From Anthoceros angustus (Eukaryota > Plantae > Anthocerotophyta): a stretch of DNA of 64,000 nt. A program made the position numbers and the translations under genes. Numbering within the stretch: the stretch's first letter is position 1; every line of letters starts with the position of its first letter. Shown piece after piece: positions 1-64,000 of the stretch. The notes beneath the pieces are model-generated. The model was not told where the DNA came from, ran no database searches, and was given only the letters and a program-made list of their open reading frames with translations. Location of the stretch: positions 2,009,478 through 2,073,477 of the forward strand of contig MU008158.1 of the NCBI GenBank assembly GCA_010909165.1. Direction: 5' to 3'.

Positions 1-830
1 TAGACATCATGGTGTCCTTGGAAATGCACATGCCATCAACTTTCCGAATAGCATGCAAGATCTTATTATACACCTTGTGGAAGCGCATGGAACGGTTCAT
101 TGCCGCCGGATGTACCTCGTGTCTGCAGTACATGCAGTCCTAAAAGTCATGTTCACAAAGAGCAAGACCGAGAGGGAGCATGGCCGGGTATGTGGCCATG
201 GAGGCCATGCATTATGCCGCGGTGAATACCGCAGACATCCTTCCCAGCATGCCACACTATATCGAGAAATTGCCATTTGCACAAAGAGGAGTTGTTGGTT
301 GGGCAAGCAAAAAAAGACACTCCACCTGCACCGGTATAAGCGCCTTCATTGGTACCTACCATTCGATTCAAGTCCTCGCGCCAATGAGAAGTAGACATGC
401 TATGGAGGGCTCCGGATGGCGTGGATTTCATGATGTGGTTGCGAGAGTCCTTGCAGGGGTAGATGGGCTGACCACGGAACGAGATGACGCATAGCTCGCC
501 GGTGGGGCCCAAGGACTGTGGTGAAGAGTTATCGAGGCTTGAATACAAGGGGTACCATTTTAGATCATTTGGGCGGTGATGAAGGCCTGACATCCACTCG
601 TGGATAGTTGGGTTACGGTCATTTGAGATGGTAGGTGCCGATTAAACACTGAGTTCTTTGGCCGGATATTGGAGATCCTTGAAGTGGAGTGTGAAGGAGG
701 AGACTTTCGTGACAATCATATTGAATGTGCATTGGTACCAATGTTCGAAGTGATTTAAAGAGCCACCATCCATGGTGCGTGATTTCAGGAGTTCGGGAGT
801 TGACACGTACCGTGCAGGTATAATCGAACC
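1..830 (+). pseudogene. CACTA/En-Spm transposase, C-terminal part (DUF4218/DUF4216-like), frameshifted and cut by the window edge
   Basis: Fragments LIIHLVEA..GTVHCRRMY, ..EGSMAGYVAMEAMHY and EFFGRILEILEVE..IILNVHWY match the CACTA TnpD consensus HLxxHLVxExxxxGPVxxRWMY..PEGSIA and ..YGxIxEIxEL..WY. Confidence 0.85.
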
Positions 831-3800
831 ATCAAAGCAGGCCCTACACTTTCCGGCGCATGTAACTCAAGTGTTTGCTCATCGGATGTAATGCCCGCAA
901 CAAAGGCGTGGATGATATGCACACCAAGACCGCTGTGGGACCGCTCGTGTGAGCCCTTAGAAGCATAAACTTTGATGTTCTATGTGGGGATATGCACACT
1001 TTATTGTTGCGGGTGGAGCCCCTACCCACCAAGTGAAATTACCATGCTCTAACATCCATTATGACACGGCAGCGAGGCTATGTGTGTAAGGTCACGATCA
1101 TAAACAATGATAGCGAGCATGTAATGGCGGATATGCGGAGTGTATACCATTTTGACCACTCACCGTTAGCTCGTTCTTAACGCTTGCTTCGCGCAAGTCT
1201 CTCCTTGTGCCACGTTTGGATAGAAGTAGTAGTAGCTGGGTCCGAGGTTAGAAGCCGTGGACCATCCGACCATGCGAGCTTAAGACGACGGAAGCAATTT
1301 GGCATGCTATTTCAAAAAGCATGTAACGAGTCCTTGAATAAAGACCACAATTGGGCTTCGATCCGATTCTAGTAGGCACTTTGTCCTCTAGAATGGCGTG
1401 GGACGCCGATGGGACCGAGTTGGAGCTTGCATTGCAGCTTAGCATGCGATGGTGTCGCGAGGAATGTGCCGGGGGCAGTGGCAAGCAATTGTTGTCACCA
1501 TGAGAAGAGGGCTGAAGCGGCGTGAGCAAAGGCGGAGCACGGCGATGAAATGCTCCCGCTCGAGCATTGGTGTGTGCCAGCATCACGCTTTGTCGACGCC
1601 GGCGATGGATGTGTTCAAAATTTTTCCCGTGTGCATGCAGAAACGTGGTACTGCGGCCATCTCTGGCAGGCAACCCGTGACTAAGATGGAGCCTCCGGCC
1701 GGGCAAATTTACACAAGCCCGGTTAGGGCCGCAACCTACAGGTTCCCATAGAAGGCTCCTTGGAGGAGGAGGAGGAGATTACGCCAAGTGTGGCGGGGAG
1801 CAGGACCGAGGCGTGTTGATGATGATGACAAGGTAAGAGTACACATCACGACGCATAGTCTACCCACTTTTCGCCCACGCCTGCGCTGTTCATATTGGTG
1901 ACGCGCTCTTGTTTTGAGTGCAAGGGGCACTTGGTGGTGTCGACGGCAGAGACAATGGTCGTGAAAGGGACCATTGTTGATGAATTATTGTCCGGAGGAC
2001 ATGGCGACGAGGCGTGTATCCATTGAGGTCGATGGCGTTACGTGGGCCGGGAGAGGATACCGCGAGGATGATTTTGACGAGACACAGGCAAGCACTTGAG
2101 GGAGAGTGGGAGACATCCCGTAACCGGTCCGCCTCTGCTCAAGCTTTTTTGCCCACAATTGCACTAGAGATGTGAAGGCGATTTGCTAGGGTGCATAAGT
2201 CGCTGACTAAGAAACAGCGCCGAGGCCAAATCGCTACTTGGTAGCGATCATGTGACGAGGAAGCCATATTTGAGGTGTTGGAGGGGACACAAGCACCTTC
2301 ACAAGCGGATCGAGCTGATTCACTCAAGGTGCAGCAAGCCATGGTCGAAGCACACGACGGAGTTTCTAACTTGTGGATGCTTGTGGAGGACTTGTCCAAG
2401 TGTCGGTACCGGGACTTCATCAACCAGCTTCTCAATCTCTTCCAAAAGTGGTTTCCAGTTTTAGCGCGTGAAGGTGGCGGCGCTCAATTGCGGTATGGGA
2501 GGTGTTGGACGATATCGGACTAGGTCTGGGTATCGATGCGTGCGGGAGGCAAGGGGTGGGTTTGGGTCGAGCTTGCAGGGGTGGAGGTGTGTGGCCTCGC
2601 CCACAAAGCCCAGCTGACCACAAAGACGCGCATGGATAAGTATAAGGTGCAGGATGCAACCTTTGGGCGTGAGGAGCAAGAGGCCTCCCGCTTTTCACAT
2701 GAAGTGGGGTCGGGATCTCGTGCAGAAAGAGCCCCTCGCGACACATGAGGTCGAGGAGATGCCTACATTACGGGCTGAAAGCGAAAAGGTGGCAATGGAC
2801 ATGCGAGATGGCCTGCAGTATGATGTTAGGCCGACCCATTGGGTGCAAATCACGCCCAAGCTCAAAGATAAAGACTTGACCGAGTGCATGGTTGTGCTGT
2901 TGCGTGAGCGGATGATGGACTTATGGCCACGAGTAGCGCAACACCTTCCGGTGGGCGAAGAGAACATGACCTCCGCTTGGAGGACGTCTTGCATATGCTG
3001 GGCGACACGGGCACCTTCAACTCCGCAACCTCAAGCGGAAGTGACCCGAGCTCCGCTGGTCGGTCGGTTGAGTGAAATTGCATGCATGCACGCTGCCTGC
3101 AGGGACATGGTCCCATCTATAGTCCGGGAACTAACAAACGCTTTTTTTCGGGGCACGGATGGGACATTCTCGCATAACAACTCTTCAGGAAGGGCCCACC
3201 ATGGGCACGGTTGGGCATCGGTCCCAATATATGCATGGATTTGTGGAGGAATGATGCATGGTATGGGAGTGCCATTGATTCATTCTATGGATGCGTGGTA
3301 AACAAGGCTCCTCCAAGGAGGTTGTTGAATGGACCTCGTCGGATGGATGAGCGAGGGTTGCTCAGAAAACCGGCGACGGAAAACCAAGATCCTCCGATCT
3401 CGAGAGCGGGTGGTGAATCTTGAGGTCCATTGTAGACAATGTGGCCGTGATTGGGCTGCCGGACATGATTTGCCGTTGAAGCCATATCATTACAGTTGTC
3501 CCGCCAAATGGGGTGCCTTCGGGTAAAGTATCTTGATAAGTGAGTTGAACACACGGCGTTAAATTTGTTGACGTCAATGTCGAGGTGATTTTGTTTTACG
3601 ACTTCAATAACCCAATTCACCACTTTACCATGATGGGAAGCCGATAATTAAATTCAAGTCGGTAGAGGAAACCATTTTCAGCGGCCGGTAAAAATAGAGG
3701 ATTAAAACCAGTTACCTTATCGGTAAAATAAGTATTTCCCACTCAAGTAAATTACACGCTTGCTTTTTGAATTTTAGGACGACAAGCTGTCAAGTAAGTC

Positions 3801-4283
3801 GACGGTTCATCTACACAGCGACGTCATAGTCAGCAAATTGACAGGGCGATACGCGGACACCGTGTGACATATTGCGTGCAGTCCGCGTGCAAGCGCAACC
3901 GTTGGGTATAGCAAAATCGATGGGCCCACCCGGATGGGTTTGCATCACCGTCTGGTCGGACTCGCGTCACCGTCCGGTTGGTAACGCGAGGCCGACCGAC
4001 GGATTCCATAAGCAAACGCGGTTTGCGGACCGCAAGACCGGCGAGTTTGCGTTCGTTTCTATTTCCGGCGGATGCACATCGTTTGATGCGGCTACCCGGC
4101 GAAACCGGCCACCGAACCGGCGGGGCCGGTGGGCCGGCAATGCTTCACAACACGCGTTATTCTTATCTTTATGTCGTGTTGGATATATGCAAAATAACGC
4201 AAAGACGAAACCCCGCGTGATAAGTTTGCCTAAACGATATAACCTTTTTTTTTCGTGGTAAAAACATCCGATGTGTAGTAGTG
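1..4283 (+). mobile_element. 3' portion of a CACTA element (transposase end, degenerate second ORF ~2.1-3.5 kb, subterminal region, 3' TIR)
   Basis: Ends in ...GGTAAAAACATCCGATGTGTAGTAGTG at 4283 (reverse complement CACTACTACACATCGG), downstream of the CACTA transposase; CGGTA/ACCG-rich subterminal region from ~3600. Confidence 0.8.
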
Positions 4284-7221
4284 AGTCTACAATGAGCTCC
4301 ACAATGAGCTCGCTAAACTCTCTACTCCTCGTAGTGGCCACCTCCTCCTCGCCCATAGCTTGCGCCTCCCCAACCGACGCTCACCCGATGTTTGCTTGGC
4401 CCACATCAATGTACACCGATACGCGACAAAACCAATCGGCATCCGATTATAGATGATTTGGTGGCATACTGCTCTTGTCCACGCCTTCAACATCCTGCAA
4501 CCCCCAACCCATCAAGCAGCTATTACCATCATTGTTGTCCAACCCATCTCGCAACCACAATGTGCCATTACCATCGACGGAGGTCTTCCCGAGAGCCTGC
4601 ACCTGTCGCCTTTGCCGCCCACACCTCCCTCGAATCCACCTCCTCCACGCCCGCCTCCTCCCTCTGCAATGCCTGCTAGGCATCCACTTCTCCGGGAGCA
4701 CCTCTGCGACCACGCCTCCCTTACTGGCGCATGTGGGCGCGCCCTCGCCACCTCCGGGCCTCCTCACTTCGACCGCGAATCATGACTTGAGGACCGGCAG
4801 GCAGGAGGAGCTTTGTCTCCTCTTGGGCTGCACCATCATAGTGAACACCACTGTGCTGCCTAAGTGCAATGCATCAGTACCGTGACCAGTTCTCGGATGT
4901 TGAACAGTGGGAGGCGCAGGAGAGGGTGCATGCTCCCCATGCCTACCGCTTGGCCGGGTCTGCGAATCTGCAACTTATGTCAGACTGCAACCGCAGCCTC
5001 GCAGTGTGCAGACCTCCGGTGCCCACTCTGACTCACACTCACCTTGCATACGACGGTGCACGGCTTTACAGGCAGCTGGGTTGCACTTACTCTTGCTGGA
5101 GGTTCGCAGCCATGGCGTAACAGACACCAGGGCCTCTATGAAAATGCAACAGCGATCGGTAATTTGCACTGTACCCTATGGCCGGCTGGTGGTGGCGGCT
5201 GGATCGCGTGGCCGCCACCTTGAGCCGCCATCCCCCCTACTCCCGTGCTGTTGTCAAGCACGCTTGAGCACGCTTATTAATTCAACTCCCCACGCCGCAG
5301 TTGGCACAAGGGATCAGGTGGGGTCATGGTACCCCCGCCAAGCAAGACCTGGGCCCGAGGGGAAGTCCCTGCGCACCAAGCGCCCTCCTTCTACTCCTCC
5401 AACGCACCAGCCGGCGCAGCCGGGAGGCTCGCCGACGCTCACCCATGGTGGGTTAAAGTATGGAGATCACACCATAGCACGTGAGCCTCGTGGAAGGCCT
5501 AGCAAAAGCATACAAGAGATTGTCTTTATGATCGTGAAAGGTGCAATATAAGCGCAGTGTGGTGATAAACTGCGTTTTAAAACCTAAAAGAATATTTTAA
5601 ACCTAACGCTAATGAAATGTTATTACTATTTAATAGGGTCTTTGCCTTGGAAGTCCTTTGTAGGCAGATCATCCACATTATCAAGTGTGTGACATATTGT
5701 AGCCCAATGATCCCCATGTCTACCTCCGACGGATAAAATGAAATAGAGGCTACCTCACCTCTCCTATAAGGCATGCTTTGCATAGCTGCTTTCTAAGTCC
5801 GTGGAAGGGCAAACCCCGCGTGATAAGTTTGCCCTAAACGATATAACCACGCTTTTTTTACGTGATAAAACATCCGATGTGTAGTAGTGAGCTCCACAAT
5901 GAGCTCGCCCAACTCTACTCGTAGTGGCCACCTCCTCCTCGCCAGCTTGCGCCTCCCAAACGACAGCCAATCTTTTGCGGCCCACATCAATGTACCTGAT
6001 GCGGACAAAATTGCCATCTGAGTCATAGATGATTTGGTATGGCTTGCTCTTGTCCACGCCTTCAACATCTGCAACCCCCAACCCATCAAGCAGCTATTAC
6101 CATTGTTGTCCAACCCATCTGCAACCACAATGTGCCATTACCATCGGAGTCTTCCGAGATTTCGCACCCTTGCTGCTCCACACCTCCCTCGAAATCCACC
6201 TCCTCCACAGCCGCCTCCTCCTCCCTCTCACTGCTAGGCATCCACCCCTCCGGAGCACCTGCCACCGCCTCCCGCCGGGCGTTGGCGTGGGCTGCCTCCG
6301 CCACCTCCGCCTCCTCACCGCCTTGACCATGACTCGAGGCAGGCGAGGAGGAGCCCTCCCTCTTGGGCTGCACTATCATAGTGACCCACCAGTGCTTGGC
6401 GCAATGCATCAGAGTCTGGGATGCAAGGGCGCAGGAGGGGTGCATGCTCCCAATCAGCTACCCCAGGCTGGTCGAACTTAGCGGCTGCAATCGCAGCCCC
6501 TGCGGTGTGTGTGCCTCCGGGCACACACCCATCGGCACAAGGTGGCTCAGCACCTCGCCCCTTTGAGGTCGCACCATGCACCGCACACTGGCCTCCATGG
6601 TGCTCTGATCCTTACGCCCTATGTGAGGTGGCGGCCGGGATCGCGCCGCCACCTCGGAGCCGCCATCCCCCTACTCCCGTGGTGTGCACGCACACCACCC
6701 CCACGCATGCTGGCAGCGGGGTGTGTGTGGGGTTGTTCGCCAGCAAGCACCGGGCCCGAGGGGAAGTCCTCGCACCAAGCGCCTCCTTCTACTCCTCCAA
6801 CGCACCAACGGCGCAGGCCGGGGGGAGGTCGTCGACGCCCTCACCCATGGTGGGTTAAAGTAGTATGGAGATCACACCATAGCACGTGAGCCTCGTGGAA
6901 GCTGAGCAAAAAGCATACAAGAGATTGTCTTTATGATCGTGAAAGGTGTACATAAGCGTGTGTGAGTGATAAACGTTTTAAAACCTAAAAGAATATTTTA
7001 AACCTAACGCTAATGAAATGTTATTACTATTTAATAGGGTTGCTGCCTTGGGAAGTCCCTTTGTAAGCAGATCATCCACATTGGCTGAAGTGTGGACATA
7101 TTGTAGCCCAATGATCCCCATGTCTACTGCCTGACGGATAAAATGAAATAGAGGAGGCTACCTACTACCTCCCTATAAGGTACAGTTTGCATAGCTGCTT
7201 TCTCTAAGTCTGTGGAAGGGC
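4208..7221. repeat. Tandem duplication: copy 1 4208-5810, copy 2 5811-7221 (CACTA end + GC-rich flank + 3' end of copia)
   Basis: AAACCCCGCGTGATAAGTTTGCC starts both copies; CTAAGTC(C/T)GTGGAAGGGC ends both; second TAGTAGTG end at 5889; the copies differ by many small indels. Confidence 0.92.
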
Positions 7222-8994
7222 AATCTCCTAAAGAGCGTTTATCACTTGTAGAAATAGGAGTGGAGACTGGATTAACAACCTGTAGGTTGAACTTGGTCAG
7301 CAGTTGCCGAATAAAATGAGACTGATGAATACATACACTTGTCATGCTTGGATCAAACAGGAACTGGATGCCAAGGGCGAACTTCAAAGGACCGACATCG
7401 GTCATGTCCCACTCTTGGGACAACTCTTGTTTGATATAAGAAAGGATCTCCTCATCATTGGCGAACAAAAAATTGTAATCCACGTAGAGTGCGATGATAC
7501 AAATTTAAATCTGCGCTGTCCTCTTCAGCACATACACGCTGCAATTGGCAGCTAGAGGTACAAAACCTAGCTTACGAAGCTTTTTGTCTGCCTTTGCATT
7601 TCACATGCGTGCTAATTGTTTTAAACCGTATGTGGACTTGAGCAGATGACATACCTTGCTTGGATTAGTGATGTACCCTTCAAGCTGAGTCATATAGATA
7701 GTCTCGGTAAGATCTCCATTTAAAAACGGTATCTTGACATCCATTTGATGAACAAGAAGCTTGTGTTTAACCGCATAACATAGTAAAATTCGCATAGAGG
7801 TTGGCTATACCATTGGACTAAAAGTTTCTCTGTAATCCAAGCCTTGGACCTGGGTGTAGCCACGTGCTACTAATTCCTATCTGCAAGCAAGGTAACGCGT
7901 TCCCATGTTTTGTCGATGATCAAACTGTTATATTCAAAGTCGATGGGTTTTTGCCATTCAGCTGTTTGTGGCCCAGATAATGCCTCGTGATATGTTAATG
8001 GTGTGTCAAGAGGATCAAGGATGGATGAGGCTACAGCATGGGCAAAGGCTGTGAGACTGGCACGAGGCGGTGGATTGTCTAGAGGAGGTTGTGTGACTGG
8101 CTGGGTTTGGGAAACGAGACTGTCCCCAGGTACGTAAGGGGGATCAAGCCACTCGGATCTTGGGCGATGTGTCCGAGTGGATCTCCTAAGTAATGGCTCA
8201 ATATCAGGTTCAGGGGCTAGTGCTTCTAAAGGAACATCTGGCATGTCTAGAACATGAGGTGCATGTTGCTCATTTAATTCTAAAATGTCTGTAGGTGGAG
8301 GAGCTAGGATTGCTAGAGCTGGTATTTGACCAGCAACTGGGCCAGGAACAAACTAAGGTTGAGGACCTGTAGGATGGTTAGGAGCTGCATGTGTCTCATC
8401 AGGAAAATAATCCACTACATCAAGGTCTAGGTCAGTAGAATCTACAGCATTGTCATCACGTAGCATGTGTCCAAACAAAGAAGGTTGAGAGAGAGCTTGA
8501 TGACTGCTGCTCGATTGAAGGTATGCTTGCAAAATGAAGCGTTCATTGAAATTGACACTACGGGCTAAGGTCACCTGCCTAGTGTAAGGATTATAAAGTT
8601 TGTAACCTTTAGAAGTGTTTGAGTAGCCCACGAAGATGTGTTTTGATGCACGATCATCCATCTTTCCTCTCTTGTCAGTAGGTACATAGGCATAAGCGGT
8701 AGAGCCAAAGATATGAAGATGGCTGATGCGAGGTTTATAGTTGTGCCATCGTTCAAAAGGGGTATGATTAAATAAAGGTTTTGCTGGAAGCCTGTTATGC
8801 ACATAGTTTATAGCAGCAACGGCTTTGGCCCAATACCCTTTGGTCAGAACTGCCAATGACAGTGTTGCTCTGCATCTTTCCTACAAAGTCATGTTATAAC
8901 GTTCAGCGAAAGAACTTTGTGCAGGATGATAAGGCACATTGAGCTGGTGGATGATTCCTTTCTCCCGACAAAAGGGCTGGAAATCATGGGTAAG
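7040..8994 (-). pseudogene. Ty1/copia element 1, 3' piece: integrase C-terminus, RT and deleted RNase H
   Basis: FCREKGIIHQL..PYHPAQ..AERYN; YWAKAVAAINYVHNRLP; IFVGYS..SKGYKLY; HQMDVK.PFLNGDL.ETIYM; VPYREVVGSLLY; YVHTSANVDDLLTKGLP. Confidence 0.95.
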
Positions 8995-9024
8995 CCCTAC
9001 TAGAAAAGGGCACCCTATGTTACA
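8995..9024 (+). repeat. Left 30-bp TIR of the CCCTA element
   Basis: Exact reverse complement of 38545-38574; followed by TGTTACA/TGTTGCA subterminal motifs. Confidence 0.96.
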
Positions 9025-12000
9025 GTGGATGTTGCAATTTTTTGTTACACTTCCACATTGCAACATGTTTTGGAGGGTTGGTATTAAGTTTGTTAGTTCC
9101 CCTCGTGCTGCCCATCTTAACACGAACTCGACACTATCTCTTCCCCTCCCCTTCGGTACACCCCTCTCTCACAAGCATTGTTAATAATTTCCCACTTCCA
9201 ACTTCCGATGGTTTGATGGCTTGGTGTTAAGTTGGTCCATTCTTTCTCTTCCTTCTCCCACCATCCTAACACAATGCTTGGTCTCTCACTTCATGTACCA
9301 CTTCAATATTGCAACACTTTATGGTGGCTTGGTGTTCAAGGTGTCCTTTTCTTATCCACTTCTCACCCCATCTTAACACAATACTTGGTCTCTCTCTCCC
9401 CTCACCCTCCTATTTATTGCCCCCTTATCACACCCTTTTATACTCTTTCACTTCTCCTCCTCCTTCATGACCGTGAGAAGGACCTCCCCTATCACGCCCA
9501 TTTTATACTCTTCCACTATTCCTCTTTCAACTTGCTTGTTACAATGACCTCTCGCCTGGGCTGTCTTCCTTCCTTTTACCTCCTTTGCATATACTCAATA
9601 TACATATATATGTTTGTAGGCTTCAAGACATAAGTATGTGTACGCTTTATATGTACACATCCATCCGTTATACTTCTATTATATTAGTGTATTTACATGC
9701 CTCTTTGTATGTATGTATACGCACGTATATAGGCATCAAGACTTGTTTATATAATAATATATGTGCTAACCCTTACGTCCTCTCATACCTTACATATCTA
9801 AGTGTTTGATTTTATTGACAATTTAAATCAAATTTTTGGACACTTCAATCGTCCTCTATCCCTTGACCTTTGTTTCCACCGATGCAATACGAACTCCACG
9901 TGATATGGGCATATGCGTCGGGCGTGCACCAACATGTGCCTCGAATCAAGCGACGCGACGTCACTTGGTGACTCTTGGACCAACACCAATGGTTTCGTGG
10001 TTCCTCCACATCTTCCTACACCTATCCGACCTCTATAACCACTTTCACACATTCCCTATGTCAATGCGGCTACAAGGTGGGCACCAATTCCCTCTTGTTT
10101 GTTGCTAATTGACCATCACCGGTCCACCCATGCAGGCGACTCCATCGTCCGGGAGAAACATCTCGACCATTTACATTCCCCTCCACAAACGGCCCCTACC
10201 CATAGACCGTACCAACCATTCCTATGTCACTTGCGCCTACACCCCTTCGCCACCGTCCGACCTGACTCCTCTTGGCTTCAACACCCGTTGTCTTTGCTTG
10301 ACCCTCTTAAAGACCTCCTCGTTTCCCCGTGTGGTCCACCTTCCGTGGCCGGCATTCGACCCACTAGCCTCAATGGCTAGCCCTTCACTCCCGGCCCCAT
10401 AGGCTGCCAAATCACCACTTCCACAATTACGAGACAAGCGAATAGCATTCAATCTCTCGATGGTTGCCACCCTACTCACGCTTTTGACACGGATCGTGAT
10501 ACGCCTGTGGCACCGCCATCACACCTCCGGATCCCCACCATCCACGTTGCCTCCGGCATCACTTGACGTGACGCCCCTGCTTGGCACCTTCCCTCCATCT
10601 TCCTTCTCTCCACCGGGTTGCCTTCACGACCGGCCTTCACCTTCCACCGTTTTCCTTCCCTTCTTCCTGCAGTGCACACGCATCACTTACTCACGTCCTA
10701 TAGCGAAACCTACATATCACAACCAAGCATTCCATTAACCGTCAACGACTATTTTACCACTCGATTCTAAGATGTCTCCAATCCATGCCTTGCTGCCCAC
10801 TTCAACTCATCCGTGGTTGCGCTCCTCCCGTTGGACATACCGTTTCGAACTCCTTTGCTCCGGACCAAAGGGACCATGCTCGTGCTTGCAATTCTTGCTT
10901 ACGCGGCCTGTGGTGTTGGCCACACACCCCATGCTCAGAACGTCACCACGGCTTGCGCACTTTTCTCCATGCCTTCGTGCATTAGGCGGATGCAACCATT
11001 TTGCATCCTTCCCTTCTCCCTCCACGAATGCGCTTGCCGCACCTTCTTGCCCACATTGTGGTTCCTTGTCCGCGATGCACCGCAAACCGCCACAATATCC
11101 TCGCTCTATACTTGCAAACTCATACTCTACCTTCCTCACCGTCTTTCGCAAACTGTCGTGGCTCGACCATGGCACCATCACTCCATTTTGCACACACTAG
11201 CTCCAACACCGGTGGAAGGCCTTCCTCACTCGTCCTTCCTCTGGACGACTCTTCATCCTCCTCCTCATTCTCTATCCACCCTCCATCGCATAACCGGCTC
11301 ACGCCCATGTACACGCCACCACGCCCATGTAGCCCGCACAACACTATGACATCGTCTAATGGCTTACCGCCGTGCTCACAATTCTCCAATTTCATGTGCT
11401 GGCAATGTAGTCGGCATGTCTTCCTCGACCTCGATCCGCCATCTCCACATCTTCCTCCTCGCTCCGCCTCCCCATCCTCGCTACTGGTGTCCTCCTCACC
11501 GCCTCCTCACCATCATAGGCATGCGCCCTTGGCCCTCCTCCGCAACCGCCCACCAGCCACTGCCCACTCCCACCGCAGGAGTCTCCTCCTCCAAAGGCTC
11601 CCTCCCGCCACGTTGTTGGGGTTGTCCGCCGCCACCGGCGTAAGGTCCACAAAACGTATGCCATCTCTCTGCAGCTGTGGTCACCCTCTTGTGCACCACC
11701 ACCATGCTCCTCAAGTTGGACACACCCTCAAGCTCCGACTAAGGCCAATGTCCCTCCGGGATGTCGCGCCTGGCGATCCCTCCTCCGACTTTGGAATCTC
11801 TCCTGGAAGCAAAGAAGCGTTAGCTCCCCACCTGCTGGAGACACCCACTCCACTTCCGGCCACGAGCATCGCCGCCTCTTGCAGACTCCACTGTATGAAG
11901 GTTCTCCTCCGGCACCTCCACCTCTCTCGCCGCTCGCCCACGCCATGGGCATCCACCCTCCACTTGGAATCGGCTTTCCACGACCGCGCCCACCTCACTT

Positions 12001-12579
12001 GCCGGCTTCCACCATCCCGCTTCCATCCACCGCCGCGCTCCCCGCGCCAAGTCCCTTGTGGACCATTTTCCGGCCCCCTCCCTCTCGTGGGCGCAACGTC
12101 GATGGGCCCCCCAACCTCCTCCTTCCCGGCAGCGACGTTATGGGCACCGGACATCCGCGGGATTGGGCGTTTGTTCCGTGCTTAAGCCACAGCCAAATCC
12201 TCAAAGTCAACGTCCCAAACCATGGTCGAGGAAGGCCAACCGAGTCACCGCACATGCACAACCGATAACCGCGACAAAGTGAACAGGAACTCCGGGCGAT
12301 GGGCCGACAAGGCGGTGAGGTAACCTGTGGTGATGGGGAAGAGGGGCAAGAGGAGAAGAGGGGGAGGCGAGGCGAAGTCCTAGGGCATGCCACCGGCTCA
12401 TGTGCCATGCATGCCGATTTCGCCGGCACAAACTCGAGTTTGCGCCCACCACCTATATGTGTACATGTGGCATTCACATGCCTAAAACACACCGCGCGAT
12501 TGTCCACCACACCATTCTGCGGCACATATGGCATCCATGCATGTTTGGCATATATAGGCATCCCGTGTTTATACGATTT

Positions 12580-13100
12580 TCGATCCAAGGACAAATTTAG
12601 CCCATTATGGATTACCATATGCATCGAAGGAAAATAATTTCCCTTTGCTCATGCGCATTTCGTGGTCCAAGGACAAAACATTCGTTATGTATGGTCATTT
12701 CGTGACCCAAGGACAAATGTTCCTCATTTGTCATGACCATGCCTTGGCCGTCAATTTTGGCCATTCGGATGACCATTTAAAGCCAAGGACAAATGTTTCC
12801 CATTATGGAAGATCATTTTCGATCGAGACAATAATTTGCCATTGTTCATTACCGTTATGTGGTCCAAGGACAATACATTCCCATCATGCATGATCACTTC
12901 GTGACCCAAGGACAAATGTTCCTCATTCGTCATGACCATGTCGCCTCATGTCAATTTTGGCTGGATGACCATTTGGAGAGCCAGGATGAATTTGCCCTTT
13001 GTGGATTACCAGACACAAGGACAAATGATTGTGACGAGCTTTCCTCCAATAAGACAATTTTGCATTTAATCATCCCCTTGACCCAAGGACAAGTGTTCGC
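12580..13100. repeat. Degenerate minisatellite, ~40-bp period, core CCAAGGACAAATGTTC
   Basis: Core (C/A)CAAGGACAA at about 12586, 12667, 12707, 12784, 12864, 12906, 13015 and 13083; most spacings near 40 or 80 bp. Confidence 0.8.
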
Positions 13101-16100
13101 AATGCCATTTCGCAATGCCCAGATGTGGCATGCCATTTCAAGGGCAAGACCACTTAGCCCCGCCATGCTCCACGGACCATGCATGTGTTAATTTGCTATT
13201 TTTATGCTTTGCCCGTTTCGCATACCACATTGCCTACCGATCCAGATGCGACGATGTCCGCGACCACATTCCGTGGAGCCGTGGTGATGGATGCGGTGGC
13301 CATGGTGTGGGGAGTGGTGGTGCCGGGGCGGCGCGGTGGGGGAGGGAGGAAAGAGGAGAGGAGGAGACTGCGCCATGCCACCGCAACCTGCTTGCCATGC
13401 CACCGCATACTTGTATGCTCCTTGTCAACGTATGCCATTCCTCCATGCATGCCATGTATGGTCCCTATGTTGAAGGCCATGACAATGTCATGGCGACAAC
13501 CCGCCATGAACCAAAGACAATGGCTCCCTATCTCGCATAAACTTGTCTTCCACCGTTGTCCAAGAAAGGTGTGGTGAAGCCATTTAATATTTGAAAAGCC
13601 GTGGCATGGTAGAAAACATGCCATGTCCGGTCGTATTGACACGACGCCCGTTCTCTTTTCGATATCCGCTTCTTCTACACCATTGTGCAAGGACGGTAGG
13701 TGGCACGTGAGAGCCATTCAAGCAAACTAAATGCCCCCATTCATTATGCCATGAATGAAGGACCCAGATGTGAATTTGCCATATATATGCCAATTCGCTG
13801 CTTCTCCCATATAATGATGTGCATCGCTCGAGACTCCTGCCAGTACCACCAATCAAACGTCACATGGCGTAACGTGTCATGTATTCACACCTTGGCAGAC
13901 GCCAATGTGACGGCTCGACGTCACCGCGCCGCATCCGCAAAGGATATCCGACCTTGGGAGACATGACATCTACCTTCGTGTTCGGCTGTTTGCCCGCCAC
14001 CACCGCCTCCATGAATTTACCGCCAACCGTCATCGCGATGGCCGCCATGCCACCGCCATGTCTCCTTTCTCACATGTAAGGAACGGCTGAAATTCAAGAT
14101 CCTCTCATCCGCAACCCGATGTGGCACGGAGGACAAGAGGCTGCCTAAGGTCGTGTTCCGCTTTAAATGTCACCACCTTGCCCTCGCTTCACGCTACTAC
14201 CTTTGTTTTGGTCATCTTCGCATCCGAGGGCGAGCTTGTCTTCCAGTGAAACACGCCTCGCCGTCGCTTACCTTGTGCCTATGACGGACATGTGCAAGTA
14301 TGCCGCAACGAGCTGGCCGAAACCACCGTGGGTATCCACCGGTAGCTCGCAAAGACGAGGCGTGTGTGCATGTCTCCATCTTCACAACTGGAAATACAGA
14401 TGGCCATCAAGGATCATATGGGAATGTTGGGCGCGGTGTCCCCGCCTTCACGGTGGAGTCGCCTCCTTGCTATCCCTCACGGCGTCTTGCTCGGTGGCGG
14501 TGGTTCCTTCTCTAGCGAGGTGGTCCCTTCTACCGGTGCGGGCATGGTGTTCGTGACCGCACACGGTATGGATTGGGTGCCGAGGCGCCGCATGTGAACA
14601 CTTTTGTTTGGCCCTTTTCTCCAACCGCAAGTTCATGCTCAGTGTGAAGGTGTTGTGAATCCGATTTGAGAACCCGCAACATTCCGCCCCTCACCGTGCT
14701 TTGTGGATCATTGCGTGTTTGCACATCGTTGTTGCTGGTGCCGGAAACCGACGATGCCCATCAAGGACGAGGGCTGCAGTTCTCGTCAATGACGATGGCC
14801 ATCAAGGATGATGGACGGAGGTTGCTCTCCTCTTGTCGGCCATCAAGGACCGGTATGGAGTGCCCGCCTTGGCTCTCTGCCCTCGATCGGCATGTCGTGT
14901 GACTAGGGACGGTTTATACCTCACAATGTGGGGTATATGATTACCGTAATTAAATGGGATGGGAAAGTCCTTCTTCTTTGATCACTACGTGTACTTCTCA
15001 TGTCACCCAATAAAACTCGATGACTGTCTGCCTTGGCGGAATGGATGGGTATGGTTTGTGCCCGTCATGCTGACCGACATGACAAGTCACCGCTTGCACG
15101 CCCCTTCCGAGTCACGCGTAATAAACAAAGTATGGTGATTGGTGCTATAGCTCTTTGCCTTCTCCTCCTAGATGCACAAGGCATTCTCTAGATTCCGGTC
15201 CATTGCATACCTCATGGAGAGAATTGGCAAGGATTCACGCCGCAAGAAGTTGAAGGCGAGGGAGATTGAGAGAGAAGGCGATGTACACGCCACCTCCCCG
15301 GGGACCGATCCGCCCCGGGTGATGCGAAGGGCAAGAGGAAAGTGGAGGAGCAATCGCTGTGGCGGCGACGCATCCGGCCGACGGAGTGCCAGTCAAGCCA
15401 CATTTCCTCCATGGGAAGAAGAGGCGAACCGCATTCGGAGCTAATTTCTGCAGAGGCCACGATCCAAGGAGGAGGTTGCAGAAATTGAGTCGCCTGCTTG
15501 GATAGAACAAGCCGATGTGGGGCTTCACGTCCGCGCCACCGTGGTCAAGCTACACACTTCTGAATGGAATTGGGATGCGTTGGACGAGACAAAGATGGAA
15601 CGCACTGCACCGGGTTCGTGCCCTTTCACGGAATGGCGACGCAACATGGGAGTCAGAGAGACTTTGAGACAATGAGCTCAACACTATTCCCGTCAGAGAG
15701 TGGACATGAAGGAGGTTGTTTACACCAAGGGGAAGGCGCCTCCGAACGCTTTGTTCTGCATATGCTTGCTTAAGCTTACGATCAAGGCCGTCGGTCGAAC
15801 TTGGATTGTGTGTAATCAACTTTAAATCAAAACACGCATCCCCAAATGCAATGATCGATACGCGTGTCAACCATCTCGACCGCTGGTGCCGACCACTGCT
15901 AGCCAGTAGCACATCCTCCCTTTCCATTGCAGGTGTCACCCCTACACTACGCCCAATCTCCGGCCCGGGAAGAGTCGGCTACCACGCTTGACATAACGCC
16001 CGGCAGCTTCCACGCCGCTAGCGCTGCATGGCCGCGAACATTGCGTGCATACAGTGGCGTGCTCACCAACCGTGCTCCCTGTCGCCCGCTGAGTTGGGAT

Positions 16101-16299
16101 TGGAAGACGGTGGTGGCTCCTTTGCGCAAATTCGCTTGCTCATGTCCAGGCGCGAGGTTCTTGTCACCCCTGATGCCCCGATGCGTGCATCGTCTCGCGC
16201 TTTGCTCGATCGGCCGACTTACCGCCGAGCCGGGTCATCACGACGCGGATCTCCATAAGGTGTGCGTTTGTGCTTCCATGGTTTCGCAAGCACGTCGTC

Positions 16300-19250
16300 C
16301 CTACGTGTCGTCTGTGTTTATGGGTCATGAAGTCATGATTGCACACCGGGGACGGGGGCGTTCGGATAACGGATGTACCACCTTTGTCGGCCGTGGTTGC
16401 CGTGCCTACCGGATCACGACCGGGAGGATGCCACGAAATGCGGCGGTACATGTATTGTCCCGCCACATGTGTCGCGAGTCAGCTCGTATTCGACACATTT
16501 CAAGAATTCACTGCTGCCACCGCCTGTACCCGCTGTGGCCGTGAGTTCTCTCGCATCAATGGCCAGCAAATGCACTCCAATTCTAGCTTTAAGGTGGCTT
16601 TTTGTCGGCGAGACACGAGCGCATAGAAGAGCGCGCCGTCTTGACGCCTCCGCACACCGGATTCGGATACGGCTCGATGGGTCCGACAGGGAACAGCGGC
16701 CATCCTACCGACCACACTAGTAGTTCCGACGAAAAGTATGGATGAGGGTTCGGAGGTGATGATATGCCCGGCGTACAGGACGAGTCGGAAGCCACGGATG
16801 TTGCAAAGGCGCGGGATGGAGTCCAGATACCGCTTGTCGAGCGGGCGAAACGCCGTTATACCACATTGAAGAGGAAGTCCAATCGAAAGAAAGAAGCGCA
16901 ACATCGGTTGCCTTTGGCAAACGATGTATGACATCGCGTGACGGCACTTTTAAAGCTCTTAAGTGTGGATATTTTGCCGCCCGAACAAGTCAAGGGACAT
17001 GTACGAGGCAAAGTCGTGTACATGTTTGGGCCAAGATACGTGAAAATCCATGCTTGTGAAAAGATTGTATTCTATTCGGGGTGAGTACGTGGCAGCGCCC
17101 ATTGCCCTCAGGCACGCCGCGGTACAAGGAAGGGTTTGATGAGCGAGATGCCCAAGGTCCTCGGCATTTCCTCTAAGACGATTGAAACGCATGTTGAATG
17201 CCGGAAATAGCATGATGATGACTTGGTACGTCGGGAGGCAAAGCGAGAATGGGGACATGTCCATGATGGCGTACACCCCAACATGGAGAGTATTTGATGC
17301 TTGAAGGGTTCGGGATGAACCTCGCAACTTGAGGTTGGCATTATGCATGACGGCTTCAACCCCTTTGGTCACAGTGTCATCAACACGTCCATATGGCTAT
17401 GCTATTCGCTCACAACATGCCTCCGGCTTGCACAAAGGACGCCCATGTCATGCCTCTCATTGTACCAGACCGGGCATGGTAAAAATTTTGATGTTTATAT
17501 GGCGCCCGGTAGAAGAACCGGAAGAGTTGTGGAGAGGGGTGGACATGGAAGACTTTTCAATGTGAACGATCCTAGGAGGCATTTTAGGTGCGAAGGCAAA
17601 TCATTCATTGCCGACTACCTGTTGGGCACCGATCGGATTGCAAGTGAAAGGGACCCGGCGTGTGGATTCGGACTGGATTCCCGCTATTCTCATCAATTAA
17701 AAAGCAGTTTATGTTGGCAACAGGAGGTGGTTGCCCAAGCGATAGCGACGGTGGGAAGACATGGACTGGTACGATGGACGGGCGAACTCCGTCCCCACCT
17801 GTGCCACCAACGCTTTGATGATGTGGTGATGATATGGTACGCAGAGAAGGTGCGCCACCGCCGAGATCCGCAGCGAGGAAATTTTGGAAGCGCGATGTCT
17901 TCGCTTAGGGTGCTCCCATATTGGCCACCTTCTTGTGATGGCGCCAAAGGATGTCATGCACGTGGAAAAGAACAATGCAGAGGCCATATGGCACACTTTG
18001 ACGAGCGAGACGACCTAGCATCAAGGATGGACATGGAAGCCAATGGAGGGAAAAGGTGGTTGTGGCGGTAGGAGAGGATCGCCATTGCCCCGAGGCGCCT
18101 TACGCTTTGGCGAAAGACGACCTCACAAGTCATAGAGAGAATTAAACGCATAAAGCTGCCACAGCTATGGGTCTAACATAGGAGCGAAATTAGAGGGGGC
18201 AAAGTGGGCTTGAAGTGCCATGATCGCACATCATGCTGGAAATCATCTTCCCATCGTCCTTCGGGGTGCATAGACCCGATACAAGGCGGTTGTGAAATTG
18301 GGTCGATCAGACAGATGGATTTGCCACGGACAATACCGGATTCAAGCACAACGAGAAGAGGTCATGCGGGTGATGTGCTCTGGAAAAGCAATTCCTCCAA
18401 AGGTCTTTGATATATCAACCCACCTCATAATACATTTAGTGGACGAGGTGATTGCCTGGGCAGCACACTGTGGATGTACCGTGGAGAGATACTTAGGATC
18501 CGAGGAAAGGCGCCAAATACAAACCGAGTCCATAGCCGGTATATGAGAGAGGAGAGTATGCATTTCGGCATGTCATTCCTCCGCATTATGGTCACGTCGG
18601 TGGATCATGGAGTCCCGAGTGTGGGAGAAAAGCTGTTGGGTGTCCGTCTGCACAATGGATGCTTGAGGTGCGCCACTTATGTGTGTATCACACGAAGGTG
18701 ATGCAGCCTTTTGGACATGTACGACGAAGAGGTGAGGATGTACGGTGCACATGAGGAACGGCAAGTTTCAAGAGGTGGGTGCACAAGAAGGGGTGGCGCT
18801 TGGGAGGCATCCTGCTATGACCCACGAGTGAGGGCTATAATGGATGGCCCGCTTGCAAGCAGCACGGCACATAGTCACATGTGGAACAAAGGCAGCACCG
18901 TAGGGAGGCGACAACGGCGGAGCACAAAAGATAGTGCAAAGAAAGTTTATCATGGGTGGGACAGGGGCCGGGGAGCTCAAGAGGAGCGTCTTCTACGGCC
19001 ACATAGAGCAACATCGCGGATGCGCTTCGAGGAGTATAATCCTTGAAGGTTGGATGGTACGAGTGTCGGCCGAGGGGACAAGGCCATCGCCGAAGTCGTA
19101 CACGGGTTTGACCTTGTGAATACCGAGAAGGTTTGCAGTGTGGTGCACTCCATCGATGGTCCATTTGTGTGGCCATCGCAGTAACTCGGCATGATGCATC
19201 CGGAGGCGTGGATGGAACAGGGTGGGCCTTGGCCGTGCCTACTCCGGGGA
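16300..19250 (+). pseudogene. CACTA transposase (TnpD: Tnp2/Transposase_21 + DUF4218 + DUF4216-like), frameshifted
   Basis: DEPRNLRLALC.DGFNPFG (~17315-17370), DVMHVEKN (~17950), GLKCHD (~18207), VFDISTHLIIHLVDEV (~18400), VFYGHIE (~18990). Confidence 0.93.
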
Positions 19251-19599
19251 TGGAGAGAGGAGGAACCCATGCTGGGCACATAGATTGTGGCATGTCGTTT
19301 GAGTAGCTGAACGGATGGGCAAAACCAAGATGCCAAGTGGCATTAAAGTATTTCCAAACAAACAAGCACGATCCAATGGCGGAATGTGCCAATACCCAAG
19401 TGACGTGTGGGAATGGTCGAGGAAGTCGATGATTAAGTTAAAATGGAGTAATGGGGCATTGAGAGCGCTGCGCCATTTGGGCAATATCATACATCACGAG
19501 TAACGCAACGTAACCAATGGGACATGAAAATTGCTCCACGGCCGAGGTTGTGGTCGAAATGTGATTATGGGCAAGTAGCAAGTGCACAGGCGTACTGGT

Positions 19600-22300
19600 C
19601 CCGCCGATAGCGAATGACCACCGCCGCCTTTGCAAACAAGCTTTTCAAAATGGCCGCCTTGAATGCAGGACTCATGGCCCGCGCTCACCGAGAGGGAAGC
19701 CATTGCCTCAAAGATGGAACGGCGGTGGACAACCGTTCACAAGGTGGAGAGTATGGCCACCGAGGCTTGCCGAGTCGCGAGGCGCTGCGAACACCAGCCG
19801 GGCGGCGCGGCCGACGGCGCCGACGATGGACCGACCGGGTGGGGAGGATGGGGGCAACCGCCTCGGCCGTCGCTCATCCCCCGCACCCAGGGTCATTCGA
19901 CATCGCGACCAAGAAGCCTCTCATCAAGACGGCCGCGAAGGTAAGAGGCGAGGGCGATGAACAGGAGTTGATTTTGACGACGCCGAGATGAACCTCCCAC
20001 CGACGGATGCGAGTTGGAGCATTGCGTAAGAATTGAACGACATAGAGGAGGAGCTACGCTTGATGAGGTTGGTTGTCGCGAGTCGATTTAACGGCAAGTG
20101 ATGCCGGCAAAGTGTGTGCACACTTTGCCGCAAGACGCCGCAAAGTGTGCACTCAAGTTTGCGCGGGTGAGTGGGCATGGTGGACAAACGGTAACACAGA
20201 GCACCGGCATGCTGGCGGTGTTTAAGCATGGGGACAAGGGAGGCAACCTTCGAGGGCGGCGGTGGCGGATTGCAAGAAGGGAAAGTGGAATCGGAAGGGC
20301 CGGACAAAGCAGATGAGCCGACGACGACGTGCACTTGATCTCGAATGGCGCAATCAATTTCGCAAGGGGTGGTGTTCTAACCGCGTGATGACAGCGGTCC
20401 GATACCGGGCGCGAGTGGTGGACAACGATGCCGTTAAAGCCTTGATAAACAAGCATGGGGTGAAATGGTCAAGGAGGCCATGCAAACCACATGAAGTGTG
20501 GGGAGGGACTCGGTTGTTCGCGAAAGGCAAGGCACGAATCTGGTACCGTGAGGACGGTTGTGAATGAACTCGGTACCCGGCAAGATGGCGGGACGTTCGA
20601 AAGAAGAGAAAGCACGGTTAGTGAAACTGGTTCCATTCCCTGCACCGTGGTCAAGTCCAAAGATAAGCCGACACTCGCATGACGCGGACACGCAATTCTC
20701 GATGTGGAAGTGCAGCGCTAGAGGAAATGGTAGAGGGGAGGACATGGGGAAGAAACCGAGCATGGTGGATGACGAAGAGTGGGAAGATGCACTTGCATGG
20801 GCTCGGATGGAGTTGAAGAGGAACGGGAAGTTTGAGCCATCAAGCACGAAATCGCAGCAAAAGAGAGGCTAGCCAAAACGGGGATGGGTCCAAACCCATG
20901 GGGAAAGGGAGGGCTGGCCGGGTGGTGAGGTTTGAGAATCAAGATGGGCGGTTTCCAACGGAAGAAGAGGCAGAGTATGGGAGGTTGAAGAGGACGATTT
21001 CCATGCACTGTGGGCGGTCCGATAGTGGGGTTCTGCGAGTTCCTACATGGTAAGGCGAGTGTATGACAAGACACCGTAGATTCGCCATTGCAAGGAGAAC
21101 AAGGAAATGACCATTTTGCTTAATGACATTGAATTGGAGATGGATCCGATATGGTGGCCTTCCGAGGCGACGGAAGGAAGGGGTGGAGGCGCAGTGCACG
21201 TGGTGGCGTGGACGGGAGAGGCTAGGAAGGAATGCAGATGGCAAGGGGCTTGGGGAGGAGGAGAGGAGGCGGGCACAACGTATTGGAAGGGGGAAAGGCG
21301 ACGATGAAACAAGAGTGAAGTGGAGACGGGCCACGCACATGAGGGCGCAAGGTGAGGGAGGCAGAGGGGGAAACGACAGATTTAATTGTGGTGCCGCGAC
21401 ACCACGATCGCCTGTGTTTGGTGGAAGCTGCATGCCTGGGAATGGTGTGATTGGAGGCAGGGCGACGAGGTCACGTGGGCAGCAAGCAACAGCTGGAGAA
21501 GAGGTGGAGGAGTGCCCGAGACCGGAAGGTGACGGCCATGTTTGCGGAGGGTGGAGGCCGTTGGGATCGGATGGAGACGACGCTGAATGGTGAACAATGA
21601 GTGTGGAGGGCGAGTCGGGTGGTGGACCAGAGGGGGGCAACCGATCCGTCAGAGGAAACACACTTGTGTGCACGGTGATGCCCAAAAACGAGGGGAGTAG
21701 GAGGAGCGGGCGGGGACGGACAAAGTGGATCACCCAGCAGCATCCATGCTGGGCGGCCAAAAGGCACTAGCATGAGGCGATGTCGGGGAGAGAGAATGAA
21801 GGAGGTTCAAGAGGGCATCATGCGTGCGCCTTTGATATGGGCAAAGGCGGTACGATGCAAGGGGACAGGACGGGGACGCTGCGATAATGTGGACGATCCA
21901 AGAGGCAGTGAAGAGGACGATGTGCCTAATTTCGTGCGGACACATATCTTGCAGCCTCGCCGAGAGCATGGACCTACATAGTGGAGCCCTGAGTTGAGGC
22001 AACGCCACCGCGATAAAGGGTGGCGGAGGAAAAGAGGAGGAGGAGGAGAGGCGGCAGCGTGGGCAGTAAAGGGCACGGCATAGGAAGAAGGACGGACGAG
22101 GAAACTGCCCACCAAGGCGTAAGATACGAGGAGGGACCGAGGAAGGTAAGGCAAATGGTCACTATGGTGATTGGTACACCCATTAACGTTGGGTAACTCA
22201 TGATCTATGCCGGTTTGTATGTGCAACGTGCCGAAGGCGTGGAGGGAAGCGTAAGTGGCAAAGCTTGCCTCCAACGCAAGTGGAGGGGAAGAAGAAAATT
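19600..22300 (+). pseudogene. Probable second (TnpA-like) ORF of the CCCTA element, fragmented
   Basis: Purine-rich coding-like fragments downstream of TnpD in the usual CACTA position; no diagnostic motif recognised. Confidence 0.35.
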
Positions 22301-22840
22301 GGGAATCGAACGGAGGGCGGAAGTTTCGAGGTGCATACGATGACGAGTAGGAAGTGCCTTACATGGAGGCGTAAAAGCAGCATACCAAAACCTCCTCCGC
22401 ACAAAGACAATCTTGTAGGGGCATAACCTCTGTGATGCGTCACAATAAGGTGATAGGTGGGGACCATGGGAAGTTGGCTATGGTGACGTGAAGGACAAAC
22501 CGCACGCCGCATGCTATAAAGTAGGGGTAGAAAGAGCCGCGCTATTTACACGTATAGTAAATACATAGTACCGCATCATGAATATGTATGCAGGTACGTA
22601 TGGAATACGATAGTATACAAACTTATTTTATATGAAATTGAATACGCCCTTATAGCACTTAGAATAATATATTACATTTATCACGTAGACTACATGTGTA
22701 TAGTATAAGGATGTATTCGCATGTATTTATATATGGTCGTATTGAAGGGCATTGGCGTAACTACCAAGTAAAACGTGGTATTGCAAGGGCAAAAGTAAAA
22801 GGAAAATAGTGGATGGGGAGGAGGTTCGGTCAAGCCTCCA

Positions 22841-22872
22841 AAAGTGTTACAAGACCTCTCTTGTAACACTTT
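22841..22872. repeat. Perfect 14-bp-arm inverted repeat built from the CCCTA subterminal motif
   Basis: AAAGTGTTACAAGA-cctc-TCTTGTAACACTTT, followed by two TGTTGCA motifs. Confidence 0.85.
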
Positions 22873-22913
22873 AGATGTTGCAATCATGTTGCAATTTTGA
22901 GAGAGGGCAAAAC

Positions 22914-23155
22914 TGTAAGGGTATTAAAGCCCAATGTACTTAGACTAATACACTTAGTCTAAGTTAGGTGCTCATATCATTAGTTTAGCTTAAGCTAATC
23001 ACTAGGAAGCTTCTTGTGCTCCTTCCTAGGAGCTTCTTGTGGAGCTTCCTAGGAGTTCTTGAGGGTATAACCTCCAAGCCTCATCTCAATGTGAGAGAGC
23101 TCTTTGCCTCCTCCTCTCCTCCTTCCACCAAAGATGGCTGCCCCACCATCCTTCA
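22914..23155 (+). repeat. 5' LTR of copia element 2
   Basis: TGTAAGGGTATTAAAGCCC...CCTTCA, near-identical to 27898-28151. Confidence 0.95.
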
Positions 23156-23157
23156 AC

Positions 23158-23170
23158 CGGTATCGAGCCA
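23158..23170 (+). other. Primer binding site (tRNA-iMet type, degenerate)
   Basis: CGGTATCGAGCC two bases after the LTR versus consensus TGGTATCAGAGC. Confidence 0.8.
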
Positions 23171-23249
23171 TGGTTTGGTGTTGTGATGCTAGAATTTTCT
23201 AGTCGCAGGGCCGAAGCAGCTCGTGGAATTGCGGGTGATCCAGATCGCG

Positions 23250-24060
23250 GCGAGGGGCCGCGAGCGCCGCAGAGCCGCGAGCGGATGAGGCCGTGAGCGA
23301 GGCAAGACCGCGAGCACGGGCCGCGGACACGTGCGGCCGCGGGCGCGGGAGCGCGCAGCCGCGGGCGCGCGCGACGGCGCTGCCGCCAGCCGCCGGACGC
23401 GGCGGCCAGGGCCGCGGGGCGGAGCGCGCGCGCAGCGCGCTGGGCGGAGGCGCCGCCCGGCCGCGGGCCGCGCCTGGCGCGGGCGCGCGCCGCGGGCCGC
23501 CGCGGGCGCGCGCGCGGGCAGGCGCCTGGGCCAGCGCGGCGGCGCGCAGCGCTGGCGGCCAGGGCGCCGCGGGCGCTGGCGGCGCGGCGCCCGCAGGGCG
23601 CGCGGCGCGCGCCGCGGGCGCGCGCCGCGGTGGCGGGCGCAGCCGCTGGGCCTGCAGGCGCGCGCCGGCAGCGCGGGCGCGTGCCTGGGCCTGCAGGGCG
23701 CGGGCGCCTGGCCGCGCGGCGCGGGCGCCCGCAGGCCAGCGCGGGCGCGCTGGGCGCGGGCGCGCAGGGCGCGGCGCGCCCGGGCGCGGCGCTGGGGCGG
23801 GCGCCGCAGGCGCCGCAGGGCGCGGGCGCCGCAGGGCCCGCAGGCGCGGGCGCGCGCGGCGCGGGCCGCGGCGCGCAGTGGCGCGGGCGCGGCGGCGCGC
23901 AGGCGCGGGCGCCGCCGCGCGGGTGCGATCGCGGCCGCGGGCGTGGCCGTGGTCAGGCGCGGGCGCGGAGTGGCCGGCGGGTGGCTGCGGCGGGCGCTGG
24001 CGTCGCAAGTGCGCCGCGTGACGGGCGTCGACGGGCGCAGACGTAATGAGCCAACGCCGC
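23250..24060. repeat. Extremely GC-rich low-complexity tract in the copia 5' leader
   Basis: Iterated GGGCGCG/GCGCGG/GCAGG units with very few A/T, between the PBS and gag. Confidence 0.9.
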
Positions 24061-24189
24061 GGTGAGCGTAAAATTCGCAACGATTCGGATTACTCGAATA
24101 AATAACGCAAATACAGACCGCATTTGATCGCTTTCTTTGACTTTTCTAACAAGGCGAGTTGAGTGTTTAATCAGACGATTTTTGAGTCA

Positions 24190-27100
24190 TGATGTCTTCA
24201 TGCCGAAAACGTCATGTTCAATATCGAGAAGTTAGATGGTACTAACTTCCCGCTCGGAAAGAACAAGTGTATAATGTTCTAGTGCGTAAAAGCGATCAAG
24301 CCCATAAAGTTGTTAGGCGTCAAACCGATAGTATGACTGTGATGAGTGGCGGACTGGATGAGCTTGCTAGATCTACTATCATGCTAACATTGTCAAAAGC
24401 AGTACTTCAATGTGAAAGATAAGACCACGAGTTACGGACGGCGTAAGTGTGACTGTATGAGAAGCAAAGTGCGGCTTCGTGTATTGGTTGAAACAAATGG
24501 TGGACTTGAAGATGAAGGAAGGGACGAGGATGTCCGATCATCCGAATGATTTCAATACCATTTTCAGCGCTCTCATCTCAAGGTATCACGTTCCCAGTTC
24601 GTGAGAGCTATGTTTCTGGTCACATTACGAGAGTTGGGATACCTTTCGCATGCCTCCGAGTAATCGCCTCGCTAGTGGTCTTACCATTGTAAATGTAGTA
24701 GCCTGTTAACCGAGGAGGTGAACAGAAAACATGGAACCTTCCAAAGGTTCCAAAGTGCCCTCATAGTGAGAGGGAGGTCCACCGCGGGGGAAGCAACCGG
24801 ATGTAAGCTTCTCTCGTAGCAAATCTCGTAGTCGTAATAAGAATGTGGAGTGTCACTATTGTCACAAAGGGTCACTTAAAAAGAGAGTGCGAAGTTCAAA
24901 AGGACCAAGGAAAAGAGAAGAAGCGGACGACAAGAAGGCGACTTGTCACGTTGGAAGAGTTAAACTCGTTGAGGACGGAGATGTCCTTATCTCTTCTTAC
25001 TTGAATGCCGCATAATTAATACCGTGGATAGTCATTTATTCCGCAATTGGATAATTGACTCGGTGCATCTTTCCATGTTACTCCGCATAGAGAGTGGTTT
25101 AACACGTATGATGCTACAAGGAAAGGATGCGTTAGGCTTGGAAATAACTATGCATGATCGCAGCGAGGTGATGTGCAACTCAAGTTTGACAACGGATCTT
25201 CATTCATAAGGACGTTAGGCATGTTCAAGTTGACAAAGAGCATGATTAGCGCAGATGCTTGGATGATCGGTTACCACTGGTTTGGGGATCACTCTTGGAA
25301 GATCTCCAAAGGTTCTCTTGTGTTAGCTCGTGGATCAAGTGTGGCACTTTGTACTCACTTCGTGTAAACATCCAAAGATCATGTGATCGTGACAGAGCCC
25401 AAATGTTTCCTTGTGGCATTGCCTAGGACATATGTCTCGAAGGGAATGAAGGTTTTATCTCGCTCGTTATATCCTCGTTAACTTCTCCGATCTCGATGTG
25501 TGAGCACTGCTTATATGGGAAATGACAAAATCATCACATCGAACACGAGGTAAAAGTAGAAGTAAACCTCTTGAGTTGGTTCACGATGTATGTGGACCTA
25601 TGCCTCTGCATCATTAGGCGGTGCCTTATTTTGTCACTTTCATAGATGATTTCTCACGCAAGGTGTGGGTTTATCCTTTGAGGAAAAGGATGAAGTTCGA
25701 CGTTTTAAATTTGTCACCCTTGTAGAGAATCACCGCCACCGATTGAAGTGTCTAAGGAGATAATGGTGGCGAGTATGTTCGAAAGCTTTCGGTCATTCGT
25801 GATTCCAAGGGAATCAAAAGAGAATTGATCGCCAGATACTCCTCCACAAAATGGTGTACGAGGGATGAATGAACCATTCGAGAGGATGTAGTTTGTTGTC
25901 AAACTCGATTGCCTAATGGGTTTTGGGCGTATGTGTTCATCTGCTCATCTTATTAAGATCTCCTAATAAAGTTGATGAGGTGTTCGAGGAGCTATGGTCC
26001 GGAAAGAAACCATCCTACAAGCATCTGCGAGTGTTTCGTGAGGCAGCCATGTTCCAAAAGAGTTTCGGGACAAGTTGGCACCTAAGTCCAAGAAATGTAT
26101 TTTTCTTGGCTATGGTGATTCCGTGAGATGGGATACCGCTTTGTGGGATCCAGAGGCTAGAAAGGTTGTACTAACGACGTGTTCTTCAATGAGAACAAGA
26201 TGCAGGAAGCCTACTCCAACCGTGGAGGTGCGAAGGGTGATCTTCCAAGAAGATGGACATGATCAAGGTGTTGAGTGTGCAGTGAGCATTCCTCCATCGA
26301 GAGATGAACCAAGAGTCGAACAAGCTCCTATAGAGGTGCCTGTAGGGTCGCAGATTACACGACCTCCGGCGGTATGATCCATCTCGGATTATGTTACGCC
26401 GACAGATTGGAACCCTCTTCTTACAAGAGGCTCACAACGAGTAACAAAGAAGTGGGAGAAGGCCATGCGAAATGAATTGCATAAGAACCAAACTTGGGAG
26501 TTGGTTCCGTTTAAGGATAAGAACTACCGCAAATGGGTGTACAAGATGAAGGTCATACCGCTTGATGGCAAACCAAAGTACAAGGCCGATGGTTGCTAAG
26601 GGTTTCAAGCAACAACGTGCATTGACTTTGATGAGATTTTCTCACCGAGTCAAAATGACAACTTTGCGATGTGTTCTTGCTTTGGTTGCGATGATATGGA
26701 ACTTGCAGATGGATGTCAAGACGGCATTCTTGCATGGTGACCTTCAAGAGGACGTCTACATGCAGAACCAAGGTTTTGTTGAGAAGGGCAAAGAGCATCC
26801 GTGTGCGGAGGAAGAGCCTTTATGGTTTGAAACAGCACCCGAGAGTGGTATCACAAGTTCCACTCATTTATGCTTTCTCAAGGCTACAAACGTAGCGATG
26901 AGGATCATTGCCTCTATACGAAGCAAGCTAAGGATCAAAGCTTGCTCATTTTGATCCTCTATGTGGATGATATGCTAATTCGCAAGATCGATGAGATTTC
27001 ATTGAAGTCAAAGTTGAATGCTCACTTTGAAATGAGACTTGGGAGAGGCGAGCCATATACTTGGCATGCGATTCGTGAACATAAGCGCGTCGCTTTATTT

Positions 27101-27855
27101 GTCTCATTTTAATACATTAAGGTGCTTCAACGCTTCAACATGGAGAAGGGAAGCCATTGGGTACCCATTGCCTCCATATGTGAAACTTTCAAGCGCGGAT
27201 TGCCCAAGCTCGAGGAGGACAAAGTGAAATGGAGAAGGTCCCATACTCATCACCGTAGGGAGTTTGATGTATGCAATGATTGCTACACGCCCCGACATTG
27301 CCTTTGCGGGGGAGTGGTTAGTGTTTATGTCAAACCCGCAAGAAGCATTGGGAGGCGAAAAAGGAGTTATGAGGTATCCGAATGGTACAAAAGCTTTGTG
27401 CATATGTTTTGGTAGTGAAGATGCATGTGTTGGGGGCACATGTCGATTATGCGGTGGGATATGGACAAAAGGAGGTCCACATCAGTTATGTCTTCACGCA
27501 CGGAGGGGCGTCATGGCGATCTCTTGGTCGTGCATTACGCTATCTACCACGAGGCCGAGTATGTTGCAAAGAATCGAGGCTTGCAAGGAAGCCATATGGC
27601 TTGCTCGTTTAGTGGGAGACTTGGGGATCAAGGTTGAGCCTGTTGCATTGTGATAGCAGTGCTATCCAATTGGCAAAGAATCCGTGTTTCATGCGAAGAC
27701 TAAACATGTGGATGTGAAGTATCACTTCATTCGAGAGGTGTTGGACGACAAGAGGGTACAACTTGTCAAGGTTCACACACCCGAACCGCAGATATTCTTA
27801 CCAAGGGACTCTACAGCAATTTGCACAAGCTCTGGACATCGATGGGCATGAGATA
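24190..27855 (+). pseudogene. copia gag-pol polyprotein (frameshifted)
   Basis: NIEKLDGTNF (gag), ECHYCHK.GH (Zn knuckle), WIIDS (PR), LWH.LGHMS and DVCGP (INT), [12 protein letters not shown] and YVDDML (RT), KTKHVDVKYHFIRE (RH). Confidence 0.95.
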
Positions 27856-27897
27856 GTCCATTCTCCACGAAGGTAAATTGGCCTTTAAGTGGGAGGT

Positions 27898-28151
27898 TGT
27901 AAGGGTATTAAAGCCCAATGTACTTAGACTAATACACTTAGTCTAAGTTAGGTGTCGATTATATCATTAGTTTAGCTTAAGCTAATCACTAGGAAGCTTC
28001 TTGTGCTCCTTCCTAGGAGCTTCTTGTGGAGCTTCCTAGGAGCCCTATTGGAGGGTATAAATACCTCCAAGCCTCATCTCAAAGTGAGAGAGCTACTCTT
28101 GCCTCCTCCTCTCTCCTCCTTCCACCAAAGATGTCGCCCCACGATCCTTCA
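27898..28151 (+). repeat. 3' LTR of copia element 2, preceded by the PPT AAGTGGGAGG
   Basis: Direct repeat of the 5' LTR; includes the TATAAATA box. Confidence 0.95.
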
Positions 28152-28279
28152 AAACCACTCTCTTCATCGGGAACATAATTGGTAATGTAACGGGGGCCTT
28201 CTTCTACTGCAACATACGATTGCAAAGCTAACTACCGTGGTATGGTTTCCAAGCCAAAGTGGGTGTAATAAGGGGCGGT

Positions 28280-28644
28280 CATGGCAATGCAGCGGTAGAA
28301 AGAGGTAGATAAGAACTGAGTGTGATGGTGTGCTGTGTGTGTGGTGGCATGATGAGTGGCATGGGTATGGAAATAGGATGGTGTCGTGGTTATGTGGACC
28401 ATACAAGCGTAATCACAAGCGCAATTACGGCTCGGCGGCGAAGATCTCCCATGTGCGGGTGTGATCACGGCGCTTGAATTCGGGCCGAATTAAGATCGGC
28501 GGTAGGCTACAAAGTGAATCCGTCATTGAGGCGGATTGTTGATGTCCGATTCAATAGAACATGATGCATCCCAAGCATTTTTTAGCACCTTGTGATGCTT
28601 CACCGTGTGTGTGCAGGACAACCATCCCAAGTCAAGAATTTTGC
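28280..28644 (+). repeat. Split direct repeat A1
   Basis: CATGGCA..GGTAGAAAGAGGTAGATAAGAA....CCCAAGTCAAGAATTTTGC recurs at ~36666-37051 and ~37952-38326. Confidence 0.92.
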
Positions 28645-28699
28645 ACATCAACAATCCGGTGAAGCGGTTAGCCACTCGAAGGGTCCGAGAGGGGCCCGA

Positions 28700-30000
28700 G
28701 ATTCGACGGAAGACGGAGAAGAGGAAGTCAATCGGTGACCCCAAGCCGGTGAACATACGATAAGTCCATGGTATCGCCGAAAACACCTTGGATTATTCAC
28801 GCTTTATGCGTGCGATCCATTCGTGGAGTGGGCCGATGGTGGAGCCGGAAGTATGATTTTGGCAACGCTCGGAGTGAGGTGATTGTCGGGCATGGCGGAT
28901 GGACGGGAAGGAACCCGACACCAACTTTGACTAATGCCTTACATAGTCTCGGGGGAGGGATTGATAGTGATGGTGTTACTACGTGGTGGATTTAACGAAA
29001 GCACACCGACAACGGCTTACAATCCGGGCATGCCTTCTCCGTAGGACAAGTGGTCGCTTTGAGGAGTCACACTATCGATCCATTGACTTTGAAGAAAATC
29101 GTGGTGGCGCCGGGATGGATTATGAACCGCCAAAAATGATGTGTTCACAGACACGGTAGTATGTCTCTTGCTGACTTTGAAGAGAAGTTCGGATGGGCGA
29201 TTGATGAGATGGTGCTCAAATACAAGTCCGAGTTCACACCGGAGATGGCACTCGGAAAGATGAGCACGCTTTCTAGGGTGAAGCTTTAACTGCTATCGTG
29301 ATCGCAAAGAAAAGATACCGCAGATGCACACATGTCGCGCGAATGAAGGCAAGGAAAGGCTCCAAGGTCGATGATGAAGAACCAGGATCATCGGGTTCAT
29401 CGCAATCCGAGGTCATCACTTATTTGGTGGACGAGATGTTCGTCAAGTTTGGTGAGATGTTCCCAGATCTTCCATTGAGAAAATCCAAGAGTTGTCAAAG
29501 TTTGTGATCGAATGAGCCTCTAAGATCCGTGATATCTACGGTTGAGGCGGTGAAAGACACCAAGGTGAAGACCATGAGGAGGCAACAAGAATATACATTG
29601 CACAGAAGACAGAGGAGGGTGATCGCCAACTTTCTCGCATATGCTACATGGATTATGAGTTGGAGCAGCGTAGATGGCCGAAAGAGTTATGAAGGAGATG
29701 TCACCAATGCTCGGGAGGAGCACAATGTGATCGAGGTCACACGACAACATTGAAGCGGAAGTCACATTATCGCGAGCAGTGTGAACGCCAACGCAGAGAG
29801 TCGCCATCAAAGGATCAAGTGGCTCATAGCTACCGTAAGCTTCAAGACATCCATAAAGTGTTTGTGCAAGGGGCCGCATAAGGCGTATGAATGTGAGCAT
29901 CGTGTTGGTGGGTCAAAGGAGAAAGAGGCGTGCAGGGCATGTGGTAAAACCGGACATACGGCTTCTGGCAAGCCCATCCCGAACTCAAACCCAAGGGCCT
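28700..30000 (+). pseudogene. gag-like ORF of the gypsy-type element
   Basis: Zn-knuckle-like CRACGKTGH at ~29930-29960, upstream of pol. Confidence 0.55.
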
Positions 30001-31249
30001 AGGAGACCGAGCAATGGACAAGCGAATCGCGAGCTACACTCGGAAAGTTAATCGCTTAGTGAGGTGCAGCCGCAAGAGCGCTGAGCGTGAGCATAAACAA
30101 GGACTCCGGAAACCTATGACTGGACGAAGATGTGTTTGCGTTGATGACGGAAAGGTCAAGGCACCAAAGTGGGAAGCATTGATTTCGGCAAGGGTGTAAA
30201 AGTGAAGGCCGATGGGGATAGGAATCGTTGAGAATGCCCAAGTCAGATCCAGACGAGGACGACGCCACACATCGAGATGAGGTTGTTCCTGCAGATTCAT
30301 TGGAAAAAGCCATGGATGTACCGGTAAGTTTGCGGGACACGGGATCGGACACAACCGCTCAAGCAAGCAATGCGGGCATGGATTAAGAAGGAAGCCACCG
30401 AGTTGAACATGGTGTCCGGGCTTGTCACCACGTGGTGATCACCTAAAGCCGCTAGGGAAAGGTGGAATAGCGTTAGTGAAGAATCGCAACGAGAAGTCAC
30501 CGCCAATGGCTTTGCACCGGAGTGTGTTAGTAGACAGTGCCGATCCGGTGTTGCTTGGGGCAGGTGCAAGAAGCAATCGAATGGAGACAAGCGGGGTGTG
30601 AGGTACGGATCACCACATCCGCAGCACCAAAGAATGTGTGATGGGGATGACTCGCGATCCGATTCGGATAGAGTATGAACAGCAGATGCGTGTGGTGGAA
30701 GTACATTGTTTGGTTTCGATGCACGAAACTATGATGTGTTATTGGGTGCGATGCTACGACGGCCAGAATGGGGTGGATCCGTGCACTCTGGCGTTTATAG
30801 GCCAAAGTGGCGGATGGAGATTTCACACATGTCAATTCCTCCGGACATGAGGAGGCATGGTGAAAGATCAAGAAGTATGTGGCTCACGGCGGCATGAAAG
30901 TGTTCACCGAGGGAGGTGTGGGAAGAGACAAGACTGCACGACACGAGGTGTCGAAGAAAGCACACATCGAATGATGTGCGCGTGAGTCAGACTCCCACCC
31001 GTAGAGGAGGCTTTGGAAAGAGAGCGATTCGGCGAGCGGATGCAAATATGGCGAATCACCGCAATTGTCCGGAAGAAGCCCGCCATGAAAATAGGAAACT
31101 GGGGTTACAAATCGATAACCAAGTGATTCGGTGGCGAGTGCAACAGGGCATCCATCTCATGGAGTTGTGTTCGGATTAGTAGTGGATGGAGTGTGCTGCG
31201 ATGGGGATTCGTAAAGTATACGTGTAGAAATTGATGAGAAGACTCGGCG

Positions 31250-34200
31250 GGCCAAATCCGGGATTATCGGCTACAAAAATGCATCCGAGCTTCGAGTGTG
31301 GAAGCCATAAGAGGGTGCGACCAAAGCCACGATGTGATGCTGGTGGGAAAAGCACGCTGTGCAATGAGATGCCCGGTTGACATGATGATTGCGGTGGATG
31401 GGAGTGCAAGACCTTTTCCAAGGCCGGACGTGGTCAAGGCAACGGAGTGCATCGGGCGGGGAAGTGATACGGATCGAGAGAAGTGCAGCGATGCAATCCG
31501 GCATGTTGGTACGGAGAATGTTTGAGCTTTGACAAACGGGTCATGTGAGAGAAAAATTATGAAAAGGTCGAGTCGGGCGAGGAGTTCATCATTGACGGTG
31601 CAAACAGGTCGATGCTCATCGCCTCCGCAGCTCGAAACATTGCAGTGTGGAAACACTCAGCAAAGATCAGTTTAACCACACCAACTAAGCGGAACTGGAT
31701 GGGATCCTTGAGGAGGCGGATCGCAGTGAGCGTGGATGGATAGGTTGCCACACTATCCTCACAATATTGTGGGAGAACCCAGAGAGCTTGGCCCACAGGT
31801 CAAGACGGCTCACCATATGCCTTTCGCCGAGGTGGTGCGGGCATGGTATTGAACATGAATGGTGAGGAGATGGGGAACCCACGATTGTAGAGAACGAGCG
31901 ATGGGTTTTGACGATGGCGCACCTATACGCGAGGTGTGTCAAGCTTTCGATGCAAACCTGGGACAAGCATTTGACGACTGTGTTCAATGGTTGGTGAGTG
32001 TGGAATAGCCACACAAATGCAAGTCGATAGACAGGGAAGGTCGTGCATGATGATGGGTGACGGGAAGAGTTACAAATCAGACAAGTACCCAAATCTGAAT
32101 AGTGCGAAGTATCATCGCGAGTGGAAAGCACGAGTGGGCATTCAACTCATGTATGGCAAATATGTGAGGACTTGAATATCGAGGATCAATGCAGGATCCG
32201 GAGATCTTTGGAGAAGAATCGGGTACCTTCGCTCACCGGCAAGAGCGGGACGTTATGAGCGCATCAAGTTCAAAATCATCACTACTACCAATGAGCCGGC
32301 TCAAGAACAAGTTGAGCCCAGCAGAGTGGGACATTGTGGATAAACGGTGTAGGGAACTTGCACTGGATTAATTCGGAAATCAAGTTCAAAGATGTCTGCT
32401 ACCACGGTCCTTCCGCTAAAGAAGACAAACGGCGAATGGAAGGACGGATGTGTGGAGATTATCGACGAATGAGGTAACGCCTATGGAGCGATATCCCATG
32501 CCTACCCTGATGAAATCTTTGACGCGATTGGGCCAAGTATTTTCTGACGGATTTCGCTCGATTCAATCAAATTGTCATCAAGAAGAAGACAAGTGTAAAA
32601 CGGCTTTCGGGGCAAAGAAGTTTGTGGGAATGGGAGATGCCTTTTGGGCTGAAAACGCTTCCATCTACTTTGAGGGTGGCGACTTGGAGTTGCAAGGATT
32701 ACCATTCGTGAGGTGTTACATTGATGACATGGTGTTAGCGCCTGAGGAACACATTCAACACCGAAACGTTGCCGCAGAGATCGCCTGTCAAGGCACATCC
32801 AAAGAAGTGTAAGTTTGCTTACAAGGAGATAGAATACTCACAAGATTGTGCCAGAGGCGTCCGCTGGCGAAGGTGCATCAATCTTATGCCAAGACCAAGG
32901 GACGAGCTGCGTTGAGAGCATTCTTGGGACTCGTCAACTATTATCGCCGATTCATCGAACATGAGCGACTTGCAAGGTATTGTATGATCCGATGAAAAAG
33001 GGGCACAGGCTGGGAGCAAAAAACATGAACATGCTTGGCGGAGTTAAAGGATCAATTAAAGGCCCATGCTCAAACGCGGCTGATTTTGAAAAACCGTTCA
33101 CTCAGATACCGACCGGAGTGCAATCGGAATCGAGCCGACTTGCAGTGGATCGGGAAGGAAAAGAAAGAGTGATTGATGCGTAGCAGTAGGTAACAATTGC
33201 GGAAGCCAATTATTCGTCGTATGAGGGTGAATGTTTGGGCGTGTGGGCGCTTCTACATTTAATTTATTTGTTCGGCAGAGCTTCCAACTCGAATCGATCA
33301 CCAGCCGCTGTAATCGTTAATGACGAACATGAAGTTGAGTGGCAAGCTCGCAAGGTGGGCGTCAGCCGAATATGATATGCACATAGTGCACGGCAAAGTA
33401 CATCACAATGCGGATGGACTTAGGGAACCCAAGATTGATGACAAAGATGGACTGCGCGCGGGCAGATTTTGATCATGCTCATGCCAAGCATGTATATGGC
33501 TCTCATGGCCACAAGTCGTGAAGGAAGAAAACAACTCAATGAGGGAGGACGAGACATATGGAAATATGGGCATGCTATTCGCTATTGAAGGAAGGGAAGT
33601 AAGTTGGACTAGATGCCGCATTCAAAAGCTGCGACGGGTCATGAGGTATACCGGAGGGATGGCAAATTGTTAGTGATGATCGTGGAGTGTAAAATGGTCC
33701 CTCCCATAGAGGAACGGAACAGATAGTGAGTAAAGTGCACAAGACACTTGGGCACTTTGTAAAAAAGGACGCATCATATGTCAAGAGTGCCTATTTTTGG
33801 TCCGGAATGTACTCACCGAGCGAGTGGTGTCGAGATGTGCTTGTGATGCAAAGCAAGGTTCAACCAGGATGTGGTGTTGCATTGCCGCCTATTCGGTCAT
33901 TTTCTTTCGATGGTCCGTTGACCTCATGCCGAGCTACCATTGACCAAGCAAGGCAACAAGCATTGTATGCTCATGATAGAACACTTCTCAAGTGGGTGGA
34001 ATTGGCATTCCTTCCACCGAACTTCCCACCACAAGACGAGCTTTCTAAGGCGTTTTGAGCGATATGGAAGCATGCGGAGGTGCCGGCGATCAAGGAAACG
34101 AAGAGGAGAGTTCCAAGCGTTGTTGGATCGGAGTTTGATAGATCACGCACGCCACGGATCATCCTCGTGCGATGGTTTAGCGTAAAGGCCGGTGCAAACT

Positions 34201-34860
34201 TTCAAGGATTCACTTCGCACGCAAAATCGAGCCTAATTGTTGGGATGAGTTGCTACTACGCTGCCGGCTGGGATCGCTGTGCAGCAGGCAACTTCACCTT
34301 ACATCATGTTTGGTGAATGTCGCCCAACATAGTGGCGACATATTCCAAACCGTGGACACACAGATGTGGATGAGTGTTGCTCGAGTTACGAAACCGGGCC
34401 AAGTTGTTACAACGAGTGATACCCATGGCGATGGACAATCCGCCATCGCACGAGATCAATTGAGGTATGCATTCACACGAGGAGGATCATGGAAGCCAAA
34501 GAAAGTTCGGTGGGTGATTTCGTGTATCTTCAACATCGCCCTTCCGCACTTTGGACGTAAACACGGACGGTTGATTTTGAGAGTGGTGAACGCGTTGGTG
34601 AGCAAGGGGTCATCGAGTTGGAAGGGGCAAGATGGGCGCCGATGCAAGGAGCACATGCGACATCCGCCCTGCCACTTGCCGAATCTTGATACGCATACAA
34701 CCACAAGCATGGAAGCCACTGTTGATGCCGTGCGAACACCGTGGTCAAATCACGACCTGAACGTTGTGTGACCAGGTGCAACCAAGGACATCATGTCTTT
34801 TGTCTTCGACCGCTGAAAGCGATCCGGAAGGAGAATGGTTTTGTCACAAATGCACGACGG
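31250..34860 (+). pseudogene. gypsy pol: protease region-RT-RNase H-integrase-PHD finger (frameshifted)
   Basis: RMCGDYR, RYPMP, EEDKCKTAF, MPFGLK, FVRCYIDD (32717-32728); DFEKPF, AEANYSSYEGECL, DHQPL, KLARW, HNADGL; VHKTLGHF..YFWSGM; WSVDL..MIEHF.KWVE, DQG, DGLA*R; C..C..CD.CNQGHHVFCL..PEGEWFCHKC (34731-34853). Confidence 0.93.
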
Positions 34861-34999
34861 AAAAGTTAGGGGAAAGAAGCGGGGGTAAACGCGACTCACG
34901 GTGTGGGCGTGAAGAGAGTCACTAAAGGGAAGGTCTAGAAACCCTACTTGCCTTATCGATATGGTTGTGTGAGACGACGTCTGGTTGGCGCGCAAGGGA

Positions 35000-36597
35000 A
35001 GTAAAGGTGTGGACGGAGGATTGGCAAAGGAGGATTCTAATAGATGGAGGATTCAGCGATCCATTGGAGAAGGCGAAATTCTTGGAGAACAGTGTGAGTG
35101 CATCGACCTGCGGTGCGGAAGGTGAAGGGGTCACAGTGCATGTGGAGAGAAAGCTAATGCGGTGACCGCCGTGGTGCGAGAAGCAAGGAAGGCGGCTCGA
35201 TGGACATCAACAACGAGTTGTTGCGGTGAAGGAAAGGCGATGACGATGGAACATCAGTGCGAATCGAGTCGTAATAAAGGCGTAGAAGTTGCAGTCGTAG
35301 ATAGGGATAAGAGGCAAAGTGACAAAAGTGAAAAGGCGGTGATCACAAGAATTGGGGTGAAGAACAAGCGCAAGGTGGTCATGGCATCAAGTGTCCGGAT
35401 GTGAGCACGAGAGAGGGTGCATGGTATGTTATGTAGACGGCAAGTGACAAGTGGCGTGACGATACATGTAAGACCAAGTGACATTCGATCGTAATCGCCA
35501 CCTTGTGTTGACTAACAAGCAAGACACTCGCTTTGCAAGGCCGTTGCAACATAGGTAGTCTGTGAATCAAGTTCATATGGTTGTTTGACCAACACTAACA
35601 ACACCCGCTTTCCAAATTCGAGAGCATCAAAGAGGGGTTCTTGGGGACAACACGTGGTTGACATGGATATGGAAGCGGACCACACTTGCAAATCATGCTT
35701 CCGGAGAATGAGCACAAGTGTTCCGCAATTTCAGACATGGGAAGACAAGTGGAAAACACCGTTGGTAAGGAAGTATCACCGGTAAACCCGAACGACCGAG
35801 ACATTTCGAGTTGCAAGCATTTTTGTATATGGAATCACACCATGAGGGCTGCAACATAGAGAGTTTTCCTTATGATCATAGAGATCTTTTGAGTCGGGTG
35901 AAGGGGCATGAACAGCAAAGCTTCGTGGACCGCCATCGTGAAGGGGCCTTTCAAAATCGGAACATCACCTGCTCATGCATCGTGTTTGATCACCGCCCAT
36001 CAAGGGTTCTTAATGTACAGCACAAGGAAAACCACCGACCCACGGTCCGAAAGTTTGGCTAAGTCACTTGCAGAGAAAAGGCGGTCGCCATCGCACCCAC
36101 GAGCTTTCTGTGGTGTTTGCTTACGCACGTGAGTGTTGGAATGGGATGAAGCCACCGAATCTTGGTATCTTGAACGACAATGTGGGTGATTATCCGAGGC
36201 AGTGTATCGAAAAGATTATGTAAATGGTTTGAATGGGTGGCAACGCCTAGGGTGAAGACCGAACTAGATAGCGATGAAGAAGAAGAACTCATGGCGCGGC
36301 ATCGAGCGAAAGAACGGGCAATTGGGCAAAGCACAAGTTGATGAGTATTTCGATCCGGAAGAGCGACGGTGGTCAGTATTAGCCAGGAGAATGGATCACG
36401 ATAAACCGCCGGAACCACAACTAAGGGATGGCATGTTCAAGGTTTTACCGACGATTCTACGGCATTTGAGAGTGCCAAAGTGGTGCTTACAACAACGCCC
36501 GCCATACGAAGCCCAACTTTGTGGGGCCATTTGTAAACGCATGACCGGAGGTGGTGATGACGCATGTGGCCCAAGGTTACGAGTTGATAGCAAGTAG
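35000..36597 (+). pseudogene. Additional ORF, putative HUH (Rep-type) endonuclease
   Basis: One frame reads FESIKEGFLGTTRG*HGYGSGPHLQIML (PHLQ at 35680-35691), like Rep motif II, then SCKHFCIWNHTMRAA; the catalytic YxxK is not cleanly readable; stop codon lies inside B1. Confidence 0.5.
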
Positions 36598-37185
36598 TTA
36601 AAAGACTTTTGTTTTGTGGATTTTGATAGGATGGCATGCCGCCATGTCCGCTATGCCGCGACCGCCATGGCACGCAGTGGTAGAAAGAGGTAGATAAGAA
36701 CTGGTGTGATGGTGTGCGTGTGCTATGTGTGTGGTGGCATGATGAGTGGCATGGGTATGGAAATAGGATGGTGTCGTGTTATGGACCATACAAGGCGTAA
36801 TACGGCCAAGCGCATCACGGCTGGCTGGCGAAGATCTCCGACATGTGCGGTGTGATCACGGCCGAATTGGGGCCAAGAATTAAGATCGGCGGCGGTGTAG
36901 GCTACAAAGTCCAATCCGTCATTGAGGGCGGATTGTTGATGTCTCGATTCAATAGAACAAATGATGTATCCCAAGCATCTTTTGAAAGCACCGTGTGATG
37001 CTTCAAATGTGGTGTGTGCAGAGGACAACCATCCCAAGTCAAGAATTTTGCCATTTGTAAACGCAGTGAAACGAGATGGTGATGACGCACGTGGCCCAAG
37101 GGTATGAGTTGATAAAGTAGTTAAAAGACTTTTGTTTTGCATTTTGATAGATGGCATGTTTCGCCATGTCCGCTTATGCATGCGA
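36526..37185 (+). repeat. B1-A2-B2 block of split direct repeats
   Basis: GCCATTTGTAAACGCA...GGTGATGACGCA.GTGGCCCAAGG...AAAAGACTTTTGTTTTG...CCATGTCCGCT occurs on both sides of A2. Confidence 0.92.
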
Positions 37186-38544
37186 CGTGCGCAGTTGGTA
37201 GTTACATGACCCCAAAATTGCAACATGAGTGTTACATCCTGGGTCCAAATCTTAACATAAAGTGTAACATAGGGTGCCCTTTTCTAGTAGGGAAGGTATT
37301 CTGTTTATTGTCGCCACGAATCTCTTCAAAACTTTGCCGCTTTGTGCTCGCCATTTGTGTTTCGCCATCGCCGGGTACCCACGAGCTTTCTGAGTGTTTG
37401 CTTACGCCGCAGAGTGTTGGAATGGGATGAAGCCACTCAATCTTGGTATCTTGACGACAATGTGGGTGATTATCCGAGGCACGGTGTATCGAAAACAGAT
37501 TATGTAAATGGTTTGAATGGTGTGGCGCCTAGGGTGAAGGCGAACTAGATAGCGATGAAGAAGAAGAACTCATGGCGCGGCATCGAGCGAAAGAGCAACG
37601 CAGTTGGGCAAAGCACAAGTTGATGAGTATTTCGATCCGGAAGAGCGGCGTGTGGCTGCGTTATTAGCCACGGGGAGAATGGATCACGATAAACCGTCGG
37701 AACCACAACTAAGGGATGGCATGTTCAAGGTTTTACCGGATTCTACGGCATTTGAGAGTGCCAAAGTGGTGCTTTCACAACATGACGCCTACGAAGCCCA
37801 ACTTTGGCGGGGCCATTTAGCAGTGAAAGCAGGTGGTGATGACGCATGTGGCCCAAGGTTACGAGTTGATAGCAAGTAGTTGAAAGACTTTTGTTTTGTG
37901 GATTTTGATAGGATGGCATGCGCCATGTCCGCTATCTGCCGTGGCGCGTGCCATGGCATGTATGATGGTAGAAAGAGGTAGATAAGAATAAGGTGATGGT
38001 GTGTGTGTGCTATGTGTGTGGTGGCATGATGAGTGGCATGGGTATGGAAATAGGATGGTGTCGTGGTTATGTGGACCATACAAGCGGAATACTGGTCAAG
38101 CGCAATTAAGGCTCGGCGAAGATCTCCGACATGTGCGGTGTGATCACGGCGCGGGCAAGATAATTAAGATCGGCGGCGGTGTAGGCTACAAAGTCCAATC
38201 CGTCATTGAGGGCGGATTGTTGATGTCGATTCAATAGAACAGCGAGACGGATCCCAAGCACTTTTCGAGCACCTTGTGATGCTTGGTGGTGTGTCAGAGG
38301 ACAACCATCCCAAGTCGGAATTTTGCCATTTGTAAGCAGTGACGGAGATGGTGATGACGCATGTGGCCCAAGGGTATGAGTTGATAGCAAGTAGTTAAAA
38401 GACTTTTTGTTTTGCAGATTTTGATAGGATGGCATGCTGCCATGTCCGCTATGCGGCCGTGGCGCGACAGGCGCAATAAGTGTTACATGACCCCAAAATT
38501 GCAACATGAGTGTTACATCCAGGGGTCCAAATCTTAACATAAAG

Positions 38545-38574
38545 TGTAACATAGGGTGCCCTTTTCTAGTAGGG
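38545..38574 (-). repeat. Right 30-bp TIR of the CCCTA element
   Basis: TGTAACATAGGGTGCCCTTTTCTAGTAGGG followed by the TSD AAG. Confidence 0.96.
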
Positions 38575-39626
38575 AAGGTATTCCTGTTTATTGTCGCTAC
38601 GAAATCTCTTCAAAACTTTGCCAGTTTGTGTTTCTGCCATTTGTACATACTCAACAAACTTGTCATATGTCTGGTGTTTCCCATGTAGAAAATATAAGGT
38701 GTAATAGTGGCTCCATTCATCCTGAAAGGTTAGAAAATAGATAGCACCGCCAAATGAACTGGTAGACATAGGTCCACATAGATCAGAATGTACCACTTCG
38801 AGCAGGCCAGTGCTTTGGTGGGTTCAGGATCATTGTAAGGTTTCTGAGCCACCTTGCCTACTTGACAGTTCTCACAGAAGATGTGGTTAGTTACTTTAAA
38901 CATTAGTGCATCTTTGTAAAGTTTTGGCTTACCAACCATCTGTTGTATGTAGGTGATACTGGGGTGACAAAGACGACAGTGCCATAGCAGGGTCTTGTCA
39001 ACTTCTGGCCGTGCATCAATAACATAATTGCGAGCTGCAGAGGGGAGAGCCTCGAAGCGATACAGGTCATTATAAACTACTCCTGATGCTAGTAGTTGAG
39101 AATTATCGTTGGCTGGGGTAACCATCCACCCAGTAGGTGTGAACAACACTTATAAGTCGTGGTCAGAAATGAGCTTGCGTATTGATAGCAAATTCTTTGT
39201 CATGCAGGGTACATGAAGCACATTCTGAAGTTTGATATGTTGGCCGCCTTGCAAGGGGTAACACGACCTCACCAATACCCAAAATGGCCAAACCACTGTC
39301 ATCCCCCAGTAGCACAAATTGACTAGTTGAGATGGCAATGTAATTAGAAAACTTCTCTCTCAATTGGCAGATGTGGTTGATTGCTCCTGAATCAAGGAAC
39401 CACATGTTGCTGTCAGCTTGTGTAAGTGAAAGACACACCGCCAATATTGTTGGTTTTCCTGCTGATGTGCTAAACATGCTAATATTTGAAGGGGCTGAAT
39501 ATACGAAGCCGCTTCCAGAAACCTCGGACCAATTTTCTATGTGCTCCACGGTCACAAAAGCGGCTTTTTTCATTCCTCAGGTTTTTGGCCGAGGTTGGTC
39601 AATGGCATACAATATGGTTTTGTCCG
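38575..39626 (-). pseudogene. Ty1/copia element 1, middle piece: half Zn knuckle, protease, GAG-pre-integrase, integrase N-terminus
   Basis: WFLDSGAINHIC; LQNVLHVP.M.KNLLSI; LLWHCRLCHP..CENCQVGK; VHSDLCGPM..YFLTFQDEWS..KRFRSDN. Confidence 0.95.
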
Positions 39627-39799
39627 ATTTCATCGTATATGATATGCGACTGTGAGATCAAGGTCTGATGTAAAGAATGTATGCAAACTATGAACGAGCA
39701 ATGGCACGAACATATGCATAAAAGGATTCAAATCCCAAACAGAATATGTATAAAGTCAAACGACGGCATGCTTGCACTATATCGATGGCTGAAATCCAT

Positions 39800-42700
39800 G
39801 GATGCCCCGCCACGCAACTTTGACCTAATCGCCCAATTAATCCGCAGGTTGGGACTGTGGCACCGCCTTGAACTATCAAAGACGACTCAGTACTCTTGAC
39901 CTTGCCTCCTCGCATCTTGAAATTGTCATTCTCCTCATGGCATTCTCGCATCCAAAAGGCCACCATCATTTCCTTTCCGTTGTTCTATAATAAGGTGGGC
40001 AAGGTTTGTTGGCCATCGTCGAATATCTCCGGTGATCTCCTTCATCCTATTCAACCCCAAAGGAACCACGAGCACGGAGACATCCTTCTCGAAGACTCAA
40101 TTCCTTAGCCCGAATGGGAGGGTCCCCGACGGTGCGGCTCATGAGTCAATTCCTCCTCGGCAAGACTTCATATCCATGGATCCTCCGTGGAATAAACTCC
40201 GACACCGCTTATCAATATCGACAAGAATACAATTGCGTCACATAGCAAATACCGCCAATGTCAAGTACCACTCCCAAAGACATACATCCGTAACCCGCCT
40301 CCCTCTTTCGAAAAGTTCTTGATGAGCTTCATCATCGCCTAGAGGCCTCCGTATGCACATACCACCACTTGTCAAATGACATATACAATTCACACAAAGT
40401 GTTGCAAGGACCACGCCCATTGTTGAAAGAGCCCCCGCAAGTTATTCGGGAGCATAGACATCTTCCCGATCGTGCTGGAGGTGAAACCCCACCACCGTGA
40501 TGTACTCCATGCTGTCATAGCCTCCTTGGTCACAGCATATTCGCTTTATCCCAAACGAAGGAGACCATCCCTCCACCTGCACCACTTCCGCATTGCCTCT
40601 CTCACCATGTGCAGCTCTTCTACTCCATGCATGACTATCAATCTAATCTCCGAGCAACTTGTCATGTCATGGAAAGAATGGAAAATGGTGTTCACGTGCC
40701 CGATCCATCTTCACATCATGTTGTCCCTTATTGAATCACAGGCACATCCATCAACAATAGTGTGTACCTTGAACCGTAGAAACCCCGCATGTCCAAGGCA
40801 TCTCTTGATACCACCAGTAGTTCACAATATTCTCCGTTTTGGCCGTGAAAGATTGGAGCCCTTCCTCCATGTCCATGTCCAAGTGCCCTTTGCTCGTCCT
40901 CCAAGCCTTTCCATGTGTGCACCTCTTATGAAAGCTTGAAAATCCTCAATTTCGGTCTTCAACATCTTTTACTTGCTGCACGAAGACAACAGCTAAAGCT
41001 TCACAATCACACGCCGAGAAGAGAGGCGGGCGCGCATGCCGGCGCCCCGCCTCTTCCTTCCCGTTGAAAAACAGAAAAACGACAGGAGGGTGCCGCGCGC
41101 CTTCAACCAATCTAATCGAACGAGGACATAGAAGGACATACCTTTCCCTCAAAAGCGGTTTGGAACCTCGCGACATCGCATCCGATGAGTGTAGTGGGTA
41201 TTCGTCTCTCACCATGTCGAATGAACTACACCCGGATGCTTGCCATAGCCACTTGTATGACATGAAATTTCTTCCGCATGTCACCTCCTTGGACATTCCA
41301 TTCAGTCTAGAAGACCGTCAACACCTTCTCGGCCACACTAATTAGCATCTTCTCGCCTCCGGAGGAATACCTTGGAAATCGCGCCATGGCTTGCCTCGCA
41401 TTTCTTTCGTAAAATACACCTTCAACGACTTTGTTTCATCACCAACTTTATGCTTTCCTTTGCCCTTCTTGCTGGTCCCGCCACATGCTTTGCCTCGGTA
41501 GTAGCTCCATGGCCTCCCACTTTGTGAAAATACTATCAACATTCTTCCAAACCTTTCCCAATCTCGCAATGCATAGAATATGTGTCCTGTTGTCCACCTT
41601 GTTCGCTTTATATTGCTCATCCTCGACCTTCATCGCCCTCTATTAGCCCAAGCACCTTATAAAGGTTAAACTTCAGTTCATGCTCATGGTCACACCATCT
41701 CGCTTTGCAATTTGGAGCTCATCTCAGTACCTAACTTGTTCGATGAAATTCATCTTTTCCTCTTGTGACATCGTGTTGTGGTCTTGCCAATATCCTCATC
41801 TCTGTATAGTAAGCCCACAATAAACATGGGCCTCCATCCATTGGAACCTTGCCTTCTCGGCGATATGTCGACAGTGCTTCATGGCATGCATATGTATGAT
41901 TGCCACCTAAGACTCCCATCACGCACTTCTTAGCCCGAAACTTGATCCCCGCTTTGGATATCCTCGCATTCCGATGGGTCAATCATACAGCAGTGGGAGG
42001 ACTCCTTCCTCTATACGTCCTTTGCTATCACACGTGCCAAATAGTTAGCCCAGCCTCATCCACATTCCGGATCTGCATGGAGTCGAAATGATGCAGCCTC
42101 AAGTTCTCGAGCTTCACAAGAACAGCGGAACCACCTTTTTGTACGCCGATTCTCGCAGCTTTGCTCAAATAATCTTCATCCAACATAGATGCTGCAATGC
42201 CTCCCATCTGTGGCCACATGTATGCTTGGAATGTCATTGCTATCAAGGCCGCGGACGTTTTCCTTTCTTCCGCCTCAGACCGCGGCATCCACACCGTGAG
42301 TCCGATGCCTGTGGGTCGATGAGGTCTTCCCCAGCCGGGTTCTCCATCTCTGCTCGGCTCAGTGGGCGCGCATGCCGCGCCCGCATCCCCACCTTCCACG
42401 AAGGGGGCGCGCATGGCCCGCATCCCCACCTTCCGCCGGGGAGCCGCATGCCGCCCCACCATCGGAGTAGGCGCCGCATGCCGCGCCTACATCCATCCCG
42501 GGGCGGCCGGCGCCCACATCCGCATATGAGGAGGAGGGGGCGCCGCATGCCGCGCCCGCCCTTCCACCGCCTCAAGACATGGCATGCGCGCCCACCCATA
42601 TCATCGGAGAGGGAGGCCGGCGCCCTTCCTCCGACGCCTCCACCTCGTGCATAGAGAGCTCCATGGCTCCGATGTCGCTTTTCGCCTCGGGCTCCCCACT

Positions 42701-43100
42701 ACCACTAGCGCCGGTGGTGCCTCCGATTGCACACACACCTAACGTGCTAGGGTGCCTTCTCGCTTGGGAAGGCACCCGAGGGCCGCATGCCGGCGCCTCC
42801 TCCCGCCTCGCATCAAAGCCCGATACAAACCAATTGATTTGCGGGCTTCCCAATTCTGTTGTCGCGAAGAGGAGGGTTCCTCCTGCTCCCATCTTCATCG
42901 AACGTGCTAACTTTGGCACAAGCTGAAGCCCCTTGTCCCCTTCCTCCTCTTGGTCTTCGAGGCTTCCTCATCCGACTGTCCACGCCAATGGGACCATCCT
43001 CCTCATCCGAGGGTCCAAACTCCTCTTCTTCTCGCATTAGTAAAGGCAAACGTGGAAGGGCCTGCCTTGTCCTCCATAAAGACATCTCCGGGTGCATTTT
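39800..43100 (-). pseudogene. ParB/Srx-like domain + beta-class N6-adenine/N4-cytosine DNA methyltransferase (PF01555-like), frameshifted
   Basis: QIRNVD (~42070) and VLGGNHTYA (~41888-41913); VVSRDALD..YTLLLMDVP(Y)GFN (motif IV, ~40735-40810); MKLIKNFSKEGG.VTDVC.GSGT..AVFAM.RNCILVDID (motifs X-I-II, ~40210-40335). Confidence 0.78.
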
Positions 43101-46100
43101 CATGGAGTCTGTAATCACCGACAAAGAAACCTATAAAATGATCTTCCACCACATGGTTTTAACACAAGACATGTGTTACTTTTATCGACCTCTCAAATAC
43201 ACACCATCATGTTAGAGAGAGTTGAGGAAACATTTGCACTTACATTTTCAATTCGCCAGCATCCAAGAATTTCCTTGGGATATACGGTTCACACTTCCGT
43301 GAAAGTTTGCTCCTTAGCACATACACATTGTAGTCATCGGTGTCGGTGGCAACCCTTCCACTGTAAGGCTTGGATGTGCACAAAACATGGAACTCCGGTT
43401 CACCATCCACCACATCCATTGTAGCCCAGAGAACCCATCCCCTAGCCCTCCGATTGTGCAAAGCACCATTGAACCCAAAATCACCTTTAACAAGGAGTCC
43501 ACACCATTGTGTCCTCTCGTTCCTCCGATCGCGTGAACAACCGCCTTTCTCCAACAAAACAACTTCATCAACTCGCTTGTGTGCTGCGTGGCCGCACCGC
43601 CTCATACGTATAAGGAGATGGGATGGGATCCGGGAGGAGCCTTCGAGACTTGGGAAGGCCAACCTTTTCCTGTGCCCTTGCGCTCCCTTTGCGAGCTTGG
43701 TTTCTCGAAACGTGGGAACCAGACAGGACCCTTTGCCCCTCCACGCTATGCTCACGGCGAGTCACTGCTCCTCTTCCTTCTCGAGCGTTTCTTATGCCGC
43801 TTTGGCTTGTCCACAAGCTCTGATCTCGCCAGCAGCCCTTCCGCCGCCCACTTGCCATACTCGCTCTCACGAAATCACACAAGACGGGTCAAGGCGAATT
43901 GCCCATCCAAAACAATGGTTGTGTGGGTTGAAGCCGTAAATACCAACCTCCCGCTGCACGATGCTTGTGGGGTTAGCAATTTGATGCTCGCCGCCCGAGA
44001 CGGCCGACTTGGCCGCCACCGGACGCAGCTGCTGCACCAATTCCTTCCGCACACACGGAATTGGAGCAAGGCGGAATTGCTGCCGGTGCGCCCAGATGCG
44101 AGGCTGGAATTGCTGGAGCGTGAGTTCTCTCACCTCACAAGCACTTGTTGCCTTCAACCACCGAACAGAAGAAGACGGGCGTCGTACGCTCACTTCGTAG
44201 GTCGACAATAGACACCCGTGCTTATAATACGCCGACATGTGTCCGTATGGGAGGAAACCCTAAATTAGTTGCGGCGAAGATGGAAACGCCGTTTTACCGT
44301 GGTTAAAACCATAAATTGGAGCCGCTCGATCCGCTAGATCGTAATGATGCATGCCTTGCAAAATATTTTTTATCCACTTTACTTCTTGCGAAGGATTGGC
44401 CTTGTTGCTTTGGCTTTCAAGAGCGTGAAACCCGTTTTCCACCCATTCAATGTTCCATACAAGGTCGGAATGTGAGAGAGGTACAACACGAGAGAGCAAG
44501 AAAGGGCTATAGTTTGCGAGGTTGGCGACTATTGGTGTCACCGAGGTCGTCAAGGTTCTAGACCTCATCATGCCGCAAGCTACGCACATTCTTCATGACG
44601 CCGAGGTGATACCACCGTGCCCCTCACTTCTATTACCCTTTGTAGTGAAACTTTACGGCAATGTGGGTCACGTGGTTGCCGATTCAAGGACCGTGATGGC
44701 GATGTTCATTTTGGAGGCGAAGATGCCTCCCAATATCTCCGAGAGATCGATTCGGAAAGAAGAACCAAACGCCGCAATTTTGCCGCGAGATATGACGCTT
44801 ATGCGCATGCCTCAACCTTCTCAGAAAGTAAGCAATTACAATCGAGCATTGGTGACATGTTATAAAGCGTGAAGTGGAGTTCTCGTGTGGACGCGCGCAC
44901 TTCCGCATTGCGACAAATGTTCACTTCTTGAGTGCAGTCCGTGGTGGAGGAGGACTCATCGCAGGCTCGTTTCGCTTTCTTCCTCCCACTCCAAGAAATA
45001 TGAATCTCACACCGCAATGGATAGAAGTCTGGAGGGAGGGGTCGGAAGTGGCGAACGGTTGTGCAGCGGTCCGAGGTCCGTTTAATGGAAATGCTAGTGG
45101 TGGAGAAGGACACCCAAATGTGGATGAAGAGAATGTTTTCCAGACACCAGAAGACGAAGTCCACCTTCCTATCATCCAAAACCTATGTCCGAGACGCTGC
45201 AGCCGAGAAGCGAACATGATATCGGGTCTGCGCGCTTTTATGAAAGAGGGGACTGTGTTGCGGATTTTCGAAACCATGTTGCAACAAATTGTGCATCCAA
45301 ATGTTGACCAAAGAAGGCTTCAGAGCAGTTCCCGAGGTTGAGGCCGACAGAAACATTTCTTCACCCCTTGTCGACTCATTTTGGAGGCCAGCTCAAGACA
45401 AGAGTTATAACCCATCTCATGGGTCTGCTCCAATGAGATCCCGCCTGAAAGCCTTCCGGTGTACTGCATCGGCTCAACAAGATATGAAGAGTTGAAGAGG
45501 AGGGTATTGTGTAATGCTCCATGGGATGAGAATAAGCCAAGTCCTCGGGTGCAATCCTCCCATGCTTTGGGTGCGATTGCGTGGATGGACTCTACATTTA
45601 TCCACTTGGCGAGCGCCCAAACGTGAGGTGTATAACTTGCAGACACATTCACTAAGCTAGAGGTCCGGACACAATACAAAGGGAAATGGAGCACAAAGGA
45701 TTGCGCTTTATTTCATATGCCTACTGCGCTTTGGGAACAACTTCAAACGGGTGAAGATACCCAAGTCCAATAGGTTTTCGACATGTTCATTATGCGAGGA
45801 TTGAAGTTCAACATAAGAAGCAGACGCCGCACCGACCAAGGTACGACTTTCCAAGCCCAATGCCGCTTTGGACATTAATCGCGGCAAAGTTGTGCTCACA
45901 CAGTGCTCACCGCACGAGTGCTCACCTTCCCAACAGGTGATGTCGGTTCCTACCTATTCCTCCAGATGGTGATTCCGGCAACACTATGTTGCATGCATGC
46001 CACCCAGAGAGACCGCTAGGGCGACATGCCGGCGCCCGGTTACCACGTTGCCAACATGCCCGTCGATGACTAGTGGGGTGCCCGAATGCCGCAGATGAAC

Positions 46101-46729
46101 CATTGGGTTACCGAATTCAGCGAATTTGTGGAATGCCGATGCGGCGCCCACACATGTGATCATGTTATGCCGGGGCCCACGCACTTGTGTGTTCTGTTAT
46201 GCCGCCGACCATGTACTAGAGATTACATGCCGCTGTATCGTTGTTCCTGTGCTTAGCGCCAGTCGCCGCTCTTCATCTTGCCGACACCGTATGTTGCCGA
46301 ATGCCGGACCATGTATGGGGCATGCCGCACCCATGTACTTGTGATGCCTGCATGGCGACGGGCGGTACTTGTGCGCCGCATGCCTACGCCTGTGCGGGTG
46401 GAGTCACACGACGCACAGCACCATGGTGCCGCGCGAGCAGGCACCCATGGTGCGGGCATGCCTGCGTTCTCGGTACAAGACGCCCGCCGGTCTCTATATC
46501 GTTATTGCCGCCGGCGAGCTTAGGCTCCAATGGTGCCGTGATGCCCTGAAACTAGTGTCCGCGACATGGTCGGATTGAAGCATGCATGATTATGCGTCAT
46601 CGAATTTTGGCATGCATGCAATGGCATGTTTGCGGACCTTTCACGTTGTTTTGATCATGCCTTGATGCGTCCGCCTCTTGGTTCCAGTTCTCGCCCCTAG
46701 CCCTAACATTGTACTTTCATTTGTCTCGC

Positions 46730-48390
46730 AATCAGACATCGTGATGCTGGATAAGCATCGTATCCGCTCGATGGATGAACGGAAAAAGCTTCACAAGCAT
46801 CGCACAAAAGGGTACAAGGAGCCACACAAGTATATGTTATTATGTATCGATGGAATGGATCGAAAAACGCCTCCCCATATCTTAAGGTGGCGAAGGACTT
46901 AAAGAGGAAGCAAGATTACAAAGGTGCATGTAGTGGGTTGCATGATTCATAATTACACATTCAAGGCGAGGGCGTATCTCCACTATGCGAATTTGAGGAA
47001 TGATGCAAATTTGACGATTTCTATTATACGATGTGATCCTCACTTATGAAGGGTTGCTTCCTAAAGTTTTATATTTGCATTTGGACAACACATGCGGGAG
47101 AACAAGAATCACCGCTCTTTGCTTACCTCAACATGCTCCGACCTAGGAACGCTTTGAGAAGGTGAAGGTTGGTTTTCTTCTTGTTGGGCATACACACGAT
47201 CAAGTCGACCAAATGTTTTCTTGTTTCTCAAACATCTCAAACACAAAGAGGCTAGAACCCTACCAACTATGTGACATTTTGAGAAGATACACCGAACCCA
47301 AGTGAAGGTGGTAACGGAAGTTGCTGATTTCGCTCATTTGTGTGGCCGATGCGATCGGAGAAGGAGGTCGGAAGTACAAAGTCAAAGGGAAGTTGAACAA
47401 CCTTCGCTCCAACACCGATTCAAAATTACCCAAGAAGACAAAGTGGGACGGGAAAGGTAATCATTCGGAGTAAACACTACTTCTCCATTGTGGAAATCGA
47501 AGATGGCCTCGAGTTCTTGTCGTTTGTGCCACATCATCGGCCCAACTCCCTAATGGCATTGCGTGCAAAAGACAAGAAAGGGAGTGGAGGAGGCTTGAGT
47601 GCACGTGATGGCGAGATCACTTGAAGAAAGGGATGCTGAAGTTACCAACTTATGTGAATGCTGTTGAGGGGGAGTGGTGGGATGATTTCTGGAAGGATCA
47701 AGAGGAGATCGCAACGATTGTGGACCATAACATCGGACTTGTTTTGAAAAGCCCGTGGAAGTGGTACGATAGGGCAGCGGCAGAAGCAAATGTGCCTCCC
47801 TTGCTGGTTCCGGATGAAGCTCTCCTGGACGAAGCATTATTGCGGGATGTACCACAACGGGACATGTACCTGGGAGCATATCAGAACATTGAACGACGTG
47901 AAGAGGAAGTGGAGAGGATGAATGGTGACATCATGGAGATTAGAAAAGGTATGTTCATTGTAACGCCTTGTGAGGGCGATACTCACAATAGGGCATTCTG
48001 GGTGGCCAAGGTTGTTGGTGTCCACCTCACCGCCCACCCCTATTTCTTGTTTCGGTGTATGGACCCAAAACACAGATGCTTTTGAAGATGGGGAATACTG
48101 TGTCCGAAGCGACATAGCAGCACCTTTGAAAGGCAAGGCGGGAAAAGGTTCCAGGCCTCCGAACATCCAGAAGCTCTTCGTCCATAAAACCATTATTGTG
48201 TATTATGGGTTCAAGCTGACATCCAGGAAACATCTCACGCAGCAGACAAGAAAGCGATCAGAGAGAAATTGAATGCTCTTCGTCCTCACATCGTGCCCTC
48301 CACCCTAGATGCAGGTATCGATAGCGAAGATGATGGTCATGAAGTAGTCCTCTCTAAGGAAGAAGGTTTAGAGTCAGGCGAAGAGTGAGG
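46730..48390 (+). pseudogene. Sola-like DDE/DDD transposase with a C-terminal beta-rich domain, frameshifted
   Basis: LCIDGMD (46846), NDANLTI, LPKVLYLHLDN..RENKN (47081), KVGFLLVGHTHDQVDQMFS (47186); C-terminal GMFIV..AFWVAKV..YYGFKLT. The transposase call is firm; the superfamily is tentative. Confidence 0.75.
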
Positions 48391-51157
48391 ATGTGATTCT
48401 GATGGTTGGTAAAAGATAAGTGAGATCTAATGGATGGTGTTGTCATTGCCAATGAGAAGACGGGAGCGTAGTATCAGGTTGTGAGTGAATTTTATTATCT
48501 CCCGTATCACCCCCCTTACATGAAACGGATCGATTTCTTCATTGAACATTCTCGCAGTGAAGTAGAGATCCCAAATCCCTAGGGTTTATCACACTTTGTT
48601 TCCCCAACCCTAGTTTGAGGCATGTTGCGGAAAGAACAGACACGGGGAGGGGGATAAAACAAAGTTCCTCCCGCTCATGTGGACTGTGCAAATGGGAGAA
48701 TTAGAGCATCGAAAGTGATTAGGTGGGATTCGCCACTAGGAGGAGCTTCACGCCTGGGTTCCCCAGTGCGTTTCTTTCTACACTCATTCTCAAAATGTCC
48801 CATACGACCTGCGATATGTCCCTGTGGGACTACAAAATGCAAGGGTTTATGACAGTTTTATGATGATGAAGACAACTTGAGAAATGACAAGGGATGGCAG
48901 GGTTTTTGTGTTAAATGTCGCCATATTGAAATCGTGTTCGCGAGAATGTATGACGTGCCCACAATCGGGGTCCAGGTCACAGTCATAGGACTGGATTACC
49001 CTTTGACGACCATGGCAAGCTCGCTGCTGTCCACCCACCCTGCCGGCGACGCCCGGCCTAGTTCGCATCGCCCATCCGCAGCCCGAACGGCATCACATGA
49101 AGACACGCCCGTTAGCTCCTCCCACCCACGCCACCCGCCCCGACACTGACATCGCCGGTGACGCTTTGGTCAGACAGGCGCATAGGCGCGCCTTCTCCTT
49201 ACGCCCAGCTCGCTGCGGCGCATGCCATCCGCGCATGTCCGTAAGTCTGTATCGCATCCACTTCATGCCATGTACGCTTGTCCTGCGGCTGTTCAGCATG
49301 TATTTGAATGAGGTGGGGTTCGTGGTTATAAGCATGCATTTGATCAATGGTAATGCATATTTTTGTGTTCTCCAAATCCACTTTCGATCATAAGACAAAT
49401 TAAGAAACAACATGATGAGTATCATAATTTTATGTATATAATTATCCTTGTTCGTTGGAACCATAATGGTGGCGCCGACGTTTTTCCCTTCATGCCACTA
49501 CCATAAAGTAGTTACCATGCCGTACCTTACTTACTCCGAGCAAACCTTCAATGGCCATGTACCGGATTGTTCACAAACCGCCTTCCCATGTTCAATGGTG
49601 GCGCCATTGTCCATATATCCCTGCTGATGCCTCGTAGTCGAAAATCCTAAAATTGCCCGCCAACATAGCATTCCCTTCTTTGCGTGCTTCCGGCTTGACA
49701 CTCCGCCATCCTTCCTCTTCTCGACCGTAGCCACAACCGCGAGAGCGGCTCGTTCTGCCTCACGCCCACAAGCATTGGCCATCCCGCACCGCCTCCTCAT
49801 TCTACGGCATTCTTGGGCCTCCGGCTGAACGAGGTCGATGGAGGCCAGTCTACCACCGCAAGGAAACAAAGCGCATATATTCAACGGATAGTTCTAAGAC
49901 ACCGATCACCGATTCACATCCTTTCTATCTTCCAAAGGACATCGCTCATGAAAGCCAAGCTCTTACCTTCATGCGCTTGGCGGCCTCTTTCGTTCTGGTC
50001 CATGTCTTCCCATGTGAACATCACCTAAAAGCACAATACATGGAATCCCACTGGTGAGAACACAAGCGCCTTACCACTAATCAATCTGATGCAAAACTAT
50101 TTGAAAACCACCCACCTCTGCGGATTCCATTAGCGGCCCAAAAATTGGCATTTCCTCAACCCCATGCAAGACTCCCCATTTGGTTTCCTCCAAGTTTGGG
50201 TCCTCCCCACACCGCATTGAAGTCAAGTACACCTCCGCCAAACAAGTTGGTTCCAGCTCCATGCTTCGCCATTCGTTTCCAGCTATCATCGGGCACCTCG
50301 CCAAGAACCATTCCCACGCTCATACCGCTCAACACCCCACCCAATAGCCCCCACCATGCTTGGCAGGTGATGCCTGTATGCAGCCATTCTCTCCTCGTGG
50401 TCCGCATAATCCAAGCTCCTTCCTTCACTTTCTGGAGTTGTAGTTCTTGCTCGCACGCCAGCTTGGAGAATTTTGTCTTGATCACCTCTCTATTCGTGAC
50501 GGCTGGAAACTCACTACCAGTCCACCCACCAGATCTCCGGTGGTGCTTGGTCCAAGACTTTAGAAAAGTGAGCTTTGTGGTAACCAGCTTCTTGAATTCT
50601 CTTCTCCGTGTTTCTTTCCCGCCGGTGACACACGTCACGGACATGTCCGCCCACCTTCGACTCTGCACAAAGACGAATAATCAGCGAGCACCATGAACTT
50701 GATCACCTGGATGACCTCCGCAGCGGGCGAGGCCTTATCAAGTCCGACAGCGGCCTCCTTCCACAAAGCGGTGGAGTGGTTGAGTGTAATCGTCCATGCT
50801 CTTCGCCATGCCATTGGTGGAGGTGCCATCGATTTGTCCTCCTCCCCGCATGTCCGCGGAGTCCATACCGTTGTTGTCATTGACACCCACATTGCGGTCT
50901 CCTTCATCATCCTCCCATCTTGCAAGTCCTCCTCCGGTCCACCCCTTTAGAAGTATACGTGGTCTCCTTCCGTGAGGGTGACATGCCGGATTACCTGTCC
51001 AAAGCAGTAATGCGAATATCACCCTATGTGGACTCGACCTGGACAACCTTCGCAGTGTCCGAGGCCCTGTGGATGTCCTTGGACATAGCTAACTGTGTGA
51101 ACATTACACATGTAAGAGAAAGAAGCTGTGTGTAGATCATGTTTAAACACCGGCAGA

Positions 51158-54100
51158 TGCTACAATCACGCCCTGCTTGAACACTAACGCCCTTGACTAT
51201 TCACCAGCCCTCCAATGCCTTGGTGTGCGCCGCCTACCCACCTACGTCATTGCACATACGGTCCAATCAGAAAAGCCGCCAGAACATTGGTGTGGGCCAC
51301 GCCACCATGTCTTTGGTCGAGCGCAACCCTTTTGCGCCGGGTCCATCACGCTCCCGTTCAAGTTGCCACTAGGCAAACCGCTGCGCTGCCGCACACACCG
51401 GCATCGGACATTTGCCGTAGCCTGCACCTCTCCATGAGCCGCTGCCCATCTCTTGCCACTGATGACGCCACCACGCCACGCCGCTTGCTGGTGCGGTTTC
51501 CCACACCCCACTCGCAAGCACGCAAAGACCCATTTCCGCCGCACCTGCTTCGCTTGTGCTCCACCGCCATCGCTACCGCAATGTCTCCTTCGACATTGGC
51601 TTGCAGCAGGCTGTGAGGGTCTATCAATTGCCGCTGCATGCACGTTCTTTGTCTGCAAATGGTGGGTCTCGTAACCAAAGAGGACTGATGCCCCATCGCC
51701 TTCAAACATCGAAGGGTCTTATAGAAAAGTGATTACAAGGGTGGCCCGCCGGGCCGACATCCGGATTAACAATGAATTGCGACAAGGGCTACCGTGTGGA
51801 AGCTCACCGTCCACTGCTACCATCACTTTCGCCCCCATTGCTTCAACCGCAATCACCCCAAGTGCATGCATTGCGGGCACCGATGATCGGCAACACCTCA
51901 TGGGTATACATATTCAAGCGCAGTCCATGCAGCTGACGTAACCAAACCATGGAGTCATGCTCAACGTCATGTCGCATCATCGAGTTCCCTCCTGGTTTCC
52001 ACCATCATCTATTGTGGCCATTTGAGAGCTGGCCATCGACGCGTGGCTTGCTCATGCCGCTACCAACTCGTTGTGGTATCTGACGGGAATGTGCCGGGCT
52101 CCGGCGACCCCGACCAAGGCCGGCTCTTCGACTGAGGAGGCAAACTCGGACGGATGCCGCGAGTCCATGGCATCCTTCGGATGAGCATTGTCACGAGGTT
52201 TTCTATTAAGACACCAACCACCACCACCCCTTCACACGCCAACAAGTGATGAGAATTGGTGTCGTGCGGGGTACGCTAATGGCCATGTACTCGAGCTTGT
52301 CATCAAGGACGCCGACATGTACTCGCGCTTGTTGGTGGAGACGCCGACATCACGATTGGTGCCGCCGACCATGTCCCAAGGTCCGCGCACGCCGACGTGA
52401 TGGGGTTTACGACGAGGAGATATTCTTCAAGGCCGAATATTCCGCCCGCTTAAACCACGCCTGGATTGACACGATGGGTCTACATCCACCACTCGTTTTG
52501 AATCATTCCAAGAATTCGCTGTGGCATCTTCCGCTCAAACACTTCACGCCCGGCGGCGTTTGACGCCTGTGATGGATTTGCAATTGGGTTGCCCAAGAAC
52601 CCCGGGAGATCCGACGCCAGCCTCGATGGCGTGGTCGGCCCCTCACCGATTATGTGTCCTGCTATGTGGAGCCTCACAAAGCGACGGAAGGAGATGCAAG
52701 ATGCCCGCCTCCCGAAGCCCATCGGTCTTGGAATCATGCCCCACTCCTCTCGTCGGTGACTACGTTGTTGCCCAAGCATTCCGCTTAGGGATGTCGATCG
52801 ACCAGGAGTTTTCTTGGAGACACCCTAAGTGGTCGATGCGCTTGTCGAGCCGCCGGCTCATCGACGATGAAGGAATACCATTGGGCCCAACTGCCCCATT
52901 ACGACGGAGGCCCTGTGCTTGTGCGAGGCGAGGACAAGACGAATAGGCCAAGCCGTGGTGGGTTGGTGCCATCACAGTGGGAAGCGCGGTTGCAGCGCTA
53001 AAGAACTCGGTGAATTCATAGTGGACATACTGGGTGAGATGCGAAAGAATGAGAATCAAGAACATGGCGATGGTTGTGGAGGTAGGGACCCAAGCGCTCA
53101 CCTTGATGTTCAACCGCCACCGAGTTTGAGCCGATTTGATATCCGCTGTGGAGCCGTGGAGCCCGCCTTTGGGGAGGAGAGCACGGCGCGCCATCACCGT
53201 GGAGGCGGAGGATTTGGTTTCGCCGAGGGTGAAGCGCGGGTGAAGGAAACGGATGAGGGTGGGATGTTGCACCGCATCTACGGGTGGGAGCCATGCCGCA
53301 ATCGCGGATGTGGCTCGAGAACCGCCGCTCGCCGGCCGCGCGGGAAGGGAAATTGGCTCTTATGAAGAAGTCGGTCGATCGAAATGGGTAGTGGGGTTTG
53401 CTCGTAAATTGCGCGTGCTACAATCACGCCCCGCGTTTGAACACTAACGTCTTGACTATTCACCAGCCCTCCAATGCCTTGGTGCGGTAGCCGCCTACCC
53501 ACCTACGTCATTGCACTGCATCGGGTCCAATCGGTAAGCCGCCAGAACATTGGTGTGTGGGCCCGCCACCATGTCCGCTTTGTCGAGCGCAACCCTTTTG
53601 CGCCTTCGCTCCATCACGCTCCCGTTCAAGTTGCCACTAAACCGGCGGTTCTTGTGCACGCGCATCGGACATTGTCGATCGGGCACCTCGGCATGAGCCG
53701 CTGCCCATCCTTGCCGGTGATGGCGCCACCACGCCACGCCGTTTCAGTGGTGCGTGTTTCGATCACACCCACTCGCAAGCACGCGGCACCCATTTCCGCT
53801 TCGCACCCGTTTCTGCTTGTCGTTCCCACCGCCATCGCGCGCCTTCGCAATGTCTGCTTCGACATTGGCTTGCGCAGGCTGTAGGGTCTATCAATTGCGC
53901 TGTTGCATGCGCATTCTTGTCTTGCAAATGGTGGGTCTCGTAACCAAAGAGGACCACCCATCGCCTTCAAACATCGAAGGTCATTCTTATAAGCGGTGAT
54001 TACAAGGGTGGCCTGCCCGACATGGATTAACAATGAATTGCGACAAGGGCTACCGTGTGGAAGCTTCACGCTCACTTTATTACCATCACTTCGCTTCCCA

Positions 54101-55669
54101 TTGCTTCAATCCGCACTTTAGACCAAGTGCATGCATTGCGGGCACCGTATGATCGGCAACACCTCATGGGTATACATATTCAAGCAGTCCATACGGCAGA
54201 CGTAACCAAACCATGGAGTCATGCTCAACGCCGTACGCATCATCGAGTTCCCTCCCAAGGTTTCCACCATCATCTATTGTGGCCATTTGAGAGGCCATCG
54301 GCGTGGCTTGCTCATGCCCGTTACCAACTCTGTGGTATCGACGGGAATGTGCCGGGCTCCTCGGGCGACCACGACCGGCTCTTGACCGATTGAGGGCAAA
54401 CTCGGGACGGATGCTGCGAGTCCATGGCATCCTTCGGATGAGCATTGCCGAGGTTTTCTATTAAGACACCAACCACCACCACCCCTTCACACGCCAACAA
54501 GATTGGTGTCAAAAGTACGCCCAATGGCCATGTACTCGAGCTTGTCATCGGGGACGACATGTACTCGCGCTTGTTGGTGGAGACGACATCACGATTGGCG
54601 GGCCGCCGACCATGTCCAGAAGGTCGGACGCCGACGTGATGGGGTTTACTGGCGAGGAGATATTCTTCAAGGCCGAATATTCCGCCCGCTTAAACCACGC
54701 CACGCCTGGATTGACGCATTCCGGGTCTACATCACCACTACGGCTCGTTGAATCATTCCAAGAATTCGTTGTGGCATCTTCCGCTCAAACACTTCACGCC
54801 TCGGCGATGTCGGACGACGCCGGATGGATTTGCAATTGGGTTGCCCAAGAACCCCGGGAGATCCAGCTCCTCGATGGCGGTGGTCGCCGGCCCTCACCGA
54901 TTATGTGTCCCGCTATGTGGAGCCTCACAAAGCGACGGAAGGAGATGCAAGATGCCCGCCTCCCAAATGGGTTCCGGTCTTGGAATCATGCCCCACTCCT
55001 CTCGGTGACTACGTTGTTGCCCAAGCATTCCGCTTAGGGATGTCGATCGACTAGGAGTTTTCTTGGAGACACGGTAAGTGGTCGATGCGCTTGTCGAGCC
55101 GCCGGCTCATCGACGATGAAGGAATACCATTGGGCCCAACTGCCCCATTACGACGGAGGCCCTGTGCTTGTGCGAGGCGAGGACAAGACGAATAGGCCAA
55201 GCCGTGGTGGGTTGGTGCCATCACAGTGGGAAGCGCGGTTGCAGCGCTAAAGAACTCGGTGAATTCATAGTGGACATACTGGGTGAGATGCGAAAGAATG
55301 AGAATCAAGAACATGGCGATGGTTGTGGAGGTAGGGACCCAAGCGCTCACCTTGATGTTCAACCGCCACCGAGTTTGAGCCGATTTGATATCCGCTGTGG
55401 AGCCGTGGAGCCCGCCTTTGGGGAGGAGAGCACCGCCATCACCGTGGAGGCGGAGGATTTGGTTTCGCCGAGGGTGAAGCGCGGGTGAAGGAAACGGATG
55501 AGGGTGGGATGTTGCACCGCATCTACGGGTGGGAGCCATGCCGCAATCGCGGATGTGGCTCGAGAACCGCCGCTCGCCGGCCGCGCGGGAAGGGAAATTG
55601 GCTCTTATGAAGAAGTCGGTCGATCGAAATGGGTAGTGGGGTTTGCTCGTAAATTGCGCGTGCTACAAT
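51158..55669. repeat. Tandem duplication of ~2.25 kb: 51158-53415 and 53416-55660
   Basis: 9-bp microhomology TGCTACAAT at 51158, 53416 and 55661; copies are colinear. Confidence 0.93.
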
Positions 55670-56299
55670 GGCTCGAGCATTTTGTGGCATACGCCGACTT
55701 TCGCTTGAACGACGAGGGTACCTTCCATATACTCGAGGCTTGTGACCTTATCGTGCGATGTTGCCATTGCATGGGTGCTCGCAAAGGGCATGCCTTGATT
55801 GTGGGATCTGTTGCTTTCATGTTCGGCTTAACCGCTTGCACCTCCCGCTTGAAGTGGAAGTGCGCCGGGAATGCCACTTCGATTGTTTGGGTAGGAAGAC
55901 TGAGCTTGTGCTTCATCCAGCCATGAACACTTTTTGTGTCGCTCGGACGCGATGCTCGGGTCAGGACCCCACGTAGTTTAGTGTAGCATCCTTGCGTTTT
56001 GGTCGCCTCGAGCGGCTCATTTTGTGTGGCTCTTCCGAGTGCAATGGTCGTGGTTCACTAGATCCAATTGCATACCGTTATGCTTTCCATTGCATATTGT
56101 TAGTATTTTCATCTCGAGTCCGAATCGCCCAAAGCAACACGGAGCAATAGCCATTAATGCGACCGTGATGCCGATCCTTGCCAAATTACGCCCACTCATC
56201 AGACTGCTCGGCTCGGAATAGCCACGGTTTCATGGGGAGCACCGACCGCAGAGACAACCTTTGACACCAGATTTAATCGGGTAGTCGACCGGCTACGCT

Positions 56300-59200
56300 G
56301 CATCATTTGCAGCAATCACGGCCGGGCACCCATACCCGCCCAAGGAGTGACAAGAAGAGCGCTCGGTCCCGGAGTCGCAATTTTGCGCCATCGAGTGCCT
56401 TATTCGTAATCGCTTCCATAATGATGCATTTGCTCACGCTTGTTCTGTGTGTCTTCATCCCTTTCTAGTAAGAAATCCCATTTGGAAGGAACAGGGTGCA
56501 ATGTACCAACCGCCCCTCCCCACATCCGGATGTGCCAATGCGCTGTGTGACGGAATGTGAAGGCCGGTCTTATGGTCTCGCCGATAACGACAAGCGCCGA
56601 TCAGCGGTAAACCCACCGCAATCCGGGCCCATGACGCAGGGTTGGTGGAATTCACCAAACCATCGGATCACGAGGACGGCGGTAAAGTCCGGCCTCAAGC
56701 AACATCGAATATCCCATCCACTTGCCCGTAAAATCAACCGCTGGTCCTCCATGTCGAATGTGCCAAAACCCAACTATCCCGTGTTGACCGCCGATTTGCA
56801 TCGATTCCTTAGTGCGATAGTGGTACCCCATCGTGTCCAAACCGCGGTAAGTAGTTACCTTGATTCGGGACCAAACACCATAGCGGAGGTCATTGTAGTC
56901 TTCCATGCTTGCCCACCTCCCCGAAAGAACCCCCGCCTCCAACCATGTCAAAAGCGCCTCGGGTCGCGGCCATCGAGTCGACGCGACGGACCGAATGGCG
57001 TCAATGCGGAGGAAGTGCTGCAGACGCGCTCTTGAGCGTATTGTGGTTTTCTCGCTTTTTCTCACGCCGCCTCCTGCGTGGAATGCGTGGTTTGGCCGGA
57101 ATAAATGTGCTTCACCAGGGTCCTTGCTGCAAATCACTCGCGAAAACATGCTCTCCATGGCAAGATGCCTCGGCCATGCTCCTTCGGCTTTGCTCGGGCG
57201 GATCGATCGCTTCAATACATGGAGATGCCTCTCCATGGCAAGATGCCCTGGCCATGCTCCCTTCGGCTTTGCTCGTGGCGGATCGGCTTCAATACATGGA
57301 GATGCCTCTCCACAGGTACATCCATTTGACGTGGACTGGGCCATGCGTTTACCTCGCCCGTGAGGTGGATGAGCAGTGTTGCATAGGGTTCCACAAGATC
57401 GACGGATAACACCGCCCAATGCCACTATAATGTTCACCATCTTAACTCGCATTGTCTGGAATCTCAAATTTATTTATAACCTTCCGACATATCCAAATGG
57501 TATAAGCCACTAAGCTCAACAAAACAGTATACTCAGGGCTTCAAACGCCCCCGCAAGGCAATAGGGAAAAATGCATCAGAAAGGAAGGTGCCAATCATGG
57601 CCTTTAGACCGCTTATTTTAGACCCACCAAAAGAAGAGGAAAGGTTTGCGCCAAGGCGTTGGTGGTCCGATCCTACAAAGCTCATCTTCACCGCTTGAAT
57701 GTCGGGCCGAAGTGTGTATGATGCATCCTGCAGTGGGTCTCATCATGGTCGCCAACAAAGCCACAACCAAGGCTTGGAGTCCAAGTCAACGAGGTCAACC
57801 TCGGCATTGTGCGTGTCCAAACTCCATTCAAATGTTCCATAACGCTTGGGCATTGTTCACCTCGATGTGCATCACGTCCTTCACCATAACCGGGAATAGA
57901 TCGTAAGTAGGGCAAGTGGAGCAAAAAGCCGATTTCCGCCTACACTCCAACCGTCCATTCGCCTCCCCGGCCCCTGCATTTTCCCATGCATCCATCTCAT
58001 CAATAATGTCTGGACGAGCCCTTGGCGGGCGGCGCTCTATCTCGCTTGTTGAAAACTCACGATGCTCAAGCCTCGGTCACCTGTGCCCATCATGTGCCCA
58101 TCACATACCACCTTATCCAAAGCGCGACCACCGTGGTCAGTGTAGGGGTCCACATTCAAAACAACATTGGTACCCACGAACCTGAAGCCCGAAAAGGGCC
58201 CCCAGCCCGGGGTAATCACATGTAGCGTGGAGGACCGCAGACGGAGGAGAAAGTAATGGGCGTGGTCGGACACGCCCTGAATGATCCCTGGCCACACCAC
58301 CCATAGGGAGGCCAACCCTCCATCAAGGGTAAGTACACATCAAGATTCTTCACTTGTTTCGGGCCGGTATGATAATGGGCATGAGTATGCGATGCCTCTT
58401 GGTGGTAAGCCAAGGAGGCGTTATGAATGAAAAGGAACACGGGCCAAATAGAGTAAGAAGTGACGTGTGCCCACACTTGGGTTAAAGCCATCCGTCCGAT
58501 ATTCCTAGCCGAATATTCCGATCCTCCCCACCAAAGCCGCCCACAGATCAAGGGCTTTCCAAGTCGTATCGGCCATGATGCGGTTGTCCGTCAACTCTCG
58601 GCGCCTTCCACGTGAGCAAGCGCCAAGAATGGTAGGACAAGCAAAGCGACCTTGAGTCGCTCAATAACCGGAAAGAAGAACATGGTCTTGCAGGGCAGGT
58701 TCGCTTGCCCAATCAAAACCTCACCACTCACGTGATGTCGCAAATTGTGTGTTCTCGCTGGGCTGTAAAATAGGCAATACGCCGCCCACGTCGATTAATT
58801 ACCGTGTTGTCTGTCCGACGTGAAGGAGCATTTTCCGAGCATCCCCCTTCGATGTGGGCATCGAATTTATCTCGGCGAATAGAAGTGGAGAGGAGTTGGA
58901 AGATTGCCGTCATCCCGAGTCGGAAATCTTGAAGCGCCTCGCAGAAGTTAGGAAGGCTGCACGAGTAACCGTGTGTGATGAGACACATCCGAGCCGAAAG
59001 CCCCACAAGGGCTTGCTTGCTTCCGATTCCAAGCCGGCTCTGGCATCGGCATCACATGAACCGCCGCATGGCCTCCGCTAAGCGCGTCAAGATCCCAATG
59101 TTGAACCATGCTCACACCCCGGCCGACGCAGTACTCGGAATGGCCTGCCTTCTATCATTTGCATACCCGGTTGTGGGAACATGTTGAGGTGAATTGGGGC

Positions 59201-59870
59201 GTGAGGCGGCGCCAGGCAGGTGCAACTTATGGGAAGGCCGGGTCAAGATCGGGCATCGGGGTAGATGTCCATGCTAGAGTGGAGGTCACCACGGCCGGCC
59301 GACCCGGCATATAGAAGATGCGTGGTGAGGAGCTCATCCATCCAACCAAACAAGCCCCACACATCCGCCACAATTCCCAAAAAGCGGTGATGGTGCCTAA
59401 CCGCGAGGAGCCGCACCCAAGATCTCTCATGTCGCTACCGCAATGTCCGCATCGAATTGGGCGAGTGTTTTCCGTGCATCGAGGGCATTGGCATAGCACT
59501 CGAGGGATCTGCCGATTTGAGCGGGGGAGATCCATGGACCGACGAGGGTTCCGCAACGCTTGGTCCGAGGGTATGAACCTCAAGTAATTGGAGCTATCGA
59601 GAAAGCCGTTGGATTTTCCGACGGCCCGCTCGTGCACTAACGGATATCCTGAGTCATAACCCGGCGGTGAGGCGAGAGGGGTTTGATAGATGACTAGACA
59701 CAAGTGCAGCCGACGCTGTCGGCACATGCAAATGGTCGAGCACTGCGCCCCGCCTGCCGAACAAGCGCCATGATCGTGCACTCCAACGGTGCACGTAACT
59801 AGACTTCGGTAAGGAGCGGGTTGGGTAACCCTCCGATAAGCGTAGTTGGGAAGGACGATTTTAAGACGAA
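56300..59870 (-). pseudogene. CACTA transposase (TnpD), frameshifted
   Basis: YSIWPVFLFIHN..GPKQVKNLDVYL (~58330-58460), LHLPY..DVMHIE (~57860-57920), LLIHLTGEV..PVHVKWMY.VERHLHVLK (~57290-57380). Confidence 0.88.
57150..57312. repeat. ~78-bp tandem duplication inside the DUF4218-coding region
   Basis: CTCTCCATGGCAAGATGCC..GGCCATGCTCC.TTCGGCTTTGCTCG..GCTTCAATACATGGAGATGC occurs twice, bounded by CTCTCCA. Confidence 0.88.
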
Positions 59871-59902
59871 GCACACCACATCATATTGGATGAATGACGA
59901 CC

Positions 59903-60760
59903 CAAGGTAATTGTCTTAACCGCCCAGTACTGTCATATTTAAATGATGAAAATCACCCGTCATATGGACTGTCTTATATGGCTTGTCATATTCGAACCCA
60001 TTTTGTAGTAGTGCCTTTGTTTTTCTGCTGACTTGATGGAAAAGAGGGAGCCATGTATGGTCTCCTAGGTTGAGAGAACTCCCTGTAGGAGCCACGGCAT
60101 CGTCCACGGCCTCTTGAGGTAAACAGAACTTGTTGATGTTGGTGTTGTTGTTGGTGTTGTTGTTGGCTGCGTCCAGTAGCAGCTCTACTCGACTCCTCTT
60201 CAAGTGGTGATCCAACTATTTCTGAAAATGTGACTAGGTACGGTCAGATGCTTTACTCTTGGCTTCGCACGAGAGCCAGAAAGCCTCGGTGGCTGGAGGG
60301 GGAAGTCATTAGCTTTGCACGCTTCTACCTCTGTTAAATCGTGTCCACAAGAGGAAAACTTTGCTCGTAAGGTACGAAATTTATGAACATGATGCTCAAC
60401 GCTATCTGTATCCTTCATGCGAAGTGCATATAATTAACAGTCTAGTGTCATTTACTGATGATGTGGAATCTTTGGCAGTGAACATGTCTGTGAAAACTTG
60501 CCAAACTGGCGCAGATGTAGCTTGCCCCTGTGTATGTTGGATCATGTTCTTATCCAGTACTGAGAGGAGGATGCTCTGTGCACGCTTGTCCTTTTTGTGC
60601 CAAGCTGCAATTGATTCAGGGGTGGATCCAGTCACTGGACAGGAAGTTTGTCCATTGACGATGTCCATGAGTTCGTGTTCCTCGAACACTCCAATCATTC
60701 GCATTTCCCACATAGCATAATCAGTTCCGTTGAATCTGTCTTTTTCTTTTATGTCAACCT
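59903..60760 (-). pseudogene. Ty1/copia element 1, 5' piece: gag
   Basis: DRFNGTDYAMWEMRMIGVFEEHELMDIVNG..WHKKDKRAQSILL..VW; MKDTDSVEHHVHKFRTL (copia gag/UBN2 pattern). Confidence 0.9.
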
Positions 60761-61358
60761 TGGTGGTGTGAATAACAGTATTAGGAATAGGTATGCCACT
60801 ACTTCCACCTTAACCACTTCCTCCTGCACTTCCTCCAAGGGAGAAGAGCAAGCCTATGAGGAGGGAACCACATTCCCTACCATGTGACTAGAATGGTGTG
60901 TGGTGTCTTAAGAGGTAGTAGGAGGAGTCTGATCTTCCTCTTCAAACATACTGGCAATTGAACACAGGACGTGATCCAGGGGCTGAGGGATAACATGATA
61001 ATTTTTGAAGGGGGTGAATAATCTCGAAGGGGGTTTTCCGCAAATAATCTCTGAAGGGGACCCTTTGAACGTTACACTTGTGCACTGCAGGCTTTTTTGG
61101 GTGCAAGCTTTGTATCTATGCAATTGTTTTCATAGAAGCCCTTCTTGTGTTGGTCCTTCTGGTACAAGCTTGTTTCAGGGTACTTAGTGCTATGTGAAAC
61201 TGCACCCCAATAGGGAGTAGGAAACGTTGCAGCCATGCGATTAGTGCAAACATTGCGACCACGCATGAGCAACAACGCCTCGGCCATGCCGCAAACACAA
61301 ACGACGTGCACGGTATAAGCGATTACCAAGCGGTAGCGCGTGCACAACCACTCACATA

Positions 61359-61430
61359 CGGGCCCGGCCTGATGCACAACAGAATAGCATGCGAAACGAG
61401 CATAGTGACCCTAAACGCAACCCTAAACCC
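61359..61430 (+). promoter_or_regulatory. Possible site II (GGGCCC) and telo-box-like (ACCCTAAA x2) promoter motifs
   Basis: CGGGCCCGGCC at ~61359; GACCCTAAAC and AACCCTAAAC at ~61407-61428; no downstream gene identified. Confidence 0.3.
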
Positions 61431-62670
61431 GAGAGAAAAAAAGTTTCTGTGTATTGTGAAAACTTTGTGTGCATGATCGTAGGTGATTTACATCGATACC
61501 GGGGTCGCAGGGATCATGGTCATGCGAGACATATCGAAATAGTTCCGCTGTATGCGGCGGGACCATTTCTTTCTATCCACAACCCTAAAAAAATGTGGAT
61601 GCCGCGTGACCAAATCGGTATTCCATACCCAACGCCCGTCATTATACTTACATGGTTCATTCCTTGGGTGATAAAAAGAAGTATATTACAGTCCGGTTGG
61701 ACGGAATTTTTCCTATCATGGGACTTGCTACTTAACAACTTGTACCATGGTGATTAGCTGGCTTGATGAGGCAGAAGTTTTGTGTACGGTTCCTGCCATT
61801 GGAGAACAACGTTGTGGGCTGGGCCTCTCTTCTGACTGCCTACAGAACCCATGTTATAGGGCGAGGCGAGGAAATCGATGTTTGGACAGACCAGGTAGTC
61901 AAATGGCAACCTGAAAATGCAATCCTCGTATGTGCTCCTGGCAAGTACTTATGCCGAGATTGGCAGGTGGGACGATTTGGATAGGATAGACAGCTTGGGA
62001 AACTTTAGTTGTTCCTTGGAAGCAGCCTGCAATTGCTTGAACTGAGGTAGACCGCAAGGTGGAGCAGTTGGTTGTGGGCGAAGAACGGGCTGGCCTTTCC
62101 TCTAAGCTAAGAAGTATGAATTTGCCGCTGAAAGAAAAGAGAAGACACGTTCTCCAATGGACATTTAGAGCTACATTTGTCAATCACCCAAGTCTAACGC
62201 ATTTCCAGTGCCAGCTGCAAACATCTGCATGTAACAAACGAGTGAAGACAAGTCTTGTCTCCATAAAGGCACATGCGTGGATGTCTTTCGAGTCGGCTCT
62301 TCTTCTTGTTCCTGAAGCGTGTGTGATACCTTGCCTGTGGCTCATATTGGGAACATTCCGCAGAAAATGTGTGTCTTAGCATGGGGGACACTGATTCTGT
62401 GAAATGAAATCAGAGAATAATGCCCACCCAGTTCAGCAACCTTCACAACTAGCTTCAGGTTCTCACCTGATCTCAAAAGGCAGCATGGCTGACTGGCGGA
62501 TCACTCCACATGTTTGTTGCCTGCCAAACTAAGTCTGTAGGCTCGGATATCCCATGAAAGCCACTTGCATTCTGTCATCTTTGGCACTTGGACTGTGAGG
62601 CTGCCCTGCTCCTTCGATTGCCACATCTGTCACACAGGAGCTTGGAAGCCGCAATCCACAAGCCCTACAT

Positions 62671-63144
62671 TTAGCTGGCGAGCTTGAAAGCATCAATGAA
62701 GAGGCCATACGTGAAACCCAGCTTGAAATTGTTGAGCAGAGCAGCCGGGAAGGATGCCTTCTTGCGGGTGCGGTAGTACAGAGTCACGTACTCGGTGAAG
62801 AGCACACAGACAGCAGCAGCGATGACATCGTTCACCCCAAGAGCTCCGAACGACAGATTGATGGTCTGCGCAACATAGAAACCGCCCAACAAAGAGATCC
62901 CTCCCCACAAAGCTCTCCGGAACGGGCTCTTGAAGTAGGTGGTGGTGTAGCCGGGCAGGAGGCGGATCACATCCACCAGCCGCAACCTCTGCCTCTGCCG
63001 CCCTCCTTGGGCTGCTCTCACCCGCACCTGGACTGCCCGGGAACAAAACCTCTGCACAGGCCTCACGTGCCGGAGGCCCGGCAAAGGGGACCCGATGCGT
63101 GTCGCAGCAGCACCTACTGGGAGCTCCCAGGCGTGCAGCAGCAT
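62671..63144 (-). CDS. Ycf20-like (DUF565) chloroplast-targeted protein, resembling Arabidopsis NPQ6; start codon uncertain
   Basis: Intact ORF with YFKSPFRRALWGGISLLGGFYVAQTINLSFGALGVNDVIAA...LLNNFKLGFTYGLFIDAFKLAS* and a transit-peptide-like N-terminus. Confidence 0.93.
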   Translation of the reverse strand: MLLHAWELPVGAAATRIGSPLPGLRHVRPVQRFCSRAVQVRVRAAQGGRQRQRLRLVDVIRLLPGYTTTYFKSPFRRALWGGISLLGGFYVAQTINLSFGALGVNDVIAAAVCVLFTEYVTLYYRTRKKASFPAALLNNFKLGFTYGLFIDAFKLAS

Positions 63145-63361
63145 CGGAACGCAGCTGACGCGGGAAGAAACTCTAGAGCAGGCAGACGCAGTTAACAGGG
63201 ACTCGCGGTTTCACCGATGGAACTGGACAGGGACGCCACGTCAGATGTCTCTGCGAGACTCCAGGCCGCCGCGTGGAGGAGTCCACTTCACCGCCCTCCT
63301 TTCAGGCTCTAGCAGCAGCAGGGAGGCGTGCATGCCAGGAGAAGCGTAGCGGGTCGCGAAG

Positions 63362-64000
63362 ATGGCGCAGGGAAGGAAGATCGTTGTAGCTGTGGATGAG
63401 AGCGAGACCTCTGCGTATGCCTTCACCTGGGCCTTCCACAACCTGTTTAGGAAAGATGACCGCGTCATTGTGCTCAACGTGGCTCCATTTGTGGGGCTGA
63501 ACGACTTTGCAGACCCCGATTTGGCTGCCGGTGGGTTGCACAGCCTTCTGGGGCGCTGCTGCCCTTGTCTGCCCGAGTTTCTTCTGTCAGTGGCATAATT
63601 GTGTCTCATAAACATGGGTTGAGATTTGTCTGGGTGATTGTATGCGCCGTTGAGCCTGGGCATGCTATCCTAGTTCTCTCTTCGGTATTGGGAAGTTTGG
63701 AACACGAATCTTCTTGTGTCTGACGAAGTTCCGTCCAGAGTGTGCAGTGAGAACGGTGAAACCCATAACAGATAACGAGGCTGCTGAAAAGGCTGTGGCT
63801 GAGGACGCCAAAGCTCTTGTCCACAAGTACATGGATCAATGTGCTCGTGCTGGAGTAAGTTTGTTGTTCGGCCAAGGTCTTTTCTTGGTGTCGTGACTGT
63901 GAGGGTGAGGAAGGACTGGAATGCTCATACACGGAACGGCATGAAAACCTCAGATAGCATGCGAAGGTGAAGTTGTGAAAGGTGAAGCTGGTAGCTGGAT
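63362..64000 (+). CDS. Universal stress protein A-like; exons 63362-63530, 63739-63854 and 63954->64000, continuing past the window
   Basis: MAQGRKIVVAVDESETSAYAFTWA..DRVIVLNV; GT..AG introns keep the frame into ECAV..KYMDQCARAG and IACEGEVVKGEAGSWI. Confidence 0.93.

Follow-up and report, generated by a model that had tools for sequence, protein, structure and literature searches.

A survey of 172 genomes describes fusions of PHD fingers to retrotransposons as common, as far as its accessible text goes (see also PMC6338049 and PMC9977147). Among the closest described systems are two Gypsy elements. KnitGypsy-Dnmt3 of Klebsormidium nitens is described as a Gypsy whose pol is joined by a C5 methyltransferase and whose repeats follow a DIRS-like A-coding-B-A-B order (de Mendoza et al. 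2018, PMC5890265). Gypsy-7a_cRei of Chlamydomonas reinhardtii, an active element with an integrase and a PHD finger in its Gag-Pol, shows an intergenic bias, and chromatin targeting has already been proposed for it in the accessible text of that study (Craig et al., 10.1101/2022.06.16.496473). Among Ty3/Gypsy elements with a chromodomain, MAGGY is an example (10.1101/2021.11.30.470311); the Phygy elements of REXdb use a tRNA-Trp primer and make 4-bp target duplications (PMC6317226); Replitrons, common in non-seed plants, move as independent DNA transposons and have short direct ends (Craig 2023, PMC10288648), all as stated in the accessible parts of these sources. Both the PHD-Gypsy fusion and the A...B-A-B layout (the latter once, without a mechanism) are already in print. 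In a search of openly readable papers and preprint main texts, no paper was found that joins a PHD finger, split repeats and 4-bp duplications, and none that reports a Gypsy element with an HUH gene.

The element considered here lies in a window of 64,000 nt, the whole stretch of DNA that was analysed, from Anthoceros angustus (GCA_010909165.1, contig MU008158.1, 2,009,478-2,073,477, forward strand). It is a Ty3/Gypsy retrotransposon of ~8.9 kb with split direct repeats in the arrangement A...B-A-B and the order gag-protease-C5 methyltransferase-RT-RNase H-integrase-PHD. Judging from sequence, insertion is probably the work of the element's own DDE integrase, and a PHD finger with a predicted affinity for unmethylated H3K4 likely guides it. 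The features are as follows.

28277..28648, plus strand: repeat A1, left end of the element (346 identities, 11 mismatches and 44 gaps against A2)
28800..30820, plus strand: gag- and protease-like region, weak, in the order of the intact relative L003
31295..32032, plus strand: C5 cytosine methyltransferase-like domain (score 92 against a shuffle maximum of 41, L001/L003 profile)
32288..33428, plus strand: reverse transcriptase (YIDD at 32717) and RNase H (scores 254 and 294 against L003 pol)
33688..34700, plus strand: DDE integrase (HHCC 33738-33844, D33920, D34088, TAA 34183, C-terminal beta domain)
34731..34853, plus strand: C4HC3 PHD finger (7/8 ligands as read, the second being Arg; Gly at His-2)
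34860..36525, plus strand: extra 1.67-kb segment, missing from relatives and likely coding on this strand
36526..36665, plus strand: repeat B1, immediately after a GGGG run at 36523
36666..37051, plus strand: repeat A2, from the repeat comparison with A1
37050..37195, plus strand: repeat B2, right end of the element (its tandem copy ends GCGACA near 38469)

The protease-RT-RNase H-integrase order (protease weak), together with HHCC and D-D-E in the family, is that of Ty3/Gypsy; two full co-linear LTRs are absent, and the A...B-A-B repeats in their place are a variant of the canonical layout. The gag and protease matches to L003 are weak (scores 45 at 29916-30044 and 47 at 30644-30816, obtained without a null run), and the matching methyltransferase stretch of L001 and L003, two unbroken relatives with the whole domain set, hits PF00145. 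A1 begins GGTCATGG and its relatives begin TGTCATG. No primer-binding site was identified 3' of A1; positions 28655-28675 read CCGGTGAAGCGG, possibly such a site under CTG error.

The short-read contigs used for comparison come from sequencing run X1 (share 0.08) and leave 34000-34545 uncovered. One of them joins 28260 to 37200 and represents the empty form of a small high-copy repeat that the element interrupts. This small repeat (28187-28276 and 37196-37292) encloses the Gypsy at a contig depth far above that of the Gypsy; it has an inverted relative at 8995-9040, and it ends CTAGT beside a minus-strand Copia fragment (38600-39500). A full Ty1/Copia element with two LTRs of 91% identity (22914-28190) adjoins the Gypsy on the left. 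At its primer-binding site the window has CCGGTATCGAGC, whereas two CWG triplets stand in the usual Met-tRNA site, which displays the type of error in this DNA. Within it, 850 nt at 23200-24050 (81% GC, GCGC/GGGC words) are probably garbled base calls.

In three-frame translation the retroelements of the window are of plant type and are broken by very frequent frame shifts. The motifs of the integrase-PHD stretch are spread over three frames, with 34 frame breaks (29 deletion-type and 5 insertion-type) and 3 stops in ~1,170 nt, and breaks occur in the window at about one per 35 nt. Related loci, the mostly decayed 80 best of 342, have 0-3 breaks, counts not strictly comparable with the 34 of the window since the alignments of window and relatives used penalties of 10 vs 14. 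CTG/CAG is depleted in the window (observed/expected 0.41-0.47) and CCG/CGG is kept (1.11-1.25), a pattern that the decayed relative L019 lacks. Between duplicated stretches of the window, 52-68% of the differences lie near CWG/CG against a background of 23-35% (93/160, 28/54 and 178/261), an enrichment that is inflated by scoring both copies against a one-copy background. The X1 contigs differ from the window mainly by gaps. Long reads are known to miscall methylated CHG sites. The excess of breaks, the triplet depletion, the clustering at CWG/CG and the gap-type contig differences together indicate that the frame breaks of the window are mostly read errors.

The tandem duplicate 36085-37358 / 37362-38644 (87% identity, 103 gap openings), which covers the 3' end of the element and its flank, shows the same clustering and may therefore have arisen in assembly from noisy reads. 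Two further tandem duplicates, 51158-53424 / 53416-55669 and 4208-5812 / 5811-7223 (78-88% identity, many gaps), are likely of the same type. The noise also shapes the reach of searches. Pfam on raw window frames gave no PHD or rve match and missed RT and PHD alike in this DNA, word-index protein searches with the noisy frames gave no match, and a protein alignment search with window frames found matches only in proteins of 3,732-5,000 residues. IMG/VR yielded no relatives of the element.

A frameshift-aware alignment of 33688-34857 to a profile of 24 relatives scores 784, compared with a mean of 39 and a maximum of 51 for 20 shuffles, and matches 72 of 93 near-invariant columns, with six more at breaks. 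The integrase motifs named in the preliminary description are all present: the HHCC residues (H33738, H33753, C33836, C33842), WSVDL with D at 33920, DQG with D at 34088, and DGLA*R with TAA at 34183-34185 in place of the Glu codon. The PHD finger that it placed after them is borne out by the profile, with seven of eight ligands (C34731, C34767, C34777, H34792, C34801, C34842, C34851) and W34836; the exception is the second ligand, where the codon at 34740 is CGT (Arg) and not Cys. The PHD columns alone score 110, the top of 424 tiles on both strands of the window, with 49 for the best non-overlapping tile. An HMM built from the PHD fingers of relatives matches the reading with X at breaks (E 2e-14). 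In one raw frame PHD fingers are the top two of nine PDB matches, weak ones (E 0.05 and 0.25).

Given that the window is so rich in errors (34 breaks against 0-3), a read error is the likelier account of the TAA at the catalytic Glu; otherwise it reflects the decay of one dead copy, and in either case it is uninformative on the family. The Glu codon falls outside the X1 contigs and a true stop there occurs in one of the 80 best of 342 loci, so the window copy may be dead.

The family tells more. A protein search with one window frame returned 346 proteins (E <= 0.001), and among the matches listed, 27 were scanned, chosen for high rank or for a match in the integrase part. A PHD finger is present in 25 of the 27, in 24 of these behind the integrase zinc-binding domain, and none of the 27 has a Chromo domain; the earlier remark that the PHD takes the place of the chromodomain of plant chromoviruses is therefore right and holds family-wide. 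A quickly built RT-RNase H tree with 46 rows, from which 74 short hits were omitted, places the window in a group of 25 rows (SH-aLRT 99) that includes all 21 PHD-labelled rows; the relatives compared are distant (~51% identity in RT-RH), and the window's own sub-family lies outside the sample. For relative P0007, a predicted structure with a mean pLDDT of 63.5 finds matches in the integrases of foamy virus and Ty3.

Conservation of the D-D-E triad and dN/dS had been proposed as checks, and both favour a working enzyme. D-D-E is intact in 24/24 family proteins. Of 342 stretches confirmed in a metagenome scan, the best 80 were kept as loci; ten of these 80 have neither break nor stop, and HHCC, D-D-E and C4HC3 are complete in all ten. 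The other 70 of the 80 best are decayed. Across the 80, D1 is kept in 77/77 covered loci, D2 in 67/80 and E in 64/80; the losses of D2 and E are mostly G-to-A (N in 11, K in 13), and in decayed loci the predominant losses are D-to-N, E-to-K and C-to-Y, changes of the kind that cytosine deamination produces. The integrase is under purifying selection in the family: dN/dS is 0.03-0.04 overall and 0.02 in the core, with 41 of 45 pairs saturated and four unsaturated. For the PHD, three unsaturated pairs give 0.04-0.14 and the fourth has a dN of 0.

Several features of the relatives vary around this core. The methyltransferase precedes RT in some members and follows RNase H in others. Between the methyltransferase region and RT, L003 (5083-5085) and L001 (4661-4663) each have one in-frame stop, which suggests translational read-through. 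In many longer relatives (P0002, P0005, P0006, P0010, P0011, P0013, P0015, P0018 and others) the polyprotein continues for 200-470 aa beyond the PHD, with DP..G.G and SP(W/F) motifs that resemble, by motif reading, an adenine methyltransferase; some thus carry two methyltransferase-like domains and a PHD, for which the accessible text on EpiLTRs may be compared (10.64898/2026.05.21.726589). P0015 and P0022 have a G-patch domain between methyltransferase and integrase.

The ends of the relatives point to the same enzyme. A DDE integrase characteristically leaves TG...CA ends and a short target duplication. The elements start TGTC and end GACA. Repeat A1 was found in three independent insertions, the only ones in which both ends are available, and all three have a 4-bp target duplication, one mismatched (TTGT/TTGT in L065, ATCC/ATCC in L070, GCAT/ACAT in L019). 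The preliminary description had held that 5-bp duplications beside an intact D-D-E would speak against integration by a Rep; duplications and triad are there, the size being 4 bp and not 5. The B-B repeat is present in 26 of the 57 loci with enough 3' DNA, many of which show the same insertion on different contigs, and is absent within the search span from the other 31. In relatives B1 starts directly after the G-run, the B1/A2 junction is GACA-NN-TGTC or its deaminated form, and B2 ends GACA; the palindrome also occurs in the divergent intact loci L001, L003, L033, L059, L079 and L080. The ends of the window element are too garbled for a target duplication to be read, and its own junctions fit the TGTC/GACA scheme loosely.

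These ends suggest a route. Reverse transcription would yield a B-A-internal-B-A cDNA, which would then be circularised. The integrase would cut the GACA-NN-TGTC palindrome inside one repeat, losing the two spacer bases, and the insertion product would be A-internal-B-A-B. The extra 3' segment would be lineage-specific cargo or a C-terminal extension, dispensable for insertion. Along this route the element ends would fall in the middle of the repeat that reverse transcription produces, and the cutting of an internal palindrome in a circle as the normal route would, if true, widen the known abilities of LTR-element integrases.

The preliminary description also reported a Rep-like ORF, for which it gave no coordinates and which is taken here as 34860-36525, the extra segment that gives the window 1.67 kb more between PHD and B1 than relatives have. 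The segment is likely coding on the plus strand, with long open stretches in its tandem copy, and several distinct X1 contigs lie on it. Among relatives, 64/71 loci have a G-run no more than 700 nt from the PHD, mostly at 44-60 nt, which leaves no room for a gene before the 3' repeat, and no ORF was found there. The segment has no match in the protein collection and no Pfam match on 36 raw-frame tiles, and PDB searches with two of its frames gave zero and two chance matches. Its scores stay below the shuffle maximum on a circovirus-like profile (51 Reps; 34 against 47), a nanovirus/alphasatellite-like profile (14; 38 against 45.5) and a geminivirus-like profile (15; 40 against 45), and 28650-32100 is likewise not above shuffles on the three CRESS Rep profiles. 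Noisy control Reps reach 124-339 within a family (9/9) and 42-129 across families (7/8 above the null maximum). With these profiles, Rep motifs I-III and the SF3 helicase were not found in order, and the sole resemblance is a PHLQ word at ~35680, like motif II. On these three CRESS groups a Rep-like ORF is not confirmed in either stretch, and an HUH gene in the extra segment is unlikely. Two candidate identities were rejected: a nanovirus-like Rep with Walker motifs, read by eye, on the shuffle-level profile scores, and the adenine-methyltransferase-like tail of 15 longer relatives, on a score of 39 against a shuffle maximum of 47.

How the segment relates to insertion can be weighed against this background. 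The element might have captured an HUH (Rep) nuclease in this lineage that inserts or circularises it, leaving the integrase redundant or a scaffold for the PHD. The TAA at the catalytic Glu, the likely coding segment inside the element, multi-copy in run X1, the PHLQ word, and split repeats that are otherwise typical of recombinase-type elements in the accessible text of PMC5890265 would all suit such a capture. It is nevertheless most improbable when the three CRESS Rep profiles give the segment shuffle-level scores and noisy controls score higher, when relatives share the repeats without the ORF and have integrase-type ends, and when most Replitrons examined in the accessible text of PMC10288648 lack a target duplication. 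A variant of it, in which a Replitron-like or new HUH nuclease captured between PHD and 3' repeat closes or nicks the cDNA circle and the PHD-guided integrase inserts, earns just as little credence; if true, it would give a retrotransposon with two joining enzymes. Nesting of an unrelated element or gene fragment in one old, dead copy is a distinctly better candidate, if still a doubtful one. The segment is missing from the 80 best of 342 relatives (best tblastx E 0.21), decayed copies predominate among these, and the window is full of nested elements; on the other hand no terminal repeats flank the segment, no X1 contig joins across it, several distinct contigs cover it, and B1 appears to mark the close of its open frame. 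Insertion by the element's own integrase is favoured by the intact D-D-E, the dN/dS values, the TGTC...GACA ends, the 4-bp duplications and the lack of an ORF in relatives, and the same evidence of triad, selection, ends and space tells against the earlier proposal of two alternative integration enzymes or an integrase kept for a non-catalytic role.

What the PHD may read can be approached through its ligand-flanking residues. The aromatic-cage Trp for H3K4me3 sits two residues before the His ligand. At this position the family has Gly in 21 and Ala in 3 of 24 proteins, never Trp, and 77 of the 78 loci covered there have Gly. The Asp that follows the third Cys is conserved as well, in 21/24 proteins and 75/79 loci. 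The PHD of relative P0012 finds its best PDB matches in ATXR5, WSTF, UHRF1/2, DPF3, KDM5 PHD1 and BAZ2. Methyl-lysine reading requires the Trp cage and reading of the unmodified tail uses conserved Asp residues, according to the accessible parts of PMC3214078 and PMC4291147. The missing cage Trp, the conserved Asp and the PDB matches lead to the prediction that the PHD reads unmethylated H3K4 at sites distant from active promoters.

The chromatin-guided targeting put forward in the preliminary description is a fair and plausible extension of this prediction. Instead of steering insertion, the PHD might act elsewhere, for example in directing the methyltransferase of the element or in nuclear retention. 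A DNMT3-like catalytic domain is frequent in the family, and host DNMT3 enzymes use an H3K4me0 reader. Such a role is rather unlikely, as the PHD keeps its place at the integrase C-terminus (24/24 proteins) while the methyltransferase shifts position, and Gypsy-7a_cRei insertions are, in the accessible text, 2.6-fold enriched in intergenic DNA, an enrichment for which selection could account.

The oddity first flagged, a dead integrase next to a Rep, mostly dissolves. There remains a Gypsy clade, widespread in the green lineage, that has an intact integrase, a PHD predicted for unmethylated H3K4 and often its own DNA methyltransferase, and the interest lies in the permuted ends and the extra 3' segment, not in the stop codon. 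Among known systems, KnitGypsy-Dnmt3 is nearest by description: it shares the C5 methyltransferase in the polyprotein and the A-coding-B-A-B repeats, it differs from the window copy in the extra 1.67-kb 3' segment of the latter, and its accessible text (PMC5890265) makes no mention of a PHD, termini, target duplication or mechanism. Gypsy-7a_cRei is likewise a Gypsy with integrase and PHD finger but, as far as it is described in the accessible text, is 15.4 kb long, has near-normal LTRs and has no methyltransferase listed; that text gives no place for the PHD within the polyprotein. Phygy (REXdb; Neumann et al. 2019, PMC6317226), compared by description only, is a non-chromovirus Gypsy of a non-seed plant with a 4-bp duplication and a length of ~8.6 kb, for which no extra domain is listed and no PHD appears in the main text or five supplement files. 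A PHD finger in the Selgy clade was not borne out by the literature checked. With Replitrons and CRESS-DNA Reps the likeness is limited to the PHLQ word of the 3' segment, the three CRESS groups giving no profile match. DIRS and Ngaro elements use a tyrosine recombinase, without DDE or target duplication, whereas the present family has a DDE integrase and 4-bp duplications and its relatives have no ORF between PHD and B1. Like the chromoviruses, the window family carries a chromatin reader at the integrase C-terminus; where theirs is a chromodomain associated with H3K9me, as described in the accessible sources, here it is a C4HC3 PHD finger with unmethylated H3K4 as its predicted ligand.
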